Source: a virus
DNA: 64,000 nucleotides
Reading direction: 5' to 3' (one strand)
IMG/VR virus record: IMGVR_UViG_3300012979_000037
Span: 1-64,000 of that record
Shown: positions 1-64,000 of the stretch, one piece after another
Position numbering within the stretch: the first letter of the stretch is position 1
Layout of the letters: each line of letters opens with the position of its first letter
The notes under the pieces: generated by a model
Databases searched by the model: none
What the model saw: only the letters and a program-made list of their open reading frames with translations
Told to the model about the DNA's origin: nothing
Made by a program: the position numbers and the translations under genes

Positions 1-1
1 A

Positions 2-112
2 GATAAAACCACATTAAATATAAACATAACTTATCAAGATGGTAATATAATTGAATGTGATTCTACCGTAACATTTAAGAGTGATTCTGTGAAATTATCT
101 GAAAAACAATAA
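2..112 (+). CDS. 3' end of a gene truncated by the window start (hypothetical protein)
   Basis: Frame-2 ORF open from the window edge to TAA at 110-112; AT-rich phage-like codon usage. Confidence 0.3.
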   Translation, partial: DKTTLNINITYQDGNIIECDSTVTFKSDSVKLSEKQ

Positions 113-190
113 AATTTTTTTACAATATTTTATATATTTAATTGATAATGAAATCACAAAGGATTTCAAGACTTTATTAACTCATAAAAC
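111..190 (+). promoter_or_regulatory. Promoter-like motif (AAAATTTTTTT..TATATATTTA) plus conserved leader element with a 10-codon uORF (MKSQRISRLY)
   Basis: Sequence aaaattttttt-acaatattttatatatttaatt followed by atgaaatcacaaaggatttcaagactttattaa. Near-identical leader copies occur at 13723-13793 and 62273-62343. Confidence 0.45.
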
Positions 191-198
191 TAAAAAAT

Positions 199-618
199 AT
201 GGAAGCAAAAAAGAAATTTGAAATTGGCCAAGATGTTTATGTTGTGTGCTTCAATCGTAATGATAATGAATTTTATTACATTACAGCAAAAGTAATGGAT
301 ATAACATATGGTGACGAAATAACTTATGTTTGTAAGGCTTACGCTGGTGAAAAATTATATAACGTATCTGAAAAAGACGTATTTGCAACATATCAAGAAG
401 CTGAGGAGTATTGCAAAAAATACACAATAATGAAAATTAAAACAAAACCACCAAAAGTCGAATTAACTGATTTTGAAAAACTCAAAATTGCTTATGAAGT
501 AATTCGTGATTTGGAGAATCGCGATGATATTCGAGCTGGTGTTGTAAATAGTATTACTATTGTTAAAAACATATTGGCAAATGATATTGCATTTGATGTA
601 ACATTTAGAAAGGAGTAA
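199..618 (+). CDS. hypothetical protein
   Basis: 139-aa ORF downstream of the promoter/leader motif; no recognisable domain. Confidence 0.55.
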   Translation: MEAKKKFEIGQDVYVVCFNRNDNEFYYITAKVMDITYGDEITYVCKAYAGEKLYNVSEKDVFATYQEAEEYCKKYTIMKIKTKPPKVELTDFEKLKIAYEVIRDLENRDDIRAGVVNSITIVKNILANDIAFDVTFRKE

Positions 619-619
619 T

Positions 620-787
620 ATGGAAACTTTAAGAGTAAATCAAGCGATCATTAGAGAATTTTGCGAAACTCATATGTCTACTCATAGTGACTGGACGGGA
701 ACCAGAGTTGAAACAAAGCATCAATGCGCTTCTGTAGATGAGTTCGTAAAAATGTTAATGACACATATTGAAGATAATCAATTCTAA
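620..787 (+). CDS. small hypothetical protein (55 aa; not in the ORF track)
   Basis: ATG at 620 is preceded by a strong SD (aggag, 611-615) 4 nt upstream. The ORF is sub-threshold and fills the gap before the next gene. Confidence 0.4.
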   Translation: METLRVNQAIIREFCETHMSTHSDWTGTRVETKHQCASVDEFVKMLMTHIEDNQF

Positions 788-806
788 AATACAACGAATA
801 AAAATT

Positions 807-1082
807 ATGAAAGCAGTATTTAAGAAAGTTCTATATGATGAACTTGATATAGATTTTCAAAAGATTTATGATCTAATAGTGCAGAAAACAGGTGAAGATG
901 ATTTCAATGCACTTTATGACGAATTTGCTGATAATGCAAAATATTATATTTCTGAAACACAAGCCATAGAATCATTATTTAATGATTATGGCTTATTGGT
1001 ATCATTTAAAGATAATGAAGATACCATTAATTTTATCATTGATAGTTATTATGTATTTTTAAGAGACAAATTTGGATTTTAA
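807..1082 (+). CDS. hypothetical protein (track start 768; the internal ATG at 807 is more likely)
   Basis: ORF 768..1082; starting at Met 807 avoids overlap with the small ORF 620..787. Confidence 0.45.
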   Translation: MKAVFKKVLYDELDIDFQKIYDLIVQKTGEDDFNALYDEFADNAKYYISETQAIESLFNDYGLLVSFKDNEDTINFIIDSYYVFLRDKFGF

Positions 1083-1084
1083 TT

Positions 1085-1294
1085 ATGAAACGAAAATTTT
1101 ATACAAGTTACGCGCGCGACCGTTATACTGGAGAAACAACTTTTGATAATGATATAATTTTGTTAGATGTACCGGAGAATAAAGAAAAACAAATCCCTAT
1201 ATTACTCCAAGAAAAACTATCCGATAAAATAAACAATAGTACACGCGGTAGATTTTTTCCTATTACTCTTATTAACTTTTGGGAGATTGATTAA
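1085..1294 (+). CDS. hypothetical protein
   Basis: 69-aa ORF, tightly packed. Confidence 0.4.
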   Translation: MKRKFYTSYARDRYTGETTFDNDIILLDVPENKEKQIPILLQEKLSDKINNSTRGRFFPITLINFWEID

Positions 1295-1297
1295 ATT

Positions 1298-1726
1298 ATG
1301 CTAGACTTATCAAAAAAATATCACTTTAAAAAATTCAATCAAGATAAGCGTAGTTCGTTTGCTTATTGGTATTATCACTGGAAGGCATTTAATCTTACAG
1401 CATTTCATCTTGGATGTTGGAAGTTTAAATATCTTTTTCATGACATTGAGAAACCTTGGTTGATGTTATTTTGGAGAAGTTATATTAGAGTACAATATTA
1501 TCATAGAGCACACTCAAATCATCATCTAGAATATGAAGACAAAGATAAAATCGACTGGGAAGCATTAGTGATTGATTGGGAATGTTCTCGTTTTACAAAA
1601 TATGCTTCTCCAAGAAATGCTTATCAAGAGTTATGTTATATTGAATCAAATATTGATCCAAACTACTATAATTTTATTAAAGATAATATGATACCTGTTC
1701 TTATTAGGCTTGGTTTAGATGAATAA
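1298..1726 (+). CDS. hypothetical protein
   Basis: 142-aa ORF. Confidence 0.5.
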   Translation: MLDLSKKYHFKKFNQDKRSSFAYWYYHWKAFNLTAFHLGCWKFKYLFHDIEKPWLMLFWRSYIRVQYYHRAHSNHHLEYEDKDKIDWEALVIDWECSRFTKYASPRNAYQELCYIESNIDPNYYNFIKDNMIPVLIRLGLDE

Positions 1727-1739
1727 AAATTAAAAAATT

Positions 1740-1982
1740 ATGGTTTATTTATCGGTTACTGAAAGGGGAAAAGAAATTTTACATTCTTCCCGTCCTACAC
1801 GAAAAACTCGCCGGGGAAACAATATATATTGTGATAATTATTGGTATAATTATTATGGTTCACCTTATGACGGACCTTATGACGGAATTGTATTACCAAA
1901 GGGTACAATTAAACATCTTATCGGAAGAGAATTAACATTTGAAGATAGACCTGTTTGTTTGCCAAAAAACAAAGTTTATTAA
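1740..1982 (+). CDS. hypothetical protein
   Basis: 80-aa ORF. Confidence 0.4.
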   Translation: MVYLSVTERGKEILHSSRPTRKTRRGNNIYCDNYWYNYYGSPYDGPYDGIVLPKGTIKHLIGRELTFEDRPVCLPKNKVY

Positions 1983-1994
1983 AAATTAAATAAT

Positions 1995-2411
1995 ATGAAT
2001 CAAGATATGACAAACGAAAATATAAATAAATCAATAGAATGTCATGAAAAATTGATACAAGAAATGTTTAAGCTTTATTCAGATGATTTTGAGAAGCGTT
2101 ACATTAAACGAATTTTGGGTAAGAATTGGGTGATAGAAGAGTTTAACGAAGCATTTTTTACAATCATTGATGATGAAAAATCTACTGTAAAAGTTGAGTT
2201 TGATGCATTTGGAGAGATTTGGGTAGATACAATCAATCTGTTTTTGTACGAACCAATATATTTTAGAGACGGTTCTTATATTAACGAATTAAAAGCTATT
2301 GTCAAGCTGTATGAACATAAAGAAGATTTAAAAGAGTTTATCTGTAAGTTTATACAAGCAATAGATCCAATGTTTGAAAGTGTTAGAATATTAAAAACCG
2401 CATTACAATGA
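1995..2411 (+). CDS. hypothetical protein
   Basis: 138-aa ORF. Confidence 0.5.
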   Translation: MNQDMTNENINKSIECHEKLIQEMFKLYSDDFEKRYIKRILGKNWVIEEFNEAFFTIIDDEKSTVKVEFDAFGEIWVDTINLFLYEPIYFRDGSYINELKAIVKLYEHKEDLKEFICKFIQAIDPMFESVRILKTALQ

Positions 2412-2659
2412 GAAATTATCAACAAATAGTAGTATTTGCACCAATGTCAGATGTTTGTTATGATGATTGGCAAGAAAAAATAAATAAAAAATATTTTAGT
2501 TGTGGTGCTCTTGTAGCATTGGAAGAACTTAAGAAAATTTGCCCAAACATTCAGACCACAACAATTGAACAGCTTTGCGATAAGTTTAATAGAAACAGAA
2601 CTTTGGATTTTTCTTATATGAAACTTAATTGGTTTGGTGTAATTTATGTAGAGATGTAA
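2408..2659 (+). CDS. hypothetical protein
   Basis: 83-aa ORF with ATGA overlap to the upstream gene. Confidence 0.45.
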   Translation: MRNYQQIVVFAPMSDVCYDDWQEKINKKYFSCGALVALEELKKICPNIQTTTIEQLCDKFNRNRTLDFSYMKLNWFGVIYVEM

Positions 2660-2661
2660 TT

Positions 2662-3228
2662 ATGATACATAGAATTAAAATAGTAGAATTATGTAAAAAT
2701 AATAATATATCTTCCAAAGAGCATGCAGAATTGATTATAAAAGAAATTCAAAATGCTTTAGATTTATATTTAGAAGTAATATTATCATTTAAAGGTGTCA
2801 AGAGTATATCATTTGAAGCATCAACAATTATTCGTAATTATATTTATGATAATAAGTTAGAGAACTGTATTTATCTTATAAACATGTCTCACTATGTTAG
2901 GCAAATATTCTTTTGCGGTCCTGATACTAAAAAAGAAACAAACGAAATGAATAATACAAATCAAAAAGAACTAAGTAAATTTAATAAATGGTTCCTCAAT
3001 TTTATGAACAATAAAGGAGGGGCTAAAATACTGGTTATGGTCGGTTTAACCTCATTAGCAATATTTTTAGGACCATTTTTCGTGCAGGTATTTAATCTAT
3101 TATGTTCTGACATGAATGGTGCATCAAAAGCTATTGTTATATTTGGTTTAGCTTGTGTAATAACAGTGTTAGTATGTCTTGTTAAGATGATAATTTTAGT
3201 CAATAAACAAACAGATTTTTTCAAGTGA
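2662..3228 (+). CDS. hypothetical membrane protein (C-terminal TM helices)
   Basis: Hydrophobic C-terminal ~60 aa (ILVMVGLTSLAIFLGPFF...VIFGLACVITVLVCLV). Start moved to the ATG at 2662, just after the upstream stop. Confidence 0.5.
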   Translation: MIHRIKIVELCKNNNISSKEHAELIIKEIQNALDLYLEVILSFKGVKSISFEASTIIRNYIYDNKLENCIYLINMSHYVRQIFFCGPDTKKETNEMNNTNQKELSKFNKWFLNFMNNKGGAKILVMVGLTSLAIFLGPFFVQVFNLLCSDMNGASKAIVIFGLACVITVLVCLVKMIILVNKQTDFFK

Positions 3229-3229
3229 T

Positions 3230-3565
3230 ATGGGAAGAAACACATATTTTTCAGAAGAAATAGCAAAAAAGCTGGTAAAAATTGGCTTTTATGAAACAGT
3301 ACAATATTACAAAATTAAAGATAAACTCTATCCGAAACTTCCAGAGCCAGATGAATTAGTAACATGGCTACGGGAAAATAAAAATGTTTATATAGTTGTA
3401 GTACCAGATCCTGATCACCCTCTTAGACATCAGTTTAATTATTTTGTATATGCACCTGATGATTATAATGGTAGACCTAGATTGGTTTTAGAAGGTATTC
3501 ATTTTGATTTTGATAGTGCGACAATTGATGCAATTTTAGATTATTTAAACAAAGAAGTGTTATGA
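3230..3565 (+). CDS. hypothetical protein
   Basis: 111-aa ORF. Confidence 0.5.
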   Translation: MGRNTYFSEEIAKKLVKIGFYETVQYYKIKDKLYPKLPEPDELVTWLRENKNVYIVVVPDPDHPLRHQFNYFVYAPDDYNGRPRLVLEGIHFDFDSATIDAILDYLNKEVL

Positions 3566-3783
3566 AAAAATATAGTTGTAGAGTATTTAAAAATTTAGAT
3601 GATTTGTTATACTGGTTAAATAAAGAGCAAAAATACATTAATGTAGTAAGTATAATGTACGTGGATAGTAGTTTCCCTTATGAAGTTATTTTTTACACAG
3701 AAGCACAAAAATATTTTGAAGATTTTAAGAATAAAACGATAGAAGAAATAGATAAAAATTTGATGAATTATGAAAAACTATAG
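3562..3783 (+). CDS. hypothetical protein; paralog of the next small ORF
   Basis: 73-aa ORF. The motif YxW(L)N.EQ.INVVS..Y is shared with ORF 3770..3934. Confidence 0.5.
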   Translation: MKKYSCRVFKNLDDLLYWLNKEQKYINVVSIMYVDSSFPYEVIFYTEAQKYFEDFKNKTIEEIDKNLMNYEKL

Positions 3784-3934
3784 TTACCAATGGTTTAAAG
3801 ACGAAAACCAAATGTTAGAATGGTTAAATAGTAATCAAGAGATTAACGTGGTAAGTGTAATTTATCTTGAGCGTAATTTAAGTTATCGAGTGTTTTATTA
3901 CATTGAAGAAGAATTTAAGAATGGTCGTGAATAA
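3770..3934 (+). CDS. small hypothetical protein (54 aa; sub-threshold tandem paralog of 3562..3783)
   Basis: The translation MKNYSYQWFKDENQMLEWLNSNQEINVVSVIYLERNLSYRVFYY matches the upstream gene MKKYSCRVFKNLDDLLYWLNKEQKYINVVSIMYVDSSFPYEVIFY. Confidence 0.4.
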   Translation: MKNYSYQWFKDENQMLEWLNSNQEINVVSVIYLERNLSYRVFYYIEEEFKNGRE

Positions 3935-3938
3935 ACAT

Positions 3939-4256
3939 ATGGAAAGAGTAACAGAACAAAATATACAAAGATTTTACGAAGGTAGTAAAATTTTTCATGT
4001 AAGTCCATTAGATGGAAAAGAGTCTATTTATCGTTACGTAATGGTAGATGGTGATTATATTATTGTTAGAGAACTTAATTTGCTTGCATTGTTATCAGAA
4101 CAATGGGGGGATATTACATCGCTTACGGAATCGCAAATATTTAACTGTAATTTCTATTTCTTTGATGAGAAAAAAGTATTAGAGAAGCAAATTGAATGGC
4201 ACGAAAATGAAATAAGAAGGTTGCAAAATAAAATTGATACTATTTATTGTGTTTAA
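3939..4256 (+). CDS. hypothetical protein (track start 3903)
   Basis: ORF 3903..4256; the Met at 3939 follows the stop of the small paralog. Confidence 0.45.
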   Translation: MERVTEQNIQRFYEGSKIFHVSPLDGKESIYRYVMVDGDYIIVRELNLLALLSEQWGDITSLTESQIFNCNFYFFDEKKVLEKQIEWHENEIRRLQNKIDTIYCV

Positions 4257-4306
4257 TTTTGTTCAGAAATTTAATATATTATATTGTAACTAAAATTTAA
4301 AAAGAT

Positions 4307-4735
4307 ATGACATTAATTCAAATTTATTTTATTATAGCTGGAATAATTTTATTGGGTAAGTTTTTGTTTAAACTTTTTACCTTTAATTATCTAAAACGCT
4401 TTATTAGTGAGAATAAAGAAACCATAGACGAATTACTTATATATGAACCCAAATTAAAAAGTACTGAAAAACAACATATATATCTTATAAAGGAAGGTTC
4501 ATTAACATATAGTGATTTAATAATTTACCATTTTTCAACAAATTCAATAAAATATGAAGATTATTCGGATGAAATGAATACGTTCTTAATAGATGATGCG
4601 TCATGTTTCGAAATAATACTATATATTTTATTTGCTTTATTCTGGATAATCTCGATTCCTTGTGTATTGCTTTGTATGTTGATAGGATGGTTCGGAGAAA
4701 GGTTCGATAAATTTGCTAAATCTATTTTATCATGA
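4307..4735 (+). CDS. hypothetical membrane protein
   Basis: Hydrophobic segments at the N-terminus and C-terminus. Confidence 0.5.
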   Translation: MTLIQIYFIIAGIILLGKFLFKLFTFNYLKRFISENKETIDELLIYEPKLKSTEKQHIYLIKEGSLTYSDLIIYHFSTNSIKYEDYSDEMNTFLIDDASCFEIILYILFALFWIISIPCVLLCMLIGWFGERFDKFAKSILS

Positions 4736-5388
4736 ATTACGACGAATACGGAGACCCAATAAGTGGTTGTCATAAGAGACGATTAGCAAAGGTAACACTC
4801 TATCTTGAGGTGCCTTCAGTTAATCCAGAAACTGAAACCTGGTATACAGAAGGTGAACTTTGTAAGCAAATTGAAGATAATCTACCAGAAGGTTTTGAAA
4901 CAACTTCATGGTCAGATATTAACATATCAGATATTGAAGGAGATGACCAATCTAAGTTTAAGAACCCAGTTGGTTTTCTTGCCCCTGATGGTAAGTTCTT
5001 CTTGATTGAAACCGAAGAGAATGGATTAGCACATTTAGCTCTTGCACGACGCGTTCATGATTTATATGAACCTACAATTACAGAACGTATTTACGGTGTG
5101 TCTTATGAACAATGGTTAGAAAATGCCGGATTTATTAAGGTTCATTGTTCAGAAGTTCGTTATTTTGCTAATAAGCATTATTCAGGTTTTTGGGATCAAC
5201 CAGATGTAAAGACTCCAAAGGTTACAGAACAACAACGCAAAGCTCTTTATGAGTATTTCAAAACTCATAGAAAGTTTGCACAAATAGCTTCAATTAATGA
5301 TTATAATATGTATCGCAAAAATATACCGGTTACTAAGTGGTTAAGAGAAGCAGACGATATTCAATTTCAAAAAACTTTTGAGCTTTAA
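4732..5388 (+). CDS. hypothetical protein
   Basis: 218-aa ORF with ATGA overlap; local GC and codon usage are less AT-biased than the neighbours. Confidence 0.55.
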   Translation: MNYDEYGDPISGCHKRRLAKVTLYLEVPSVNPETETWYTEGELCKQIEDNLPEGFETTSWSDINISDIEGDDQSKFKNPVGFLAPDGKFFLIETEENGLAHLALARRVHDLYEPTITERIYGVSYEQWLENAGFIKVHCSEVRYFANKHYSGFWDQPDVKTPKVTEQQRKALYEYFKTHRKFAQIASINDYNMYRKNIPVTKWLREADDIQFQKTFEL

Positions 5389-5412
5389 AAGTGGAGTTAT
5401 CTCCACTTTTTT
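5389..5412 (+). terminator. rho-independent terminator
   Basis: Hairpin gtggagttatctccac followed by TTTTTT, directly after the stop of 4732..5388. Confidence 0.6.
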
Positions 5413-5423
5413 ATGTTATATAT

Positions 5424-5458
5424 AAAAGTTTTTTCAAGTTTTTTATATATTTATATAG
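5424..5458 (+). promoter_or_regulatory. Recurrent promoter-like motif
   Basis: Sequence taaaagttttttcaagttttttatatatttatata lies about 20 nt upstream of ATG 5478. Confidence 0.45.
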
Positions 5459-5477
5459 AACTTAATAAATAAATAAT

Positions 5478-5855
5478 ATGAGCAAAGTAAAGAAATACAA
5501 CGTAACGACAAGACTTGAAGGTTTATTTGGTAAGAACTATAAGGAGCATATCCAAGTTGGTAAGAAGTTCTGGTGGTTCTTTGATGGTAATTCAGAGGTG
5601 TTTAAGTTGACCAATCAGCATTGGAATAAGTTGGAAGTTACTTACATTCGTGCTGGAGTTGTTTTCTATACTATTGAGAACGTTGATGGTGAATATCATT
5701 TCGAGATAGATTCAATTATGGCTATGCAATTAGAACCAGAATTTTTAGATCCACAAAAGGATTTGGGTTCAACTATTGAGCATCTCGAAATGTTCTACTT
5801 TAATTCAGAAAGAACGCAAATTATAAACTTTGAAAATACTGAGTATTATGGATAA
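5478..5855 (+). CDS. hypothetical protein
   Basis: 125-aa ORF. Confidence 0.55.
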   Translation: MSKVKKYNVTTRLEGLFGKNYKEHIQVGKKFWWFFDGNSEVFKLTNQHWNKLEVTYIRAGVVFYTIENVDGEYHFEIDSIMAMQLEPEFLDPQKDLGSTIEHLEMFYFNSERTQIINFENTEYYG

Positions 5856-6063
5856 AAAGGCGGAACAATATTGGATGGACCACGAGTTATATCGTTTTGT
5901 TAAATCTGTTTCTTCATTCGATATAAGCACCGGGTATTGCCAAAATAAAAATGCTATAATCGGAACAGTTGAACATAATGGCTGGAAATTTTCGGTAGTA
6001 AACAACGGAACTATTAAGTACATTACTCCAACCGGTGAAAAAAGTTATTTCATTATTAATTAA
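5830..6063 (+). CDS. hypothetical protein, copy A of a duplicated gene
   Basis: 77 aa; about 75% identical to ORF 6922..7161 and lies within a ~270-bp direct repeat. Confidence 0.5.
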   Translation: MKILSIMDKKAEQYWMDHELYRFVKSVSSFDISTGYCQNKNAIIGTVEHNGWKFSVVNNGTIKYITPTGEKSYFIIN

Positions 6064-6076
6064 AATATTTATAAAT

Positions 6077-6253
6077 ATGAAAACTATTTTAGGATATTGT
6101 TTATCAAACAAGGAGCACAAAAAAGACGTAATTTGGTGTGATAAATGTGGATGTGTATTTTCACATGATCCAGAAGATTCTTATATAGGAGTTTCTACGG
6201 GTAATTCCATTAAATGTCCAAATTGTAATAAACTATTAAAAGCATATATATGA
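6077..6253 (+). CDS. small Zn-ribbon protein (CxxC...CxxC)
   Basis: Motifs CDKCGC...CPNCN. Start taken at the ATG at 6077, after the stop of copy A. Confidence 0.4.
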   Translation: MKTILGYCLSNKEHKKDVIWCDKCGCVFSHDPEDSYIGVSTGNSIKCPNCNKLLKAYI

Positions 6254-6660
6254 GACTAGTAACTAACGTAATGAGAGGAGATTTTCTCCAAGATATTTAT
6301 GAGAACATTGGTTTTGTTTATAAAATCGATGAAACGATTCATATTCAATTATTGGAAGGTCCAGATGTAGGTCAAACCGCTTATAATTCGATCTCACCTG
6401 TTAAATTGACTGAGAATTTTTTAAAGAAAAACATGGATCTTAGTGATTACCACGGTGAAGTTGAAAATGATTTTAACGAATATTTATATGAAGATTCGGA
6501 TCCAGACGGTGTCGGAATATATGTAAGAGCATATAATGACGGTACATTTTATGTAGAAGCTACGGACAGAACTGGTAATTATTCTAAAGATATTCAATTT
6601 ATTCATGAGCTTCAACACATATTTAAAGAATTTAACGTTAAAAAAGATTGGGTATTATGA
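6250..6660 (+). CDS. hypothetical protein
   Basis: 136-aa ORF. Confidence 0.5.
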   Translation: MRLVTNVMRGDFLQDIYENIGFVYKIDETIHIQLLEGPDVGQTAYNSISPVKLTENFLKKNMDLSDYHGEVENDFNEYLYEDSDPDGVGIYVRAYNDGTFYVEATDRTGNYSKDIQFIHELQHIFKEFNVKKDWVL

Positions 6661-6899
6661 TTTTAGCTTGGATTTGTATAGGACTTGGATTGATAGGATT
6701 GTTGTTTGTAATTAACTTTCTTGTTAAAATGCACAATTGGAAATTGCGTGGTTATGAAGAAACACACCAAGCACTAATGAAAGGTAAATTAGGAGAAGTA
6801 AAAGATCCTTCGGAAATGACTTTTAATAATATTGAAAATAGAATGTATCACATTGGTGCTTGGGAAGCATATCGTGATTTTAGAAGTATGTTTAATTAA
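6648..6899 (+). CDS. hypothetical membrane protein
   Basis: N-terminal TM helix (ILAWICIGLGLIGLLFVINFL). Confidence 0.45.
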   Translation: MGIMILAWICIGLGLIGLLFVINFLVKMHNWKLRGYEETHQALMKGKLGEVKDPSEMTFNNIENRMYHIGAWEAYRDFRSMFN

Positions 6900-6921
6900 G
6901 GAAGAACATAAAATATAAACT

Positions 6922-7161
6922 TTGAAAATACAGAATATTATGGATAAAAAGGCGGAACAATATTGGATGGATCATGAGTTATATCGTTTTATCAAATACT
7001 CCTACATGTTCTGTAAAAGATCAGGATCAGGATATTGTATAAATAAAAACACCATAATTGGAACAGTTGATTATAATGGTTGGAAATTTTCAGTAGTAAA
7101 CAACGGAACTATTAAGTACATTGCCCCGACTGGTGAAAATGGTTATTTCATTGTTAATTAA
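6922..7161 (+). CDS. hypothetical protein, copy B of a duplicated gene
   Basis: 79 aa; the MDKKAEQYWMDHELYRF...GWKFSVVNNGTIKYI core is shared with ORF 5830..6063. Confidence 0.5.
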   Translation: MKIQNIMDKKAEQYWMDHELYRFIKYSYMFCKRSGSGYCINKNTIIGTVDYNGWKFSVVNNGTIKYIAPTGENGYFIVN

Positions 7162-7168
7162 AACGTAT

Positions 7169-7558
7169 ATGAGACTAGCAGATAACATTATGGATTCAAT
7201 TTATAAAAAATACTATACAACTGAAATTCTTGAGAAGATTGAGAAGTTTGGTTATGACGAAGAATGTAGTTTCCATTCAATTGATTGTGATGATCCATTG
7301 GATTTAGACGCTGATGTTGTAGCAATACCAACACCAGAAGAGTTCTTTAATTGGATATTGAATAGATATCAATTTTATATTTCTATCATACCAGAAGATG
7401 ATTATAAACATGGTGTAGTTTTCAGATATAATATTTACAAACGTGATTATGATGATCATTTTAATTTGAAACTGTCTAAATCTGATTTCAGAACGCATAA
7501 TGAAGCAGTTGAGAATGCTATTTACGATTTGTTGATGAATTTTGAACCAAATCGGTGA
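7169..7558 (+). CDS. hypothetical protein (track start 7121)
   Basis: ORF 7121..7558; the Met at 7169 follows the stop of copy B. Confidence 0.45.
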   Translation: MRLADNIMDSIYKKYYTTEILEKIEKFGYDEECSFHSIDCDDPLDLDADVVAIPTPEEFFNWILNRYQFYISIIPEDDYKHGVVFRYNIYKRDYDDHFNLKLSKSDFRTHNEAVENAIYDLLMNFEPNR

Positions 7559-7687
7559 ACAAATGGAAATTGAAGATTAGTAAAAATTATGAACTCCTTT
7601 AGAAGATTATGTGTTAAAGTTTATCTTTGGATATGCGTTTACATTTTTAAAGTAGACAAAAAAAAACAAAGATATTTAGGAAAACAA

Positions 7688-7888
7688 ATGTGGCTTACTG
7701 TCAATAAAGATGGTCAAGAAGTCCTTATTTATAGTGATGCAGAACCTATTAGAATGACAGATGGACATTGGTTACCTAATGATGAAGATACAATATTGGA
7801 AAATGACATGGTATATCTTTATAATGGGTTTATTGAAAGAAACTTAGGTGAAAAACTCGAATGGGAAGATGATGCAGTCGAATATTAA
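7688..7888 (+). CDS. hypothetical protein (track start 7589; later Met more likely)
   Basis: The N-terminal 33 aa of the track ORF are low-complexity and contain an A9 tract; MWLTVNKDGQEV... looks like the real start. Confidence 0.35.
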   Translation: MWLTVNKDGQEVLIYSDAEPIRMTDGHWLPNDEDTILENDMVYLYNGFIERNLGEKLEWEDDAVEY

Positions 7889-7900
7889 AATATAAGTATT

Positions 7901-8179
7901 ATGAATTTTTTAGAAATAATGGGATTGATCTTTGTATCAATGTTTAGTTTAGCTTTTATTGGAGCATTTATATTTTTTTGGATTCCAGAGATTAAAGATT
8001 TTTTGTACGGTTTATTTACATGGCAAAAGAAGGTGCCTGTTTATAGAGATATTGGTAATAATCAATTTTCAAATGTATTTGCTGCGATGTTCCCTGTAGA
8101 TCATTACGAATGGGTAAAAAGAAAATCATTAAAGGAAGAAATAAAAGAATGGTTTATTAAGAAAAAATATCATAGTTAA
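7901..8179 (+). CDS. hypothetical membrane protein
   Basis: N-terminal TM helix. Confidence 0.45.
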   Translation: MNFLEIMGLIFVSMFSLAFIGAFIFFWIPEIKDFLYGLFTWQKKVPVYRDIGNNQFSNVFAAMFPVDHYEWVKRKSLKEEIKEWFIKKKYHS

Positions 8180-8197
8180 AGAAAAGATTGATAGCGT

Positions 8198-8428
8198 ATG
8201 TTAATTTTACTTAAAATTATATATTTTATTCTTGAAATTTTAACTCGATATTTGTTGATGCCATTTGCAGCTTTGAGTGTAAAAGTATTTGAATTAGAGG
8301 AAAAAATTCAAAATAAATTTGTGTATTATTTAATCTTAATTCCACAATATTTAATATTTCCAATTACATTATTGTGGATAGTATTAACCATTTGGGAGTT
8401 AAATATACAAGAAAAAATTAAATATTAG
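8198..8428 (+). CDS. hypothetical small membrane protein
   Basis: Hydrophobic 76-aa ORF. Confidence 0.35.
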   Translation: MLILLKIIYFILEILTRYLLMPFAALSVKVFELEEKIQNKFVYYLILIPQYLIFPITLLWIVLTIWELNIQEKIKY

Positions 8429-8437
8429 TGAAACTAT

Positions 8438-8917
8438 ATGGAAAATCAAACAATAGAAAAAATGACTCTTTCGGAAGAACAAAAAGAACTTATACGTTCA
8501 CTTTTTAAGGCTGGTACTCATGGTGTAAAATGGGATAGTTTTATCGTAGGAAACACTTATTATGTTAATTCCTTAGAAGAACTTGAAGCTGCGTTTAATG
8601 AGGATGATTTGAGAATGATAGTTTGCTACGAACTTAGTCCTTATAGTAGTATACGAGAATTATTAAGTGCATCTAAAAATCACGGACCATATGTTAAGAC
8701 GTCTGGTGAGCGATATTATTTGATAACTTCTATCTATAAAATTAATGATAGTGATAATGATTGTCGTGTAGCTTTAGAAGGTAATCACAAAGGTAATTTG
8801 AATTTTAAAGAACTTTTAAATACCTGTAAATGGCAAGATGGAACATATTGTGGAAAGCAAAGTAATGATGTATTCAGATGGTCACGTTTTAGTGGAGTAA
8901 TAACAATGAATGTTTAA
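8438..8917 (+). CDS. hypothetical protein
   Basis: 159-aa ORF. Confidence 0.5.
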   Translation: MENQTIEKMTLSEEQKELIRSLFKAGTHGVKWDSFIVGNTYYVNSLEELEAAFNEDDLRMIVCYELSPYSSIRELLSASKNHGPYVKTSGERYYLITSIYKINDSDNDCRVALEGNHKGNLNFKELLNTCKWQDGTYCGKQSNDVFRWSRFSGVITMNV

Positions 8918-8940
8918 AATAATTGACAAACAAATAAAAA

Positions 8941-9129
8941 TTGAAAAGTAATATGGGAAATAAAAATAAAGATTTCGGCAAATTATTAGCAAATCTTTTA
9001 TATGAAAATGGAATAAATTATTGTCCATTTATATTAAACTCAGAACAGGCAAATGCATTAGATAAAAGATATAAAGAATTACATAAAAAATATGGAAAAT
9101 ACAATAGAACAAATAAAAAGTTTAGTTAA
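8941..9129 (+). CDS. hypothetical protein
   Basis: 62-aa ORF. Confidence 0.35.
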   Translation: MKSNMGNKNKDFGKLLANLLYENGINYCPFILNSEQANALDKRYKELHKKYGKYNRTNKKFS

Positions 9130-9451
9130 TACACTAAATCTTCAAAACACTCCATTGATGGAAAAACCATCAGAATATGAATTGAAATATTTAAGTACTG
9201 ATGTTAGTAAAGGAAAATATATTAAATCACGTTTTCCAGAATATAGCGACCCAACTTATTGGCGTTATCCTAATGGTGTTGAAGAAAAAATTGAAGATGA
9301 TAAAACATATAAAGTATGGTTTGAGTATAGAGATGCAGCTGACCCTTATGATTCTACTACATGGTATCATGTTAAGTATATAGAAGAGGTTCCTGACGAT
9401 AAAATTGCATTAATTAAATACTTAGAAAAACTGTTAAAAGATTTGAAGTAA
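9092..9451 (+). CDS. hypothetical protein
   Basis: 119-aa ORF. Confidence 0.5.
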   Translation: MENTIEQIKSLVNTLNLQNTPLMEKPSEYELKYLSTDVSKGKYIKSRFPEYSDPTYWRYPNGVEEKIEDDKTYKVWFEYRDAADPYDSTTWYHVKYIEEVPDDKIALIKYLEKLLKDLK

Positions 9452-9468
9452 TATGAAAAATAATAATT

Positions 9469-9945
9469 ATGGAAAAGAAAACTATCATCCCATTTGACTT
9501 AGAAATGGCAAAGAAAATCCAATCAGGAGAGATTGAAGGCAGGATAATAACTAAAAAAGGTAATACTGCAAGAATTATATGTTTTGATGCCGAGTCTGCT
9601 TATAATTATTCTATTATAGGATTAGTTAAAGATTCTTATAGCAATTTTGAAGAGTGTTGTAGGTATTTTACAGACGGAACCAGAGATAGAGAAAATGATG
9701 AATTAAATTCGTTGGCAATAGAGTTATTTGTTTATCCAGTAAATGAAAATATTATTGAACCTCCAGAAGAAATTCAACTGAATAATTGTAAAGAATCAGA
9801 AGATTATAGAATTGAACCTCCAGAAGAAATTCAACTGAATAATTGTAAAGAATCAGAAGATTATAGAAAAGGATATGAATATGGTTATAAAACTGCAACA
9901 GAAATTATAGAATCCATTACATATCTTAAAAGTAAAAAAAATTAG
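9469..9945 (+). CDS. hypothetical protein with an internal perfect 60-nt tandem duplication
   Basis: IIEPPEEIQLNNCKESEDYR occurs twice; nt 9763-9822 equal 9823-9882. Confidence 0.5.
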   Translation: MEKKTIIPFDLEMAKKIQSGEIEGRIITKKGNTARIICFDAESAYNYSIIGLVKDSYSNFEECCRYFTDGTRDRENDELNSLAIELFVYPVNENIIEPPEEIQLNNCKESEDYRIEPPEEIQLNNCKESEDYRKGYEYGYKTATEIIESITYLKSKKN

Positions 9946-10019
9946 AGTCACAGTTCAATAAACCATGAGGATAGCGGTGAAGTATTTGAAATTAAAGAAG
10001 TAAATAAAAAAATAATTTT

Positions 10020-10202
10020 ATGAAATCAAAAGAACTATTAGACAATGCTGTCGATTATATCTATAACATTGTTTATGGTCAAGATTGGATTTGTGAGGCA
10101 CTGCTTGATATTCCAGAGGAATCTGAAATCTGCGACCTGACCTGCGACAATCTGTGCAAGAATTACATATTGAGATTCCTTAAACATTATAAGAAAAAAT
10201 AA
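10020..10202 (+). CDS. hypothetical protein
   Basis: 60-aa ORF. Confidence 0.35.
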   Translation: MKSKELLDNAVDYIYNIVYGQDWICEALLDIPEESEICDLTCDNLCKNYILRFLKHYKKK

Positions 10203-10361
10203 AAAAAAGAAATAAGATGATTTACAACGGACGAGAAGAAGAAAACTGGTGGTATGATGATGGTGATGAAGGTTCCAGAACAAAATACGACAATGGCGAC
10301 CATAATTATGACTATGATGAGTTATATAATAGTTTCTAAATAATATAAAAAAATAATTATT

Positions 10362-10727
10362 ATGACGAAAGACGAACTTAAGAAATACAAAGAACTTCAA
10401 GAGAAGTTCGAACGTTCAGTAGACCATGTAACAACAATTTTATCTAAAATTCCTCAGTATAAGGAGAATTTTTATACATATGATAAAGTGTGGATAGATA
10501 CCTGTGAAGGTGGAGATTTTGGCGAGGTTCATACAGAAGGATCGGATTATTATGGTGGATATAGGGGGCATTTTGATGCCGAAATGTTAACTTGGTCAGA
10601 TAAGAAACTTGAGAAATATGTAAATGAACTTTTAGATAAAGAGAAAAAATCTGAAGAAGAAAGAAAGCAAAAGTTAGAAGACGCAGAGCGCAAAGAATAT
10701 GAACGTTTAAAACAAAAATTTGGATAA
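10362..10727 (+). CDS. hypothetical protein
   Basis: 121-aa ORF with a charged C-terminal tail. Confidence 0.5.
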   Translation: MTKDELKKYKELQEKFERSVDHVTTILSKIPQYKENFYTYDKVWIDTCEGGDFGEVHTEGSDYYGGYRGHFDAEMLTWSDKKLEKYVNELLDKEKKSEEERKQKLEDAERKEYERLKQKFG

Positions 10728-10917
10728 GTTTTATAAAAAAATTAAATATATGACAAGAACTATTTCATACAATACAGAAAACACAGAAGATATGTTATGG
10801 GCATTAAAACGTGTAGTTGATGATGTTTTTGCCTATGATAAGCAATTAACTGAGCAAATTAGAATTGTTGCAAACGAATCAATTAAGCGATTAACGGAAT
10901 CTGCTAAAAATTTATAA
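10720..10917 (+). CDS. hypothetical protein
   Basis: 65-aa ORF. Confidence 0.4.
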   Translation: MDKFYKKIKYMTRTISYNTENTEDMLWALKRVVDDVFAYDKQLTEQIRIVANESIKRLTESAKNL

Positions 10918-10921
10918 TGAT

Positions 10922-11191
10922 ATGAAAAAAATAATCTATTTAATTACAATTTTTCTTTTATCTATTAGTTGTACAACAAATCACACCACTACTCACACTA
11001 ATATGCAGGTCGATCATATTGACTATTTAACCATAGATGGTTTTTGTACTGTAAGTATTTATAATATTGAATATAATGGACATGAGTATTTGTTATTAGA
11101 CGGGTATGAATCAATAGGTATAGAGCATAATCCAGATTGCAAAAAATGTAAATCTCAGTCTAGCTATACACCAACAGAATACTTATATTAA
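10922..11191 (+). CDS. putative lipoprotein
   Basis: Signal peptide plus lipobox-like LSISC (MKKIIYLITIFLLSISCTT). Confidence 0.45.
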   Translation: MKKIIYLITIFLLSISCTTNHTTTHTNMQVDHIDYLTIDGFCTVSIYNIEYNGHEYLLLDGYESIGIEHNPDCKKCKSQSSYTPTEYLY

Positions 11192-11203
11192 TTTTGAAAA
11201 TTA

Positions 11204-11240
11204 TAAAAGTTTTTAAGTAATTTTGATATTTTTATATATA
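11204..11240 (+). promoter_or_regulatory. Recurrent promoter-like motif
   Basis: Sequence ataaaagtttttaagtaattttgatatttttatatata lies upstream of ATG 11255. Confidence 0.4.
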
Positions 11241-11254
11241 AAACAATAAAATAT

Positions 11255-11479
11255 ATGAATAAATATCTTATCATCACAATTCTCTTTTTAGGCTTGATGG
11301 GGTTTGGTTGGATGTATTTTCTAACTAATCAAGTAACAAACTACGATGCAGCTATTGAAAACTGTATTTACAAGATGGATTCTCTTGAGACTCGTACTCA
11401 AATTCTTGAAGCACTGGTTGAAAAACAAAGTGAACAAGATAACAAACATGAAGTAACAATTTATCTAAAAACTAAATGA
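11255..11479 (+). CDS. hypothetical membrane protein
   Basis: N-terminal TM helix. Confidence 0.45.
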   Translation: MNKYLIITILFLGLMGFGWMYFLTNQVTNYDAAIENCIYKMDSLETRTQILEALVEKQSEQDNKHEVTIYLKTK

Positions 11480-11661
11480 TTATGACAGTAAAAGACGCTA
11501 AAGAAAAATTGCAAAATCTTGTTAATTCATTAAATGTATATAATGATGATGCAGATTTTGATATAAATATATATGACAACCGGGGTCATTATTATATCAC
11601 CGATATTGACGACTGGGTGTTAGATAACAGACCTGATAAAGTTGTTTTAACTATTGAATGA
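11476..11661 (+). CDS. hypothetical protein, tandem paralog 1
   Basis: Start MIMTVK(D/E)AKE; 61 aa; same length and motif (YDN.G.YY...DDW.LD) as the next gene. Confidence 0.45.
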   Translation: MIMTVKDAKEKLQNLVNSLNVYNDDADFDINIYDNRGHYYITDIDDWVLDNRPDKVVLTIE

Positions 11662-11843
11662 TTATGACAGTAAAAGAAGCAAAAGAATCATTATATAGTT
11701 TAATAGAAGCATTAAACGAATGTGATGAAAATTCAGAATTTGTATTGGATGTTTATGATAACTTTGGTTCATATTACAGAGGACATTTTGATGATTGGTT
11801 TCTTGATACCACTACAGAAATAATATCTTTAAATATTGAATAA
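11658..11843 (+). CDS. hypothetical protein, tandem paralog 2
   Basis: See 11476..11661; both share the junction ATTGAATGATTATGACAGTAAAAGA. Confidence 0.45.
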   Translation: MIMTVKEAKESLYSLIEALNECDENSEFVLDVYDNFGSYYRGHFDDWFLDTTTEIISLNIE

Positions 11844-11845
11844 TT

Positions 11846-12175
11846 ATGACAAGAAAAGATTTGGATAATGAGAGTATACGAACTTTATGTAAAATGAATA
11901 GAAGTGCTTTCTATGCTATCAGAGAAGAAGCCGAATTACGTTTGAAGAATTATTTTCATTCTTCTAAAATGACGGAGATAAAACTTGATAATCCAGTATA
12001 TTGTTCATTTTGGAATAGGGCTTTTGATATTAAAGTTGATAGGGTTTTTATAGAAAACAATAATGTATTTGTTGGAGGTAAAACTTCTAATGGAGGTGAT
12101 ACTACCGAATTTTTCAATTACATATTCAGCGATACTAGTTTGGATCAATTATTTGAACAAATACATATTTATTAG
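11846..12175 (+). CDS. hypothetical protein
   Basis: 109 aa; begins with the same ATTGAATAATTATGACA junction as the two upstream paralogs. Confidence 0.45.
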   Translation: MTRKDLDNESIRTLCKMNRSAFYAIREEAELRLKNYFHSSKMTEIKLDNPVYCSFWNRAFDIKVDRVFIENNNVFVGGKTSNGGDTTEFFNYIFSDTSLDQLFEQIHIY

Positions 12176-12227
12176 GAAAAAGTTTCTAAAGATTTATATA
12201 AATGAAAATAAAAACTAAATAAGAAAT

Positions 12228-12497
12228 ATGAAGAAAATTTATCTATTCTTAAGTCTTTTGACTATTCTAAGTTTTTCAAGCTGCACAGAACAAGAACGTG
12301 CTCGTAATTTTGGAGGTAAAATTGAAATTAACGTTCCAGCAGGCTACAAGGTAACGTCAGCAACTTGGAAAGAAGCTGAGTTGTTTTATTTCTTGGAGCC
12401 AATGGAGGAAGGTTATGTTCCAAAGGAGAAGAAATTTGTAGAAAGCTCCTGCTATGGATTTTGGGAAAGTGAAGTAACATTTAAAGAAAAACGATAA
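12228..12497 (+). CDS. putative lipoprotein
   Basis: Signal peptide with LSFSSC lipobox-like motif. Confidence 0.45.
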   Translation: MKKIYLFLSLLTILSFSSCTEQERARNFGGKIEINVPAGYKVTSATWKEAELFYFLEPMEEGYVPKEKKFVESSCYGFWESEVTFKEKR

Positions 12498-12501
12498 AAC
12501 T

Positions 12502-12828
12502 ATGAACACAGCAGTAATTTTAATACTTATATTTGGTGGAATTTTGTTTTTCATTCTTGATACACTGTTTTTTGATATGAATGAAAGCAATATTAAGTGG
12601 ATTATAATGACCATTGCAGCATTTATTCCTTTGCTTGGGTTGGTTACTTATGGAGTTTTATTATTCTTTTGTATATCCAACTACGAAAAAGACTGGACAA
12701 AATATACTCATAAAGATCACTATAACAAAATCTACGTGAAAGATACTAAATTAAATCGTTGGCTATTTAATGATGTGGAGTGGTCGTATATTGATTCAAT
12801 GAAAAATATAACTAAAAATAATAACTAA
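12502..12828 (+). CDS. small membrane protein (NfeD-like candidate partner of the SPFH protein)
   Basis: Two or three TM helices; immediately upstream of the SPFH gene. Confidence 0.35.
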   Translation: MNTAVILILIFGGILFFILDTLFFDMNESNIKWIIMTIAAFIPLLGLVTYGVLLFFCISNYEKDWTKYTHKDHYNKIYVKDTKLNRWLFNDVEWSYIDSMKNITKNNN

Positions 12829-12844
12829 CTAAAAACAACTAATT

Positions 12845-13678
12845 ATGAACGGAAAATCGTTATTTACGCTTATCGCAGCACTACTTCTTGTAGTAGTAAT
12901 TCCAACAACAATGTGTCGATGCACACGAGTAGACTCATCTGAAGTCGGTATTAAGTTTAATAAGCTTTCTTTGACGGAGCAAGGTAAGTTGGATGCAAGC
13001 CCTGTAACCGGATATGTATTCTATAACCCAATTAAGACTGCAGTACATACTTATCCAACTTATGTACAACGTGTAGACTTCGACGAGTTTAGTGTCAATA
13101 CAAAGGATGCTGCAATCTTCACAATGGATCCTACAATGGCATACTACTTAAATCGGGAAAATGCAACAGATGTATTCTTCAAGTACCGTAAGAGTCTCCC
13201 TGAAATCCAAGATGGTTATATGCGAACCGTAATTTATGATGCATATCGTGTTGTAGCAAATAACTATACTTCAGATGAGTTGATGGCAAATCGAGCAAAG
13301 TTTGAGAATGAAGTACGAATTATGCTTGACTCCACATTGACTTCAGAAGGTTTCACTGTAACAGAGTTTACTTCTCAGATTACTCCTCCTTCATCACTTC
13401 GACAAATGATTGATGCAAAGAACACAGCAGTTCAAGCAGCACTTAAGGCTGAGAATGAAGTAAAGCAAGCTGAGGCAAATGCAAAGATTGCTATTGCAAA
13501 GGCGGAAGGTGAAGCAAAAGCTATGCGCATTAAGGCTGATGCTGAAGCATATTACAATCGTACCATTAGTGCTTCATTGTCACCGATGATTGTGCAAGAA
13601 GATTGGATCGAGAAATGGGATGGTCATCTCCCAACGTATTCTGGTGGAGGGACTCCTTTGATTCAATTACCTAAATAA
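12845..13678 (+). CDS. SPFH / band-7 (stomatin-prohibitin-HflK/C-like) domain membrane protein
   Basis: N-terminal TM anchor, SPFH-like core, and a C-terminal Ala/Glu/Lys-rich coiled coil (AENEVKQAEANAKIAIAKAEGEAKAMRIKADAEAY) typical of HflK/C and prohibitins. Confidence 0.65.
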   Translation: MNGKSLFTLIAALLLVVVIPTTMCRCTRVDSSEVGIKFNKLSLTEQGKLDASPVTGYVFYNPIKTAVHTYPTYVQRVDFDEFSVNTKDAAIFTMDPTMAYYLNRENATDVFFKYRKSLPEIQDGYMRTVIYDAYRVVANNYTSDELMANRAKFENEVRIMLDSTLTSEGFTVTEFTSQITPPSSLRQMIDAKNTAVQAALKAENEVKQAEANAKIAIAKAEGEAKAMRIKADAEAYYNRTISASLSPMIVQEDWIEKWDGHLPTYSGGGTPLIQLPK

Positions 13679-13688
13679 ATGTGATTAA

Positions 13689-13717
13689 AAAGAGGTGAAA
13701 GCCTCTTTTTTTATATG
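13689..13717 (+). terminator. rho-independent terminator
   Basis: Hairpin aagagg-tgaaag-cctctt followed by a T7 run, after the SPFH gene. Confidence 0.5.
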
Positions 13718-13722
13718 ATTTA

Positions 13723-13793
13723 TAAAAGTTTTTTGAGGTATTTTATATATTTATATATAATGAAATCACAAAGGATTTCAAGACTTTGTTAAA
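13723..13793 (+). promoter_or_regulatory. Promoter-like motif plus conserved uORF/hairpin leader (MKSQRISRLC)
   Basis: Sequence taaaagttttttgaggtattttatatatttatatata followed by atgaaatcacaaaggatttcaagactttgttaa. Confidence 0.45.
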
Positions 13794-13808
13794 CATTAAA
13801 AACATATT

Positions 13809-14408
13809 ATGACAACTTTTGGAATTATTCTCGTTTGGTTAGTTACCGTGTTAGTTTTAGTGATTTCTATATATATTACAGTGGATATCACAAAATACAC
13901 ACGCAATAAATTTTTAAGATGGTTATCTACTGGTTTAATAACCATAATTGTCTTTATAGTAATTGAAACAATCTCTCTAATTGCATTTGCAACTTGTAAT
14001 ATAATAGCTTATGATAAGGGAGAACTTAGATATCCTTTATATAATTCTATAGTATCAAAAGAATTACACACTATTGGATGTGAGGAAGATTTCAATATGA
14101 TTATATCAAAAGACGAAAATGGTGAAACTATACTACAAACTATTATAGATAACGAGGGAAGTCTTGAAATTATAGATTTGAATATTCACAATTTTAATTT
14201 TTATTTAACCGATACTAGAACACCATGTATTGAATATTATTCAAAAGTTAAAGTAGAACCTAGTTCATTTAGATGGATTTTTAATGATATTGATACAATC
14301 AATATAGATTTATCTAATATAAACACCATATATAAAGAAATGAAACTTAAAGGGGATGTTTATTTACCTCGAACAACAAATATTAATCAAAATTTAATAA
14401 TTTTTTAA
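13809..14408 (+). CDS. hypothetical membrane protein
   Basis: Two N-terminal TM helices. Confidence 0.5.
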   Translation: MTTFGIILVWLVTVLVLVISIYITVDITKYTRNKFLRWLSTGLITIIVFIVIETISLIAFATCNIIAYDKGELRYPLYNSIVSKELHTIGCEEDFNMIISKDENGETILQTIIDNEGSLEIIDLNIHNFNFYLTDTRTPCIEYYSKVKVEPSSFRWIFNDIDTINIDLSNINTIYKEMKLKGDVYLPRTTNINQNLIIF

Positions 14409-14420
14409 ATTCAATACATT

Positions 14421-14720
14421 ATGTATGCGGACACTTTCGATTTCTACAAAGTAGAAAAGTACAAAAAGCATTTAGATTTTAATCTTTTGTATAATAAAAT
14501 CAAGGAAGAATTACAGGAGGATTTTCAAACATCTTGTAATGATTGGGATAAATATGATTGGGTTAATATGATAATGGAATATTATACAACAAACCCTAAA
14601 TTATATCTACTAGAAGTATATGGTCTTGATATTGACACTACTTTTGAACCAAACGTTGACGAAATCGATTATATTACTTCACAATTCAATCAATTTATTG
14701 AGGAAAAATACGAATTTTAA
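14421..14720 (+). CDS. hypothetical protein
   Basis: 99-aa ORF. Confidence 0.5.
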   Translation: MYADTFDFYKVEKYKKHLDFNLLYNKIKEELQEDFQTSCNDWDKYDWVNMIMEYYTTNPKLYLLEVYGLDIDTTFEPNVDEIDYITSQFNQFIEEKYEF

Positions 14721-14736
14721 TACTAATTAAAAATAT

Positions 14737-15162
14737 ATGAAAGTTAATACATATACAGAGTTTTCAGGTAAAACAATTCAAGAAATTCGTGGTTGCAAAA
14801 ATCATTCCGATGAGGTTACTATAATGTTTACAGACGGATCTTGTTTGAAATTTTATCATAGTCAAGATTGTTGCGAATCTGTACTTTTAGAAGATTTTGA
14901 TGCTACTCCGGAGGATCTTGTAAATGCAAAGATTATATCTATTGAGGAAAGAATATCTTATAGTGGTGAAGATAAGATAAAATCATTAAATCCTTGGCAT
15001 GAATCATATACTTGGTCGTTTTATGTAATTAAAACCTCAAAATTCACAATGACAATGAGATGGTATGGTGAATCGAACGGCTGGTATTCGGAGACAGTAG
15101 ATATTGATTATCTATATTATAACGAAAAAGGTGAATTTGTAAGAAAAACAATTAATTTATGA
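14737..15162 (+). CDS. hypothetical protein
   Basis: 141-aa ORF. Confidence 0.5.
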   Translation: MKVNTYTEFSGKTIQEIRGCKNHSDEVTIMFTDGSCLKFYHSQDCCESVLLEDFDATPEDLVNAKIISIEERISYSGEDKIKSLNPWHESYTWSFYVIKTSKFTMTMRWYGESNGWYSETVDIDYLYYNEKGEFVRKTINL

Positions 15163-15431
15163 AAATGATTTTAATTATAACTTTTTATGTATTTGTGGCA
15201 GTATTAGCATTTATAGCGAATAGTAAAGAATCTATTAGTATAAGAACTGCGACTTCAGTATTTTGGCCAATTTTAGTATGTATGGCTTTTATTTATGTAA
15301 TTTATGGCATATTGGTGCTTATTTTTTGCAACTTTTTATGGCGATTAGTACTTGGGTCTTGGGAGCTTATAAAGACTATTCCAAATACATTTGCCGATAT
15401 TTTTAATGAATTAAAATACAATAACAGGTAA
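15159..15431 (+). CDS. hypothetical membrane protein
   Basis: Two TM helices. Confidence 0.45.
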   Translation: MKMILIITFYVFVAVLAFIANSKESISIRTATSVFWPILVCMAFIYVIYGILVLIFCNFLWRLVLGSWELIKTIPNTFADIFNELKYNNR

Positions 15432-15441
15432 TTTATAAGTT

Positions 15442-15603
15442 ATGGCGAAGAATTTTACATACAAGATGCTATATAATCAAGATTTAAATAGCAATTTAGG
15501 GACTCTAAATACATACGGTTCTTTGGGATATAAAGTTATCCATATTGGAAAAGTTACAGAACATTCTGGTTTATGTAATATTTTATTAATGAAAGAAGAA
15601 TGA
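15442..15603 (+). CDS. small hypothetical protein (53 aa; not in the ORF track)
   Basis: ATG at 15442 (MAKNFTYKMLYNQD...) fills the 170-nt gap and ends in ATGATTATGA coupling with the next gene. Confidence 0.3.
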   Translation: MAKNFTYKMLYNQDLNSNLGTLNTYGSLGYKVIHIGKVTEHSGLCNILLMKEE

Positions 15604-15956
15604 TTATGAAAACAAAACTACTTACAAGACTTCGTAAAGAAGCCAAAAAATACATATATTTGTCGCAGTATTATTCAGAATCTTGTCAAATTACAATTGT
15701 GCATGAAGTAATTGATGCATCATTCGGATCAACAATAACCTTTTATGATCCAGTTCTTGATATGTTTGTACAAGATGAAGCTGCATATTATAACACAGTA
15801 GAAGAAGCATTACCAGATTTAGCAAAAGCACGCCGTTATTATATTTTAAATGTTTTGCATAGCGAGTATAGAAAATTATCGAAAGGCAAACAAAAAAGAC
15901 AAGAAGCTGAAAGATTGAAACAACAAGATTATCAAAAATACTTACAACAATTTTAA
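15600..15956 (+). CDS. hypothetical protein; paralog of 45695..46000
   Basis: N-terminal KTKLLTRLRKEAKK matches KTRLLKKLRKTAKNK in ORF 45695. Confidence 0.5.
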   Translation: MIMKTKLLTRLRKEAKKYIYLSQYYSESCQITIVHEVIDASFGSTITFYDPVLDMFVQDEAAYYNTVEEALPDLAKARRYYILNVLHSEYRKLSKGKQKRQEAERLKQQDYQKYLQQF

Positions 15957-15962
15957 TTATGT

Positions 15963-16247
15963 TTGATCAAGAATATTTTGAGGTTGTCAAAAGAATATAA
16001 GATACCTTTAACTGGGTATTATAATGTTTTTGTATATGAATGCCAGAAGTGTGACCATAATATGATAGATGAATTACACGATCATATTGTAGGATTTGCT
16101 GATTCTAGTATGGGTGTTGTAAAAGTAATTGAATGTCCTAAGTGCTTTGAAAAATTTTACTGTCATGCATGCGAATCTGATTACTGGCACTTTTTATGGG
16201 AAATTGAGAGAGGAAAACAAAAACATTTTGATAAAGTATATAAATAA
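15963..16247 (+). CDS. Cys/His-rich zinc-binding protein
   Basis: Motifs CQKCDH...CPKCFEKFYCHACESDYWH. Confidence 0.45.
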   Translation: MIKNILRLSKEYKIPLTGYYNVFVYECQKCDHNMIDELHDHIVGFADSSMGVVKVIECPKCFEKFYCHACESDYWHFLWEIERGKQKHFDKVYK

Positions 16248-16295
16248 AACATAATTTATTAAGAGAAATCTATATAGTATAACATAATATATAAG

Positions 16296-16529
16296 ATGAC
16301 TAAAATTAGAAAAGGATCATATATTTATCGTGGTTATTATATCGAATATTTAGGATATTACGAACCCGAGCACCATATCGTTTGGGAGGCGGTTGATGAA
16401 TATGGAAATGGTTTTGCACATTCATATTCATTAAAAGATGTCAAACGAGAAATTGATTACGAAATACAAAACGGTCTTAAAGAAGGTATTTTAACAAAGG
16501 AAAACATTAATAAATTTTTAAACATATGA
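16296..16529 (+). CDS. hypothetical protein
   Basis: 77-aa ORF. Confidence 0.45.
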   Translation: MTKIRKGSYIYRGYYIEYLGYYEPEHHIVWEAVDEYGNGFAHSYSLKDVKREIDYEIQNGLKEGILTKENINKFLNI

Positions 16530-16711
16530 TACATCAAATTCAACAAGAAGAAAAAGAACAAGTTATTAAAGCTGTCAGGGAGTGGCTTAAAAATAACATA
16601 TACGAACAAGAATTCGAATATTGGAATGGCTATTATGATATGTGTGTAACTGCACATGAAACAGAAGAAGAGTTTTGGAAAGCATTTGATGAATTTGTAA
16701 AAACATTGTAA
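16526..16711 (+). CDS. hypothetical protein
   Basis: 61-aa ORF. Confidence 0.4.
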   Translation: MIHQIQQEEKEQVIKAVREWLKNNIYEQEFEYWNGYYDMCVTAHETEEEFWKAFDEFVKTL

Positions 16712-16713
16712 TT

Positions 16714-17007
16714 ATGACGTACGAAGAATTATTTAATCAAACCCAAGAAATTCTCATTAATAATGGTTTTAATATTGATGAGGATACTGCAACAAAAGTC
16801 ATTCAACAACAAACCGGTGAAGTAATTATAAATGGACAACGACAAATTCAAACTAGGAGTATCAAAGTTAAATTTTGTTGTTTAGGTGAAGGTAGTATGA
16901 ATGAGTCTCCATTAATTGGATATAAGATTATAATTAACAATCAAGATGTTGTAGATGAATGGATTGAATATCCAGAGACTCTCATTGAAATACTTAATAG
17001 ACTTTAA
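16714..17007 (+). CDS. hypothetical protein
   Basis: 97-aa ORF. Confidence 0.45.
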   Translation: MTYEELFNQTQEILINNGFNIDEDTATKVIQQQTGEVIINGQRQIQTRSIKVKFCCLGEGSMNESPLIGYKIIINNQDVVDEWIEYPETLIEILNRL

Positions 17008-17062
17008 AGATTATCTTAAAATTACATATATTTATTATAGAAACATTTAAAATTAATATAAT

Positions 17063-17710
17063 ATGACACGAGAAGAATGGTTGCGTAACGCAGTAGAGAA
17101 ACTTAATTCAAATCTTTTTAATGGGGATCTTGACCTCCTTAACAAACCCTATCAAATTAGTTGTGGTATCACCAGAACTAACGCTCAAAGTAAGGGAGGT
17201 AATTATGCTGTTATATTTCCTTATGATGGTGAAGACCCAACTCTAGATGATTTTTTCCCAAATACAATCGTTATTAATCATGCTATTAAGGATCCAGTTG
17301 AGATTTTAGAAGCTATAGCGTTAAGTTGTATCAGAGCATTTTTTAATCACAAGAAGGAGAATAAAAAATTCAAAAAACATTGCGAGGAGTATTATTTCGA
17401 ACAAGTTGACAAACAAATGGTTGCTTCAGATTATTTGAAATCTATTTTGAATGGTGTTTATGGAGTAATGGTTAAGACTTATGGGGATTTCCCTGGAAAA
17501 GCTGTTGTACAACACGTTAAGGAAAAAGCAGATAAAGAGCGTCAAAAGAATACTATTAAGATGTTTTGTCCATATTGTGATTTTGAAACAAAAACTTCGC
17601 GTAAAGTATTTGAAAAATATGGTCAAAAGTGTCCAACATGCGCTTGTGGAACACAAATGGCGGTAGATTTGGAAGATGAGAACAATGAAAGTGAGAGTCT
17701 CGAAATGTGA
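17063..17710 (+). CDS. hypothetical protein with C-terminal zinc ribbon
   Basis: Motif CPYCDFETKTSRKVFEKYGQKCPTCACG. Confidence 0.5.
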   Translation: MTREEWLRNAVEKLNSNLFNGDLDLLNKPYQISCGITRTNAQSKGGNYAVIFPYDGEDPTLDDFFPNTIVINHAIKDPVEILEAIALSCIRAFFNHKKENKKFKKHCEEYYFEQVDKQMVASDYLKSILNGVYGVMVKTYGDFPGKAVVQHVKEKADKERQKNTIKMFCPYCDFETKTSRKVFEKYGQKCPTCACGTQMAVDLEDENNESESLEM

Positions 17711-17799
17711 TGTTAAGAACTTCACAGTCGAAAATATGCAAATAGATCCATATTGGGACGATTTATATAATGCACCTATAAAAAAGAAAAGAAAATAAT

Positions 17800-18432
17800 A
17801 TGAGTACTACAAAATCAACAATTATAATTTCAATAGCTTTGGTGTTGATATTATGTTTTGCAGGATTTACAAGTTTGGATAAAAATCATAAAGATTATCC
17901 ATATCAAGTATATCGAGGTAATATTGAATTGAAGCTTCAGCAATCCAAAGGTCAATTGGTAGATGAAATTGATAAGTATATTAAGAATGTTGCTCCAAAT
18001 AGTATTTTAAATGCTAGGATTCTCCTCGAGATTTGTGAGGAGTATAATATAGATGTAAAATTTGTATTAGCACAAGGTCACATAGAGTCTCATTTTGGAA
18101 CAAAGGGAATGGCTTTAAAAACCAATTCAGTGTTTAATGTATTTGCTTATGATGGTAAAAATTATAGTCAAATATGTAAAAAAGGAAAATACTCTCATCC
18201 AGACCACTCAATAAGACCTTATTTGGAGTTACTTGCAAATGATTATATGGTTGAAGGAAAAAGCGAGTATGATCTCTTGGATGAATTTGTAAATAAAAAT
18301 GGAGATAGATATGCATCTGCATTGGATTATGAGAGGAAATTAAATAACACATTTATCAATATAAGTGATAGTACAAATATTGATGAGTTATATAAACAAT
18401 ATAGAAAATATCAAATGTTATCAGGAATATGA
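17800..18432 (+). CDS. peptidoglycan hydrolase, glucosaminidase (FlgJ/lysozyme-like) domain with N-terminal signal-anchor
   Basis: N-terminal TM, then LAQGHIESHFGTKGMALKTNSVFNVF resembling the glucosaminidase-domain motif (AQ..ES..G.S......NN.FG). Confidence 0.6.
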   Translation: MSTTKSTIIISIALVLILCFAGFTSLDKNHKDYPYQVYRGNIELKLQQSKGQLVDEIDKYIKNVAPNSILNARILLEICEEYNIDVKFVLAQGHIESHFGTKGMALKTNSVFNVFAYDGKNYSQICKKGKYSHPDHSIRPYLELLANDYMVEGKSEYDLLDEFVNKNGDRYASALDYERKLNNTFINISDSTNIDELYKQYRKYQMLSGI

Positions 18433-18761
18433 AACAAGAATTTGAGTTTATAATTCACACTAGTGATTGGAGAAAGACTAGCCAATTTATTTCTTGGGAG
18501 ATAATGGAGAAAGAAGGTCGAGGTTTTGCAAGACTCTATTATTTTTTAGATGAAAAAGGATATTTGCTTAGCGACCTATATGTAGATACTAAATATAGAA
18601 AACAAGGAATGGCAACTCAAATCATTAACACAGCTAAGGAGATAATGGGTGGGAGTAAGCATTTGGGTGTATTTGTGCATATGGATGCTCCGGATTGGAT
18701 CACAGCTTTCTACTTAAAAAATGATATGGTTGTATCATATGAAATGAATTTTAAAGAATAA
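18429..18761 (+). CDS. GNAT-family N-acetyltransferase (putative)
   Basis: Motif YVDTKYRKQGMATQIIN resembles the acetyl-CoA binding motif A (R/Q-x-x-G-x-A). Confidence 0.45.
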   Translation: MKQEFEFIIHTSDWRKTSQFISWEIMEKEGRGFARLYYFLDEKGYLLSDLYVDTKYRKQGMATQIINTAKEIMGGSKHLGVFVHMDAPDWITAFYLKNDMVVSYEMNFKE

Positions 18762-18772
18762 AGAATTTTAAT

Positions 18773-19057
18773 ATGGAAGATAATAAAGTTACTAACGAAT
18801 TAAAAGAACAACTACAATTATTTAATGAGCGTATGAATTCTAATGGATATTCAATCAATATGTCTTGGGGATTTTTAACTAGTTTAATCTTTATGATTTT
18901 AAAGTTAACAGACGTAATTGATTGGTCCTGGTGGGTTATTACAATGCCTTTGTGGTTACCTTATGCTCTAGTGATAGGTTTCTTTTTAATAATTATAGTT
19001 GCATATTTAGTATTAGTTCTAATTCAATCTATTTATGAAATAATTATTCGGCGATGA
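18773..19057 (+). CDS. holin-like small membrane protein
   Basis: 94 aa with two TM helices and a charged C-terminus (IIRR); adjacent to the endolysin-like gene. Confidence 0.4.
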   Translation: MEDNKVTNELKEQLQLFNERMNSNGYSINMSWGFLTSLIFMILKLTDVIDWSWWVITMPLWLPYALVIGFFLIIIVAYLVLVLIQSIYEIIIRR

Positions 19058-20055
19058 AAATATTACTTACAGACACACACTTTGGTGTGAAGCAGAACTC
19101 AATTACTTGGCTAAAAAGTCAATTGAGTTTTTTTTATAATCAATTAATTCCTTTTATCAAACAACAAAAGGAAAGAGTTTTAATATATCATTTAGGGGAC
19201 TTATTTGACTCTCGTTCCTCAATTAACCCATATATAGCAGATCAAGTAAGAAAACTCTTTATTGATTTATCATCTTTGGAGAACATATTAAACATTATCG
19301 TGATTGGGGGTAATCACGACTACTACTCTCCTAACGATCCTTCAACAAACTCAATTGATATTATATTGAGAAATATTGATAAGGTTGAACTGATCACAAA
19401 TGGAATTAACATGTACGAAGACGAGGATTTAAATGAGTTTGATGTATTTGTTCCTTGGAATGACTATTTTGATTTGGAAAATTTAGAATCTTGGATTTCT
19501 ATTAAAGGTGTTAAGAGAATATTTATACATAATGATTTGGATCAATTAGAGCCAGAATATAGAAAACTCTTTAATAAATATGATATAAATGTTTACAGCG
19601 GTCATATTCATATTCCAAAGATTTCAGGAAGATATTATAACTTAGGTTCATTATATGCTTTAAATTTTGCTGATGCTAATCAAAAAAGAGGTTTCTATTA
19701 TATGAATGATGATGGGGGTAACTTCACATTTATTCCAAATGAAGTCTCAATTAGATTTTATAGATTATATAATGAGGAGATCTTTAAAGATATTAATTAT
19801 GATGTAAATGATTATATTGAATTATACATAAATCAAGACAATCTTTCAAAAGAAAGGTATCAAAGTAGAATAAAAATATTTAATGATAATGTCAAAAATT
19901 TAAATATTATACCAATTTCTCGAGGAGAGATTTTTGAGAATAATTATGAAGGAGTCAATCAATATAGTATTGATGATATATGTAAAGAGATGATTCCAGA
20001 AAATCTAAAAGATAAGTTTAATATAATTATGGAAGAGTATAAAATGGGAAAATAA
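19054..20055 (+). CDS. SbcD/Mre11-type recombination endonuclease subunit (T4 gp47-like metallophosphoesterase)
   Basis: N-terminus MKILLTDTHFGVK parallels T4 gp47 MKILNLGDWHLGVK; phosphoesterase motifs HLGDLFD and GGNHD. Confidence 0.65.
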   Translation: MKILLTDTHFGVKQNSITWLKSQLSFFYNQLIPFIKQQKERVLIYHLGDLFDSRSSINPYIADQVRKLFIDLSSLENILNIIVIGGNHDYYSPNDPSTNSIDIILRNIDKVELITNGINMYEDEDLNEFDVFVPWNDYFDLENLESWISIKGVKRIFIHNDLDQLEPEYRKLFNKYDINVYSGHIHIPKISGRYYNLGSLYALNFADANQKRGFYYMNDDGGNFTFIPNEVSIRFYRLYNEEIFKDINYDVNDYIELYINQDNLSKERYQSRIKIFNDNVKNLNIIPISRGEIFENNYEGVNQYSIDDICKEMIPENLKDKFNIIMEEYKMGK

Positions 20056-20133
20056 AGTAATAAATTGATTGTCACAATCATTTAATTAGTTTTTATATGC
20101 ATTTTATTATATAAATAAATTAAAGGAAACAAT

Positions 20134-20376
20134 ATGAGTATTGAACAAAAAATAGTTCTCTATTTGGCCGATTTAGGTTTTATCACGGACGTTGTGGCTG
20201 CCGCAGCTGCATTAGAGCATCAAAATATTGCAGAGTGGATGATTACTGGAGATGGAGTTGAGGATGAAATTAAAGAAGGTATTGAAAGTGGAGAAATTGA
20301 AGTTGATGTTGATTGTGATCACGAAGCTCTTACAAATAAAGAAATTGAAGAAGTATTTACCAACGATTATGAGTGA
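20134..20376 (+). CDS. small acidic protein
   Basis: 80 aa, highly acidic C-terminal half; promoter-like AT box upstream. Confidence 0.4.
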   Translation: MSIEQKIVLYLADLGFITDVVAAAAALEHQNIAEWMITGDGVEDEIKEGIESGEIEVDVDCDHEALTNKEIEEVFTNDYE

Positions 20377-20391
20377 TAAAAAATAAATAAT

Positions 20392-20829
20392 ATGGATGAT
20401 AAAATTATAACATTAGAAAAATTAAAATATTTTAAAGATACTTTAATTGACGTTATATACCCAGTTGGTTCTATTTATATATCAGTAAATAGTGTAAATC
20501 CTAAAAATATAATGGGTGGTGAATGGGAACAAATAAAGGATAGATTTCTTTTGAGTGCTGGTAATACCTATGTAGCTGGAAGTACAGGTGGTGAAGCAAC
20601 ACATACTCTGACAACTCAAGAAATGCCACGACACAATCACATGTTTGCTTTGGCCGATCCTCAAGCAGGCACTTTAGGAGGTGAGTATACTTGTATTAAT
20701 AGAGACGCTTACGAGGTATATGATCATGGTTGGGCTGACACAACCATAGTGATGCATGCTGGTAAAAGTGTGGCTCACAACAACATGCCTCCTTATTTAA
20801 CAGTTTATATGTGGAAAAGAATAAGTTAA
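20392..20829 (+). CDS. phage tail-collar-domain protein (tail fibre-associated)
   Basis: Motif GGEATHTLTTQEMPRHNH matches the tail-collar signature (GG.E.HTLT..EMP.H.H); C-terminal ...HNNMPPYLTVYMWKRIS. Confidence 0.55.
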   Translation: MDDKIITLEKLKYFKDTLIDVIYPVGSIYISVNSVNPKNIMGGEWEQIKDRFLLSAGNTYVAGSTGGEATHTLTTQEMPRHNHMFALADPQAGTLGGEYTCINRDAYEVYDHGWADTTIVMHAGKSVAHNNMPPYLTVYMWKRIS

Positions 20830-20834
20830 AATTG

Positions 20835-21348
20835 ATGATTATGAAAATTGTAACAGTAAGTAATTTGCAAAGATTTTTAGATAACATTAAAAATTTATTT
20901 TGTTATCATAACGGGGGGGGAATTAATTGACATTGTATACCCAATTGGTTCTATTTATATTACAACAAATAATATTTCTCCAAAACAAATATTTAAAGTA
21001 GGTGAATGGGAACAAATAAAGGATAGATTTCTTTTAAGTGCTGGTGATACTTACAAATCCGGTACCATCGGAGGTGAATGTGAACATATATTAGTATCTA
21101 AAGAACTTCCTACAATAGAAGGTGAAATTATAATGCACCATGCTGCCATAGGAACTAATATTGCTAATGTTGGCGGTTGCTTTACTGGAGAATCTATTGT
21201 TAAAGGCAAATATAGACAGGGTGGAACTTTAATAGATGCAGATACTGAATCTGTTGGTAACATTAAATATAATAACGGAGGAGAAAACCAACCTCATAAC
21301 AACATGCCTCCTTACTTAACAGTTTATATGTGGAAAAGAATAAGTTAA
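20835..21348 (+). pseudogene. second tail-collar-domain paralog interrupted by a G8 homopolymer frameshift (possibly phase-variable)
   Basis: Reading from ATG 20835 stops at 20928-20930 just after GGGGGGGG (20913-20920). With G7 the frame continues into ...LIDIVYPIGSIYITTNNISP...HNNMPPYLTVYMWKRIS (track ORF 21133..21348). The 5' and 3' ends are near-identical to 20392..20829. Confidence 0.5.
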
Positions 21349-21382
21349 ATAAAAAAATAAATAAATAAAATAAATAAATATT

Positions 21383-22440
21383 ATGGCTGAAAATAAAATT
21401 AATACAAATGTATTCGACGCTGAGAAAAAATTCGTCGATTCGCTGGTCTAGATCATTTCTGGGAAAAAGCTAAAGGTTATGTAGATCGTGTAGACCAATC
21501 ATTATCACAACGTATTACAGCTAACGCAGATGCTATTGCTGGTTTAACAGGTGGTGAATCTTCTGTAGGAGCACAAGTTGCCGAAGCACTTGCCGAGGCT
21601 AAATCTTATGCAGATGGAAAAGATTCTGCAATGGATGCTCGTGTTGATGTATTAGAAGGACGTGATGTATATGTTGCTGCTGACGTAACATCTGCTATTA
21701 ATACCGCTGCTGCTGGTGCACTTTCTGATGCTAAAGAATACGTAGATGGAAAAGATTCTGCAATGGATGCTCGTGTAGTAAAACTTGAAGCAATTAACCA
21801 CGACAAACTTGCTGCTGATGCTTCTGCTGCTGCTGTTGCTACAGTTCTTGATGGTGCTCCTGAGAAGTTTGATACTCTTAAGGAAGTTGCTCAATGGATT
21901 GCTGATTCTGAATCTGCTGCTGATGCTGCTGATCTTGTAACTCGAGTTAAGGCTCTTGAGGATATTGATCATGATGCTTATAAGGCGGCAGATACTGCTC
22001 TAGAGACATCTCTTAAAGGTTATGTAGATGGTTTAGCTTCTAATTATGATGCTGCTGGTAGTGCAGCTACCGCTAAGTCTGAAGCTATCGCTGCTGCTGC
22101 TGCTGATGCTAAAGATAGAGCTGCTGCTGCTCAAGTTAATGCTGTTGAAGCGGCTGCCGCTGATGCTACTACTAAAGCTAATGCTGCTCAAGCTGCTGCT
22201 GAGGCAACTGCTGCTGCTGATGCTACTACAAAGGCAAACGATGCTCAAGCTGCTGCTATAGCTCAAGCAAAAGCTGATACTGCAGAGACTTTAAAATCAT
22301 ATTACACTAAATCAGAAACCGACAACTTATTATCAACAAATTCTGAGGGAGATCGTGCTTATGCAAAACAATATACCGATGAGTTGTTTAGTTCTATTAA
22401 GTTTGCAACAAATTCTGATATAGACAATTTATTTGCATAA
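21383..22440 (+). CDS. Ala-rich tail-fibre / fibritin-like protein; 5' end separated by a frameshift in an A6 tract
   Basis: ATG 21383 (MAENKINTNVFDAEKK) reaches a stop at 21446-21448, while the other frame is open from 21424 to 22440 with no start before Met 21631. One extra A in the run 21425-21430 fuses the two. The body has repeated DGKDSAMDARV and AAAA(D)ATTKANAAQAAA segments. Confidence 0.5.
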
Positions 22441-22463
22441 TGTAGTATTAAAAAGACATTATA

Positions 22464-22498
22464 AAAAGACCAATTCCTAAGAATTGGTCTTTTTTTTA
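22464..22498. terminator. rho-independent terminator (bidirectional hairpin)
   Basis: Sequence aaaaagaccaattcctaagaattggtcttttttttat lies between convergent genes. Confidence 0.6.
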
Positions 22499-22608
22499 TT
22501 TAAACATTATATATTTTAATTCTAACAAGAGATCTCTTATAAAATGTATATTTATATTATTTTGAAGGTTGAACTTGTTAAATCGAAGATTTTCATTCAA
22601 TCGAAGAT

Positions 22609-23121
22609 TTATAAAAAATACATAAAATCATCTATTTTCTTCATATTATATTTTTTAGTAAACTCTCTTATCCATTTTAGATATTTAGCTTTGGTTTTAA
22701 ACATAATCTCAATAAACCCATTGTCCTTACCAAACCATTCTTGAAATAATATGAGGTTAGAATCTTTATTGAATTCTTCATATTTTTTTTGCGTGTTAAT
22801 AAATGTTGAACTATTCTCTTTCATATAGTTTTTGCCAACTGTAATTAAGCATTCAGCATACCCGTCTATTTCAACTCCCAGAGAATATCTAAACGCTGCT
22901 AAATATAAATGATCATTCATAGGAATATTATCCATTACCTTATATTGATCAAATATTTTTTGTATTTCAAGAATAGAACCTGTATATGCAATTTTACCAT
23001 TATTTATATAGTCATATTTAATCATTAAGAATGGATTTTGGGTGTCTTTAATAGATCTACCAATCAATTCCTCTTCATCATCTAAAAGAGATTCTATTAT
23101 ATAGTCATTTAGTGTTTTCAT
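22609..23121 (-). CDS. ILDDE-leader family protein (long leader MKTLNDYIIESLLDDEEELIGRSIKDTQNPF)
   Basis: Conserved N-terminal ~30 aa shared with at least 18 other ORFs in the window; unrelated C-terminal domain. Confidence 0.6.
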   Translation of the reverse strand: MKTLNDYIIESLLDDEEELIGRSIKDTQNPFLMIKYDYINNGKIAYTGSILEIQKIFDQYKVMDNIPMNDHLYLAAFRYSLGVEIDGYAECLITVGKNYMKENSSTFINTQKKYEEFNKDSNLILFQEWFGKDNGFIEIMFKTKAKYLKWIREFTKKYNMKKIDDFMYFL

Positions 23122-23633
23122 AATATAACATTATCTTGTATTACAAAAAACCCCCACTCTGAAGTTTTAAATGTTGAATATTCAATTTTAAATATTTTCT
23201 TTATATCGTTTTTAATCTTGCTAAAATTTTTAATGTAATTTTTATGTAAATTTTTACTTATATTTTTAATAATATCTGGCTTTTTTAAACACAAATGTAA
23301 TTCATTAAATTCGGACATATGTGTTATATTCATTATATTATTACCATCTTTATCCATTAACTTAACTGTACGAGTTAAAGGATTCTTTATATAATCCTGA
23401 CTCTTAACTCCACCAACTTCCCAATAAAGACCGTCATCGAATTTAAAAAATTCTCTTACTAAATTAAGAAATTTTTTATCTTTATCTAATTGATCTTGTA
23501 AATCATATTTATCATTTATTTTTTTTATTGTATAATTATTAATAAAATAAGTAACTGGATTATTAATATCCTTATAAATATTTCTTACTAAAACATCTTC
23601 ATCGTCTAATATTGATTCATATAGTGTTTTCAT
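23118..23633 (-). CDS. ILDDE-leader family protein (MKTLYESILDDEDVLVRNIYKDINNP)
   Basis: Family leader; ATGA overlap with the downstream member. Confidence 0.6.
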   Translation of the reverse strand: MKTLYESILDDEDVLVRNIYKDINNPVTYFINNYTIKKINDKYDLQDQLDKDKKFLNLVREFFKFDDGLYWEVGGVKSQDYIKNPLTRTVKLMDKDGNNIMNITHMSEFNELHLCLKKPDIIKNISKNLHKNYIKNFSKIKNDIKKIFKIEYSTFKTSEWGFFVIQDNVIL

Positions 23634-23643
23634 ATATTTTATA

Positions 23644-25272
23644 TTATTTTACATCATATCCGTGTCCTGAGTTAATAGGACGAGCTAGATCATTTATTAC
23701 ACAATTTTCATGAGTTGTTGTATATTTAATCATTTCCTTCAAACACTCCTCATTTTCCAATGCTTTATTATATAATTTAATATTTGAAAGGAATAAAGGA
23801 TAAGCGTGAGCTTGACAATTCATTTTACCTTCTACTATATAATCATTATTATAAGATGTTAATAATTGACATATTGGATTTTCAACATCAAAATAATACA
23901 TCTCAGGTCTTAACTTATATACTGGAATATTCATATCGTGAGTATATTTATATATAATTAACTCACTACTAAAGGTACTTCTATTCCACTTACATATTAC
24001 CATATAAGTTGTAAATGAATCCAATTCTTGAGTCATATTATTAAACTCTAATGTAAACTTCTCTCTACTACTATCATAATTAACATTAATTGAAATGGTA
24101 CCGAATTGTAAAACCTCTTTGCTAATATTACCTCCTAATGTTCCTTGTGTTTCCAATAAGAACATTAAAGTACCATTTTCACCACAATATCCTTTTTGAT
24201 AAGTAACACAAGCATTTTTATTTTTAAACTTATAGAGATTTCTCGCTATAACATTACTCTTGTGATTATATTGTTTATTTACAATAGCAATATCATTTTT
24301 TGTATATTGTTTTCTTACATTATCTTCCATAAAAATATCAAATAAATTTGTTGCAGCAAATGTTGGAGCACTTAATGGTGAAGCACCTACTTCTCTTTCT
24401 TGCTCATTTCTTTCTAATTTTCCAAAGGTATCTTCATAATTATTTACAATCCAAGTGTCTATAATACTATCAAAATTACCTTTATCAATATTGGTTTTAT
24501 CATTATATTTTACTAGTGCTAATTTCCAAGTAACTGGAGTCCACATAAATCCTTCATTTTTCTCATCATATGCACTATTTACCTCATACATTCTCTTTAA
24601 GAGTGGTACATAAATTAAATCCCTTTGTTTTGGAAAAATGGTATCACCAAAAGCCTGAGCAAATTGTTGTTTACCAACTTCTACTTCCCAATCATTTTCC
24701 CAATCAAAATCAAACTCTGTAAATTTCGGATTGGAGCTTGGTAATTGTCCATCTTGTAACATTAATTTAATTTGCTTAATATCTACCACGTCGTGAAGTG
24801 AAAATTCCTTAAAGGTATAATCAACACTTTCTTGTTTTGGTTGTACTCTTAAATAATATATTGGAATACCAAACATACATATTATGGAATTAGATGTTTG
24901 TTGATATAACTCCAAAGCACAATCTAAATTGGAATATGGATTGAATAATTGTTCTTCTCCACAAAAATTGTGTAAAAAGGTATCACTTGAGTCAATGCAA
25001 ATATCATAGCAGGTTGTAAACATACCGTGAAGTGAAATCTTATTAAAGATTCCAGGTATGCGAACTCTCAAGTAAAAATCACTTTCAATATTTTTACATA
25101 TTCTATTATATTCATCATAATTAACCCAACAAGTCCAACAAACTCTATCTCCAGACCAACTAAATTCACATAATTGTGTAATGTCTTGATTTAAATTGTT
25201 ATAGACTACTACTGGTCCATACACAACAGCTTCACTAAAGGTTAATATATGTTTTAATAAGGTACAACTCAT
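23644..25272 (-). CDS. large hypothetical protein (542 aa) embedded in the leader-family array
   Basis: Long ORF with no family leader and no recognisable motif. Confidence 0.55.
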   Translation of the reverse strand: MSCTLLKHILTFSEAVVYGPVVVYNNLNQDITQLCEFSWSGDRVCWTCWVNYDEYNRICKNIESDFYLRVRIPGIFNKISLHGMFTTCYDICIDSSDTFLHNFCGEEQLFNPYSNLDCALELYQQTSNSIICMFGIPIYYLRVQPKQESVDYTFKEFSLHDVVDIKQIKLMLQDGQLPSSNPKFTEFDFDWENDWEVEVGKQQFAQAFGDTIFPKQRDLIYVPLLKRMYEVNSAYDEKNEGFMWTPVTWKLALVKYNDKTNIDKGNFDSIIDTWIVNNYEDTFGKLERNEQEREVGASPLSAPTFAATNLFDIFMEDNVRKQYTKNDIAIVNKQYNHKSNVIARNLYKFKNKNACVTYQKGYCGENGTLMFLLETQGTLGGNISKEVLQFGTISINVNYDSSREKFTLEFNNMTQELDSFTTYMVICKWNRSTFSSELIIYKYTHDMNIPVYKLRPEMYYFDVENPICQLLTSYNNDYIVEGKMNCQAHAYPLFLSNIKLYNKALENEECLKEMIKYTTTHENCVINDLARPINSGHGYDVK

Positions 25273-25280
25273 AATACTAT

Positions 25281-25787
25281 TTATATTTGCAATTTATTTT
25301 CTTGTATTTTGCCAGAACCTGTTTTTGAATATTCAGCACCCATATCTAGTAAGTATTGTTTAAACTTTAACAACTCCGTGGGTTTTACATTCTTTCTAGC
25401 AGTTTTAGATAGTTGATTAATGTCTGCAATTTCTATATGTACATATTCTTTATCACCCCATAACATAAATGATAATGCTGGTTTTGGAGGATACTTAGTT
25501 CTTTCCTTTGTATCTTTTAATATACAGTATACACTTTTACCAGAAGCCCCCGAGTATTTACCACAAAGCCATTTCATTCTACCATCAAATTTATAGAATA
25601 ATTTAGATACCTCTTTTTCTACCATATCTTGATTGATTATTCTCTCCAATTCCTCCTCACTAGCATCATTTAACATAGCTCTCTTTAAAGTGAGTAACCA
25701 GTTTTTAGATATTTCTTTTGCTTTATCAATCAATACATCCTCATCATCTAAAAGAGATTCTTTTATATAGTCATTTAGAGTTTTCAT
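25281..25787 (-). CDS. ILDDE-leader family protein (MKTLNDYIKESLLDDEDVLIDKAK)
   Basis: Family leader. Confidence 0.6.
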   Translation of the reverse strand: MKTLNDYIKESLLDDEDVLIDKAKEISKNWLLTLKRAMLNDASEEELERIINQDMVEKEVSKLFYKFDGRMKWLCGKYSGASGKSVYCILKDTKERTKYPPKPALSFMLWGDKEYVHIEIADINQLSKTARKNVKPTELLKFKQYLLDMGAEYSKTGSGKIQENKLQI

Positions 25788-25793
25788 ATCAAT

Positions 25794-26021
25794 CTAGTCT
25801 GCTTTCGTATAAACTTTATTATCTTCAATTTTAACAATCTTAAACACTGTGCCTCCAGCGTACCATCCTTTACCTACTTGAGGTTTCTTTTTCCACTCCT
25901 TAGCCCATTCTGTAAAGTGATTATCCAATTTATCATCAACGTAAACCAACCAAGGTTCTCCATTATCGGCTTTAACAGCTTCTAATATATATTCACTTAA
26001 ATTTTTCATATTTATGTCCAA
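25794..26021 (-). CDS. hypothetical protein (no leader)
   Basis: 75-aa ORF within the array; overlaps the next gene start by 10 nt. Confidence 0.4.
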   Translation of the reverse strand: MDINMKNLSEYILEAVKADNGEPWLVYVDDKLDNHFTEWAKEWKKKPQVGKGWYAGGTVFKIVKIEDNKVYTKAD

Positions 26022-26827
26022 TTTTTAAATCTATACCACTTACCGTCACTATGTTTAATTAATTGCGAGTTTTGTGTATATTGTATATTTTTAAGATTTT
26101 TAATATCATTATTCTTACCAAAGTATGTATTTATAACTTCGAGACCTTCCTCAGTAACTGGATTTTCAAATTTGTTTTTATATTTATTCATTGGAGCCTT
26201 TCTAGCAATAGCTTTTGAGAAGGAATCTCCAAAGTTAAAATCATTTACAAAATCAATACGCTCAACACCCTTTAATTCAAACATTTTGGAAAAATCATTA
26301 TAATCTCTATCAGCATGTATTCCTAACGATCTTATATGAAGCTCTTTTATAATTCTACCCTTAAAGTCTAACTTCATCTTTTCTATACCTTTAGTGGCTG
26401 AATATATATTTACCCAACATCCATTACAAGTCATTTTTAGTTCTGGGAAGTAATCTAAATTTACTTTAATATTTAAATAACGCACTTGCTCAGGTAATCC
26501 TCTAAATGATTTAATACTAATTTTTTTATTAGAATACATTCCTTGAAGTTTAGGTTCTCCAATTGTCACATCAAGATTTTCTTGGCTAGCAAACTTAATA
26601 TATTTTGGTAATTCATCATAATCTTCGTATGTTAAATACAGACGATATGCCAAATTAATCGGTTCAATTTCTTTTTTTGAATTTATCTTAAAATTACCAT
26701 TATATATTTTGTGCTCTTTACACCATTCTTCTATAATATTGATCTCTGAGTCTTCTATGGAACGACCGATCAACTCTTCTTCATCATCTAATAGTGATTC
26801 TCTTATATATTCATTTAATGCTTTCAT
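26012..26827 (-). CDS. ILDDE-leader family protein (MKALNEYIRESLLDDEEELIGRSIED)
   Basis: Family leader; 271 aa. Confidence 0.6.
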   Translation of the reverse strand: MKALNEYIRESLLDDEEELIGRSIEDSEINIIEEWCKEHKIYNGNFKINSKKEIEPINLAYRLYLTYEDYDELPKYIKFASQENLDVTIGEPKLQGMYSNKKISIKSFRGLPEQVRYLNIKVNLDYFPELKMTCNGCWVNIYSATKGIEKMKLDFKGRIIKELHIRSLGIHADRDYNDFSKMFELKGVERIDFVNDFNFGDSFSKAIARKAPMNKYKNKFENPVTEEGLEVINTYFGKNNDIKNLKNIQYTQNSQLIKHSDGKWYRFKNWT

Positions 26828-26923
26828 ATCTATATAATAATAAAAAAGAGAAGATATCTAAAAGACATCTCCTCATAAAATTCATCTAAATATTATTTAT
26901 AGTTTCTTTTCGTATTCAACTAT

Positions 26924-27415
26924 TTATTCAATCACCCAAAATTCATTAAATCCTTCTTTATACTTTGGGTGTTTTTTAAATTTATATTTTTTTACAAATT
27001 TATTAATTTCTTTCTTTCTTTCTTTATCATCCCAATTTGGTATGTTTTTATCATATGTATTTACTGTTAAAAAAACTCTATATTTTGATTCATCCCAATA
27101 TTTTGATTTTTTTGGAAATGAAAAACTAAAGAGTTCTTTTTTAGGAGTCCACCTCATTCCTTCTTCCGGACAATCTCTAAATATGTAGATAAGCTCAGGA
27201 TGATTGTATGATAATGATGTATATATAGTACTATCTTTTGGAATATCAATTTGTTTTAAAATAGACCTAAATTCTTTATCCCATTCAAGATTACCTGGTT
27301 CACAATTTTTCTCTTTACATATATTATAGAGTTTAATAATAGGATTAGAATCATCAATAGATTTATCTATTAAAACCTCTTCATCGTCTAATATTGATTC
27401 ATATAGTGTTTTCAT
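26924..27415 (-). CDS. ILDDE-leader family protein (MKTLYESILDDEEVLIDKSIDD)
   Basis: Track ORF extends to 27439; the leader Met at 27415 fits the family start. Confidence 0.55.
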   Translation of the reverse strand: MKTLYESILDDEEVLIDKSIDDSNPIIKLYNICKEKNCEPGNLEWDKEFRSILKQIDIPKDSTIYTSLSYNHPELIYIFRDCPEEGMRWTPKKELFSFSFPKKSKYWDESKYRVFLTVNTYDKNIPNWDDKERKKEINKFVKKYKFKKHPKYKEGFNEFWVIE

Positions 27416-27416
27416 A

Positions 27417-27905
27417 TTATATTTTTTTATTATACACATTGTACGATCCCATTTTGTCTAGCGACCAAGTTGATTTCTTAAACCCTCTTTTTCTAATATG
27501 AGATAGTGTCTTTTTATATTTATCGTATTCAAAAATGTTTGACACTTGCCCATACTTGCTTAATTTTTTAATTTCAATATCGAATGTTTTTGATTTTATT
27601 CTATAGCGAATAATAAATAGATGAATTTCAAAATCTTTATTGCATAATGAAGCACTTGCAATAGAATCTGTATATGTATTTACTATCCAATAATGATCTT
27701 TTGGATCTAAATATAATTCATTTTTAATAAACTCATCAAAAACTCCACCACTAATAAATTTTTGAAAATCATCCCTGCTCATTCCTGAATCTATAGCAGC
27801 AATCACCGCCGTGAAAGGATCATTAAAAGCATCTTTTGCTCTACCTATCAATTCATCTTCATCGTCTAATATAGATTCTCTTATATAATCATTTAGTGTT
27901 TTCAT
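27417..27905 (-). CDS. ILDDE-leader family protein (MKTLNDYIRESILDDEDELIGRAKDAFNDPF)
   Basis: Family leader. Confidence 0.6.
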   Translation of the reverse strand: MKTLNDYIRESILDDEDELIGRAKDAFNDPFTAVIAAIDSGMSRDDFQKFISGGVFDEFIKNELYLDPKDHYWIVNTYTDSIASASLCNKDFEIHLFIIRYRIKSKTFDIEIKKLSKYGQVSNIFEYDKYKKTLSHIRKRGFKKSTWSLDKMGSYNVYNKKI

Positions 27906-28375
27906 AAGTAATATACTAATGGGTCTTTTTTTGATTTATTTAAATTATATTTTTTAGCTATTGTATGTATCCAATCATTATAATATCTTTCATCTTTAAA
28001 TCCATAATAAAGGTAATCTTCCATAAAAGGTTCACTAAAAAATATAACCATTTTTTGATCTCCTGGAAGTCCATAAACATCGTCATTTTTAGACCATAAA
28101 TCCCCATGTCTCAATATTATTAGTGGATCAAAATCACTGTGTTGAATTCGCAACTTAATACCATTAGATTGTGTAATTATTTCAATAGGGCGTTTTGATT
28201 TAATTGTTTTAATAAATTTATCAAATAATTTTTCAATTTCCTGCTTATGGTCTATTAAATTAGCTTCATTACTCATTAAATTAGCTAAAGTAATAAATGG
28301 ATTTTTAGAATCCTTAATAGCATTACCTATTAAAGTATCCTCATCATCTAATATAGATTCATATAAACTTTTCAT
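27902..28375 (-). CDS. ILDDE-leader family protein (MKSLYESILDDEDTLIGNAIKDSKNPF)
   Basis: Family leader; first gene of the minus-strand array. Confidence 0.6.
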   Translation of the reverse strand: MKSLYESILDDEDTLIGNAIKDSKNPFITLANLMSNEANLIDHKQEIEKLFDKFIKTIKSKRPIEIITQSNGIKLRIQHSDFDPLIILRHGDLWSKNDDVYGLPGDQKMVIFFSEPFMEDYLYYGFKDERYYNDWIHTIAKKYNLNKSKKDPLVYYL

Positions 28376-28389
28376 ATTATTTATAATAA

Positions 28390-28420
28390 AAAAGAAAAGA
28401 GGTTCAATTAAGAACCTCTT
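28390..28420 (-). terminator. rho-independent terminator for the upstream minus-strand unit
   Basis: Hairpin aagaggttc-aattaa-gaacctctt with a flanking T/A run; overlaps the stop of 28420..28737. Confidence 0.45.
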
Positions 28421-28737
28421 TAAAATTTTGGCATATTCATACTTGGCATTTTAGGTATTGAAGGATTCATCATTTTATTCATATTTGAGGGATTTGCCAT
28501 CTTTTTATATGAATTAATATCATACTTATCCATTTCATCCTTTTGTTTCTTATTTTCCTCTTTAACAACCTCATTGAGTGTCTTCATAAACATCTCATAT
28601 TCCCACATTGGCATTTTATCAATCTCGGAAGGTTGTATGTGAAAGTTCTTAGCCAAGTGAACCTTATTTGTAACTAAATTCTCTATATTGATCATCCATA
28701 AACTAATTATAGCCTTTTCAATATATGAATTGTCCAT
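28420..28737 (-). CDS. hypothetical protein (track 28420..28836; Met after the upstream stop chosen)
   Basis: Internal start MDNSYIEK lies directly after the stop of 28742..29809; Met/Asn/Pro-rich C-terminus. Confidence 0.4.
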   Translation of the reverse strand: MDNSYIEKAIISLWMINIENLVTNKVHLAKNFHIQPSEIDKMPMWEYEMFMKTLNEVVKEENKKQKDEMDKYDINSYKKMANPSNMNKMMNPSIPKMPSMNMPKF

Positions 28738-28741
28738 TCTA

Positions 28742-29809
28742 TCATCTTGATCCGAACTTCTTGGCTTTAGTAGCGACGTTAAAGATTGCTTTGATACCGT
28801 TCGGAAATTGAACGTTACTTGTGACCTCCGCACCACAATGAGGACAAGTTTGTCTCAATTTTTCACTTGGATTGATAGTGATGTTTCTTACAACATCATT
28901 CATAAATGAGAACATATCCACACTCCAAGCTTTATACTCTTTATAAATCTTTTGAATTTGACGATCTAACATTTGAGCATCCTTTGAAGCTTTTGGTAAC
29001 ATCCAAACTAAATAAGTAATAAATGTCTCATCAATTTTACCTCCAGCACGAACCTTTGCAGTAGCCCAATCAATAATTGCTTGATCTTTTCCAATTGTAG
29101 GAGTATAGAGTGTAATTACTGGATCATCCAAATCATAATCGCTTGGATCAATCACCCAATTTTCACCATTCCAATAATTTTCAATTAAGTCCTCATCAGG
29201 AAATTCATAAAAGAGATTTTCACTACGAAGTGTATACATCAACTCCTCATCACACTCTGAACAAGTATCTTCAAATTCAATTTTTTGTTCTCCGGTTACA
29301 AAGGTTAACTCGCGAATCTTTAATGTAAACCAAAAACGATCCCAAGAATTAATATTTTGCCAACTTACACTACTTGTAGGAGTTTGAATTTTTACACAAG
29401 TTCTAATAATATCATTAAATACATTATTTACAATATCAGGACGCTCTTCATCAATTGCTGTCCAATTCTTAATAGCTTGTACTGTGGCTGGACGCACGTA
29501 GAAAGTCCAATCTTCTGGATAGAATTGAGAACGAATACCCATCTCTTCACGATCAATTGGCATCCAACCCTCACTAATACTTGTAATACTTTGTTCCTCT
29601 TCTCTTGCTGCAGAACCTACAATTGAAAGTTTGCGCGACTTATTGAGAAACTCTTGCATTTCTTGACGTTCTTGATCAGTCAATTGTTCCTCCTTTGTCT
29701 TTCCATAACGTTCCAATTTTCCTAATGACTTAGGTTGTTCTTCTTGAATTACTCCCATATCTCCAATTTGAGACTCTAGAGTACTGTAATCTTGTGTGTC
29801 TTTTTTCAT
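28742..29809 (-). CDS. hypothetical protein with C-terminal zinc ribbon, divergent from the terminase gene
   Basis: 355-aa acidic protein; motifs CSECDEE...CPHCGAEV. Confidence 0.5.
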   Translation of the reverse strand: MKKDTQDYSTLESQIGDMGVIQEEQPKSLGKLERYGKTKEEQLTDQERQEMQEFLNKSRKLSIVGSAAREEEQSITSISEGWMPIDREEMGIRSQFYPEDWTFYVRPATVQAIKNWTAIDEERPDIVNNVFNDIIRTCVKIQTPTSSVSWQNINSWDRFWFTLKIRELTFVTGEQKIEFEDTCSECDEELMYTLRSENLFYEFPDEDLIENYWNGENWVIDPSDYDLDDPVITLYTPTIGKDQAIIDWATAKVRAGGKIDETFITYLVWMLPKASKDAQMLDRQIQKIYKEYKAWSVDMFSFMNDVVRNITINPSEKLRQTCPHCGAEVTSNVQFPNGIKAIFNVATKAKKFGSR

Positions 29810-29923
29810 TTTTATAAAACGTTTTATTTTTATGAATAATATATAATAGAGTCTAATTTTTTAAAGGTTTTTATTGAAAAAATATTCAAAATTTATATTA
29901 TATAGATAATTAAATCAATATAA

Positions 29924-30523
29924 ATGAGTGAATTTAATCCTATTAAACAAGATAAAGATGGAGTAGTAGCGAAAAGAGTTGTGTGGACTACTAAATCTAT
30001 TGAAGCCGCAATTAAAGGACTTGTAGAGGGTCGAAAGTTAGTGGCTAATCCATTTTATGAATATAATACAAAACTATTAAAAGGAGAGTTGGTATTTAAA
30101 AGAACTCAGGAGGAAATTGATGAGTTTAGAAAATGTATGAACAATGTTGTTTACTTTGCTGAAACTCATTGTCAATTGATGACTCCGGAAGGTATTCAAC
30201 ATATTAAACTTCGTGATTACCAAATTAAATATTTGAAGCATTTGGAAAATAATAGGTTGAGTATTTATAGGGCTTGTAGGCAGTGCGCGAAGTGTGTGAT
30301 TCCTATTGAGTTAGTAAGAATTAAAGTAAAAGACGAGTTATTTGTCGGCAAGTTAAAAAAAGAGGATTGGAATAATTATTATATAAATGATAATATTTAT
30401 GAATTACCTCTATTTGAAGTTATGAATTTATATAAAACTGGATGGAGATGGTTTGTAAAATACCAACTATATAAATTAATCTACAAAATTAACCAGTATA
30501 ATGAAAGACGGAAGAAAAAATAG
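29924..30523 (+). CDS. terL: terminase large subunit N-terminal fragment (N-extein through the Walker A Lys) plus intein N-fragment
   Basis: NVVYFAETHCQLMTPEGIQHIKLRDYQIKYLKHLENNRLSIYRACRQCAK aligns with T4 gp17 [51 protein letters not shown]. It then continues from a Cys into about 76 aa of non-terminase sequence (CVIPIELVRIKVKDE...). Confidence 0.65.
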   Translation: MSEFNPIKQDKDGVVAKRVVWTTKSIEAAIKGLVEGRKLVANPFYEYNTKLLKGELVFKRTQEEIDEFRKCMNNVVYFAETHCQLMTPEGIQHIKLRDYQIKYLKHLENNRLSIYRACRQCAKCVIPIELVRIKVKDELFVGKLKKEDWNNYYINDNIYELPLFEVMNLYKTGWRWFVKYQLYKLIYKINQYNERRKKK

Positions 30524-31619
30524 AAAAATACCTAAAGAAAATCAATGGAAAAATCTTGAATTTTATATTAAAAGAAATCCTGATAAAACGTTAGAAGAAT
30601 GTAAATTAATTTGGCAACAAACTCTATTAAAATCAAAACAATCAAAACGAACTAATATTGAATATTGGAAGACTAAATATCCAAACTACACTGAAGAGCA
30701 AATAAATAAAGTTTTTACTCAATATAAAAGAGAAAATTGTTTTCAATGTATAGAATATTGGATTAAAAGAAATCCTGATAAAACGTTAGAAGAATGTCAA
30801 GAATTGCTTACCCAAGCAAAACAATCGTATATAAAAAAAAGACCAAATAATCGAGGTAAAAATAATCCGGGTCATAAATCAAAAACTACACTTCAACAAA
30901 GAAGAGAACGTTCAGCAAGCTGTATTGAATTCTGGAGAAAAAAATATCCAAACTCTACTGAAGATGAATTGAAAAAATATTTAGAAAATCATTTAATTAA
31001 GCTTAAACAATCTCATACTCCAGAAAATACAATAACTCGAATCGAATATTGGCTATCTAGAGGTTATGATGAAGAAAACGCTTATTTAAAAATGAAAGAA
31101 GAGCACTATAAAAGATCATTTACTTTAGAAAAATGCATTAAAAAATATGGAGAAGAAAAAGGAATAGAAGTTTTTAATAAAAGACAGGAAAAATGGAAAA
31201 AATCCTTATATAAAAATTTTGAAAAATATGGAGATGGAAGAAGTTCTCAAAGTGAATTCGCTCATACTATCATATGTCAAATTTGCGATTATTTAAACCT
31301 AAATGTAAATGATTTTACTAAAGAAAAATGGCTTACCGATAAAAGTACAAATAGACATTATTCTTACGATTTTACTTATAATAAAAAAATCATAGAATTT
31401 AATGGAGATTATTGGCACGCGAATCCAGATTTATATGACGAAACCTTTTTTAATGTACGTAAAAATATGACCGCTGAAGAAATTTGGTTGTATGATAAAC
31501 AAAAAATACAATGCGCTAATAAAAACGGATATAAAACCCATATTGTGTGGGAAAATAATTGGAATAACAATAAAGAATTTGAATTACAAAAATGTATTGA
31601 TTTTTTAACAAATGATTAA
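30501..31619 (+). CDS. free-standing homing-endonuclease-like protein with 5 N-terminal helical repeats and a C-terminal Vsr/DUF559-type PD-(D/E)xK nuclease domain
   Basis: Repeats IEYW(K/I/R/L)..(Y/N)P(N/D)...E(E/D) occur five times. C-terminus FNGDYWHANPDLY...EEIWLYDKQKIQCANKNGYKTHIVWENNW. Lies between the two terminase fragments in a third reading frame. Confidence 0.55.
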   Translation: MKDGRKNRKIPKENQWKNLEFYIKRNPDKTLEECKLIWQQTLLKSKQSKRTNIEYWKTKYPNYTEEQINKVFTQYKRENCFQCIEYWIKRNPDKTLEECQELLTQAKQSYIKKRPNNRGKNNPGHKSKTTLQQRRERSASCIEFWRKKYPNSTEDELKKYLENHLIKLKQSHTPENTITRIEYWLSRGYDEENAYLKMKEEHYKRSFTLEKCIKKYGEEKGIEVFNKRQEKWKKSLYKNFEKYGDGRSSQSEFAHTIICQICDYLNLNVNDFTKEKWLTDKSTNRHYSYDFTYNKKIIEFNGDYWHANPDLYDETFFNVRKNMTAEEIWLYDKQKIQCANKNGYKTHIVWENNWNNNKEFELQKCIDFLTND

Positions 31620-33465
31620 TTTTTTATTAAATATTATCTATAAAATTGTTGAGTTTTTAGATAAACAAAATGAGCAAGAAGATAAAATAGTATGGTCTCA
31701 TATACTCAATGGAGTAGAAGTCTATTCAAAATCAGGTTGGGTACCTGCGACATATATTCATGAAACTAAACCATTTATAGTATATAAGATAACTACTAAA
31801 AATGGTCTTCATTTAGATTGCGCTGATGATCATTTAGTTTTTGATGAAAATATGAATACTATTTTAGTAAAAGATTTAAAAATAGGAAGTAATATTCAAA
31901 CAGAATTTGGTTTAGATAAAATAGTAAATATTGAAAAGGTAGATATAAAAATATCAATGTGCGACTTATCAGTATTAGAAGAAGATGAAAGTTATTATAC
32001 AAATCATATATTATCCCATAATACTACTACTTCAGCTATATTCCTCTTACATTACGCTCTTTTTAATACCGATAAAAACACATTAGTTTTGGGGAATAAA
32101 CGCAAAACAGCTGTCGAGATATTAGATAAAATTAAGAAGATTTATTTAGAGATTCCTTACTATCTCAAACCGGGTATTTTAAAATGGAATGAAAGTGAAA
32201 TCGTCTTCGATAATGGATGTAGAGTAATGGCTGAAGCTACTACAATCAACTCAGGTATTTCATTTACCTTTCACTGCGTACTAGCAGACGAGTTCGCTCA
32301 CGTACCACCAAACATTCTTGATAAGTTCTATAATAACCTATTCCCTACTATTACCGCAGGTAGAGCTCGTTTTATCATTACATCAACCCCACTGGATTAT
32401 AATTTGTTTTATAGATTATATAAAGCAGCGGAAGCCGGAGAAAACGACTATGCTCCATTTAGTACAGATTGGTGGGAAGTACCTGAGTGGAATCCCGATA
32501 AACGTTGTTGGGAGAAGAGAGATGAAGAATGGCATCAACGTCAAATAGCCAACTATGGTAGTGAGGAAGCTTTTAATAAGCAATTTGGTGCTTCATTTGA
32601 TGTTAATGCAAATACCTTAGTGAAAGTTAAAAAGATTAAAGAAATGAGAGAAAGAGCTGTGGAGTTTATAAATAAAGATATATATGGAGTCTCTCATAGT
32701 GAGTTCTTCTCTTGGGATCCCACTTATGATCCTATGGAAGATCTAAAAAAAGACCACATAATTATTACTTGTGACTTAGCTGAGGGTGGTGGAAATGATT
32801 ATACTGTATTCATTTTTAATAAGTTACAAAAAGATGATACTATGAAAACCATTGGAATGTTTAGATGTAATAGTTTAGGTTTGGATGTAACATCAAAAAT
32901 ATTACAGGAGATATGTTGTAAATGGTGTAATTTTGATAGATTATTAGTAAGTATTGAATTAAATATGTATGGCGAGTTATTCAGTAAAATGTTATTTACA
33001 AATAGGGATACATATAATGATTTAGCTAATTTTGATGAAACTTGTTTAGTTAAGTATTATAATAAAGAAGGTAATAAGTTTACATATGGTATTAAATTGA
33101 ACTCTGGTAACAAATCAATGGGTTGTAAGTTGTTTAAAGAGAAAGTAGAAAAGGATATAGTATCAAACTTATCAACAACATTCTTAATGGAGTTGGAAAA
33201 CTTTAGTGATAATAAGGGTAATGATACATACCAAGCAACATTTGGACACGATGATGTTGTAATGGCTCAAATGCAAATTGTATTTGTTTTACAAACACCT
33301 CAATATAAATTTTTATTAGAAGATTTACAATCTGGATTATCTTCCACCCAAAAAGATTTTTATAATCCTTACCAAGATTTTTATGATCAAAATTCTTATT
33401 ATAATAATGATATATTTAATGAAGTATATAGTGAAAGTCATATAAGAAGATTAAATAGATTTTAA
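31612..33465 (+). CDS. terL: intein C-fragment (Hint blocks B, F, G ending ILSHN) fused to the terminase large subunit C-extein (ATPase remainder plus nuclease)
   Basis: Residues 1-137 contain GLHLDCADDHLVF (block B TxxH-like) and MCDLSVLEEDESYYTNHILSHN (blocks F/G, terminal HN). From T138, TTTSAIFLLHYALFNTDKN...CVLADEFAHV...GHDDVVMA aligns with T4 gp17 (GK)TTVVAIFLAHFVCFNKDK...IYIDECAF...YHDDLVMS. Confidence 0.7.
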   Translation: MINFLLNIIYKIVEFLDKQNEQEDKIVWSHILNGVEVYSKSGWVPATYIHETKPFIVYKITTKNGLHLDCADDHLVFDENMNTILVKDLKIGSNIQTEFGLDKIVNIEKVDIKISMCDLSVLEEDESYYTNHILSHNTTTSAIFLLHYALFNTDKNTLVLGNKRKTAVEILDKIKKIYLEIPYYLKPGILKWNESEIVFDNGCRVMAEATTINSGISFTFHCVLADEFAHVPPNILDKFYNNLFPTITAGRARFIITSTPLDYNLFYRLYKAAEAGENDYAPFSTDWWEVPEWNPDKRCWEKRDEEWHQRQIANYGSEEAFNKQFGASFDVNANTLVKVKKIKEMRERAVEFINKDIYGVSHSEFFSWDPTYDPMEDLKKDHIIITCDLAEGGGNDYTVFIFNKLQKDDTMKTIGMFRCNSLGLDVTSKILQEICCKWCNFDRLLVSIELNMYGELFSKMLFTNRDTYNDLANFDETCLVKYYNKEGNKFTYGIKLNSGNKSMGCKLFKEKVEKDIVSNLSTTFLMELENFSDNKGNDTYQATFGHDDVVMAQMQIVFVLQTPQYKFLLEDLQSGLSSTQKDFYNPYQDFYDQNSYYNNDIFNEVYSESHIRRLNRF

Positions 33466-33471
33466 TAAGGT

Positions 33472-34140
33472 ATGGAAGAAAGACAAGAAGAATTAAAGTT
33501 ACAAAATAAACGTAATGTAGGTAAATATGTAACCTTAAATAAAGGTCAAAAACCTAAAAAGGATTATAGTTTAATTAAAGATATTAGGGAGCAAAAACTT
33601 CACAAAGCCAATGTTGAAGTAAGAGATAAGGTTGCTAGAAAATATCTTACAGAGAACTATGATAGAAAAGGTCAATCATCTATCGTTCCAGGTCAATTAG
33701 TAATGTTCAATTACTTTAACCCTATTACAAAAGAGGACTTGGAATATTATGATGCAATGCCTTGTACAATATTCTTTGGAATTCACAACACAGAAAAAGG
33801 AAAGAGAATTATTGGATTTAATATACACTATTATCCTCCAAAGATTCGTTATCAAGTAATGAATCGTATATTTGAAATCTTTCGTCCTTTTTATATGAAA
33901 TCATTTAATTCTCCAATTAAATCTACAATGGAGCACTTTGAATACAATTGGTTAATGAAACAATTAGAAGAAGCTAAATTAGACTTTGGTGTACGTCAAT
34001 ACGATCCTTCACTATGTGGAAAGATAATTCCTATTCCTACGGAGGCTTGGGCCAAGGCAGTATTCACAGAAGGACATTTTAAAAAGAGTACAAGAGAAAA
34101 AATAATGAAATATTGGAAAGAAAGACTCCAGAAAACATAA
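33472..34140 (+). CDS. hypothetical protein
   Basis: 222-aa basic protein immediately after the terminase. Confidence 0.5.
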   Translation: MEERQEELKLQNKRNVGKYVTLNKGQKPKKDYSLIKDIREQKLHKANVEVRDKVARKYLTENYDRKGQSSIVPGQLVMFNYFNPITKEDLEYYDAMPCTIFFGIHNTEKGKRIIGFNIHYYPPKIRYQVMNRIFEIFRPFYMKSFNSPIKSTMEHFEYNWLMKQLEEAKLDFGVRQYDPSLCGKIIPIPTEAWAKAVFTEGHFKKSTREKIMKYWKERLQKT

Positions 34141-34170
34141 AAGTTTTTTGGGGTTTTTTATATATTATAA
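34139..34170 (+). promoter_or_regulatory. Recurrent promoter-like motif
   Basis: Sequence taaaagttttttggggttttttatatattataat ends at ATG 34172. Confidence 0.4.
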
Positions 34171-34171
34171 T

Positions 34172-34606
34172 ATGAGTATATTAGATGATGAAAATATTGT
34201 AGTAGAAAGTATTAAAAGAGATATCAATAATCCTTTTTTAACGCTAAGTGAATATTTAAAGGATTTTGATATAGAGGGATTTATGGAAGTAGATAAAGAA
34301 CTTGTAAAAAGAGTTTTATCTCAACTAAACCCTCCAGTACTATACGAGTATAAATTTAATTTTGAGTTTAAGGCAGACTGTATAAAATTAAATCTTTTAA
34401 ATTCAAATGATAGATTCATATGTAACGTTTTACTCATTAAAAAATTTTTTCATTGGACTGACGAAAGTATCTGGTTATATTTCGCTCTTAATATAAATTC
34501 TAATTTACGATTATTTGATAGAGATGATATTACTTTTCAAAATTTTATAAAAAGACTCGACACCACATATAATTTTAGAGAAGGTAATTTAAAATTTAAA
34601 CAATAA
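34172..34606 (+). CDS. ILDDE-leader family protein, short-leader form (MSILDDENIVVESIKRDINNPF)
   Basis: Track ORF 34148; the Met at 34172 gives the family-type start. Confidence 0.55.
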   Translation: MSILDDENIVVESIKRDINNPFLTLSEYLKDFDIEGFMEVDKELVKRVLSQLNPPVLYEYKFNFEFKADCIKLNLLNSNDRFICNVLLIKKFFHWTDESIWLYFALNINSNLRLFDRDDITFQNFIKRLDTTYNFREGNLKFKQ

Positions 34607-35052
34607 TGAATAAACTTTATAAATCCATATTAGATGATGAAGATGCTTTAATAGGTGATGCTATTAAGGAATCTAAAAATCCATTCCTTACTATTAAAAA
34701 TAACTATATTAAAAGAGGTAATAAATTTAGCATAGAAGATTTAGAAGTATTAGATAAAAAGGTATTTACATATAAATATTCAAAGTATAAATATAAAAAA
34801 TATGTAAATTTTAAAAAAGAGTATGATGAAGGAAACCATATAATAAAACCTAAATATAAATGGAGATATACAGACTCTTACATAAATTTATTGGATTCCA
34901 ATGATATAGACTTACTATTTATATTCTTTACAGATGCTGGTACATTAAATATTTATATTGAAAACTGTAACAATGATTGGATTGATTTTCGATCACATAT
35001 AATTGATAAATATAATTTAACTCTAGACGTGCATAATTATTATATAATATAA
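34606..35052 (+). CDS. ILDDE-leader family protein (MNKLYKSILDDEDALIGDAIKESKNPF)
   Basis: Family leader on the + strand. Confidence 0.6.
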   Translation: MNKLYKSILDDEDALIGDAIKESKNPFLTIKNNYIKRGNKFSIEDLEVLDKKVFTYKYSKYKYKKYVNFKKEYDEGNHIIKPKYKWRYTDSYINLLDSNDIDLLFIFFTDAGTLNIYIENCNNDWIDFRSHIIDKYNLTLDVHNYYII

Positions 35053-35118
35053 ATTATCATTTAATAAAAGATCTCTTGTTAGATCAAAGAAAAACTATAT
35101 TTAAACAAAAGTTATAAT

Positions 35119-35316
35119 ATGGCTCTAAAATTTACAAAAGAAGATATTGAAAATTTTACATTAGAAGTATGTAATAAATGTCATTGCAAAGATTCCTGCT
35201 ATCAAATGAATCTCAGGAAGGAAGCTTGTGGTAAATTCTTTAATTGGAAAATAGGTTATACCAGTTTTGTTATAGAAAATTGTAGGAAAAATTCAGATTC
35301 TCTAAATAAATCATAA
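35119..35316 (+). CDS. small Cys-rich protein
   Basis: Motif CNKCHCKDSCYQMNLRKEACGKFF. Confidence 0.4.
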   Translation: MALKFTKEDIENFTLEVCNKCHCKDSCYQMNLRKEACGKFFNWKIGYTSFVIENCRKNSDSLNKS

Positions 35317-35359
35317 ACATTCCTTATATTTATATATAAACTTTTAAATATTACAAGAA

Positions 35360-36124
35360 ATGAAAAATTTAGTATGTTTCGATGTTGAAACAACAGGACT
35401 AAGTCAAAAAGAAGATTTTATCATTCAACTTTCAATGGTTAAGTTGGATGAGCATTTACAAGAAATAGATTCTCGAAATTGGTATATTAAACCTGTACAT
35501 AATTACGAGATGAAACCTACAGCTATTGAAAAACACGGTATCACCAAGGAATTTTTGGAGAGTAATGGTGTAAATTTAAAGGATATTGCTGGTGAAATTA
35601 TTGAGTTCTTCGATAATTGCGACATTCTCACATATAATGGTAATTCTTTTGATGTAGGATTTTTATATAAAGATCTCAAATTGGTGGGGGTAGACTTCGA
35701 TTTTTCCGATAGAACTTTTTATGATGCTTTTGTGCTTTACAAACAACTCTATCCAAGTACTTTGGAAGCTGTATATAAAAGATATACTGGAAAGGAGTTG
35801 GATAATGCTCACAATGCTTTAAATGATGTTCGAGCTACAATTGAAGTATTTAAGCATTTGAAACAAGATGCTCAAAAGGTTGGTGTTGAAGATTTGAGTA
35901 CAGGATTGATTTCACCAGAAAATTCTATAAAGAGTGTGGTAATAGATGGTAAAGAAAGTATTGTATTTTCTTTTGGTAAATATAAGGATGATGAATTTTT
36001 AAGTGTTTATAAAAAAGATCCTTCATATATTAAATGGTTTTTATCTAATGTAGCTAGTGAATACACATTTAATATATTGAAAAAGTATTGCGAGAAAAAC
36101 AAAACAACGGAGAAATCACAGTAA
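35360..36124 (+). CDS. DEDD-family 3'-5' exonuclease (DnaQ / pol III epsilon-like)
   Basis: Exo I motif CFDVETTGL; Exo III-like HNALNDVRAT. Confidence 0.6.
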   Translation: MKNLVCFDVETTGLSQKEDFIIQLSMVKLDEHLQEIDSRNWYIKPVHNYEMKPTAIEKHGITKEFLESNGVNLKDIAGEIIEFFDNCDILTYNGNSFDVGFLYKDLKLVGVDFDFSDRTFYDAFVLYKQLYPSTLEAVYKRYTGKELDNAHNALNDVRATIEVFKHLKQDAQKVGVEDLSTGLISPENSIKSVVIDGKESIVFSFGKYKDDEFLSVYKKDPSYIKWFLSNVASEYTFNILKKYCEKNKTTEKSQ

Positions 36125-36136
36125 AATTTCAATAAC

Positions 36137-36460
36137 ATGAAAACAATTTATAAATACACAATTAGTAATACACCAGATGTTATTTCTGGAGAAAATCTTG
36201 AATCTAAAATTTACGTACCTGTAGATTCTAAAATTCTATGTTGTAAGGTTCAAAATGGTACAGATGTATGTGTTTGGGTAGAACTTGATGGAGCTGATTG
36301 GGATGATGCCAAAATACCAATACAACGAATAACAATTAAGTTATTTGGAACTGGCTGGAATATGGATTGTCTTAAAGATAACGAATACGAATATCTGGAT
36401 TCAATATATATTGGAAAAGATGGATTGTTCGTTTATCATGTTTATGCGATTTATGAATAA
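36137..36460 (+). CDS. hypothetical protein
   Basis: 107-aa ORF. Confidence 0.5.
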   Translation: MKTIYKYTISNTPDVISGENLESKIYVPVDSKILCCKVQNGTDVCVWVELDGADWDDAKIPIQRITIKLFGTGWNMDCLKDNEYEYLDSIYIGKDGLFVYHVYAIYE

Positions 36461-36498
36461 TTGAAAAATAACGTTTAACTTTTTAATTTTAATTTTTA

Positions 36499-37668
36499 AT
36501 GGCAAAGAAAAAACAAGATTCTAAACAAGAGAATCAACAAGAGGTTCAAAAACCTCAACGCGAACAACGAACTGTGTGGGTTCTTGACACACAAGCAAGT
36601 CCAAAATCAACATTGGATTATGAATGGCCTAAGTTCAAGAGTGACAAGGAGCGTATTAAATACATGTCACAACACTACAAGGACTATGCTATTACAGAGG
36701 TATTCAAAATGGAGTCTGGTGTAACTTGTAATGTACGTAATGTAGCTCAAGTAAATACAACACCTCGTGATCTTTACACTGGTCAAATTGTTCCAATGCA
36801 AATCTCCCATATTTCTAAAAATGGTGTAATGTTTGATAACATTGGTACTAAGCAAAACATTCAATCCAGTGTAAATCTCTGGAAGTATGAGAAGTTTCGT
36901 CACTTCCTTCCTACAGATGACATCAATGTAAAGGTAATCTCTGTAACTAAAGATCGTGTACAAGTGGATCCTTTGGCTCCAATGTATGAGTCTTGGTTGA
37001 ATGGAATTCTTCAAGATGTTGATGTCCAAAAGAACATTAATGAACCAAAAGCAGTTCTTGTAAAAAATCTTCGATTGACTCGAGGTGGATTTATGGGTAA
37101 GGCTGTTATTCCAAATGTTAGTGAGTTTGTAGGTGCGGAGTATACAGTAGATGCATTCATTCCAGGTTCTCAAATTGTTCTTAATATTGAGAATGACTTT
37201 ACCAAATGGGAGGGAAAAGAGGTTTATGCGTTTGTAACCAATTACATCAATAAACCAAATGACCCAAGTCAAATGTCACTCATTTGTTCAGCTAAGGAGT
37301 ATTTGAAGTTCCACGGTGATCTTAATATGGTTAAACTCTTTAAGGCTTGCTGTGAGAATAATGAAATTTGGCAACATCACGTCAATCACACCTTTAATGG
37401 TAGGGTAACAGGTATTATTAACTCAAGTAAAAAGTGTGGTGTATTTGTAGAGATTCCTGAGTTGTTGATCACTGGAATGATTCCAATGAAACCTGAGGAG
37501 TTGGTAAAATACAAACCACAAATGGAAGTAGGAGTAAAACTTGTTGATTTTGAAGAGGATACATATTTTGATTCAGTTGTACAACAATTGCGTCACAATG
37601 AACCTTACAAGATTGAGGATGGTGTTTTGCGAGAGGTTAATGTAAAACCTGTACTTGCATTGGCTTAA
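36499..37668 (+). CDS. S1-like RNA-binding domain protein (putative)
   Basis: Segments GRVTGIINSSKKCGVFVEIPELLITGMIP and GKAVIPNVSEFVGAEYTVDAFIPGSQIV resemble S1/OB folds; codon usage is less AT-skewed than the surroundings. Confidence 0.35.
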   Translation: MAKKKQDSKQENQQEVQKPQREQRTVWVLDTQASPKSTLDYEWPKFKSDKERIKYMSQHYKDYAITEVFKMESGVTCNVRNVAQVNTTPRDLYTGQIVPMQISHISKNGVMFDNIGTKQNIQSSVNLWKYEKFRHFLPTDDINVKVISVTKDRVQVDPLAPMYESWLNGILQDVDVQKNINEPKAVLVKNLRLTRGGFMGKAVIPNVSEFVGAEYTVDAFIPGSQIVLNIENDFTKWEGKEVYAFVTNYINKPNDPSQMSLICSAKEYLKFHGDLNMVKLFKACCENNEIWQHHVNHTFNGRVTGIINSSKKCGVFVEIPELLITGMIPMKPEELVKYKPQMEVGVKLVDFEEDTYFDSVVQQLRHNEPYKIEDGVLREVNVKPVLALA

Positions 37669-37692
37669 GTATTAAAAGTACATAAAAAGAAA

Positions 37693-37722
37693 AAGAGAAG
37701 CCCTCGAGCTTCTCTTTTTTAT
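37693..37722. terminator. bidirectional rho-independent terminator between convergent genes
   Basis: Sequence aaaaagagaagccctcgagcttctcttttttat with A-run and T-run flanks. Confidence 0.6.
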
Positions 37723-38189
37723 TATAAATAAAGTGTAAATGTTTCTACTTTATCACCAGGAAATGATTCTGCAGTAAAATCAAATTTTTTTCGTAAAATG
37801 TTTGATATTATTTTATATTCTTTAAATTTGTAATAATCATTACTATAAAAATAAATTCTTATATATTTATCTTCGAACGATATGTAAAAAAACACAGGAT
37901 ATTTAAGTACATAACTAGGTCTTGCTATAACTTGTAATCTATTACTTTTAAACATACCAAAATCTCTCCCATAGTCAGGTTTTAACTTATCAAGTTTTAA
38001 ATCCTTAAATATAGAATTCATTAAGTAATATAATTCATCATCAGGAATATTTTGTAATTTTTTGTTATAATTTAACCAAGTAGAGAGAATAGTAATAAAT
38101 GGATTTTTAAAGTCATCATTAAGTCTACCTATCAACTCTTCTTCATCATCTAAAATAGATTCTCTTATATAATCATTTAGTGTTTTCAT
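37722..38189 (-). CDS. ILDDE-leader family protein (MKTLNDYIRESILDDEEELIGRLNDDFKNPF)
   Basis: Family leader; ATGA overlap with the upstream NMNAT-like gene. Confidence 0.6.
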   Translation of the reverse strand: MKTLNDYIRESILDDEEELIGRLNDDFKNPFITILSTWLNYNKKLQNIPDDELYYLMNSIFKDLKLDKLKPDYGRDFGMFKSNRLQVIARPSYVLKYPVFFYISFEDKYIRIYFYSNDYYKFKEYKIISNILRKKFDFTAESFPGDKVETFTLYL

Positions 38190-38731
38190 ATTGTCTCCAT
38201 TATATTTTTTAATTTTTCATACATACCCCAAAGTACTTGAGGAACTAACTCTTTAAATCTATCTTCGTGACCTGCTTTGAGAGCTTCTCTAACTGCTGTT
38301 GCTGATACATCATCATCATTTCTCTTAATCTCCACTAATTCGGTGTCTGGAGCATATTTAGCGACCATTCTACTATAAGATTGCACTCTATCTGTACCAC
38401 AAGTCCAAGTAGCTGCTGTTAATCCTAGGGCTCCTAATTCTTCACCTATCTTAACAATATCAGCGTTCTTAACTAATATTATATCTTCAATCTCCTCATA
38501 ATTCTTAACCAACTTTTTATAATATGGTAAAATAATTTTGGTGAGAAATGGATGTCTATCATCAACTTTTGTAGTCTCAACCATACAAATCACAGTTTTA
38601 AGACCACGATTTTTATAAACATTTTGAATACACTTTAAGTGTCCATTTGTAAAAGGTTGAAATCTACCTACTAATATATTTACTTTAGTTCTCTTAAGAG
38701 ACTCATTTATAAATTGTGTAATTGTTTTCAT
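38186..38731 (-). CDS. NMN adenylyltransferase-like nucleotidyltransferase (NadM-type HxGH family)
   Basis: N-terminal VNILVGRFQPFTNGH matches the NadM/NadR-type motif GRFQPFH.GH of cytidylyl/adenylyltransferases. Confidence 0.55.
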   Translation of the reverse strand: MKTITQFINESLKRTKVNILVGRFQPFTNGHLKCIQNVYKNRGLKTVICMVETTKVDDRHPFLTKIILPYYKKLVKNYEEIEDIILVKNADIVKIGEELGALGLTAATWTCGTDRVQSYSRMVAKYAPDTELVEIKRNDDDVSATAVREALKAGHEDRFKELVPQVLWGMYEKLKNIMETI

Positions 38732-38736
38732 ATATT

Positions 38737-39345
38737 TTAACTTAATTCTACAAATTCAAAATCAATATTATTAAACTTAAATGTAACTTCAAATGTATTA
38801 GATTCTCTATCTACTTTTGAATACGTGAAATCTAATCCTTCAATACCATCAATAAAAACATCCATTAATTTAATACGTGAGGTGATTTTTCCAGTCTCAT
38901 CTAAAATATCAATTAAAAATACCTCTTCTTGTTTATTATTCAATGGTTTTAAATACTTATAAAATATCGTCTCATACATCATAAAATAATTATAGAGACC
39001 TTGATTTAATCTAAAAGTAACCTTAAACTCTTTATTAATTCTTGATAAAGGGTTAGAAGACTCCAAATAAGTAATTTCATGAATTGGCTCAACATTGATT
39101 TTCCCTAATCCCTTACTTGTTCTTTTTATACTATTACTCTCACGTTGTTGTTGAGAGAGTACCAAATCATTCATACCAGGTATATTTATAGATTGAATAC
39201 TCTCGTTTAAATAGTCAATAGGTTTTTGAATAACTCCAGCGTTACTATTTAATATATTATAATATTTACCCTCAATTTCCTTTGGAAGAAAATCTAAAGG
39301 TAAAATAAATTTAAATAAATCAAATCTAGGGCTTAATGATAGCAT
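38737..39345 (-). CDS. hypothetical protein
   Basis: 202-aa ORF. Confidence 0.5.
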   Translation of the reverse strand: MLSLSPRFDLFKFILPLDFLPKEIEGKYYNILNSNAGVIQKPIDYLNESIQSINIPGMNDLVLSQQQRESNSIKRTSKGLGKINVEPIHEITYLESSNPLSRINKEFKVTFRLNQGLYNYFMMYETIFYKYLKPLNNKQEEVFLIDILDETGKITSRIKLMDVFIDGIEGLDFTYSKVDRESNTFEVTFKFNNIDFEFVELS

Positions 39346-39357
39346 ATCTTATATATC

Positions 39358-39804
39358 TTATTTTTCTAAATAATACCAACCTTGAAATTTATCAGCTGGT
39401 ACATCAATATGTTCAAAATCATATTTTTTAATAAAACTCTTTATAAATTTAAGAGCATTAGGGCCAAATTTTTCTTTTGAATTAGATATAGTATTATCAA
39501 CTAGTAAACAGCAAGCATTTTTTGGTAATATAGGTGTTTGACAACTAAATGAAATTTCAAATAAAGTAGTTGAAGTACTCTCTATAATTATTCTTATAAA
39601 GTTCTTTCCAACAAAATACCTCACTCCATTTGGTAGAGGAAATTTAGACATAATTCCCTCAGCATATCTTTCCCAAGCTCTATAACTATTTTTCAACTCA
39701 TCATATTTAATCTTTAATACTCGAAATGGATTTTGAGTATCCTTGATTGAGTTTCCAATCAAAGTATCTTCGTCATCTAATATGGATTCGTATAATGTTT
39801 TCAT
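39358..39804 (-). CDS. ILDDE-leader family protein (MKTLYESILDDEDTLIGNSIKDTQNPF)
   Basis: Family leader. Confidence 0.6.
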   Translation of the reverse strand: MKTLYESILDDEDTLIGNSIKDTQNPFRVLKIKYDELKNSYRAWERYAEGIMSKFPLPNGVRYFVGKNFIRIIIESTSTTLFEISFSCQTPILPKNACCLLVDNTISNSKEKFGPNALKFIKSFIKKYDFEHIDVPADKFQGWYYLEK

Positions 39805-39816
39805 TATATTAGTATT

Positions 39817-40257
39817 TTATTGTAAATAGTAAATATTTTTTGAAGCGTGTTTCAAATTATACTTTTTAGCCCAAGATTTCATATAATATTTCATTTTCTT
39901 TTGACCCCATTCTCCATATTCTGAAAATTCTATAAATAATTTACAATCATATGAAATTCCATTATATGAAAATTCATCATCTAATGTAATATAACATAAT
40001 GATATATTATGATCATCATGTATACAAAACAATTTTTTATCTATTATATTAATCTCGAACGCAGTCAATTCAGAATTAAGAGGTAACTCAAGTGGTTTTA
40101 AAATATTTGAAATATCTTTTTGTTTTCCAAAAGGGATTTTTTTACCATTTGATATATAATAATTATATAATACTATAAAAGGATTTTGTGAGTCCTTAAT
40201 AGAGTTGCCTATTAAAACATCTTCGTCATCTAATATGGATTCATATAATGTTTTCAT
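39817..40257 (-). CDS. ILDDE-leader family protein (MKTLYESILDDEDVLIGNSIKDSQNPF)
   Basis: Family leader. Confidence 0.6.
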   Translation of the reverse strand: MKTLYESILDDEDVLIGNSIKDSQNPFIVLYNYYISNGKKIPFGKQKDISNILKPLELPLNSELTAFEINIIDKKLFCIHDDHNISLCYITLDDEFSYNGISYDCKLFIEFSEYGEWGQKKMKYYMKSWAKKYNLKHASKNIYYLQ

Positions 40258-40709
40258 AATTTAAATACTCGCACAATTTTATTATTGTTGCCTTTTGTTG
40301 TTTTAGCACCAAACTGTTTATTAATTTTATTTTCAATAGATTCATATTCATTTTGAGTTAAATCATAAACTTTCAGTTTATCCTTATCTGAATAATCATC
40401 TCTATCATAATCATTCATAAATTCTATTTTAGCTTCGTTTGCATTGATCTTATTAATAAACAAAAATGGCAATGTTCCCTCAAACCAATAATATAAATCA
40501 TCTCCGCTTGATTCCCAATGACAATATTTTTGATCTCCAGCTATATAAATTTCATTATCATTCAACCATTTGCAGCATTCTGTAAATTTATCTCTCTTAA
40601 TGAATTTTTTAATAGTATCACACCATTGAGCTAATTCAACAGCCTGTCCGATCAATACATCTTCATCATCTAATATAGATTCTCTTATATAATCATTTAA
40701 TGTTTTCAT
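40254..40709 (-). CDS. ILDDE-leader family protein (MKTLNDYIRESILDDEDVLIGQAVE)
   Basis: Family leader. Confidence 0.6.
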   Translation of the reverse strand: MKTLNDYIRESILDDEDVLIGQAVELAQWCDTIKKFIKRDKFTECCKWLNDNEIYIAGDQKYCHWESSGDDLYYWFEGTLPFLFINKINANEAKIEFMNDYDRDDYSDKDKLKVYDLTQNEYESIENKINKQFGAKTTKGNNNKIVRVFKL

Positions 40710-40710
40710 A

Positions 40711-41205
40711 TTATTGATAAATGTAAATTTCTCCTACTCTATAAGGACTTTTTTTAGTTTTTAATTTATATTTTTTACACAATTTACTTGGTATTGCACT
40801 CCAAGCTTGTTTTGATTTAATGTTGTTTTCGTTGTGAATATTGATCGTTGAGATTGAATTTATTGTCATTATAAAGCAACCTACACCATTAATTGAATTA
40901 TCTTTATAGTATATAAATGAAATATCCGGAATTCTAATTTGTTGATATTTATTAAATATACCTACCGTTCTTTCTTCATCAATCCAAGTGATTGGTTTAA
41001 TTTCAACGTCACTCTTATCCTTAAAGACACTCATTATATCTTTTTGAAACCCTTCACTTCTAAACACCTCTAACAAATCCTTTTGCTTACAATTTGGATT
41101 ACTAATGAGTTCTTGAAGAGTATGGAACCAGCTCTCTGATAAATTCTTTGCTCTACCAATCAACTCTTCTTCATCATCTAATATGGATTCATATAATTTT
41201 TTCAT
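40711..41205 (-). CDS. ILDDE-leader family protein (MKKLYESILDDEEELIGRAKN)
   Basis: Family leader; first gene of the second minus-strand array. Confidence 0.6.
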   Translation of the reverse strand: MKKLYESILDDEEELIGRAKNLSESWFHTLQELISNPNCKQKDLLEVFRSEGFQKDIMSVFKDKSDVEIKPITWIDEERTVGIFNKYQQIRIPDISFIYYKDNSINGVGCFIMTINSISTINIHNENNIKSKQAWSAIPSKLCKKYKLKTKKSPYRVGEIYIYQ

Positions 41206-41213
41206 AATTTATA

Positions 41214-41249
41214 TTAAAGTTTTTTCCTCATTTTTATATCTTTATATAT
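41214..41249 (+). promoter_or_regulatory. Recurrent promoter-like motif in a divergent intergenic region
   Basis: Sequence taaagttttttcctcatttttatatctttatatata upstream of ATG 41281. Confidence 0.4.
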
Positions 41250-41280
41250 AATAATATACACAAATCAACTTTTATAGAAT

Positions 41281-41679
41281 ATGACATTAAATGGTACATT
41301 AGAAGTTAGCGACGTCCAACAGGAATTTGATAAGTTGCAGTCTTGGGAAAAGAAACAATTTATTGCACAAAACATCGATCACTTTGGTGTTTTTGATACG
41401 TGTGATTTAATAAATAGTTTTAATATTGATACTTGGGACTTACTTCAACATTTCTCTACAGGAGATATATGCGAATACTTTAATTATAATGAATTATTAA
41501 GAGAGATTGGTAAGGATGAAATAATTCAATATTTATTATGTTGGAGCACTCTTTCAAATGAGGATATTGAAGAGATTTTAGAAGATAAGTTGTATAATAG
41601 TTCAAAAACTAATCTTATAAAACTTGAAACCATTTTGAGTAAAATTATTGAAAAACTTCGCAAAGAAAATATAAAATAA
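41281..41679 (+). CDS. hypothetical protein
   Basis: 132-aa ORF. Confidence 0.5.
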   Translation: MTLNGTLEVSDVQQEFDKLQSWEKKQFIAQNIDHFGVFDTCDLINSFNIDTWDLLQHFSTGDICEYFNYNELLREIGKDEIIQYLLCWSTLSNEDIEEILEDKLYNSSKTNLIKLETILSKIIEKLRKENIK

Positions 41680-41689
41680 ACTATAGGAT

Positions 41690-41902
41690 ATGAATCCGTT
41701 AAATATAAATACAAAAATAGAAGCAGTTACGGAGTTGAAAGTAGGTAATGTGCCAATCAATAATGTTCTTACTGAAGCAAAAACCTTAGCTCATCAAGTT
41801 TTAGAGGAGATAAGTATATTTAAACAAATGCATAATTTTGAAGATATGGATTTTCAATTCGAAGCAGATTGTTGCAAATTTTTAGAAATGATAGGAGACT
41901 AA
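41690..41902 (+). CDS. hypothetical protein
   Basis: 70-aa ORF. Confidence 0.4.
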   Translation: MNPLNINTKIEAVTELKVGNVPINNVLTEAKTLAHQVLEEISIFKQMHNFEDMDFQFEADCCKFLEMIGD

Positions 41903-41911
41903 TAAAATAAT

Positions 41912-42628
41912 ATGGAAAAATTTAAACAAGTAATTGTAATTCCAGATGTTCATGGAAGAACTTTTTGGAAGGAAGCCATTAAGGGTAAAGAAGATCAACA
42001 AATTATCTTTTTAGGAGATTATGTAGATCCATACCCACATGAGGAGATTAGTGAAATTCAAACATTAGAAAATCTCCAAGAAATTATTCACTTTAAGATG
42101 GCTCATCCAGATAATGTAATTCTTTTAATTGGTAATCACGATTGCTCCTATATGTACTCACCGAGTGTATGTAATTGTCGCTACTCATATAAATATGCAA
42201 AGGATTTTCAAAGGTTATTTAGCGATAATAAATATTTATTTCAAATGGCTTATGAATGTGAAGTAAATGGTAAAGTGTATGAGTTTAGTCACGCGGGAAT
42301 ATCAAATCGATGGATTGATCGCATCAAAGATTTATCCATTGTAGGTAAGTACGCAGAAGAAACTAATGTAGAATATATCAATCGCTTATATAATGATCAC
42401 CAAGATGTATTAGTTGAATTTTTAAAGGATTGTGGTTGGTATCGCGGAGGTAGTTATACTTCAGGATCTTGCGTATGGAGTGATGTAAGAGAATGGCTTC
42501 GTAAATATGAACCGAATACAAGCAAGAATATTCAAGTATTTGGACACACTCAACTAGAGAAGGATCCATATATTATTCCTAATAAAATTTTGTGTTTGGA
42601 TTGTAGAAAAGAATATATTTTGGAGTAA
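41912..42628 (+). CDS. calcineurin-like metallophosphoesterase (Ser/Thr phosphatase-like)
   Basis: Motifs IPDVHG, FLGDYVDPYPHE and LIGNHD are the DxHG / GDxxD / GNH(D/E) signature. Confidence 0.6.
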   Translation: MEKFKQVIVIPDVHGRTFWKEAIKGKEDQQIIFLGDYVDPYPHEEISEIQTLENLQEIIHFKMAHPDNVILLIGNHDCSYMYSPSVCNCRYSYKYAKDFQRLFSDNKYLFQMAYECEVNGKVYEFSHAGISNRWIDRIKDLSIVGKYAEETNVEYINRLYNDHQDVLVEFLKDCGWYRGGSYTSGSCVWSDVREWLRKYEPNTSKNIQVFGHTQLEKDPYIIPNKILCLDCRKEYILE

Positions 42629-42633
42629 ATTAT

Positions 42634-43314
42634 ATGATACTTGATGATGAAGATATTTTAATACAAGCTGCTATAGATTCAGCTTGTTACAAAATGGTTG
42701 ATTTAGGTTTATCAGTTAAATGGGCTAATAAGAACGTCGGAGCTTCTCACCCTGAAGATGCTGGATTGTATTTTCAATGGGGTGATACTATAGGGTATAC
42801 GGCAGATCAAGTAGGTAAAGATAAAACATTTAATTGGGAATCTTATTTCGATACTACAGATAGAGGGGATACTTTTAATATATACAATAATAATGGAGGT
42901 TTAACAGTACTATTATCTGCAGACGATGCTGCAACAGTTCATATGGGATCTCAATACAGAATGCCAACAGTAGATGAAATAAGAGAACTTATGAATAATA
43001 CAAAACAGACATTTATCGATTTAAATGATAATGGGTATAGTAAAATTCAAGCCAAAAATGGGGCTATCAAATCTGGAAAGTTAAAAGGAGTAAGATTTAC
43101 AGGTTCAAATGGTAATAGTATTTTTATACCAGCAGCAGGTTATTGTGCTGATCCTTGTATGAATAGTATTGGAGTATCTGGTACATTATGGTCTTCTAGT
43201 TTGAGTGGTAGTTACAACGGTTGTGCTAGAAGTTTGAATTTCTATTATGATGCGGATGTTTATGATATTAGTGATAGGCGCAATTATGGGGCATGTGTTC
43301 GTGGTGTAGAATAA
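42634..43314 (+). CDS. ILDDE-leader family protein (short leader MILDDEDILI) with Fib_succ_major-type C-terminal domain
   Basis: GLSVKWANKNVGA...GLYFQWG matches the Fibrobacter succinogenes major paralogous domain signature common in Bacteroidetes. Confidence 0.55.
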   Translation: MILDDEDILIQAAIDSACYKMVDLGLSVKWANKNVGASHPEDAGLYFQWGDTIGYTADQVGKDKTFNWESYFDTTDRGDTFNIYNNNGGLTVLLSADDAATVHMGSQYRMPTVDEIRELMNNTKQTFIDLNDNGYSKIQAKNGAIKSGKLKGVRFTGSNGNSIFIPAAGYCADPCMNSIGVSGTLWSSSLSGSYNGCARSLNFYYDADVYDISDRRNYGACVRGVE

Positions 43315-43337
43315 TTTTAGGTAAAATTTCAAAAAAC

Positions 43338-43374
43338 ATAAAAGTTTTTTCTTCTTTTTTGTATATAAATAAGT
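43338..43374 (+). promoter_or_regulatory. Recurrent promoter-like motif (contains TATAAATA)
   Basis: Sequence ataaaagttttttcttcttttttgtatataaataag upstream of the sigma-factor gene. Confidence 0.4.
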
Positions 43375-43394
43375 AACGCATAAATTTAAACATA

Positions 43395-44039
43395 ATGAAT
43401 TACAAGAATTTAACAGAACTCGAAAAGAATCAATTAGTTAAACAGTACGAAAACTTGATCGTGAAGATCACAAATCAATTTGCGAAAAGTGTAAAGTGTC
43501 CTTGGGAGGATTTACAATCATATGCTTATGAAGGTTTTGCTTTAGCAATTCAAAAGTATGATGATCAACGTTCTACAATGACATTTACACAATATGCTGC
43601 ATATTATATGCGAAATAACATTTTGAATTCACTTAATAACGAATTGCGTACCGTTAAGTTGGATGCATATGCTCAAAAGAAGGTGGAGCAAGGTGGAGGA
43701 CAATCTTTTAATACCATTTCAATTGATAATTGTAATGATGAAGAAGGAGTACAAACTCACAAGATTTTGATGAGTATTGCAATAGAGGATAAATTTTCTA
43801 ATGGGGATGTGTTTGATTATTTATATTCGCGTTTGGAGGATGAGTTCTCCTATCGAGATTGTGAAATCTTTTATAAAACCTTTGGATTAAAAGAGTTTGA
43901 TGTTGAGAAAGGTATGGATATCGCAAAACAATATGATATCTCTGCCGGACTGGTGTCACAAAAGGTCTCCAAAATTATTAAATGGATTCGCAAGGATAAT
44001 GAATTATGTGAACAATTAAGTGAATTACTTAAGTTTTGA
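43395..44039 (+). CDS. RNA polymerase sigma factor (sigma-70-family-like, phage-encoded)
   Basis: Region-2-like SYAYEGFALAIQKYDDQRSTMTFTQYAAYYMRNNI and region-4-like HTH ISAGLVSQKVSKIIKWIRK. Confidence 0.5.
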   Translation: MNYKNLTELEKNQLVKQYENLIVKITNQFAKSVKCPWEDLQSYAYEGFALAIQKYDDQRSTMTFTQYAAYYMRNNILNSLNNELRTVKLDAYAQKKVEQGGGQSFNTISIDNCNDEEGVQTHKILMSIAIEDKFSNGDVFDYLYSRLEDEFSYRDCEIFYKTFGLKEFDVEKGMDIAKQYDISAGLVSQKVSKIIKWIRKDNELCEQLSELLKF

Positions 44040-44062
44040 TAATTTTTTAATATATTTAATAT

Positions 44063-44662
44063 ATGATAATTAGAAAGAAGTTTAATGTAGAAAGTGCTCA
44101 CATTGTACGTAATTGCACTTCAGAGAGATGCTCTCACTCAATTCACGGCCACTCTGCTGTGATTGAAGTATTTTTGGAAAGTAATTTTTTGGATAATGCG
44201 CAAATGGTTTATGATTTTGGACTAATGAAGTCTACTATTAAACAATTTGTTGATTCTATGGATCATTGCTATCTATTGTGTTCTCAGGATAGTGAGGAGT
44301 TTAAGAGTTTTATTAAGTCTACCTGTGATCGTTGGATTGAACTTCCATTTAATCCTTCAGCAGAGATGTTGAGTATGTTTGTATTTTCAGGAGTTCAAAA
44401 GATTTTGAATAATACATATAAAAATAATGGGGAGGATTATATTCAAACACACGCTGTTCGTTATCACGAAACAACTACAGGTTATGCTGAGTGTAATGCT
44501 ATGGATGTTGCTAGATTTCAAAATATTATTGATTTTGATTCTATCATATATTCAGAAGGTGTAATGAAAGATTGGGGTAGTGATTTGAAATCTATCTTTG
44601 AGGGAGATGTAGTTACTAATCCTCTTATTAAACAACAAATAAAGTTAAATACAATTCTTTAA
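44063..44662 (+). CDS. queD: 6-carboxy-5,6,7,8-tetrahydropterin synthase QueD-like (with C-terminal extension)
   Basis: Motifs FNVESAHIV and CSHSIHGHSAVIEV (Cys-x-x-x-His-Gly-His) match the QueD/PTPS zinc site. Confidence 0.65.
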   Translation: MIIRKKFNVESAHIVRNCTSERCSHSIHGHSAVIEVFLESNFLDNAQMVYDFGLMKSTIKQFVDSMDHCYLLCSQDSEEFKSFIKSTCDRWIELPFNPSAEMLSMFVFSGVQKILNNTYKNNGEDYIQTHAVRYHETTTGYAECNAMDVARFQNIIDFDSIIYSEGVMKDWGSDLKSIFEGDVVTNPLIKQQIKLNTIL

Positions 44663-44663
44663 T

Positions 44664-45470
44664 ATGTTACCAGTAGTAGAAATTTTTACAAGTATTCAAG
44701 GTGAAGGTAAATTCACAGGAGTTCCTTCAATCTTTGTGAGAGTAAGTGGTTGTAATTTGAGATGTGTGTTTAAAGACTCAGTATGTGATACTCCTTATAC
44801 TTCATTTAATCCAGAGCATAGTTTATATAAATCAATGGATGAATTGGTAAAAGCATTTAAGGAAGAGCAAGAAAGATATCCACGAGTTAAACACGTAGTA
44901 GTTACAGGTGGTGAACCATTAATGTATAAGAGGGATTTGGAAGAGTTTTTAGCTCGTGTGTATGATGATACAATGATGATCACTATTGAAACAAACGGTA
45001 CTAAACCAATTTTGAATCCATTGAATGGTAAGTTTAGAATTGAGTTATATAGTGTGAGTCCAAAATTGAGTACCTCAGTAGGTAAACCAGGTAAGTATAA
45101 TGGTGTAGAAGTAACACAAGGAATGATTGAACGTCACAATTGTGAGAGACTTAATTATCAAAACTTGGTGGATATTGCAACAAGTGCGAACTATCAATTT
45201 AAGTTTGTATATAGTGGTCCAGAGTGTGTTGAAGAGATTAAGAATATTTATAGAGAGATGGGAAAGATTGTTTGTAATCAAGATGATCAATTCTATAATT
45301 TCTATATGAAACATCACCCAATGAAACACACAATGCTTATGCCAGAGGGCATTAAAGTAGATCAATTGGATCAAAAAACAAAGGAAATGGCTCAAGTATG
45401 TTTAGAAAATGGTTGGCAATTTACAGATCGTTTACACATTCGTATTTGGGGTGATATGAGAGGAGTGTAA
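44664..45470 (+). CDS. queE: 7-carboxy-7-deazaguanine synthase QueE (radical SAM)
   Basis: PVVEIFTSIQGEGKFTGVPSIFVRVSGCNLRCVF..DSVCDT at the N-terminus; C-terminal RIWGDMRGV parallels LLWGNKRGV of bacterial QueE. Confidence 0.75.
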   Translation: MLPVVEIFTSIQGEGKFTGVPSIFVRVSGCNLRCVFKDSVCDTPYTSFNPEHSLYKSMDELVKAFKEEQERYPRVKHVVVTGGEPLMYKRDLEEFLARVYDDTMMITIETNGTKPILNPLNGKFRIELYSVSPKLSTSVGKPGKYNGVEVTQGMIERHNCERLNYQNLVDIATSANYQFKFVYSGPECVEEIKNIYREMGKIVCNQDDQFYNFYMKHHPMKHTMLMPEGIKVDQLDQKTKEMAQVCLENGWQFTDRLHIRIWGDMRGV

Positions 45471-45473
45471 GTT

Positions 45474-45686
45474 ATGAAAAGTGTATTTTTATTAGAACAA
45501 AAGATTTTTAATGGCACTATATTAATAGCCACTATTAATACCGGATTTAGTACTAAAGAATTAGCAGAAAAGGCATTACAATCTACAAAAAAAGCCAATG
45601 AAGATGGTGAGTTTATTAATACATATAATATAAACGAAATCCAAATTTATGAGGAAGAACAAGAAATACCAATAATGAATAAATAA
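45474..45686 (+). CDS. hypothetical protein
   Basis: 70-aa ORF. Confidence 0.4.
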   Translation: MKSVFLLEQKIFNGTILIATINTGFSTKELAEKALQSTKKANEDGEFINTYNINEIQIYEEEQEIPIMNK

Positions 45687-45694
45687 AATCTGCG

Positions 45695-46000
45695 ATGAAA
45701 ACTAGACTTTTAAAGAAGCTTAGAAAAACAGCAAAGAATAAATTCTTTCCAGTTTTACTTGAAACCGGAATAGTTATTTCGACATATAATGAAACCGGAT
45801 ATAATAGATTGAATTTAACATACAGTATTGCTGGTAGTCCATATGCTTGGGTTAATCAATTTTCGCCTTGTTGGGTATTTGACACACAAAAGTCTATTCA
45901 AAAAATGTTAGATCGTGTTCGCCGAGATTTTATCATTGAATATATTAAAGCTGAAAAGGAAAAAAGGAGATTAAATAACGAATTCAATAAAATACAATAA
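45695..46000 (+). CDS. hypothetical protein; paralog of 15600..15956
   Basis: Shared N-terminus KTRLLKKLRKTAKNK. Confidence 0.45.
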   Translation: MKTRLLKKLRKTAKNKFFPVLLETGIVISTYNETGYNRLNLTYSIAGSPYAWVNQFSPCWVFDTQKSIQKMLDRVRRDFIIEYIKAEKEKRRLNNEFNKIQ

Positions 46001-46002
46001 TT

Positions 46003-46371
46003 ATGAAGAAAGAACAATATCCACTATATGTGGTAAATGAAGAGAAGAAAGCAATTTCTTGCAAAATTAAAACTAAAGGAGAATTTTTTATAGGTGTAGC
46101 GAAATGCTGCGACGAGGATACATTTGATATTCAACGAGGTAAAGACATCGCATATAATCGTTGTCGATTGGAGATTAATAAATATGTCCTCAATCAAGAC
46201 ATTGTTGTAAGGGACACCATTCAAGACATTATTCGTCAATACGATGGCATGGGGCTTTCAAAACAATGTAATAAGGCTTGGTATGATTATTTAGAGGATA
46301 TCAAACGCCGTATTAAAGTACGTAAAGCTATTATCTACCATACTGAACAAAAAATTAAAGAACTTTTGTAA
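46003..46371 (+). CDS. hypothetical protein
   Basis: 122-aa ORF. Confidence 0.45.
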   Translation: MKKEQYPLYVVNEEKKAISCKIKTKGEFFIGVAKCCDEDTFDIQRGKDIAYNRCRLEINKYVLNQDIVVRDTIQDIIRQYDGMGLSKQCNKAWYDYLEDIKRRIKVRKAIIYHTEQKIKELL

Positions 46372-46511
46372 TTTATATATAGCAATATCTCCATTGGATG
46401 TTGAGTATATGGTAGATAACGAATTAAAAAGTCCATCAAGAAATACAATATCAAAGTTACTGAATTGACCAGTGGCGTAGAAGATGGAATTAAACAAATA
46501 TATCGAACACA

Positions 46512-46934
46512 ATGATTAAAAGAGAATTGAAAAACGTAAAAGTGGATGATTTAATCCCATATGAAGCCAACCCACGTAGAAATAACAAATCTGCAAAAAT
46601 CGTAGCAAAATCAATTGAAGCGTATGGATATATAAATCCAATTCTAGTGACAGATAAAAATATCATCCTCGCTGGACATACTCGTCTTAAAGCACTTAAA
46701 CTTTTAGGTATCGAAGAGGTGGAAGTTTTAGTTATTTCTGGTTTGAGTGATGAACAAATCCACGGTTTTGTAATTGCGGATAACAGGGTAGGAGAATATT
46801 CTAGATGGAATTATGCGGCAGTTGATCGCATGATGGCTGGTGTTTCAAAAGATGATAAATTACTAAAAGAGCTTGGTATGAGTTCGTTTGTTGATAATAA
46901 AAAAGATTTGGAGGATTTGATTAATGGAAACTAA
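46512..46934 (+). CDS. ParB-like nuclease domain protein (mini DpdB-like partner of DpdA)
   Basis: LIPYEANPRRNN...LAGHTRLKALKLLG is the ParB N-terminal domain signature; overlaps the DpdA start. Confidence 0.55.
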   Translation: MIKRELKNVKVDDLIPYEANPRRNNKSAKIVAKSIEAYGYINPILVTDKNIILAGHTRLKALKLLGIEEVEVLVISGLSDEQIHGFVIADNRVGEYSRWNYAAVDRMMAGVSKDDKLLKELGMSSFVDNKKDLEDLINGN

Positions 46935-47790
46935 TAATGAACATAAATTAGTATATGGTTTAGGTGGAGGCTTAGTTTATTCTTGTGGTAGTAAAGGTAA
47001 ATGGAAACAAGTTCTACCAAAACTCTTGGCTTCGATCGATAATTGTGTATTGATTTCGACAGTTGATATGCCAAAAATCGCGGCTCAATTTATTGAACAA
47101 TGTGTTGGTGCAGATCGTTTATATATAGACTCTGGTGGTTTTACATTATATAAACAACAAAACAAACTAGGTGCAGATAATCCAGAGTTCCATAAGGAAT
47201 GTGAAAGAATGAAAAATAAATTTCTCAACCTTCTTAAAAGCACTAAATGTTGTGAATGTTTCGAGCTCGATAATGAATATTTCCGTCACGATGAAGATCT
47301 AATGTCACCAAAAAATTATTGCCGCGAGGAAGTAAAAGCAATTACCGGGTTCTATCCTACACCAGTATTCAAAATGCATCAAGGTTTCGAATATTGGAAG
47401 CGCCTCTGTGAGAGTGATATGTATGATAAACTGGCGATTGGTGGTTTAGCTATGACAAAAGATTGGGGTAAGTATAGTGATGAATTCCGTAAAATGATGA
47501 ACTATGCTCGTGATTGTGGTAAAAAGGTCCATTTGCTTGGATGCCAAAATGTGGATACTTTTAAAACGGTTAAACCAGATACCATCGATTACTCTATATT
47601 TCAATACGCCATCAACTTAGCTCATGCGAAAAAGGAACATCCTGAATTGGAAACTTATGAGGACTTGAAAATTCATGCAGTTTTGTATGCATTTGCCCGA
47701 GCAAAATCGCGTAGTTTCTTATATGATCATTTTATAGAGGGTGAAGATGACGAATTAGAAATAATTAATGAAAATTATAAAGAAATATAA
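46924..47790 (+). CDS. dpdA: DpdA-like DNA-guanine transglycosylase (TGT superfamily)
   Basis: LYIDSGGFTLYKQ parallels TGT LTDSGGFQ; LAIGGLAMTKDW parallels TGT AVGGLAVGE; no zinc-binding subdomain, as in phage DpdA. Confidence 0.55.
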   Translation: METNNEHKLVYGLGGGLVYSCGSKGKWKQVLPKLLASIDNCVLISTVDMPKIAAQFIEQCVGADRLYIDSGGFTLYKQQNKLGADNPEFHKECERMKNKFLNLLKSTKCCECFELDNEYFRHDEDLMSPKNYCREEVKAITGFYPTPVFKMHQGFEYWKRLCESDMYDKLAIGGLAMTKDWGKYSDEFRKMMNYARDCGKKVHLLGCQNVDTFKTVKPDTIDYSIFQYAINLAHAKKEHPELETYEDLKIHAVLYAFARAKSRSFLYDHFIEGEDDELEIINENYKEI

Positions 47791-47830
47791 TAAATTATAT
47801 ATTTTATATTAAATTTAAACTGTAAAGAAT

Positions 47831-48787
47831 ATGAATAATGAAATTAAAGTAAAAGATTTAAAGAGAGAGTATGATAGTACGTTTGCTCCATCTCAAGAGT
47901 ATTTAGATTCAATGCCTGATCTTCAAAATAGTGACTTTGTAGGTATTCCAATTGATTTTGTGGGTATTCATAACTTCCACTTACCAATCCGTATCAAAGA
48001 AAAGAGCGGAGATACCCAAGAAGTGATGGCTAGTATTACAGGTACAGTGTCTTTGGATGCTTCTAATCGAGGAATTAATATGTCCCGTATTATTCGTACA
48101 TTCTATAAATCAAAAGATGATATTTTTGATATTAATAAATTGGAGGAGGTATTGAGAAACTATCAAAAGGATTTGAAGACGTTTGATGCTCACCTTCTTA
48201 TGAATTTTAAATATCGTATTTGGCAAGACGCTCTTCGTAGTGTTAAAGAAGATGGTACTCCAGAAGGTGGTTGGCAATATTATAATATTACATTTGATTG
48301 CAATTTAGATCATAATGGAGAATTTAAAAAGATTATGTGGATGGATTACGTTTATAGTTCGGCTTGCCCTTGTAGTACAGCTCTTTCTGAACACGCTGCT
48401 TTAACTCGAGGTGTATATGGTATTCCTCACTCACAACGTTCTATTGCAAGAATTGGCATAGAATTTGATGAGTTGCTTTGGATCGAGGATATATTAGATA
48501 TGTGTAATCGAGCTCTTACAACTGAAACATTAGTATTCTGTAAGAGACAAGATGAACAAAGTTTTGCCGAGAAAAATGGAGCTCAACCTAAATTTGTAGA
48601 AGATGCTATACGATATATGGCTAATGAATTGAATACTGATCAACGAGTATTAGATTATAAAGTAATTTGTTCTCACCAGGAAAGTTTACATAGTCATGAG
48701 GCGGTCGCTGTTATTACAAAGGGGTTAAAAAATTCAGTATTCAATCATCACGTAACTCTTGGAGAGTGGCATAGTATGAAGGTATAG
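47831..48787 (+). CDS. folE2: GTP cyclohydrolase I type 2 (FolE2 / GCYH-IB)
   Basis: PDLQ...VGIPIDFVGI...RGINMSRII matches the FolE2/MptA family; 318 aa. Confidence 0.65.
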   Translation: MNNEIKVKDLKREYDSTFAPSQEYLDSMPDLQNSDFVGIPIDFVGIHNFHLPIRIKEKSGDTQEVMASITGTVSLDASNRGINMSRIIRTFYKSKDDIFDINKLEEVLRNYQKDLKTFDAHLLMNFKYRIWQDALRSVKEDGTPEGGWQYYNITFDCNLDHNGEFKKIMWMDYVYSSACPCSTALSEHAALTRGVYGIPHSQRSIARIGIEFDELLWIEDILDMCNRALTTETLVFCKRQDEQSFAEKNGAQPKFVEDAIRYMANELNTDQRVLDYKVICSHQESLHSHEAVAVITKGLKNSVFNHHVTLGEWHSMKV

Positions 48788-48832
48788 TATTGTAAACGAA
48801 GACTTTATAAATTCAATAATAATATTTAAAAA

Positions 48833-49981
48833 ATGCAATGTATTCTTTTATTATATAAACATAAAGATACATTGCATTTACTTATGAATATTATGAATAG
48901 TAGAAATTATAAATATCATTACTTTTATCGGATAATTAATAAAAATACAAATCAATATTATTTCGGAATACATAGCACAAATAATCTCAATGATAATTAT
49001 ATGGGCTCAGGAACGTTCCTGAAAAAAGAATATAGAGAACATGGTAAAGAGAATTTTATAAAAGAAATTTTAAAATTTTTCGACGATAGAAAAACTCTAT
49101 TGGAATATGAAAAAAAGATAGTTAATGAAGATATTTTATCAGATCCCCTATGTTTAAATATAGCGAAGGGTGGCGTAACTTCTTCAGAGGAACATTTTAC
49201 CACAGGATTAGTGACTGTGCGTGATATTCATGGAAATTGTTTTGATGTGAAAAAAAACGATCCACGATACTTATCCGGAGAATTACAATCTGTGAATAAG
49301 AATATGGTAACAGTGCGGGATAAATTTGGTAAAACATTTAAAGTTAGTATAGATGATCCCCGATATACATCAGGTGAATTAATTATAATATCAAAAGGTA
49401 ATAAAGGAATAACTGGAAGGATTGCTGTATCTAAAGCTGGTCAAAATAAATTCATATTGAAAGAAGAGTTAAATGAGTATATTTCGAACGGGTGGGTTCG
49501 CAATTCAATTCAAAAAGGCAGAATAAGTCCAACTAAAAATAAAGTGTGGATATATAAAGATAATGTAATGAAATGTGTAGATAAAAATAACGTGTCTAAA
49601 TATATAAATGATGGTTGGAAAAAAGGTCGTTTAGTCAATGCATTAAAAGGTCAAATAGGAATAATGAAGGATGGTGTATCAAAATATATAAAACGCGATG
49701 AATTAAATCAATATATTTCAGATGGGTGGAGACTGGGAATGAAAACACGAAATAAAGGGAAAATCACAGTATATGATGATTCCGGTAAAATATTTCACAT
49801 AACAAAAGATGATTCGCGGTGGATAAATAAGGAAGTTAAATTAATACAATTTAAAAACGGATCACCAGCAAAAGGACTAATATATATAAATAAAAATAAT
49901 AATATTAAAAGGGTGAAACCTGACGTATTACAAGAATATTTAAATAATGGCTGGAGTAAAGGGATGAAATCCAAAAATTAA
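48833..49981 (+). CDS. GIY-YIG homing endonuclease (Seg-like) with repeated DNA-binding modules
   Basis: KYHYFYRIINKNTNQYYFGIHST...YMGSG is the GIY-YIG motif (start probably at Met 48887 or 48896). It is followed by repeated VTVRD..G..F.V...DPRY.SGEL and (N/S)DGW(K/R).G(R/M) modules. Confidence 0.65.
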   Translation: MQCILLLYKHKDTLHLLMNIMNSRNYKYHYFYRIINKNTNQYYFGIHSTNNLNDNYMGSGTFLKKEYREHGKENFIKEILKFFDDRKTLLEYEKKIVNEDILSDPLCLNIAKGGVTSSEEHFTTGLVTVRDIHGNCFDVKKNDPRYLSGELQSVNKNMVTVRDKFGKTFKVSIDDPRYTSGELIIISKGNKGITGRIAVSKAGQNKFILKEELNEYISNGWVRNSIQKGRISPTKNKVWIYKDNVMKCVDKNNVSKYINDGWKKGRLVNALKGQIGIMKDGVSKYIKRDELNQYISDGWRLGMKTRNKGKITVYDDSGKIFHITKDDSRWINKEVKLIQFKNGSPAKGLIYINKNNNIKRVKPDVLQEYLNNGWSKGMKSKN

Positions 49982-50114
49982 ATATCATCATGTAACTCTT
50001 GGAGAGTGGCAGAGTATGATGGTATAAAGTTTTTATATAATATTTCACAATCAAAAGAGATTTCTTTTAAAGAAGTCTCTTTTGTTCTTTATTTTTATAT
50101 AAAAATATGTTTAT

Positions 50115-50396
50115 ATGAATCCAATCGGAACATTAATAGAATATTTGGTTAATCCAGATAATATGTTTTACCCTTACGGATATTTAGTATGCAATGGAAA
50201 TAGTATTTTTGAAGATGACTATCCAGAATTATTTTATCACTTAAATAATGATCCTAATGTATATGAAGTATCATTACCAAATATTGATATAAAGAAGGTA
50301 GGAAATTTTGAAATTCACACTCTTATTAAAGCGTTTGATGAGAGTAGTAGTGATGACCTTCAAATAGGTGATGGAGAATTTATTATTTCACAATGA
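50115..50396 (+). CDS. hypothetical protein
   Basis: 93-aa ORF. Confidence 0.45.
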   Translation: MNPIGTLIEYLVNPDNMFYPYGYLVCNGNSIFEDDYPELFYHLNNDPNVYEVSLPNIDIKKVGNFEIHTLIKAFDESSSDDLQIGDGEFIISQ

Positions 50397-51553
50397 GAAA
50401 AATTAACAATATCATTATAGCTTCTTCTCCGTATAGTACAATAGAGGAAACCCGTCAATACGACTTAAGTTGCAATTGCAGTAATATATTAGGTCACTAT
50501 TTCATTGACGATGAAGGAAATATTTTAGATTGTTTGGATCACTCTATTGCTTTGCGATATGAAGATAAGTTATTCGAAAAATCCATATTTATAAGAATAT
50601 ATATAAAAGACAGAGAGTCTGGGTCTATATTTGGTAATTTAAAAGAAAATCAAATTAGATCCACATACGCTCTCTTATATACATTATATACAAAATATGG
50701 TAATTTAACCATATATAATGGCTCATTATTAGGTGAGCAATACGATACAAAAATGTACTTTAATCTCTGCTTTAATAATTTAGAGATTTTATTCAAAATG
50801 TGTGACAACTCCACAAAGAAGTTTAGAGAGATTAAAGAAGATATTAGATTGACCAGAGAAGAGGCACAAGACGCAATTGACAAAGGATTATTTAAATGCA
50901 AAGAAGATATTTTAAAGTCTAAATACTACAATTTATATAATGTAGGTATTAAGAGATATAAGAATATTATTAATACACACATAAATAATCCAAAAGAACT
51001 AATAGAGATACGTCCAGAAAAACACTTATTTATTCACAATGAATATATACATATTAGCGTTTATGAAGATATAATTAAACGTTGTAATCAATGTAATATA
51101 GAACCTTGGTTGATGTTTGAAACTCTATATAGAGAAACATCATATATAAAAGGAAATAATGGCGTATTGAGTGATAAAATATTGGTGTATAAAAATGGTA
51201 AAAAATATATGCCAATTATAAATGCTTTTAAGTGTTGGTCTCTCATCAAAGAAACGTACCCTTCTAGTAAAACTATAAATATGATTAAAAATTTACAAGA
51301 TAAACAAAATCTCACCAAAGAGGAGTTAATAGACTTTTTAACAGCTTATATGTTATTGAGTAAAGAAACTAGAACAATAAAGGATTACGACTCCAATAAA
51401 ATAATGGAGTTAATATATGAAAAGATAATAAATGGTATATACATTTGTGGGGAGAATTATGTAAATAATGGACACCAAATAAATATGAGGAATCTTTTTT
51501 ATTTCTTTTTCGGAATAAATTTAAAACATCCTTTAGAATTAAACAATTACTAA
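50393..51553 (+). CDS. hypothetical protein
   Basis: 386-aa ORF. Confidence 0.55.
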   Translation: MRKINNIIIASSPYSTIEETRQYDLSCNCSNILGHYFIDDEGNILDCLDHSIALRYEDKLFEKSIFIRIYIKDRESGSIFGNLKENQIRSTYALLYTLYTKYGNLTIYNGSLLGEQYDTKMYFNLCFNNLEILFKMCDNSTKKFREIKEDIRLTREEAQDAIDKGLFKCKEDILKSKYYNLYNVGIKRYKNIINTHINNPKELIEIRPEKHLFIHNEYIHISVYEDIIKRCNQCNIEPWLMFETLYRETSYIKGNNGVLSDKILVYKNGKKYMPIINAFKCWSLIKETYPSSKTINMIKNLQDKQNLTKEELIDFLTAYMLLSKETRTIKDYDSNKIMELIYEKIINGIYICGENYVNNGHQINMRNLFYFFFGINLKHPLELNNY

Positions 51554-52269
51554 TGACAATAAAGAGAATTTTTGAAGTTACTAAAAACTATATGACTAGA
51601 CATTTCTTTAAGAATACTAATTATACAAAGCCGTTCTTATTAGATATGTCTAGTATGAAGTTATCTAAAATAGATTCAAGTATTGATGACGAGTATATAG
51701 AAAGTATATTATTTTGTGACTTTCATGAAACCAAATCTATTGCTTACGGAGAAGCTAAACGATTTAAAAATAATCCAGAATTGTTAATCACTGATCATAA
51801 TATACCAGCTAAAAATTTCAAGTTTTGGTATGGTGTAAAAAATAATAAATTGGTAGTCAACGAGTTATATAATTTTGAAGACGAGGATGTGGTTATTCCT
51901 GTAAGAAATTTAAAGAGTATTATCGATAAACCCTTTTACGAACTCAAAGTAATTAAAGGAGTATTGAAATTATTTAATGGGGAACAATATATAGATTTAC
52001 CATATGAACAAACGCACAATAATATAGGTAAGTGTGCATTAATATCCAAAGAAGGATATTCAATGTTTGTTTATGGTATAAATTATAATCACAAAGAAGA
52101 AATAAATAAAATAAATGAATTTCTAAAAGATCATCCATCATACCCTATATTAGTGGATAATGGTAGATATATGTTTTACTTTATTGGAGAAGACACCACC
52201 AAGGAAGCTTTTCTATGTGGAGGTTTCGCTAACATTGATGATATGTTCGTAGTAGGTTCAATAAAGTAG
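51553..52269 (+). CDS. hypothetical protein
   Basis: 238-aa ORF. Confidence 0.5.
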   Translation: MTIKRIFEVTKNYMTRHFFKNTNYTKPFLLDMSSMKLSKIDSSIDDEYIESILFCDFHETKSIAYGEAKRFKNNPELLITDHNIPAKNFKFWYGVKNNKLVVNELYNFEDEDVVIPVRNLKSIIDKPFYELKVIKGVLKLFNGEQYIDLPYEQTHNNIGKCALISKEGYSMFVYGINYNHKEEINKINEFLKDHPSYPILVDNGRYMFYFIGEDTTKEAFLCGGFANIDDMFVVGSIK

Positions 52270-52273
52270 AATT

Positions 52274-53239
52274 ATGAAAATAGTAGGATATATATTACCC
52301 AATAGTCAATTACCTAACCCTTTTTTATTAACTCATATAAATTTTTCTTTTGGTGAGATTTATATGAAGAATAATGTTTATCAAAAAATTGGTATACATG
52401 GAGGATGTAGTGAGTTAAAAAGAGTAGTAGATTTAAAGAATGAAAACCCAAACCTCAAAGTATTGCTTTCAATTACAAGTTTAGTTGAATTAGATGATAA
52501 TAAGAGAGATGGTGGATTTTCTCAATTGTGTCAAGATTCGTATCAACGCCAATTATTTATAATGGATTGTTTGGAGTTATGCAATAAGTTTAATTTAGAT
52601 GGGATTGATTTGGATTGGGAATTTCCAACACTTAATTGGAGTAATCAAACGCCTTTACCTAATGATATTGAAAATTATACTCTTTTAGTAAAAGAAATGA
52701 GAAGTATTTTTAAAGATAAATTGATTACTATAGCTACCCACGTAAATGCTAAATATATGAATATACGTGAATTAGAAAAATATGTAGATTTTTTCAACGT
52801 AATGTGTTACGATTTAGGTGAAGGAGAAAAGTTACAGTACCATAATGCTATAGATAATCAATGCTTTAATATTAAGGATTCTATTAAAATATATAAAAAC
52901 ATATTGAAAGACTCGAACAAGTATGTAATGGGAATCCCTCTTTATATTAGATATAATTACAAATCTGAGAATAGATATTTGCCTATTAATAAAGTAGACT
53001 TTTCAAATCCAAAGTATATAATTAAAAAAGATAATACAATACCATTTTTATATGAAAAAAGAAATGGCGTTTATAAACCAATAGGATCTTTTGAAGATAA
53101 GGATTCAATTGACATTAAATCCTGTATTGTTAGAAGTAATGATTTAGGTGGTTTTATGATATGGAATTTAGCACACGACATTGACTGCAAATATTTAATA
53201 ATGATTAATAATTCTCTTATTATAAAAGAAAACATATAA
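52274..53239 (+). CDS. glycoside hydrolase family 18 (chitinase-like) protein
   Basis: FNLDGIDLDWEFP is the GH18 catalytic DxxDxDxE motif; NLKVLLSI upstream. Confidence 0.65.
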   Translation: MKIVGYILPNSQLPNPFLLTHINFSFGEIYMKNNVYQKIGIHGGCSELKRVVDLKNENPNLKVLLSITSLVELDDNKRDGGFSQLCQDSYQRQLFIMDCLELCNKFNLDGIDLDWEFPTLNWSNQTPLPNDIENYTLLVKEMRSIFKDKLITIATHVNAKYMNIRELEKYVDFFNVMCYDLGEGEKLQYHNAIDNQCFNIKDSIKIYKNILKDSNKYVMGIPLYIRYNYKSENRYLPINKVDFSNPKYIIKKDNTIPFLYEKRNGVYKPIGSFEDKDSIDIKSCIVRSNDLGGFMIWNLAHDIDCKYLIMINNSLIIKENI

Positions 53240-53240
53240 A

Positions 53241-53381
53241 ATGGCAAAGATAATTACAAGTGCTGTAAAATATACCGGTGGCGCGAAAATAAGTCGTCCA
53301 GGAGTACACGCAAAGTCAAAAACATCTCATCTTAAATCATCTAAAAATTATAAAAAAGCCTATAGAGGTCAAGGTAGATAA
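53241..53381 (+). CDS. small highly basic protein (46 aa; not in the ORF track)
   Basis: MAKIITSAVKYTGGAKISRPGVHAKSKTSHLKSSKNYKKAYRGQGR; the ATG follows the GH18 stop directly (TAAAATG). Confidence 0.3.
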   Translation: MAKIITSAVKYTGGAKISRPGVHAKSKTSHLKSSKNYKKAYRGQGR

Positions 53382-53386
53382 TTAAT

Positions 53387-53719
53387 ATGAAAACAATATT
53401 ACAATATATTAGTGAAAGTCTAAATCAAATAAAATCTATTAAAGATTTAGAAAAATTTATATCGAGGTTTCCAGATAATGCTACATCTTGGAGATATGCT
53501 AATGATGAAATTCGAGATATTTGTAAAACATTGAGAGAATACCTTAAAGAGTATGATAATATAGATGTAGAACCATTGGATTACAAATCATTCAAGACTC
53601 CTTCAGAATGGAATATTAATTCTAAAGATTTTATTAGAGTTAACATAAAAAAATTATCTAAAAATACATTAGAAAGATTTTTAAAGGATCTTGATGAAAC
53701 ATTCTGCCATAATGAATAA
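53387..53719 (+). CDS. hypothetical protein
   Basis: 110-aa ORF. Confidence 0.5.
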   Translation: MKTILQYISESLNQIKSIKDLEKFISRFPDNATSWRYANDEIRDICKTLREYLKEYDNIDVEPLDYKSFKTPSEWNINSKDFIRVNIKKLSKNTLERFLKDLDETFCHNE

Positions 53720-53759
53720 TAATTCACATAGTTTTTTCATAGTTTTAAGTTTTGTTTCG

Positions 53760-53812
53760 AAAACTTCAAGGAACATAAAGTTTCTTGAAGTTTTTTATAT
53801 ATTTATATATAG
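53760..53812 (+). promoter_or_regulatory. Terminator-like hairpin followed by the recurrent promoter-like motif
   Basis: aacttcaag-gaacataaagtttc-cttgaagtt stem with T5, then tatatatttatatata. Confidence 0.4.
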
Positions 53813-53961
53813 TTTTATAAAGTAACTTGAAAACTTTGATTTAAACAGTTCAAATGCTTATATAATACATTTTATTAAATAAGTAAAGATCTCTTTGTAA
53901 ATCGAATAAAAATAGTGTTTAAATTGAAATTAAATAATAAGGCAGATAAAATATAATTAAT

Positions 53962-54786
53962 ATGATTACAAATTGTGAATTACCAAATTCTCTTTTAAAT
54001 TATAATATGGAGTTAAATGATTATGACTTTGTATTATTTCATTTGTTGAAAGATAATAGTGAATATAGAGAATACTATTATAATATGCGTAGAACTCATC
54101 CAGAACGATTGATGATTCTAGATAATTCAGCATATGAATTTTTTGTGAAGGGAGAAGAATTGGATTTAGATGAGTTTAAATATTATATTGAGGACTTACA
54201 ACCTGATTATTATATCTTACCAGATAAGTTGATGGATCATGATAAGACCATTGAAATGGTTGATGAGTTTATTAAAACATATAATATGGAATCTAAAAAT
54301 ATTTTCAATCCTAAACCTTTGGCTGTAGCTCAAGGAAATACTAGTGAGGAATTAATTGATTGTCTTTTGAAGTATAAAAGTTTAAATATAGATTATGTTG
54401 GTATACCATTTCATTTAAGTTTTTATAAAACATATAATATATTAGATGAAGTATCTCATGAGTTCCTAACAACGTATGAAGAATGTAATGAAGATCTTTT
54501 ATATGCAATGGGGCGAGTGAGTTGGATTAAAGATCATAAACATATTTTAAGTTTATTTGACAAAGTTCATTTATTGGGATCTCATTGTCCTTTAGAAAAA
54601 TTGTTTTATAAAGATTTATATAGTATGGATACTGGATATCCAGTTAAGTTAGGTATAGTTGAAACTAAGTTGTTTGAAGAAAAACAAAAACCTAACGTTA
54701 TTATTGATGAGTTTTTGGATAAAGAATTGAATGAAAATCAAATAAGTTTAATCAAAGAAAATATTAATATCTTTAAAAATATATGA
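53962..54786 (+). CDS. hypothetical protein (possible distant TGT/TIM-barrel fold)
   Basis: 274 aa; weak resemblance to the DpdA/TGT region (LMILDNSAYEFF...PLAVAQGNTSEE) only. Confidence 0.4.
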   Translation: MITNCELPNSLLNYNMELNDYDFVLFHLLKDNSEYREYYYNMRRTHPERLMILDNSAYEFFVKGEELDLDEFKYYIEDLQPDYYILPDKLMDHDKTIEMVDEFIKTYNMESKNIFNPKPLAVAQGNTSEELIDCLLKYKSLNIDYVGIPFHLSFYKTYNILDEVSHEFLTTYEECNEDLLYAMGRVSWIKDHKHILSLFDKVHLLGSHCPLEKLFYKDLYSMDTGYPVKLGIVETKLFEEKQKPNVIIDEFLDKELNENQISLIKENINIFKNI

Positions 54787-55325
54787 GCAAAATTTTTATA
54801 AATTTAGTAGGTACTCAAGGTACAGGAAAGACCACGATTTTAAAATTGATGGAATCTGAAATGAAGTTTAATATCATTACTGAAGTTGTTCGTAAATTGA
54901 ATAAAACTGGAGTAAATATTAATGAATCTGGTAACGATGAAGGACAGCAGATCATATTCAAGACTTATGTAGATACTTTTAATAATATCGATAATGAATT
55001 GAATTGGGTGAGTGATCGAGGTTTGATAGATGTTGTGTCTTATACTAAATACTTATATGATCATGGAAATGTAAGTAAACAGGTGTATGAAGAACAATTA
55101 GCTTTTTTGAATGATTGGTATAAAACTCATAAAGTTATTATTTGTTACTTCCCAATTGAGTTTGATGTTGTTAATGATGGCGTAAGATCTGTAAATGAGG
55201 AGTTTAGAAAAGAGGTGGATAATAATATCCGTTGGATTCTAAATGAGTTGCAAATAGATCATTATATTATAGAAGGAAGTGTTTACGACCGTTTGGAACT
55301 TATGAAAGCAATTACAGAGTTTTAA
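54783..55325 (+). CDS. P-loop NTPase / nucleotide kinase-like protein
   Basis: Walker A NLVGTQGTGKTTILKLM. Confidence 0.5.
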   Translation: MSKIFINLVGTQGTGKTTILKLMESEMKFNIITEVVRKLNKTGVNINESGNDEGQQIIFKTYVDTFNNIDNELNWVSDRGLIDVVSYTKYLYDHGNVSKQVYEEQLAFLNDWYKTHKVIICYFPIEFDVVNDGVRSVNEEFRKEVDNNIRWILNELQIDHYIIEGSVYDRLELMKAITEF

Positions 55326-55351
55326 ATAATAACATCATATAAAATACAGAA

Positions 55352-55378
55352 AAGGAGCTTTAATGCTCCTTTTCTTTT
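55352..55378. terminator. bidirectional rho-independent terminator
   Basis: Sequence aaaggagctttaatgctccttttctttt between convergent genes. Confidence 0.55.
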
Positions 55379-56493
55379 ATGGTATTTTCGAAATATATAT
55401 ACCAACCATCTAATGTACTTGGAATAATTAATTCTCCTTTTAATATGGATTCTCTATATTGCCAATTATAATGTGTAAAAGCTTTTTTATAATCTTTAGT
55501 AAATACAATCTTTATATTTTTAGGATACTTTATAATAATATTATTCAAACCAGTGCAATCACTAATATCCAATATCTCGTACATATTTATATTCTTTAAT
55601 GAATATGGGAGATTTGTATTATATATACTATAACGTTTGTAATTTCTATAATAGTCTATTAAATTAGACATATTCTTTATTTTAATTCTTTCTATACAAT
55701 CATTATAGTTATTGTAGGTGTCGAATTCATAATTATTTATAAAGAGATTAAAAATTTGCTTGGAAAGTTTACATTGAGAATCCTTTGGTTCTAAAATTAA
55801 GCTTTCAATATTATTGGTTTTAAAGTTGTTTAATTGAATTTTACTTGAAGTCTTAATTATAACTTTACCTAACTTGTCACTACAAATATTCCAATTATTT
55901 AACTCTAAAACATCTTTAGAATCACTAACAATTTCTAAGCAAGGAGTACTTGTAGTGGAATCTTTTCTTTTTACACTATTCTCATAATATTTCTTATAAT
56001 CTACTTCGCTACTATTTTCAAACTTGAGATTATATCCAATATACTTGTTTAAATCATATAGGTGTATTGTGGAATTAGATAGTTTAGATCCAATATGAAA
56101 CCTAATGTTATTAGATTCAATTCTACCAACATTATCTAATAGAGAATCACAAACATCAATATAATTAAAATAAATAGAAGGAGCTTCAAATCCAGATATA
56201 TTGAATTCCTTACAATAATTGATAAGACTCTTAATAACTAATGTACTCCCAATATTATAATGCTCATTAAGAAACGTTATAAGATCATTTTGAATACAAA
56301 TAGGATTATAGTCACCCAATGTTAATAACTCGTAGTTTTTAGAAAAGCTTAATAAACTACATACACAATCATTACAATTAAATATTCTACAAGGAATATT
56401 TACGAGATCTTTAGCTTTCTCAATTAAATCAATCTCGTCATAATCAAAAATACTAAAAGAATTTTGAAATTCAGCAAGAGGAACGTCGTCCAT
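55360..56493 (-). CDS. hypothetical protein
   Basis: 377-aa ORF. Confidence 0.5.
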   Translation of the reverse strand: MDDVPLAEFQNSFSIFDYDEIDLIEKAKDLVNIPCRIFNCNDCVCSLLSFSKNYELLTLGDYNPICIQNDLITFLNEHYNIGSTLVIKSLINYCKEFNISGFEAPSIYFNYIDVCDSLLDNVGRIESNNIRFHIGSKLSNSTIHLYDLNKYIGYNLKFENSSEVDYKKYYENSVKRKDSTTSTPCLEIVSDSKDVLELNNWNICSDKLGKVIIKTSSKIQLNNFKTNNIESLILEPKDSQCKLSKQIFNLFINNYEFDTYNNYNDCIERIKIKNMSNLIDYYRNYKRYSIYNTNLPYSLKNINMYEILDISDCTGLNNIIIKYPKNIKIVFTKDYKKAFTHYNWQYRESILKGELIIPSTLDGWYIYFENTIKEKEH

Positions 56494-56498
56494 TTAAA

Positions 56499-57041
56499 TT
56501 AATTAATTAGTAATGAGGCAGCTGTGATTACAGTAGCGTATGTTGCTCCAAATGCCATCATCTCCAACCAATATATTTGAGCTCTTTTCCAAGATTTAGT
56601 ACACAATCCAACAATAGCTGGAATTGCTGCACCCACCAAAGGAACATAAAAGATATTCCAACAAACTATAAAACACCATAATAATGCGGCTGCTGCTGCA
56701 ATCTTCGCGGACACTTCATGCACAGCACCTTCTAATTTATTTGCTCTAAAAGCTGGAGCTGCTCCAACAAAGCAAATTGCAGCTGAAGTAAAGAATGCTA
56801 AAAAAGTCAAGTTTTTAGACCACTCAGACCATAAATCACTTATTTCCAACCAACCTGGAAGTAAGGTCGTTCCCATTATAAACATAAATATGGTGAATAT
56901 ATATCCTAATTTATCTTTTTTACTATTGTATAAATAAAATGTCTCAGACAAACTCTTTGGAATACCAAATATTGATAATGCTGTAATATTGTATATTAAA
57001 AATATTGCAAATGAAATGCACACTGTAATTAATTGCCACAT
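56499..57041 (-). CDS. polytopic membrane protein (5-6 TM; possible small transporter)
   Basis: Hydrophobic throughout; locally higher GC and Ala-rich (AIAAAAALLW). Confidence 0.45.
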   Translation of the reverse strand: MWQLITVCISFAIFLIYNITALSIFGIPKSLSETFYLYNSKKDKLGYIFTIFMFIMGTTLLPGWLEISDLWSEWSKNLTFLAFFTSAAICFVGAAPAFRANKLEGAVHEVSAKIAAAAALLWCFIVCWNIFYVPLVGAAIPAIVGLCTKSWKRAQIYWLEMMAFGATYATVITAASLLIN

Positions 57042-57055
57042 AATTTTAGGTTTTT

Positions 57056-57997
57056 TTAAAATAACATTGTTTTAGTATATATAACAAATTCTTTTGATTT
57101 AGTTTTCTCTATAAAACCTTCTTTTTTGAGTTTCTTTTTAATATCTTTATAGTTTTGAACATAATTTGTATAGTTCGAAATTGTCTCTCTAAATATTCTG
57201 GAGAAATTGTATAGTGAATTTTTTAAATCCATTCTTGGGACATATATTAATAATGCATTATGCATATATGCTAATGGAGAATATACAATTCTAACAATGT
57301 AGTTGCTATTACAATCTAATAAAATTTCAAAAGATGGCATTTTGCAGTCAAAATCTGTATTATCGTATAATCTTACTCTCCATCTAACACGTTCTCTAAT
57401 CTTGTCAATGTCAACACTTAAAAAATCTCTTAAAAAATCATCTAATTCTCCATTGTTAAGTCTTTTGTAAATTACATTTTCATCACCACCATTTCCAAGA
57501 TCTTGAAGAACTCTTACTACAAATGAATTAAAAAAGTCATTTGACATTTTAGCAGCTTTTGAGATTAATTCATCCTCATCATCTAATATAGATTCTTGTA
57601 AGTTTGTTGAGAAGTAAATTTTTGATTCTCTTGTTACATTTTCTTGGGAGTCACTAGAATGCATAACATTCTTCATATCGCTCCTTCCATACTTTTCTCT
57701 AATTTGATCCTTAAGTTTGGATAGATCTTTGTTCTTTCTATTGTTTAAAATATAACCTATGGAATCTCCAGAAGACATATATTTACAAAGATCCTCATAA
57801 AAATCTTCACTTTCGTGCATTTTATAGAGATTCATTGCTTCGTCTAATGAAAGCGTTTTCTTTAATTTCTTATTAATAGAAAAACCATAACCCAATAAAA
57901 TATCTTCAATTTCTTGCTGATATCTTAAAAACTCAGGTTTGATAATAACAAACTCTAGTTTATCCATTACTTCCAATATATCATATAAAGTCTTCAT
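57056..57997 (-). CDS. nucleoside diphosphate kinase domain fused in-frame to an ILDDE-leader family module
   Basis: N-terminal 140 aa: VIIKPEF...GF...LCKYMSSGDSIGYIL...NVMHSSDSQENVTRESKIYF parallels NDK (LIKPDAV, KGF, VKYMNSGPVVAMVW, NIIHGSDSVESAEKEIALWF). Then STNLQESILDDEDELISKAAK opens a family-type C-terminal part. Confidence 0.5.
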   Translation of the reverse strand: MKTLYDILEVMDKLEFVIIKPEFLRYQQEIEDILLGYGFSINKKLKKTLSLDEAMNLYKMHESEDFYEDLCKYMSSGDSIGYILNNRKNKDLSKLKDQIREKYGRSDMKNVMHSSDSQENVTRESKIYFSTNLQESILDDEDELISKAAKMSNDFFNSFVVRVLQDLGNGGDENVIYKRLNNGELDDFLRDFLSVDIDKIRERVRWRVRLYDNTDFDCKMPSFEILLDCNSNYIVRIVYSPLAYMHNALLIYVPRMDLKNSLYNFSRIFRETISNYTNYVQNYKDIKKKLKKEGFIEKTKSKEFVIYTKTMLF

Positions 57998-58029
57998 ACT
58001 ATTATAATAAATTTTTATGTATTTTTACT

Positions 58030-58066
58030 AAAGTTTCAATTTGTATTTTATATATTTAATTATAAA
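58030..58066 (+). promoter_or_regulatory. Recurrent promoter-like motif (divergent region)
   Basis: Sequence aaagtttcaatttgtattttatatatttaattataaa upstream of ATG 58078. Confidence 0.35.
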
Positions 58067-58077
58067 TTTATATAAAT

Positions 58078-58497
58078 ATGATACTGGACGACGAAGACAT
58101 TTTGATTAGAGAAGCTAGCAATAGTTGCCAAGATCCTATTAAATTATTATTTGATTGCTATGACGATGAATCAAGTTCTTTGAATTTATTAAATAGATAT
58201 ATTAATATTGAAGGATTTAAATGGGAGCAAAGTGTTCCATATTACATACTAGTAGATAACGAAGATTTAATTCACTGTCAGATTTTAAAAGATCCTCATG
58301 GTGTCGGATCAATGAATATTACCACATATCCAGGCAATGAAGAATGTGAAAATAGATTACACAACATATTTATAACTTTGGATATGATTTATTTCAAAAT
58401 AAAGGATCCTTTTAGAGGATATTATGTAAGATATGATTTACACGATATGTGTTATATCCCTAGTTACTTTGAAAGAATAAAAAGAATAATAGTATGA
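58078..58497 (+). CDS. ILDDE-leader family protein, short-leader form (MILDDEDILIREASNS)
   Basis: Family leader. Confidence 0.55.
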   Translation: MILDDEDILIREASNSCQDPIKLLFDCYDDESSSLNLLNRYINIEGFKWEQSVPYYILVDNEDLIHCQILKDPHGVGSMNITTYPGNEECENRLHNIFITLDMIYFKIKDPFRGYYVRYDLHDMCYIPSYFERIKRIIV

Positions 58498-58832
58498 TAT
58501 CAATATTTTTAAAGGAAGAAAACTCCATAATTAATTTGGATAAAATTGTTTATACACAAATTCATTATGAAAACGTATTTAAACAACCAAATGATTATCA
58601 ATATACTAAGCAATTTTATGTAAGTGTGGTTTTTGAAGATGGGTTGACAAAAAGAATTTCACCATTTTATGATAATAGAGCAAAGGCTGAGATGTTTGTA
58701 TCTTGTTTATTTGATAAAATAAAATTTATAGAAAATCGTCATAACATTTTTATAGATGCTAGTGAAATTGATTTAGAGGTTCGAAAAGAGAAAAATACTG
58801 AAATATTAGAATTATTAACACAACATGCTTAA
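58494..58832 (+). CDS. hypothetical protein
   Basis: 112-aa ORF. Confidence 0.5.
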   Translation: MISIFLKEENSIINLDKIVYTQIHYENVFKQPNDYQYTKQFYVSVVFEDGLTKRISPFYDNRAKAEMFVSCLFDKIKFIENRHNIFIDASEIDLEVRKEKNTEILELLTQHA

Positions 58833-59337
58833 GTACGCAAATACACAATTAGGTTTTAGAGAGTTTCCCGATGAGGTTGCATTACTCATAAATATCTCAG
58901 GTTGCCCGAATAAATGTAAGGGATGTCATTCTGCATATCTTCTAGAAGATATTGGAAAAGTATTGGATGAAAATGCTTTGGATAATTTGATTGAAGAATA
59001 TTCTGGAGTAACTTGTATCGGGTTTATGGGGGGAGATAATGACCATTTAACTCTAGCCAAATTATTTAAATATATTAAACAAAAATACGGCTTAAAAGTA
59101 GGTTGGTATAGTGGAAAAGATTATAAATTCGAGATTATAGATGATTTATATGAAGTTTATAATATTCCAAATCAACACTATATAGACTTTTTGAAAATCG
59201 GTCCTTATAAAAAAGAATGTGGACCACTTGATAGTAAAACAACTAATCAAACGTATTTCAAAAATACCGGATTGAGTTCTAATCCAAGTATAATGATAGC
59301 GGAAGATGAAACAAATAAATTTTGGAGAAATGATTGA
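58825..59337 (+). CDS. nrdG: anaerobic ribonucleotide reductase activating protein NrdG-like (radical SAM)
   Basis: INISGCPNKCKGCHS parallels T4 NrdG VTGCLHKCEGCYN; IGFMGGDN parallels LTLTGGDP; DFLKIGPYKKE parallels IIDGKYEKN. Confidence 0.7.
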   Translation: MLKYANTQLGFREFPDEVALLINISGCPNKCKGCHSAYLLEDIGKVLDENALDNLIEEYSGVTCIGFMGGDNDHLTLAKLFKYIKQKYGLKVGWYSGKDYKFEIIDDLYEVYNIPNQHYIDFLKIGPYKKECGPLDSKTTNQTYFKNTGLSSNPSIMIAEDETNKFWRND

Positions 59338-59536
59338 TATAGAATACGTTAAAAAGAATATTAAAGAAGGATGGATTTTAAATCCCAATGAAAAAGTAGT
59401 AAATGGTATTATCAAAGGATTAAATAGATGTAACGGAGAATGTCCTTGCCATAATACATCGAGAGATAAACAATGTCCTTGTAGTGGTTATAGAGAAGAA
59501 GATAAATGTTGTTGTAATTTATATATTCGTGAGTAA
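59330..59536 (+). CDS. small Cys-rich protein (CPC...CPC...CCC)
   Basis: NRCNGECPCHNTSRDKQCPCSGYREEDKCCCNLY; the ATG is embedded in the NrdG stop (ATGATTGA). Track start 59306. Confidence 0.4.
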   Translation: MIDIEYVKKNIKEGWILNPNEKVVNGIIKGLNRCNGECPCHNTSRDKQCPCSGYREEDKCCCNLYIRE

Positions 59537-60150
59537 TGAAAGAAGTAAATAATTTCGAGCAAATAAAAAGTTTGTTAGATTTTGATGGAAAGTCTATATA
59601 CCTTGTTTGGTTAGTATTGAGAAATAAAGACGGTAATACCGAAGCTAAAGGTAACAATAGAAATCGTACAATCAAATCTTACTATTTTCAAGATTTGAAA
59701 CATTTTGAAGAACGAGAACAAGAGATTATTGAGATTTGTAAAACGTTTAATTGTAGAGCATATATTTGCTTGAATAAAAAGCCTCTTGAAAACGTATTGT
59801 TTGCACTTCAAGACAATCTTACGGACCGTTTGAGACAAATGATGCATGGACAAATTATGGGTATTAATGGAATGTTAGATCATGCGGTTATGACAGCTGG
59901 TACTGCTGGTGATAAGCGTTGGATTGTTGATATTGATACATTGGATGAAGATATCATTAATTTAATTGAAACTGATATTAATAACGCGAGATCAATATAT
60001 CAAAAAAATGTAATTACTCGCATTCCAACAGCTCATGGGGTACATATTGTTACTCACCCATTCTATACTAGTAATATTGGTGTTGGAAGAGATATAAAAA
60101 AAGAGGGTTTAACACTTTTATATGCTTATTTAGATGAAAACAAAAATTAA
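59536..60150 (+). CDS. hypothetical protein
   Basis: 204-aa ORF. Confidence 0.5.
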   Translation: MKEVNNFEQIKSLLDFDGKSIYLVWLVLRNKDGNTEAKGNNRNRTIKSYYFQDLKHFEEREQEIIEICKTFNCRAYICLNKKPLENVLFALQDNLTDRLRQMMHGQIMGINGMLDHAVMTAGTAGDKRWIVDIDTLDEDIINLIETDINNARSIYQKNVITRIPTAHGVHIVTHPFYTSNIGVGRDIKKEGLTLLYAYLDENKN

Positions 60151-60448
60151 TTTTAACGAACTTTCAGAAAAAGAAGTTAATAACATTATTGAAAAGGCTA
60201 GAAAACGATTAGACGATATTTTAGCAAATGACAGATCACCAATTAATGAAAAAACTAATGGTGAACTTATTCCGTATAAAAAATTCGTAGATTATATGAT
60301 GTCTTTTAGTGTTACGAATGATGACGGTATTGGTTATTATGCCACCGCAACAGAAAGTTCACGATTACCATTTAAGTTTTTTGATTTAGATGACGAAAAG
60401 AAACTTAAAAAATATAAATTTACACACATATTATGGTATAATAAATAA
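60134..60448 (+). CDS. hypothetical protein
   Basis: 104-aa ORF. Confidence 0.45.
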   Translation: MKTKINFNELSEKEVNNIIEKARKRLDDILANDRSPINEKTNGELIPYKKFVDYMMSFSVTNDDGIGYYATATESSRLPFKFFDLDDEKKLKKYKFTHILWYNK

Positions 60449-60477
60449 CGGTTTTTGAAAGATTAATTCAAAAAAAT

Positions 60478-60515
60478 ATAAAAGTTTTTTTTACGTTTTG
60501 ATATATATAAATATA
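60478..60515 (+). promoter_or_regulatory. Recurrent promoter-like motif (contains TATAAATA)
   Basis: Sequence tataaaagttttttttacgttttgatatatataaatata upstream of ATG 60536. Confidence 0.4.
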
Positions 60516-60535
60516 ATTAAAATTTTAATATAAAT

Positions 60536-60733
60536 ATGTACAACGTAAATAATGTATCAAAAAGTTATGAAAATCACAAATTCTCAGTGATTAGATATTG
60601 TGATGGTGAGTATTGGTATTATTGTTCTTATGATACCATCGAACAAGCGCAAATTGCTTGTAACGAAATCGATAACGGATTGATTGTAGAGAGTCAAAAC
60701 ATTGAAGTGGTTTATTTCTCACCATCTTGGTGA
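60536..60733 (+). CDS. hypothetical protein
   Basis: 65-aa ORF. Confidence 0.4.
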   Translation: MYNVNNVSKSYENHKFSVIRYCDGEYWYYCSYDTIEQAQIACNEIDNGLIVESQNIEVVYFSPSW

Positions 60734-60753
60734 TTTTTTAAAATAATAAGATT

Positions 60754-61134
60754 ATGACAAAACAAGAACTACAAGCACATGGTGTTAAACTGGAAAATTT
60801 AACTCACGAATACGGTGAAATGAATATTATCGTCCAACAATTCCCTTCGGAAGAGTATAATGAGGACGATAATGATGAGGATGGACTTATCAACAATGTT
60901 GTATTTCCAGATATTTATCAACCCCGCAAAAACCGCGTATATTCATACGGTGAGACCGGTGAAGTTATTAATTTAGATGATCCGGAGATTCGAGCTAACC
61001 ATCTTAAACATATGCGAGACTCCGCGGAACGACTAAAGATTATGTCTATCCTTCTTGCTAAACAAGCAGATGAGCTTGAGCAAACTGGAAAAATTACCAC
61101 AACAATGTATTATCCAGAACCAAATAATGACTGA
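60754..61134 (+). CDS. hypothetical protein
   Basis: 126-aa ORF; locally GC-richer. Confidence 0.5.
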   Translation: MTKQELQAHGVKLENLTHEYGEMNIIVQQFPSEEYNEDDNDEDGLINNVVFPDIYQPRKNRVYSYGETGEVINLDDPEIRANHLKHMRDSAERLKIMSILLAKQADELEQTGKITTTMYYPEPNND

Positions 61135-61139
61135 TTGAT

Positions 61140-61535
61140 ATGAAAAAGAAATATTCAATAGATGTAGTTGATAAAGAGTGGTTTCAAGGAAAAGAACTAT
61201 TTACAGTATGCGTGTATCGTTGGATTCTTTTTGGTCTTATTCCAATACGTGTTGTAACATATTTTAATAATGATTTAGATAAAACTTTATCGTATGCAAA
61301 ATATTACGTAGATGAAAATGGTGAATATAAAAAAAATAATAAAAATATGAAAAATTGGACTTGGAAACAATGGACCTCACTAGGTCTTGTAGTAGCGGTA
61401 TTTATTACCTGTTTAGTATTGCATTTGGTACAACCACAAATTACTTATTCATTTGCAGAGTTAATGACATTTGTAGGAGCTGTAGTTGGTTTTGTAGCGG
61501 GATATCTTTTTAAGAGAGATATCAAACAAAATTAA
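61140..61535 (+). CDS. hypothetical membrane protein
   Basis: C-terminal TM helices. Confidence 0.45.
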   Translation: MKKKYSIDVVDKEWFQGKELFTVCVYRWILFGLIPIRVVTYFNNDLDKTLSYAKYYVDENGEYKKNNKNMKNWTWKQWTSLGLVVAVFITCLVLHLVQPQITYSFAELMTFVGAVVGFVAGYLFKRDIKQN

Positions 61536-61566
61536 AATAATATGAAAAACCGTATAGATTATATAG

Positions 61567-62142
61567 ATGTATATACTCCATACGTTTTTGAAGGGAAACA
61601 TTTTAAGTTTAACTATTTTAATTTTTAAATATATGGAAACATTTTTAGCTATTACACTTTTAATTTTATCAATTTTGGGTTTTATTGTGATTTGTGTAGC
61701 AATATTATTTGCCACACTTTATCATAAAAGTTTATTTCTTCAAAAACTTTATACAATAATGTTTGAAAGAGATGATTATAAGTTGTATAAAGAAGTAAAA
61801 GAATATTTGAAGAATAATAAAATGCAACTTGTACCTCAAACAACCCTATCCATAGCACAAACATATAAAGATACATTATTGAGTAAATACATATTTGTTG
61901 CATTTTACAATAACAATGAGCCTCACGAAGTAGCTATATACGATGATAATTATACCTTACGTTTAACCAACTTCTACAATAAGTTAATGCAAGACTTACT
62001 GGATGATGCTGGATATACTCAAGAAGATATTGATAAGGCTGCAATTGAAAGTAACGTAAGATATCAGCAACTCTTACAAGAAATAGAGGAATCCCAGAAA
62101 GAGTTAGAAGAATTGGAAAAGCAACTTAAACAATCCAAATAA
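61567..62142 (+). CDS. hypothetical membrane protein with C-terminal coiled coil
   Basis: N-terminal TM; C-terminal QQLLQEIEESQKELEELEKQLKQ. Confidence 0.5.
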   Translation: MYILHTFLKGNILSLTILIFKYMETFLAITLLILSILGFIVICVAILFATLYHKSLFLQKLYTIMFERDDYKLYKEVKEYLKNNKMQLVPQTTLSIAQTYKDTLLSKYIFVAFYNNNEPHEVAIYDDNYTLRLTNFYNKLMQDLLDDAGYTQEDIDKAAIESNVRYQQLLQEIEESQKELEELEKQLKQSK

Positions 62143-62235
62143 ATAATATAGCCAATGCCTTGTGAGTACTCATTGGAGGAAGATGTAGATGAAACTCTCT
62201 GGTAGCGGGAAAGCCGCGATGTTTAACCCTTAAAG

Positions 62236-62264
62236 TAGTGGAGATTTTTTCTCCACTTTTTTTT
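62236..62264 (+). terminator. rho-independent terminator
   Basis: Hairpin agtggagattttttctccact followed by T8. Confidence 0.6.
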
Positions 62265-62272
62265 GTCTTATA

Positions 62273-62343
62273 TAAAAGTTTTTGTGAGTTTTTAATATAT
62301 TTAATTATAATGAAACTACAAAAGATTTCAAGACTTTTTTAAC
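62273..62343 (+). promoter_or_regulatory. Promoter-like motif plus conserved uORF/hairpin leader (MKLQKISRLF)
   Basis: Sequence tataaaagtttttgtgagtttttaatatatttaatt followed by atgaaactacaaaagatttcaagacttttttaa. Confidence 0.45.
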
Positions 62344-62360
62344 ATTTAAATATAGTTAAA

Positions 62361-62780
62361 ATGATTTTAGACGATGAAGATATATTAGTTGGAGATTTAA
62401 AAAAAGATGCTAATAATCCATTCTTTACACTTAAGCAAATCTTTATACAAGCTAATAAAGATAATAACAAAAATTTACATACATATAGTGAAGATGTTTA
62501 TAGGATTTTAAATAGTATTAAAATACCCAAGCATACAAAATGGTTTATTAATTATGATATTATAGAATTAGTTGATAAATCCTATTATGGAGAGCCTGGG
62601 GATTATTACAAGATATTCGCGAGCATTTCCTTCACCCACCGCAACCAAAGAACATTGATAGATGTTAAAACAAGTCGCAAATATACAAATCCAGATATTT
62701 ACAACAATATTTGCAATGTGTTTATGAATCCAAAATACGATTTAGTTCAAATAACTAATAGTGCATACACGTACCTATAA
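62361..62780 (+). CDS. ILDDE-leader family protein, short-leader form (MILDDEDILVGDLKKDANNPF)
   Basis: Family leader. Confidence 0.55.
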   Translation: MILDDEDILVGDLKKDANNPFFTLKQIFIQANKDNNKNLHTYSEDVYRILNSIKIPKHTKWFINYDIIELVDKSYYGEPGDYYKIFASISFTHRNQRTLIDVKTSRKYTNPDIYNNICNVFMNPKYDLVQITNSAYTYL

Positions 62781-62792
62781 TAATTATAATAC

Positions 62793-62975
62793 ATGAATAC
62801 AATTTTTATTTTTATATGTTGTTCAATAGTGAGTTTATGGTATTCCATTTCTTACGAAATAAGTGCAAGGAAAAATTGTAAAAATAAACATTTAAATATA
62901 TTTCGTGTTTTACTCCACGGTAATACAATTGCAATACTTACTATTACATTAGAAGAGATATATAAACTATTTTAA
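62793..62975 (+). CDS. small membrane protein
   Basis: 60 aa with an N-terminal TM helix. Confidence 0.35.
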   Translation: MNTIFIFICCSIVSLWYSISYEISARKNCKNKHLNIFRVLLHGNTIAILTITLEEIYKLF

Positions 62976-63007
62976 GTTAATTTAAGTTAATTTTAAACAA
63001 AACAAAT

Positions 63008-64000
63008 ATGAAACTATTAAGTAAATCAAAAAGCTTTGTACAAGAGTATTGTGCAACAATTGTCCAAATTGGTGAAATGAAACCTATTGAAGGTTCAGAC
63101 TTTCTTGCAGTAACTCAAGTAAATGGATTTCCAATTGTGGTTCGTAAAGACCAAGTTAAGGAGGGTGATATTATGATTTATTGTCCTATTGAAACTCAAT
63201 TAGATCATAACTTCTTGAGAATCAATAACTTATACGAATTAAATAGTCGTCAATTGAACTCCAATTACTCTGAAGTAGAGAATCTCATTAATGAAGGTAA
63301 AGCAGATGAAGCTAAATCCAAAGTAGGATTTTTCAACAAACAAGGTCGTGTTAAGTTGATTCGTCTTCGTGGTCAAGCTTCGATGGGATATTTGATTACC
63401 CTTCGTGAAATGACCAAATATTGTTCAAAACTCTCCCGATTTAAATTTCAAGATCACATTGGAGAAGATTTTGATGAGGTTGATGGAGTAGAATTCATTA
63501 AAGTATATATTCCACCAGTTAAAGAAGGTACTCCAAGAGCTTCTCGCGATGGTCGTCGCAATAAGAAACTTAAAAAGGTTTCACGAATGATTCCTGGTGA
63601 GTTTTCTTTCCACTATGACACTCAACAATTGAATAGAAGTATGGATCGCTTTAATCCAGACACTCAAGTTGATATCTCTGTAAAGATTCACGGTACTTCC
63701 ATTTGTGTTGGTAACGTATTAGTGAAGAAACCAAAAGAGTTTAAAAACAAGCTCATCAATAAGGTTCACTCTATGTTGCCTTTGAAATGGCAAATAATTG
63801 AACAGGATTATGATGTGGTATACTCTTCACGCACCGTAATCAAAAATGAGGACTTGAATCCTAACAAAGGTGTTGGCTACTACTCAAGCGATATTTGGAG
63901 TGAGTATGGTAAAATGTTGAAACCTTATATTCCACAAGGTATGGAGATCTTTGGTGAGATTTTTGGCTACGAAACTGGTACTTCTCGAATGATTCAAAAG
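63008..64000 (+). CDS. ATP-dependent RNA ligase (DraRnl/NgrRnl-like, N-terminal domain plus nucleotidyltransferase), 3' end truncated by the window
   Basis: ORF open to the window end. Motif I SVKIHGTSICVG (KxHGT, as in T4 Rnl2 KIHGTN) sits about 215 aa from the N-terminus, the architecture of the DraRnl/NgrRnl clade. Confidence 0.5.
   Translation, partial: MKLLSKSKSFVQEYCATIVQIGEMKPIEGSDFLAVTQVNGFPIVVRKDQVKEGDIMIYCPIETQLDHNFLRINNLYELNSRQLNSNYSEVENLINEGKADEAKSKVGFFNKQGRVKLIRLRGQASMGYLITLREMTKYCSKLSRFKFQDHIGEDFDEVDGVEFIKVYIPPVKEGTPRASRDGRRNKKLKKVSRMIPGEFSFHYDTQQLNRSMDRFNPDTQVDISVKIHGTSICVGNVLVKKPKEFKNKLINKVHSMLPLKWQIIEQDYDVVYSSRTVIKNEDLNPNKGVGYYSSDIWSEYGKMLKPYIPQGMEIFGEIFGYETGTSRMIQK

What the first reader, a model, noticed from the sequence alone, without database searches (positions are those of the whole stretch)
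37722..41205. Second ILDDE-leader array interleaved with an NMNAT-like gene
Five leader-family genes (37722, 39358, 39817, 40254, 40711) lie on the minus strand. They are co-oriented and translationally coupled with a NadM-type NMN adenylyltransferase-like gene (38186..38731, motif GRFQPFTNGH) and a 202-aa unknown (38737..39345).

A phage-encoded NMNAT inside an array of putative ejected effectors is a candidate NAD+-reconstitution activity, which would counter NAD-depleting defence systems (established knowledge: phage NAD salvage pathways NARP1/NARP2). No NadV/Nampt partner is visible in this window.
Basis: partly seen in the sequence, partly recalled or inferred. Interest (0 to 1): 0.6.

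Follow-up and report, generated by a model that had tools for sequence, protein, structure and literature searches.

The report
Capsid-tagged protein array with NMNAT-like enzyme
A large T4-like phage has one operon of small, fast-diversifying genes that all begin with a tag resembling the signal phage T4 uses to load proteins into its head for injection. The same tag sits on a neighbouring enzyme that looks like an NAD-making adenylyltransferase, but none of this is proven biochemically.

Summary
Seven co-oriented, tightly packed minus-strand genes (41205..37722) end at a strong terminator hairpin. Five belong to the ILDDE-leader family, which has 17 members in the window.

The "202-aa unknown" is a T4 gp3-like tail-tube terminator. 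The 181-aa enzyme is a HIGH-superfamily nucleotidyltransferase. Its nearest relatives by profile, motifs and fold are NadM/NadR-type NMN adenylyltransferases. It falls far below every curated NMNAT threshold, so its substrate is unproven.

New points:
- The leader has two parts: a decapeptide, MKTLNDYIRE|S (or MKTLYE|S), followed by ILDDEDxLIG.
- The decapeptide matches the T4 capsid-targeting sequence MKTYQEFIAE|A, including the (L/I)-x-E site cut by the prohead protease.
- The enzyme itself starts MKTITQFINE|S.
- The window comes from a T4-like phage (gp2, gp3, T4-type terminase, baseplate hub), and the arrays vary in copy number between close relatives.

Best reading: a hyperplastic late operon of capsid-targeted, injected proteins in the T4 IP/Alt style, one of which is probably an NMNAT.

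The window has no Nampt, PRPP synthase, Nudix or PnuC gene. A NadR-RNK-like kinase (54783..55325) is only a weak candidate partner. NAD+ reconstitution is plausible but not shown.

The parts
41206..41280 (.). Divergent 75-bp intergenic region upstream of the array. It is the presumed promoter region of the seven-gene unit.
   Evidence: Lies between 40711..41205(-) and 41281..41679(+). The promoter is inferred, not shown. Sigma-70-type scans are not informative here.
40711..41205 (-). Leader-family gene, 164 aa, MKKLYE|SILDDEEELIG (short form).
40254..40709 (-). Leader-family gene, 151 aa, MKTLNDYIRE|SILDDEDVLIG (long form).
   Evidence: Its 65-nt 5' end is 91% identical to that of 37722..38189.
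39817..40257 (-). Leader-family gene, 146 aa, MKTLYE|SILDDEDVLIG. Its start overlaps the upstream stop by 4 nt.
   Evidence: It is 40% identical to 27902..28375 of the first array.
39358..39804 (-). Leader-family gene, 148 aa, MKTLYE|SILDDEDTLIG.
   Evidence: Its 79%-identical orthologue in the 237.7-kb relative carries the long form MKTLNDYIKES instead.
38737..39345 (-). T4 gp3-like tail-tube terminator (tail-tube fold family), 202 aa. It is a virion structural gene, not an unknown.
   Evidence: The family has 272 representatives. The family profile hits T4 gp54 at 4.8e-5 and T4 gp3 at 8.9e-5 in PDB. Twenty-one of 61 members hit phrog_45 'tail tube'. hhalign against T4 gp3 gives probability 92%, E 6.7e-7, over 129 columns; against gp19 the probability is 3%.
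38186..38731 (-). HIGH-superfamily nucleotidyltransferase, 181 aa, NadM/NadR-NMNAT-like. Motifs are GRFQPFTNGH (22-31), HPF (59-62), WTCGTDR (109-115) and VSATAVR (142-148). The N-terminal extension MKTITQFINE|S resembles the T4 capsid-targeting sequence.
37722..38189 (-). Leader-family gene, 155 aa, MKTLNDYIRE|SILDDEEELIG. Its start overlaps the nucleotidyltransferase stop by 4 nt.
37690..37719 (-). Intrinsic-terminator-like hairpin (13-bp stem, T-run, flanked by an A-run, so usable from both sides). It closes the array.
22609..28375 (-). First array. It holds seven leader-family genes (27902, 27417, 26924 [true start probably at 27415], 26012, 25281, 23118, 22609), a 71-aa gene with the decapeptide only (25794..26009, MKNLSEYILE|A) and a 542-aa structural-type gene. 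It lies directly downstream of a baseplate-hub gene (28742..29809).
   Evidence: The close relative has three more leader genes here.
34172..35052 (+). Two leader-family genes directly after the gp2 DNA-end-protector gene. They start MS-ILDDENIVV and MNKLYKS-ILDDED.
42634..43314 (+). 226-aa protein starting MILDDEDILI (core motif without the decapeptide), with a different, larger cargo.
   Evidence: There is only a weak Lcl_C hit, E 0.029, and no NCBIfam hit.
57056..57997 (-). Fusion protein: nucleoside-diphosphate-kinase domain (aa 16-131), then NLQE|SILDDEDELI at aa ~141-155, then a leader-family-like C-terminal part.
53387..53719 (+). 110-aa protein that carries the decapeptide only (MKTILQYISE|S).
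58078..58497 (+). Leader-family gene starting MILDDEDILI.
62361..62780 (+). Leader-family gene starting MILDDEDILV. A 483-aa RNA ligase gene follows just outside the window.
54783..55325 (+). 180-aa P-loop kinase of Pfam AAA_28 (the family of the NadR ribosylnicotinamide-kinase domain). It is a weak candidate partner of the nucleotidyltransferase.
   Evidence: For: Pfam 3e-14, full length, above cut-off. The family profile's top PDB hit is the H. influenzae NadR RNK domain 1lw7 at 7.8e-4. It hits phrog_3462 'NMNAT' at positions 170-333, while the nucleotidyltransferase hits positions 4-74 of the same profile. Against: its best PHROG is 'thymidylate kinase' at 1e-25. Its cultured-phage distribution does not overlap that of the nucleotidyltransferase.

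Best explanation
**What it is.** The region is one late transcription unit in a hyperplastic region of a large T4-like myovirus. Low GC, missing Shine-Dalgarno sequences and an anaerobic NrdG gene point to an anaerobic, Bacteroidota-type host.

The unit encodes three kinds of product:
- a structural protein, the gp3-like tail-tube terminator;
- five members of a rapidly diversifying family of ~150-aa proteins;
- a NadM/NadR-like adenylyltransferase.

**Proposed mechanism.**
1. The N-terminal decapeptide (M-K-T-hydrophobic-x-x-aromatic-I-x-E) works like the T4 capsid-targeting sequence. It docks the protein on the scaffolding core of the prohead.
2. A gp21-type prohead protease cuts after (L/I)-x-E. 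This releases mature proteins that begin S-ILDDED..., or, for the enzyme, S-LKRTKVNILVGRFQPF...
3. The proteins stay in the head and enter the cell with the DNA, like T4 IPI-III and Alt. There they act in the first minutes of infection, most plausibly against host defences.
4. The tagged enzyme most likely joins ATP to NMN or NaMN to make NAD+ or NaAD.

**Shown:** gene layout, family membership, the two-part leader, its N-terminal exclusivity, T4-like genomic context, copy-number plasticity, and the fold and motif class of the enzyme.

**Inferred:** targeting, cleavage, injection, substrate and anti-defence role.
For: 1. **Match to the T4 signal.** T4 IPII and IPIII start MKTYQEFIAE|A, and IPI starts MKTFKEF...ITE|A (read from NC_000866). 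gp21 cuts after L/I-x-E. Residues 4 and 7 of the capsid-targeting sequence direct targeting, and residues 8 and 10 direct processing (PMC9026906). Window proteins start MKTLNDYIRE|S, MKTITQFINE|S, MKTILQYISE|S and MKNLSEYILE|A, with the same spacing.
2. **N-terminal exclusivity.** All 9 occurrences of K-x4-[FYW]-[IL]-x-E-[SA] in the window proteome are at N-termini.
3. **Diverse cargo.** The tag sits on the paralogue family, the nucleotidyltransferase, two unrelated small proteins and the junction of an NDK fusion (NLQE|SILDDED).
4. **Converging N-termini.** In 106 of 120 database relatives [LIVM]-x-E-[SA] directly precedes ILDDE, and 10 more start MS-ILDDE. All forms therefore converge on one mature N-terminus.
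5. **Extensions of the enzyme.** Among 120 homologues of the enzyme, 97 have no N-terminal extension. All 13 credible extensions fit the decapeptide.
6. **Other T4-like contigs.** In 80 IMG/VR loci around homologues, 19 unique ORFs start with the motif against 0.44 expected, for example MKTYNDFIKESL and MKNIKEYINESLFDDEDDLLD. The motif also follows the enzyme domain directly in 9 fusion proteins.
7. **T4-like context.** The window has gp2 (BLAST 4.6e-9; Pfam Phage_T4_gp2), gp3-like, a T4-type terminase and a baseplate hub. In T4, ipI lies beside 57B-57A-1-3-2.
8. **Plasticity.** The 237.7-kb relative has a different number of leader genes in both arrays and swaps the long and short leader forms in an orthologue.
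9. **Alt resemblance.** T4 Alt, a packaged enzyme, starts MELITE|LFDEDTTLPI, which resembles MKTLYE|SILDDEDTLIG.
10. **Virion detection in a cyanophage.** A putative cytidylyltransferase was detected in purified virions of T4-like cyanophage S-SM1 (PMC3037559). Foldseek matches the model to cyanophage 'cytitidyltransferases'.
11. **Class of the enzyme.**
Against: - There are no proteomic or biochemical data.
- No gp21-type protease or gp22 scaffold gene lies in the 82-kb contig or in any fetched locus. Their presence is inferred from T4-like core-gene conservation.
- The most conserved part of the leader (ILDDEDxLIG..NPF) lies after the predicted cut. It occurs without the decapeptide in five window genes, so the decapeptide cannot be the whole story.
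- Seventeen or more distinct internal proteins is far more than T4 has.
- Curated NMNAT models score only ~25 bits.
- I did not establish that the virion-detected cyanophage protein (T4-GC190) is an orthologue.
Confidence: 0.45

Rival explanations
1. The enzyme is a cytoplasmic NMNAT that, with a salvage partner, rebuilds NAD+ during infection to defeat NAD+-depleting defences. It would be a split version of the NadR-type route (nicotinamide riboside to NMN to NAD+) used by NARP3. The kinase step would be supplied by 54783..55325. The leader genes would be merely neighbours.
For: - The family profile hits only NMNATs at the top of PDB, including the NARP3 enzyme entry 9x6f at 0.0086.
- The GRFQPF-x-GH and ISAT-x-R motifs are present.
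- The kinase is a full-length AAA_28 protein. Its profile's best PDB hit is the NadR RNK domain.
- The enzyme and the kinase hit the N- and C-terminal halves of the same two-domain phage family, phrog_3462.
- In another relative (L009/L010) the two genes lie ~2 kb apart.
- NARP3 is experimentally established (PMC13464706).
Against: - The window has no PnuC, Nampt/NAPRTase, PRPP synthase or Nudix domain.
- The two genes are 16 kb apart, on opposite strands.
- Cultured phages with the kinase (Flavobacterium, Bacteroides, Campylobacter, Streptomyces) and those with the enzyme (Stenotrophomonas, Vibrio, Xanthomonas, Agrobacterium, Caulobacter) do not overlap.
- The best PHROG for the kinase is 'thymidylate kinase' at 1e-25. 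A paralogue sits inside a 7-deazaguanine gene cluster.
- The kinase lies within 10 kb of the enzyme in only 7 of 80 IMG/VR loci.
- Every curated NMNAT cut-off is missed by a wide margin.
Confidence: 0.2
2. The enzyme belongs to the widespread 'cytitidyltransferase' family of T4-like phages and nucleotidylates some other substrate. Candidates are a phosphorylated cofactor precursor as in PPAT, a sugar or alcohol phosphate, or a carboxylate as in citrate-lyase ligase or TmcAL. Its resemblance to NMNAT would reflect only the shared fold.
For: - Only the generic Pfam family passes its threshold. The C-terminal part also hits Citrate_ly_lig and HIGH_NTase1.
- The best PHROGs are named 'cytidyltransferase'.
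- Viral structural neighbours are cyanophage 'cytitidyltransferases', often embedded in 300-1100-aa multidomain proteins whose other domains are unrecognised.
- The family has its own invariant W-x-C-G-T-D-R motif.
Against: - GRFQPF and the arginine of the I-S-x-T-x-x-R motif are NadM/NadR-NMNAT features, not PPAT or TagD features.
- No cytidylyltransferase appears among the sequence-profile hits.
- Cytidylyltransferases rank well below the NMNATs in fold.
Confidence: 0.3
3. The leader family is not head cargo. Two variants are possible. (a) The proteins are cytoplasmic host-takeover or anti-defence proteins, and their shared N-terminus is a common interaction helix or a recombination handle. 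(b) They are exchangeable virion-surface or baseplate-attached proteins, and the conserved N-terminus is a docking peptide. In either case the likeness to the T4 signal would be coincidental.
For: - The best-conserved segment (ILDDEDxLIG..NPF) is not the decapeptide, and five genes have it alone.
- Members also share a C-terminal KKYxFK...Y motif, so they are true paralogues rather than unrelated cargo.
- Many phage proteins start MK(T).
- The genes sit among tail and baseplate genes.
- The 65-nt 5' ends are up to 91% identical at DNA level, enough for recombination.
Against: - This reading does not explain why the same decapeptide, with the same (L/I)-x-E-[SA] ending, sits on an enzyme, on unrelated small proteins, at the junction of an NDK fusion, and on diverse ORFs in distant T4-like contigs.
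- It does not explain why the three N-terminal forms converge on one predicted mature end.
- Enzymes are unlikely surface adhesins.
Confidence: 0.25

Closest known systems
Phage T4 internal proteins IPI, IPII and IPIII and their capsid-targeting sequence (CTS), with the packaged ADP-ribosyltransferase Alt
   Same: - A ~10-residue N-terminal tag of the same pattern and length, ending in the gp21 cleavage motif (L/I)-x-E followed by S or A.
- The tag is constant while the cargo is hypervariable.
- The genes lie in plastic regions beside gp3 and gp2.
- An enzyme is among the tagged proteins, as Alt is in T4.
- Alt has an acidic stretch after its cut site (LFDEDTTL) like ILDDEDTL.

   Different: - At least 17 paralogues plus 3 other tagged proteins in 64 kb, against three IPs in T4.
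- A second, even better conserved module (ILDDEDxLIG..NPF) follows the predicted cut and can stand alone.
- There is also a short 6-residue form (MKTLYE|S).
- The cargoes share a C-terminal motif.
- The host lineage is very distant.
- Packaging and cleavage are not demonstrated.
NadM (archaeal-type) and NadR-type NMN adenylyltransferases (PDB 1f9a, 1ej2, 2qjo, 2qjt, 1lw7)
   Same: - Single Rossmann-like HIGH domain of ~170 aa.
- GRFQPF-x-x-GH and I/V-S-x-T-x-x-R motifs, plus a (N/H)PF(T) motif.

   Different: - 16-20% identity.
- Thr replaces the first His of HxGH.
- A family-specific invariant WxCGTDR motif.
- Scores ~25 bits against curated cut-offs of 112-449.
- No Nudix or RNK domain is attached.
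- It carries a CTS-like N-terminal extension.
NARP3 (phage PnuC-like transporter plus bifunctional NadR-like RNK/NMNAT, Bas30_86/87; PMC13464706)
   Same: The only known phage NAD+ route whose enzymology (RNK plus NadR-type NMNAT) could be assembled from genes seen in this window (38186..38731 and 54783..55325).
   Different: - NARP3 is an adjacent two-gene operon with the two activities fused in one protein, and it needs the transporter.
- Here the candidates are separate genes 16 kb apart on opposite strands.
- No PnuC is detectable.
- The kinase assignment is weak.
NARP2 (Nampt plus NMNAT) and NARP1 (Adps plus Namat)
   Same: For NARP2, the last step would be an NMNAT reaction.
   Different: No NAPRTase/Nampt-family or PRPP-synthase-like gene in any window ORF of 70 aa or more. 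The rest of the genome was not examined.
'Cytitidyltransferase' genes of T4-like cyanophages (S-PM2, P-HM2, S-RIM2 and others; cluster T4-GC190 of Sullivan et al. 2010)
   Same: - Same fold family by Foldseek (E 1e-8 to 1e-9).
- Stand-alone and multidomain versions exist.
- They occur in T4-like phages near structural genes.
- One such protein was found in purified S-SM1 virions.
   Different: - Sequence relationship is remote.
- Orthology to the virion-detected protein was not tested.
- The function of the cyanophage proteins is itself unknown.
T4 gp3 tail-tube terminator / sheath stabiliser (for 38737..39345)
   Same: - hhalign probability 92% over 129 columns.
- Similar size (202 against 176 aa).
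- Lies near gp2.

   Different: About 17% identity. The N-terminal ~50 residues do not align.

Membership tests
NadM/NadR-type NMN adenylyltransferase | Rossmann-like HIGH nucleotidyltransferase fold | tested here: met
NadM/NadR-type NMN adenylyltransferase | G-x-F-x-P-x-H-x-G-H ATP motif | tested here: inconclusive
   GRFQPFTNGH. The GRFQPF part is NadM-like, but the first His is Thr (nearly invariant in the family), as in PPAT.
NadM/NadR-type NMN adenylyltransferase | C-terminal I-S-x-T-x-x-R motif | tested here: met
   D-V-S-A-T-A-V-R at 141-148. S143 and R148 are invariant; A144 and T145 are at least 90% conserved.
NadM/NadR-type NMN adenylyltransferase | Score above curated family thresholds (NCBIfam NF002243, TIGR01527, NF003791, TIGR00482) | tested here: not met
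   18.9-25.2 bits against cut-offs of 112-409 bits for these four models.
NadM/NadR-type NMN adenylyltransferase | NMN/NaMN-dependent adenylyl transfer | not testable with these tools
   Needs an enzyme assay.
TagD-type glycerol-3-phosphate (and related) cytidylyltransferases | Closest sequence and fold relatives are cytidylyltransferases | tested here: not met
NARP3 | Bifunctional NadR-like protein (RNK and NMNAT in one chain) | tested here: not met
   The enzyme is a single domain of 181 aa. The AAA_28 kinase is a separate gene 16 kb away.
NARP3 | Adjacent PnuC-type nicotinamide riboside transporter | tested here: not met
   No NMN_transporter hit in any window membrane protein, even at E up to 1. 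The rest of the genome was not examined.
NARP3 | Ribosylnicotinamide kinase activity present | tested here: inconclusive
   AAA_28 at 3e-14; NadR RNK domain 1lw7 at 7.8e-4; phrog_3462 C-terminal half at 1e-5. However, 'thymidylate kinase' phrog_2107 scores 1e-25, and the phyletic pattern differs from that of the enzyme.
NARP2 | Nampt (NAPRTase family) gene in the phage | tested here: not met
   Absent from all window ORFs of 70 aa or more. The remaining ~170 kb of the genome was not examined.
NARP1 | PRPS-like Adps plus Namat | tested here: not met
   No Pribosyltran or PRPP-synthase-type hit in the window. The rest of the genome was not examined.
T4-type capsid-targeted internal proteins | N-terminal ~10-residue tag resembling MKTYQEFIAE (hydrophobic at position 4, aromatic at position 7) | tested here: met
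   MKTLNDYIRE, MKTITQFINE, MKTILQYISE and MKNLSEYILE against the T4 sequences read. The pattern occurs only at N-termini.
T4-type capsid-targeted internal proteins | gp21 cleavage motif (L/I)-x-E at the end of the tag | tested here: met
   I-R-E|S, I-N-E|S, L-Y-E|S, and L-Q-E|S in the NDK fusion. It is present in 106 of 120 database relatives. The rule comes from PMC9026906. This is met at sequence level only.
T4-type capsid-targeted internal proteins | Constant tag on hypervariable cargo in plastic loci | tested here: met
   Cargo identity is 40% or less. Gene number differs from the close relative in both arrays.
T4-type capsid-targeted internal proteins | Genome encodes a gp21-family prohead protease and a gp22-type scaffolding core | tested here: inconclusive
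   Not found in the 82-kb contig or in fetched loci. About 155 kb of the genome was unseen. Other T4 core genes are present.
T4-type capsid-targeted internal proteins | Physical presence in heads, processed N-terminus, ejection with the DNA | not testable with these tools
   Needs virion proteomics. The only indirect hint comes from cyanophage S-SM1.
T4 gp3 tail-tube terminator | Profile-level homology to gp3 rather than to tube protein gp19 | tested here: met
   hhalign probability 92% (gp3) against 3% (gp19). PDB profile hits are gp54 and gp3.

The most novel reading that the evidence does not exclude
The phage loads an NAD+-synthesising enzyme, along with a score of other tagged proteins including an NDK-derived one, into its head and injects it with the DNA. 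A metabolic counter-defence would then be in place before any phage gene is expressed. The decapeptide would be a sequence-readable address label, conserved across the whole T4 superfamily, that lets the injected proteome be listed from a genome alone.
Probability: 0.15. Interest if true: 0.8.

Novelty: new variant of a known kind. Interest (0 to 1): 0.58.

Why it matters
If the tag works as in T4, three things follow:
- The set of proteins that uncultured T4-like phages of gut or anaerobic hosts inject can be read directly from sequence. This window alone has about 20.
- That set becomes a ready list of candidate anti-defence proteins for a host group where few are known.
- It would include enzymes, which raises the possibility that NAD+ repair is delivered as cargo rather than expressed after entry.

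It would also give a function-relevant handle on the long-unexplained 'cytitidyltransferase' genes of T4-like cyanophages.

If the tag does not work that way, the region is still a clear example of a hyperplastic paralogue array in a T4-like jumbo phage.

Tried and rejected
- **Single-sequence AF2 of the enzyme.** The model was poor (pLDDT 59) and I discarded it in favour of the alignment-based model.
- **Leader against cultured phages.** tblastn with a leader consensus and with a full-length leader protein found nothing significant in 50,697 phage records. The family has no cultured representative.
- **DNA search of the region.** Only a 38-nt match, to an unannotated 462-kb metagenomic phage.
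- **Pfam, PHROG and NCBIfam on the leader proteins.** No family.
- **Fibrobacter-type paralogous domain in 42634..43314.** My guess was not supported: only Lcl_C at E 0.029, and no NCBIfam hit.
- **PnuC among window membrane proteins.** None.
- **RNA-ligase domain in multidomain homologues.** The ~420-aa N-terminal domain fused to the enzyme in marine contigs looked like an RNA ligase (VTEKI.. / ..DGS motif). This was not supported: no Pfam or PDB hit, and hhalign against T4 Rnl2 gave probability 0.6%.
- **T4 head genes.** Local tblastn of T4 gp20/21/22/23/24 against all fetched loci gave no hits, so the protease could not be confirmed.
- **T4 late-promoter motif.** TATAAATA is enriched twofold in the window (52 against 25 expected), but it does not sit consistently upstream of the array, so I drew no promoter conclusion.
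- **Kinase as partner.** Its co-occurrence with the enzyme is weak.

Full report
**1. Observation**

They are packed with gaps of +1, +5, +12 and +12 nt and two 4-nt ATGA overlaps. Nothing terminator-like lies inside the block. A 13-bp-stem hairpin with a T-run sits at 37690..37719, immediately after the last stop. Upstream there is a 75-bp divergent intergenic region (41206..41280). The simplest reading is one transcription unit.

The leader is not a chance feature:
- A six-frame scan for [ILVM][ILVM]D[DE][DE] finds 17 long ORFs with the motif in their first 40 residues. There is one further internal copy.
- Copies differ at synonymous sites, so the peptide is what is conserved.
- The family has 660 relatives in the metagenomic protein database. 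All are ~120-170 aa, unnamed, and without a Pfam or PHROG family. None is in a cultured phage.

**2. Where the window comes from**

The window is positions 8067-72066 of an 81,830-bp metagenomic contig. GC is about 28%, coding density is about 91%, and gene starts lack Shine-Dalgarno sequences.

It carries T4-type genes:
- large terminase;
- gp2 DNA-end protector (BLAST to T4 gp2 4.6e-9);
- baseplate hub;
- Gp10_C-type baseplate domains.

A closely related contig is 237.7 kb long, so this is a jumbo T4-like myovirus. An anaerobic NrdG gene fits an anaerobic, Bacteroidota-type host. So do the nearest cultured relatives of one window gene, which are in Flavobacterium and Bacteroides phages. The host is an inference.

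**3. The 202-aa 'unknown'**

An exhaustive search gives a family of 272 representatives of ~190-215 aa.
- Its profile hits T4 gp54 (4.8e-5) and the T4 gp3 tube terminator (8.9e-5) among solved structures.
- Twenty-one of 61 members hit PHROG 'tail tube'.
- hhalign aligns the family to T4 gp3 over 129 columns with probability 92%. Against the tube protein gp19 the probability is only 3%.

The gene is therefore a gp3-like tail-tube terminator, a late structural gene. This dates the operon as late. It also mirrors T4, where ipI lies next to 57B-57A-1-3-2.

**4. The 181-aa enzyme**

*Family searches*
- Pfam gives only the generic CTP_transf_like family (27 bits, cut-off 21). There are weaker C-terminal hits to Citrate_ly_lig and HIGH_NTase1.
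- NCBIfam lists many NMNAT/NaMNAT models, but at ~14-25 bits against cut-offs of 112-449.
- PHROGs call it 'cytidyltransferase'.

*Homologues and profile*
- It has at least 345 homologues, mostly ~170-190 aa and often on contigs over 100 kb.
- A 58-sequence alignment shows invariant R23, Q25, P26, G30, H31, D57, P61, F62, W109, C111-R115, S143 and R148.
- That profile, searched against PDB, finds NMNATs first: 2qjo 1.9e-6, 1f9a 8.8e-6, 1ej2 6.7e-4, NadR 1lw7 2.2e-3. The recent phage NadR-like entry 9x6f scores 8.6e-3.

*Structure*
- The alignment-based AlphaFold model is confident (pLDDT 92).

*Motifs*
- GRFQPF and the ISxTxxR arginine are NadM/NadR-like.
- The Thr in T-x-G-H is PPAT-like.

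Conclusion: this is a divergent adenylyltransferase whose nearest characterised relatives make NAD+. It is not a demonstrable member of any curated NMNAT family, and its substrate is unproven.

**5. Salvage partners**

Every window ORF of 70 aa or more was scanned against Pfam. There is no NAPRTase/Nampt, PRPP synthase, Nudix or PnuC.

One candidate emerged: 54783..55325, a 180-aa full-length AAA_28 P-loop kinase (3e-14).
- Evidence for a link:
  - Its family profile's best solved hit is the ribosylnicotinamide-kinase domain of H. influenzae NadR (7.8e-4).
  - It matches positions 170-333 of phrog_3462, a two-domain phage 'NMNAT' family. The enzyme matches positions 4-74 of the same family.
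  - In another relative the two genes are ~2 kb apart.
- Relevance: the newly described NARP3 pathway uses exactly a NadR-like RNK/NMNAT enzyme plus a PnuC transporter (PMC13464706).
- Evidence against a link:
  - The kinase's best PHROG is 'thymidylate kinase' (1e-25).
  - A paralogue sits in a 7-deazaguanine cluster.
  - Cultured phages with the kinase and those with the enzyme do not overlap.
  - The kinase lies within 10 kb of the enzyme in only 7 of 80 IMG/VR loci.

I treat the pairing as a lead, not a finding.

**6. Anatomy of the leader**

The leader has two separable modules.

*Module A* is a decapeptide, MKTLNDYI[RK]E followed by S, or a 6-residue form, MKTLYE followed by S. *Module B* is ILDDE[DE]xL[IV]G....D..NPF.

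| Content | Genes |
|---|---|
| Module A only | enzyme (MKTITQFINE-S), 53387..53719 (MKTILQYISE-S), 25794..26009 (MKNLSEYILE-A) |
| Module B only | 34172 (MS-ILDDE) and 42634, 58078, 62361 (M-ILDDED); 34606 (MNKLYKS-ILDDED) has a variant prefix without the Glu |

- All nine occurrences of K-x4-[FYW]-[IL]-x-E-[SA] in the window proteome are N-terminal.
- In the NDK fusion (57056..57997), module B is internal and is preceded by N-L-Q-E-S.
- Among 120 database relatives, 106 have [LIVM]-x-E-[SA] directly before ILDDE, and 10 start MS-ILDDE.
- After a cut following the Glu, or after methionine removal, all forms would therefore begin S-ILDDE.
- An orthologous pair swaps the short and long forms.

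**7. Link to T4**

Sequences read from the T4 genome:
- IPII and IPIII start MKTYQEFIAE-A.
- IPI starts MKTFKEF...ITE-A.
- Alt starts MELITE-LFDEDTTLPI.

According to PMC9026906:
- The first 10 residues of IPIII suffice for head targeting.
- Residues 4 and 7 matter for targeting, and residues 8 and 10 for processing.
- gp21 cuts after L/I-x-E.

The window decapeptides have the same length, M-K-T, a hydrophobic residue at 4, an aromatic at 7, Ile at 8 and Glu at 10, followed by Ser or Ala. The enzyme's version shares 6 of 10 residues with T4. Module B resembles the acidic stretch that follows the cut in Alt.

PMC3012670 describes T-even internal proteins as a highly diverse set of defence-countering proteins sharing only a conserved targeting sequence. 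That is the pattern seen here.

**8. Support from other genomes**

- Both arrays differ in gene number between the window and its close relative. The second array has 2 rather than 4 leader genes before gp3, an extra 130-aa gene, and 3 rather than 1 after the enzyme. The first array has three more.
- Among 120 enzyme homologues, 97 start directly at strand 1. All 13 credible N-terminal extensions fit the decapeptide, for example MKTIKEFISES, MKSLNRYITEA and MKSIQQYLFEA.
- A scan of IMG/VR found 358 relatives of the enzyme. In the 80 loci kept, 19 unique ORFs start with M[KR]-x4-[FYW][ILV]-x-E[SA] against 0.44 expected. They include MKTYNDFIKESL and MKNIKEYINESLFDDEDDLLD, which carries modules A and B in a different lineage.
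- In nine multidomain proteins the motif directly follows the enzyme domain, as a domain-junction cleavage site would.
- gp3-like genes lie within 10 kb of the enzyme in 8 loci.
- Foldseek against viral models identifies the family with the 'cytitidyltransferases' of T4-like cyanophages.
- Sullivan et al. detected a putative cytidylyltransferase in purified S-SM1 virions (PMC3037559). I did not verify orthology, and the sequence link is remote.

**9. Mechanism proposed**

*Shown:* a late-type operon in a T4-like phage, a two-module leader, strict N-terminal placement, a protease-type motif, diverse cargo including an NMNAT-like enzyme, and plasticity between relatives.

*Inferred:* module A docks the proteins on the prohead core. 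A gp21-type protease removes it. The mature proteins remain in the head and are ejected with the DNA. They then act early, probably against host defence. The enzyme makes NAD+ or NaAD.

Module B is unexplained. It may be a second core-binding or ejection element, or the functional N-terminus of the mature proteins.

*Weak points:* the protease and scaffold genes were not seen, although only ~82 of ~238 kb was inspected. There are no proteomic data, and the enzyme's substrate is unknown.

**10. Verdict**

NAD+ reconstitution is unproven, there is no NARP1 or NARP2, and the resemblance to NARP3 is loose.

The system is best filed as a new variant of the T4 internal-protein/CTS system. It is greatly expanded, has a composite leader, and carries a tagged metabolic enzyme. 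Interest is moderate to high, because it makes the injected proteome of uncultured T4-like phages directly testable.

Noticed in passing
window 44063..48787 (+): A 7-deazaguanine DNA-modification gene set: QueD/PTPS (44063), radical-SAM QueE-like (44664), ParB_N protein (46512), TGT/DpdA-like (46924; phrog_887 'queuine tRNA-ribosyltransferase') and FolE2-type GTP cyclohydrolase (47831). No QueC was recognised. The relative L009/L010 adds QueF and a formyltransferase.
   Followed up: partly
window 29924..33465 (+): The large-terminase region looks interrupted. A 199-aa ORF hits terminase profile positions 95-172. It is followed by a 372-aa ORF with no terminase match (its only PHROG hit is an unknown-function family). 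Then comes a 617-aa terminase ORF whose N-terminal part gives an Intein_splicing hit. The close relative has one 803-aa terminase preceded by a 469-aa DUF7487 gene.
   Followed up: no
window 57056..57997 (-): A nucleoside-diphosphate-kinase domain is fused, through an L-Q-E|S-ILDDED junction, to a leader-family-like C-terminal half. This suggests a polyprotein that the prohead protease would split.
   Followed up: partly
window 53962..54786 (+), translationally coupled to the kinase at 54783: A 274-aa protein of unknown function (phrog_19058) shares a 'VHLLG' motif with the DpdA/TGT-like protein at 46924. By eye it may be a second transglycosylase-like gene, which would tie the AAA_28 kinase to nucleotide or DNA modification rather than to NAD salvage.
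   Followed up: no
IMG/VR loci L025-L090 (e.g. L026:8720-12073, L061:8789-10654, L045:9713-11083, L082:10007-12004): The enzyme domain is embedded in 300-1100-aa proteins of marine T4-like contigs. The flanking domains are unrecognised. One is a conserved ~420-aa N-terminal domain with a ligase-like 'VTEKI'/'DGS' motif in which Lys and Asp-Gly never co-occur.
   Followed up: partly
window, whole: The T4 late-promoter octamer TATAAATA occurs 52 times against 25 +/- 5 expected. Some copies lie just upstream of leader genes, for example 28378..28385(-) before 27902..28375.
   Followed up: no
window 52274..53239 (+), 58825..59337 (+), 12845..13678 (+), 41912..42628 (+), 43395..44039 (+), 18429..18761 (+): Other recognisable genes: GH18 chitinase-like (2.6e-45), anaerobic RNR activase NrdG (1.9e-39), SPFH/Band-7 protein, Ser/Thr-type metallophosphatase, sigma-factor-like protein and a GNAT acetyltransferase.
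   Followed up: no
locus L093:1663-3114 (contig sequence just beyond window end): A 483-aa RNA ligase (PHA02142/RNA_ligase) directly follows the last leader gene (62361..62780). A 1095-aa DEAD-type helicase and a second sigma-like gene come after it.
   Followed up: no
window 20392..21348 (+): Two adjacent ORFs both end in ...HNNMPPYLTVYMWKRIS and hit the Gp10_C baseplate domain. This looks like a local duplication of a receptor-binding tip.
   Followed up: no
window 1..22000 (+): A long run of about 60 small same-strand ORFs with almost no database families. It includes near-duplicate pairs (5848..6063 / 6940..7161 and 11476..11661 / 11658..11843), typical of an early-gene hyperplastic region.
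   Followed up: no

What the first reader, a model, noticed from the sequence alone, without database searches (positions are those of the whole stretch)
44063..48787. 7-deazaguanine DNA-modification gene cluster (QueD, QueE, mini-DpdB, DpdA, FolE2) with no QueC in the window
FolE2, QueD and QueE would make 7-carboxy-7-deazaguanine from GTP. The TGT-like DpdA with an overlapping 140-aa ParB-domain protein (a DpdB-like partner) indicates insertion of a 7-deazaguanine base into phage DNA as an anti-restriction modification (established for phage dpdA clusters).

QueC, which converts CDG to preQ0, is not present in this 64-kb window. If it is absent genome-wide, the predicted modification is dCDG rather than dPreQ0, dADG or dG+. 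The mini-DpdB is far shorter than bacterial DpdB.
Basis: partly seen in the sequence, partly recalled or inferred. Interest (0 to 1): 0.6.

Follow-up and report, generated by a model that had tools for sequence, protein, structure and literature searches.

The report
Phage 7-deazaguanine cluster, two transglycosylases
An uncultured T4-like phage carries genes to make a 7-deazaguanine base and put it into its DNA, a known anti-restriction trick, but it has two different base-swapping enzymes, one paired with a tiny ParB-like helper, and which base it finally installs cannot be told from this window.

Summary
ORFs at exactly the stated coordinates encode QueD, QueE, a 140-aa ParB-N-domain protein overlapping by 11 nt a 288-aa TGT-fold protein, and FolE2. 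No QueC, or remnant of one, lies in the 64 kb.

The 288-aa protein has no Pfam or NCBIfam hit. It is still a divergent classical-type phage DpdA: a confident TIM-barrel model, best matches to phage DpdAs and Salmonella DpdA, and three invariant Asp that map onto DpdA's catalytic residues.

The interpretation needs three corrections.
- The window holds a second transglycosylase outside the finding: a true DpdA3 (53962-54786) with a P-loop kinase-like gene. Both enzymes co-occur in every related lineage where enough sequence was available, including cultured Campylobacter phage CC_R7.
- The mini-ParB is a canonical ParB type (GxxRxxA box), not a DpdB ortholog. It abuts DpdA in most relatives and in phiSM, so it is probably a functional partner.
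- Missing QueC in 64 kb says little. CC_R7, CP220 and a 158-kb relative encode QueC 40-75 kb from the other genes, and published QueC-less or CDG-stopping phages carry dDG or dADG, not dCDG.

Verdict: a new variant of a known system; the final base is undetermined.

The parts
44063..44662 (+). QueD-like 6-carboxytetrahydropterin synthase (T-fold, 199 aa)
   Evidence: Pfam PTPS 3.4e-20 above cut-off; TIGR03367 QueD 5e-18, below its equivalog cut-off; phrog_2389 1e-18. The motif is C-x4-HGH, which keeps the Cys and HGH of QueD and is not the LxxxHRHxF of DpdL. Orthologs are 59-63% identical in relatives L004, L018 and L019.
44664..45470 (+). QueE, radical-SAM 7-carboxy-7-deazaguanine synthase (268 aa)
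   Evidence: phrog_2076 'QueE-like' 3.4e-51 over the full length; Pfam Radical_SAM 1e-10; the five best NCBIfam hits are all QueE models, below their equivalog cut-offs. The Cys spacing Cx3Cx6C is shared with other phage QueEs.
46512..46934 (+). Mini-ParB: a 140-aa protein made of a ParB/Srx N-terminal (NTP-binding) domain only; proposed partner of DpdA
   Evidence: Pfam ParB_N 8e-7 above cut-off; phrog_620 5e-35; in PADLOC it matches only the N-terminal part of an MTase_II model. Best solved relatives are Spo0J/ParB/Noc CTPase domains, E 4e-4 to 3e-3. NPR(H/R)NNxSA and ILAG(H/N)TRxKALKLLG (the GxxRxxA box) are conserved across the clade. It abuts or overlaps DpdA in 12 of 13 related contigs.
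46924..47790 (+). Divergent classical-type phage DpdA (TGT-fold DNA-guanine transglycosylase, 288 aa)
47831..48787 (+). FolE2 (GTP cyclohydrolase IB, 318 aa)
   Evidence: NCBIfam NF010200 equivalog 4e-78, 262.6 bits against a 215 cut-off; Pfam GCHY-1 7e-68.
53962..54786 (+). DpdA3-type transglycosylase (274 aa), outside the finding's coordinates
   Evidence: BLASTP 1e-27 to the DpdA3 of Flavobacterium phage immuto_2-6A and 6e-9 to phiST CGPG_00065. tblastn hits CP220-type Campylobacter phages at about 1e-18. The family-invariant D54, D88, D223 and H203-L-G206 are retained.
54783..55325 (+). P-loop nucleoside/nucleotide-kinase-like protein (AAA_28, 180 aa) coupled to DpdA3
   Evidence: Pfam AAA_28 3e-14 and dNK 2e-3; weak PDB match to a deoxynucleoside kinase, 5e-3. 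Homologs adjoin or lie near DpdA3 in CP220 (gp057), immuto (gp203), L009, L022 and L108-L117.

Best explanation
This is a phage system for replacing guanine in its own DNA with a 7-deazaguanine derivative, and it is built from two modules.

Biosynthesis: FolE2, QueD and QueE convert GTP to 7-carboxy-7-deazaguanine (CDG). This follows from family assignment and the established pathway.

Insertion module 1: a divergent classical-type DpdA (46924-47790) is translationally coupled to a 140-aa ParB-type NTP-binding-domain protein. By analogy with bacterial DpdA, which needs the ParB-like ATPase DpdB, the mini-ParB probably binds or clamps DNA in an NTP-dependent way and enables DpdA to flip out and exchange G. 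The partnership is inferred from conserved adjacency and co-conservation; the mechanism is analogy only.

Insertion module 2: a DpdA3 (53962-54786) is coupled to a P-loop kinase-like protein, as in CP220 and immuto phages, whose DNA has every G replaced.

The base finally installed cannot be deduced from the window. QueC, which is needed for preQ0 or ADG, is absent from the 64 kb, including the slot after DpdA3-AAA_28 where several relatives have it. Every relative whose genome could be examined over a long enough stretch encodes QueC far from the other genes. A QueC-dependent base (dADG or dPreQ0 type) is therefore somewhat more likely than dCDG.
For: - Gene identities.
- DpdA fold and catalytic triad.
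- Link to validated phage DpdAs.
- ParB-DpdA adjacency in the window, CC_R7, L004-6, L009 and L016-L023, and in about 24 of 39 DpdA-family loci overall, including phiSM.
- ParB and DpdA are each 56% identical between the window and CC_R7, while terminase is 22% and QueE 26%.
- The distant family member P0188 is fused to a Vut_1/YhhQ-type domain, and family members sit next to QueC in many viral contigs.
- DpdA3 co-occurs with classical DpdA in the window, L004, L007, L009, L018, L022, L023, L119, L123 and CC_R7.
- QueC is remote in CC_R7, CP220 and contig 3300012662_000009.
- Literature: DpdB's ATPase activity is required for DpdA (PMC10164549); DpdA3 phages show 100% replacement of G (PMC10516641).
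Against: - No biochemical data exist for this DpdA branch, for any phage mini-ParB, or for DpdA3, whose reconstitution failed (PMC10516641).
- Structure searches against solved structures are not specific: generic TIM barrels score as high as DpdA/TGT.
- Direct profile comparison to the CAjan and phiSM DpdAs is weak (E 0.056 and 0.004), and the deep profile reaches 7ui4 only at E=0.027.
- Some validated phage DpdAs (CAjan, 9g) work without any ParB neighbour (PMC6884629), so ParB is not universally needed.
- In FolE2-type relatives no QueC lies within +-10 kb of the cluster, so real loss of QueC in this lineage cannot be excluded.
Confidence: 0.75

Rival explanations
1. One reading: the phage genuinely lacks QueC, DpdA inserts CDG itself, and the genome carries dCDG.
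For: No QueC or remnant in 64 kb, even in the slot after DpdA3-AAA_28 where L108, L109, L113 and L115-L118 have it. FolE2-type relatives L004, L018, L019 and L007 also lack QueC within +-10 kb. The window has no DpdL, QueF, DpdN-type or amidotransferase-type domain. A phage DpdA2 can insert CDG at low efficiency in an E. coli queC mutant, and dCDG does occur naturally in STSV-2 (PMC10516641).
Against: The window covers only part of a genome that is probably 150-210 kb. Where long relatives could be checked, QueC is 40-75 kb from the other pathway genes. The published DpdA3 phages described as lacking QueC or stopping at CDG have dDG (through DpdL) or dADG, and CDG was not detected in phiST DNA (PMC10516641). 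A host QueC could also finish the pathway.
Confidence: 0.15
2. The small ParB-domain protein is not a DpdA cofactor. It would be a general accessory of phage DNA-modifying or DNA-handling enzymes, a nuclease or a regulator, and its position next to DpdA would be incidental or regulatory.
For: Its strongest non-ParB profile hits are the N-terminal ParB domains of DNA methyltransferase fusions (phrog_498 3e-30; PADLOC MTase_II 2e-21). Small ParBc proteins also accompany unrelated phage modification enzymes, with their 'function unknown' (PMC12783734). CAjan and 9g DpdA act without one (PMC6884629). L007/L008 have a homing-endonuclease-like gene instead of ParB upstream of DpdA.
Against: The start/stop overlap is kept in most lineages. 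ParB and DpdA are conserved to the same degree across very distant phages. The pairing recurs in either gene order in unrelated DpdA loci. There is a direct bacterial precedent for a ParB-fold NTPase being required for DpdA activity (PMC10164549).
Confidence: 0.2
3. The genes are auxiliary metabolic genes that boost the host's queuosine-tRNA pathway, or modify tRNA, rather than modifying phage DNA.
For: FolE2, QueD and QueE are shared with the tRNA pathway, and phages encoding only preQ0 genes have been proposed to raise host Q levels (PMC6884629).
Against: Both transglycosylases belong to DNA-type DpdA families and neither matches the Pfam or NCBIfam tRNA-TGT models. One has a DNA-binding-type ParB partner. 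The DpdA3 homologs occur in phages with fully substituted DNA (PMC10516641). The window has no tRNA genes.
Confidence: 0.04

Closest known systems
Classical phage DpdA systems (DpdA1/DpdA2; e.g. Escherichia phage CAjan with dPreQ0, phage 9g with dG+, Cellulophaga phage phiSM with dPreQ1/mdPreQ1)
   Same: A TGT-fold transglycosylase with the DSGxF / D / HxLG / D motif set, encoded among FolE-QueD-QueE genes. phiSM also has a small overlapping ParB-like gene (CEPG_00052) next to its DpdA.
   Different: The window's DpdA forms a separate, very divergent branch with only profile-level similarity. It uses FolE2 instead of FolE1, has no QueC in the cluster, co-exists with a DpdA3, and its ParB partner is upstream and minimal at 140 aa.
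DpdA3 systems (Campylobacter phage CP220 with dADG, Cellulophaga phage phiST with dDG, Flavobacterium phage immuto_2-6A with fdPreQ1; PMC10516641)
   Same: The window encodes a true DpdA3 with the adjoining P-loop kinase-like gene, as in CP220 and immuto. The genome is of the T4-like myovirus type.
   Different: Those descriptions involve a single transglycosylase, whereas this lineage adds a classical-type DpdA + ParB pair. The window has no DpdL, DpdN, QueF or QueC.
Bacterial Dpd system DpdA/DpdB (Salmonella Montevideo; PMC10164549)
   Same: A TGT-fold DNA transglycosylase with the same three catalytic or recognition Asp residues, paired with a ParB-superfamily NTPase-domain protein.
   Different: DpdB belongs to the DndB/SspE subgroup, with a DGQQR motif and a C-terminal helical domain. 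The phage protein is a canonical ParB-type N-domain (GxxRxxA) without any C-terminal domain. The phage DpdA is 288 aa and too short to hold bacterial DpdA's large Ins8 insertion. No dpdC-K genes were found. No NCBIfam or PADLOC match to Dpd models.
Campylobacter phage CC_R7 (PQ092953, 180.6 kb), the only cultured phage with the same DpdA + mini-ParB pair
   Same: ParB and DpdA are each 56% identical to the window's and overlap in the same way. It also encodes a DpdA3-like protein plus a kinase, and QueD, QueE and FolE.
   Different: Otherwise a distant phage (terminase 22% identical). Its pathway genes are scattered over about 165 kb, it has a QueC next to DpdA3, and its GTP cyclohydrolase matches FolE1-type genes rather than the window's FolE2.

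Membership tests
TGT/DpdA superfamily (for ORF 46924-47790) | (beta/alpha)8 TIM-barrel fold of the TGT type | tested here: met
TGT/DpdA superfamily (for ORF 46924-47790) | Three invariant active-site Asp residues (general acid/base, base recognition, nucleophile) plus the base-stacking Phe and Leu | tested here: met
   D69 (in DSGGF, with F73), D116, L205 and D222 are invariant in 61 family sequences. In the profile alignment D69/F73, L205 and D222 align with Salmonella DpdA D95/F99, L236 and D256 (residue roles from PMC10164549). The D116-D130 correspondence is inferred from motif order, because that region was not covered by the alignment.
Classical phage DpdA (DpdA1/DpdA2) | Detectable sequence homology to experimentally validated phage DpdA | tested here: inconclusive
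   The transitive link is strong: the window-family profile reaches P0128 at 9e-16 against 1.8 billion proteins, and P0128 reaches the CAjan, JenP2, phiSM and Sonali DpdAs at 1e-7 to 1e-13. Direct hhalign to CAjan and phiSM is weak (E 0.056 and 0.004), although the motifs are in register. The subfamily (A1 or A2) is not resolved.
Classical phage DpdA (DpdA1/DpdA2) | Guanine to 7-deazaguanine exchange in DNA | not testable with these tools
   Needs enzymology or LC-MS/MS.
DpdA3 | Sequence homology to phiST CGPG_00065, immuto gp206 and CP220 gp056 | tested here: not met
   For ORF 46924-47790, BLASTP and hhalign find only a roughly 20-residue HLLG patch. For ORF 53962-54786 the feature is met instead (1e-27 and 6e-9).
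Bacterial DpdB (partner of bDpdA) | ParB-superfamily N-domain with the DGQQR NTPase motif, plus a C-terminal SspE-like helical domain | tested here: not met
   The window protein is 140 aa with a GxxRxxA box (GHTRLKA) and no C-terminal domain. No Dpd model was among its PADLOC or NCBIfam hits. The defining motif is taken from PMC10164549.
ParB/Srx N-terminal domain family (PF02195) | Profile match above the curated cut-off and a conserved GxxRxxA nucleotide-binding box | tested here: met
   Pfam 29.4 bits against a 26.3 cut-off. Matches to Spo0J/Noc CTPase domains with the box aligned. The box is conserved in all 11 mini-ParB clade members.
Chromosome/plasmid partition ParB | HTH DNA-binding domain and C-terminal dimerisation domain; partner ParA and parS sites | tested here: not met
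   At 140 aa, only the N-domain is matched (residues 5-90 in Pfam; TIGR00180 is below its cut-off). The Pfam scans of the window reported no ParA-type family.
QueC / QueC* / Gat-QueC | A PP-loop (SGGxDS) ATPase with a Cys4 zinc site encoded in the window | tested here: not met
   No PF06508 hit among 96 ORFs. tblastn with 9 phage QueCs and a six-frame profile search gave noise only. The rest of the genome could not be tested.
DpdL (CDG decarboxylase, QueD paralog) | A second T-fold protein with LxxxHRHxF in place of CxxxHGH | tested here: not met
   The window has only one PTPS-family ORF, and it carries Cys...HGH. phiST DpdL finds nothing in the window.
FolE2 (GCYH-IB) | Equivalog-level profile match | tested here: met
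   NF010200: 262.6 bits against a 215 cut-off.
QueD | T-fold with the catalytic CxxxHGH motif | tested here: inconclusive
   Pfam PTPS is above its cut-off but TIGR03367 is below its own.

The most novel reading that the evidence does not exclude
This lineage uses two mechanistically distinct routes to 7-deazaguanine DNA. DpdA3, with its ever-present P-loop kinase (and NDK), would exchange the base on a free guanine (deoxy)nucleotide, so that the modified dNTP is incorporated during replication; that would explain the 100% replacement seen in DpdA3 phages. The classical DpdA, loaded by an NTP-gated mini-ParB clamp, would act on duplex DNA after replication, either patching residual G or writing a second base at specific sites. 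A narrower version of the same reading: the mini-ParB is a widespread and so far unremarked phage counterpart of DpdB, required by a large subset of phage DpdAs.
Probability: 0.15. Interest if true: 0.8.

Novelty: new variant of a known kind. Interest (0 to 1): 0.55.

Why it matters
7-deazaguanine substitution is one of the main ways phages escape restriction enzymes and Cas9. How DpdA3 phages achieve complete replacement of G, and why DpdA3 and DpdA4 are inactive when expressed alone in E. coli, are still open questions (PMC10516641).

Two findings give concrete, testable handles on those questions. First, a whole lineage, including the cultured Campylobacter phage CC_R7, carries both a DpdA3/kinase module and a classical DpdA with a minimal ParB-type partner. 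Second, ParB-like genes abut DpdA in many unrelated phage clusters, including the experimentally studied phiSM. The handles are a candidate phage cofactor analogous to bacterial DpdB, and a natural system in which the two transglycosylase types can be separated genetically.

The work also cautions against predicting the modified base from a partial genome, because QueC is often tens of kilobases away from the rest of the pathway.

Tried and rejected
- Single-sequence and shallow-profile (Neff 2.3) searches of the PDB with the DpdA candidate found nothing.
- Foldseek against the PDB returned only generic TIM barrels.
- I first read L066 as a natural ParB-DpdA fusion. Domain coordinates showed it was an over-extended ORF call overlapping a separate ParB gene in another frame, so the claim is withdrawn.
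- The three small ORFs at 45474-46371 were considered as candidate novel CDG-modifying enzymes and rejected: no homologs in any related locus and no informative family hits.
- I looked for a conserved unknown gene next to the module that could replace QueC and found none.
- The exact window protein is not on record in the contig index, so the source genome could not be extended.
- Megablast of the cluster against GenBank phages found no match.
- The QueC scan of viral contigs keeps only the best 80 hits, of 289 and of more than 575 in the two scans. Absence of the other long FolE2-type contigs from those lists is therefore uninformative.
- The DpdA3 alignment A8 was too divergent for the locus scan and was replaced by A9.
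- Crippen et al. 2019 and the supplementary tables of PMC10516641 are not held. What Campylobacter phages encode was checked directly instead.
- The second structure-prediction job was not used, because no fold searches remained.

Full report
**Observation.** They lie in one tight co-directional array on the + strand of a 29% G+C window.
- 44063-44662 is a T-fold/PTPS protein (Pfam 3e-20; QueD PHROG 1e-18).
- 44664-45470 is QueE (phrog_2076 3e-51 over the full length).
- 46512-46934 is a 140-aa protein consisting of a ParB N-terminal domain (Pfam above cut-off; phrog_620 5e-35).
- 46924-47790 overlaps it by 11 nt and encodes a 288-aa protein.
- 47831-48787 is FolE2, above the NCBIfam equivalog cut-off.

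Three small ORFs (45474-46371) lie between QueE and ParB. They have no homologs in any related locus, so I do not count them as part of the system. A GIY-YIG homing endonuclease follows FolE2, and a sigma-70-family factor precedes QueD.

**Is the 288-aa protein a DpdA?** This was the weakest link, because Pfam, NCBIfam and PADLOC give no hit and single-sequence and shallow-profile PDB searches are empty. The positive evidence is as follows.
- It matches phrog_887, 'queuine tRNA-ribosyltransferase', at 9e-12.
- Its AlphaFold model is confident (pLDDT 90.8, pTM 0.87) and is a (beta/alpha)8 barrel.
- In the viral structure library the best matches are phage proteins annotated as queuine tRNA-ribosyltransferase, at 1e-8 to 1e-4.
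- An exhaustive profile search of 1.8 billion representatives links the family to a large set of roughly 250-aa proteins, beginning with P0128 at 9e-16. P0128 is itself homologous to the DpdAs of CAjan, JenP2, PaMx25, phiSM, Sonali and Salmonella 7-11.
- Across 61 diverse members only D69-S70-G71, D116, H203, L205, G206 and D222 are invariant.
- The deep profile's best PDB hit is DpdA 7ui4. It is weak (E=0.027), but DSGAF/DCGAF, GG, VHxLG and SxDS align in register.

According to the structural study of DpdA (PMC10164549), these positions are the general acid/base D95 with the gate F99, the base-recognising D130, the stacking L236 and the nucleophile D256. The D116-D130 pairing rests on motif order, since that stretch was not covered by the alignment. 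Direct hhalign to the CAjan and phiSM DpdAs is weak, and the protein is not a DpdA3. I call it a divergent branch of the classical phage DpdA family.

**A second transglycosylase.** While reading the translations I noticed that ORF 53962-54786 resembles the immuto DpdA3. BLASTP confirms it, at 1e-27 to immuto gp206 and 6e-9 to phiST CGPG_00065. Among cultured phages its homologs are the CP220-type Campylobacter phages and the immuto phages. It retains all residues invariant in the family. It overlaps a P-loop AAA_28/dNK-like gene at 54783-55325, and homologs of that gene adjoin or lie near DpdA3 in CP220, immuto and many metagenomic loci. The two transglycosylase types co-occur in the window, L004-6, L007, L009, L018, L022/23, L119, L123 and the cultured phage CC_R7. 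In the literature I could search, only PMC10516641 deals with DpdA3. Its text treats each phage's DpdA singly, though I could not see its gene-content table or supplements.

**The mini-ParB.** The ParB gene abuts or overlaps the DpdA gene in 12 of 13 related contigs. The exception has a homing-endonuclease-like gene in that position. Between the window and CC_R7, ParB and DpdA are each 56% identical, while terminase is 22% and QueE 26% identical. The pair therefore behaves as one conserved module. ParB-like genes of 140-330 aa also abut about 24 of the 39 DpdA-family ORFs in the loci I fetched, in either gene order. One example is phiSM, where CEPG_00052, a 'ParB-like partition protein', overlaps DpdA CEPG_00053. 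CAjan has none.

The window protein is of the canonical ParB type. Its best solved relatives are Spo0J/ParB/Noc CTPase domains, and the clade conserves NPR(H/R)NNxSA and the GxxRxxA box. Bacterial DpdB belongs to the DndB/SspE subgroup, has a DGQQR motif and carries a C-terminal domain (PMC10164549). 'DpdB-like' is therefore a functional analogy and not orthology. Small ParBc proteins are known to accompany phage methyltransferases and CmoX, with their function unknown (PMC12783734). I found no paper linking them to phage DpdA.

**QueC and the predicted base.** QueC is absent from the window by Pfam, by tblastn with nine phage QueCs and by a six-frame profile search. It is also absent from the slot after DpdA3-AAA_28, where relatives L108, L109, L113 and L115-L118 have it. 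There is no DpdL: the window has a single T-fold protein, and it carries Cys...HGH. QueF and DpdN are also absent.

This still does not support dCDG.
- CC_R7's complete genome scatters QueE (14 kb), QueD (68 kb), QueC + DpdA3 + kinase (103 kb), FolE (113 kb) and ParB/DpdA (178 kb).
- CP220 has QueC 46 kb from its DpdA3.
- In the 158-kb contig 3300012662_000009, a FolE2-type relative, a QueC that appears to contain an intein lies about 40 kb from the QueD-QueE-DpdA3-FolE2 cluster.
- Related FolE1-type clusters carry two tandem QueC paralogs.
- In the published DpdA3 cases, phiST (no QueC, with DpdL) has dDG and no detectable CDG, and CP220 has dADG. dCDG has been seen only in STSV-2 and at low efficiency in E. 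coli queC mutants (PMC10516641).

I put dCDG as the main base at about 0.15.

**Genome context.** The window comes from an uncultured, deep-branching phage with a T4-type terminase (best match 34% identical) and T4-type baseplate genes. It has no nucleotide-level relative in GenBank phages. Relatives occur on metagenomic contigs of up to 209-240 kb.

**Verdict.** This is a new variant of the known phage 7-deazaguanine systems, with four distinguishing features:
- two co-conserved transglycosylases;
- a minimal canonical-ParB partner for one of them;
- FolE2 in place of FolE1;
- an empty QueC slot.

The final base and the division of labour between the two enzymes remain open. A speculative two-level model, with DpdA3 + kinase acting on nucleotides and DpdA + ParB acting on DNA, is recorded as the most novel reading that the evidence does not exclude.

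Noticed in passing
window 53962-55325 (+): A second transglycosylase, a true DpdA3, overlaps a P-loop AAA_28/deoxynucleoside-kinase-like gene about 5 kb downstream of the finding. The same pair occurs in CP220 and in many metagenomic relatives, and immuto has both genes close together.
   Followed up: yes
window 55326-55360 and the minus-strand block 55360-57997: Relatives L108, L109, L113 and L115-L118 have QueC immediately after DpdA3-AAA_28. In the window that slot is empty and the next genes are on the opposite strand, which suggests loss or relocation of QueC by rearrangement.
   Followed up: partly
window: 23118-23633(-), 26924-28375(-), 34606-35052(+), 37722-38189(-), 39358-41205(-), 42634-43314(+), 57056-57997(-), 58078-58497(+), 62361-62780(+): At least 14 ORFs share an N-terminal motif I[LR]DDE[DE]x[LI][IV], typically MKTLYESILDDEDxLIG, ahead of divergent C-terminal parts. 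More copies carry an LLDDE variant (22609, 25281, 26012). In 57056-57997 the motif follows an NDK domain. This looks like a large phage paralog family of unknown function.
   Followed up: no
window 48833-49981 (+): A GIY-YIG homing endonuclease lies directly after FolE2. A 43%-identical copy sits between FolE2 and ParB in relative L018, so the modification cluster seems to be a recurrent target for homing endonucleases.
   Followed up: partly
window 43395-44039 (+): A sigma-70/ECF-family sigma factor is encoded immediately upstream of QueD. A 27%-identical homolog lies near the cluster in L007/L008.
   Followed up: no
L199 2489-4447 (contig IMGVR_UViG_3300012662_000009): QueC in a FolE2-type relative is a 652-aa ORF in which the QueC profile is split by an in-frame insert of roughly 410 aa, probably an intein. 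One window ORF in the 29924-62780 set also gave a Pfam Intein_splicing hit, but I did not identify which ORF.
   Followed up: partly
L105 3129-4303 (Cellulophaga phage phiSM CEPG_00053/CEPG_00052): In this experimentally studied phage (dPreQ1/mdPreQ1), the DpdA is followed by an overlapping 154-aa gene annotated as a ParB-like partition protein. The two key papers do not mention ParB at all.
   Followed up: partly
P0188 (465 aa, distant member of the DpdA family): A DpdA-family domain is fused to a Vut_1/YhhQ-type domain, which from my own knowledge is a putative preQ0/preQ1 transporter. This links base uptake directly to the transglycosylase.
   Followed up: no
L009, L022, L023, L024-L027: FolE1-type relatives carry two tandem, divergent QueC paralogs (about 33% identical to each other) after AAA_28. 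One of them may be a QueC*-like ADG synthase.
   Followed up: no
window 46924-47790 compared with relatives: The classical-type DpdA is the most conserved gene of the module: 74-83% identical in loci where QueE is 46-61% and DpdA3 47-48% identical. That implies unusually strong constraint on this enzyme.
   Followed up: partly
window 52274-53239, 58825-59337, 12845-13678: Other cargo includes a GH18 chitinase-like protein and an NrdG-like radical-SAM activase. Pfam also reported Band_7/SPFH, GNAT and two metallophosphoesterase families, which I did not map to ORFs except that 12845-13678 appears by sequence to be the Band_7 protein. The 64 kb has no tRNA genes.
   Followed up: no
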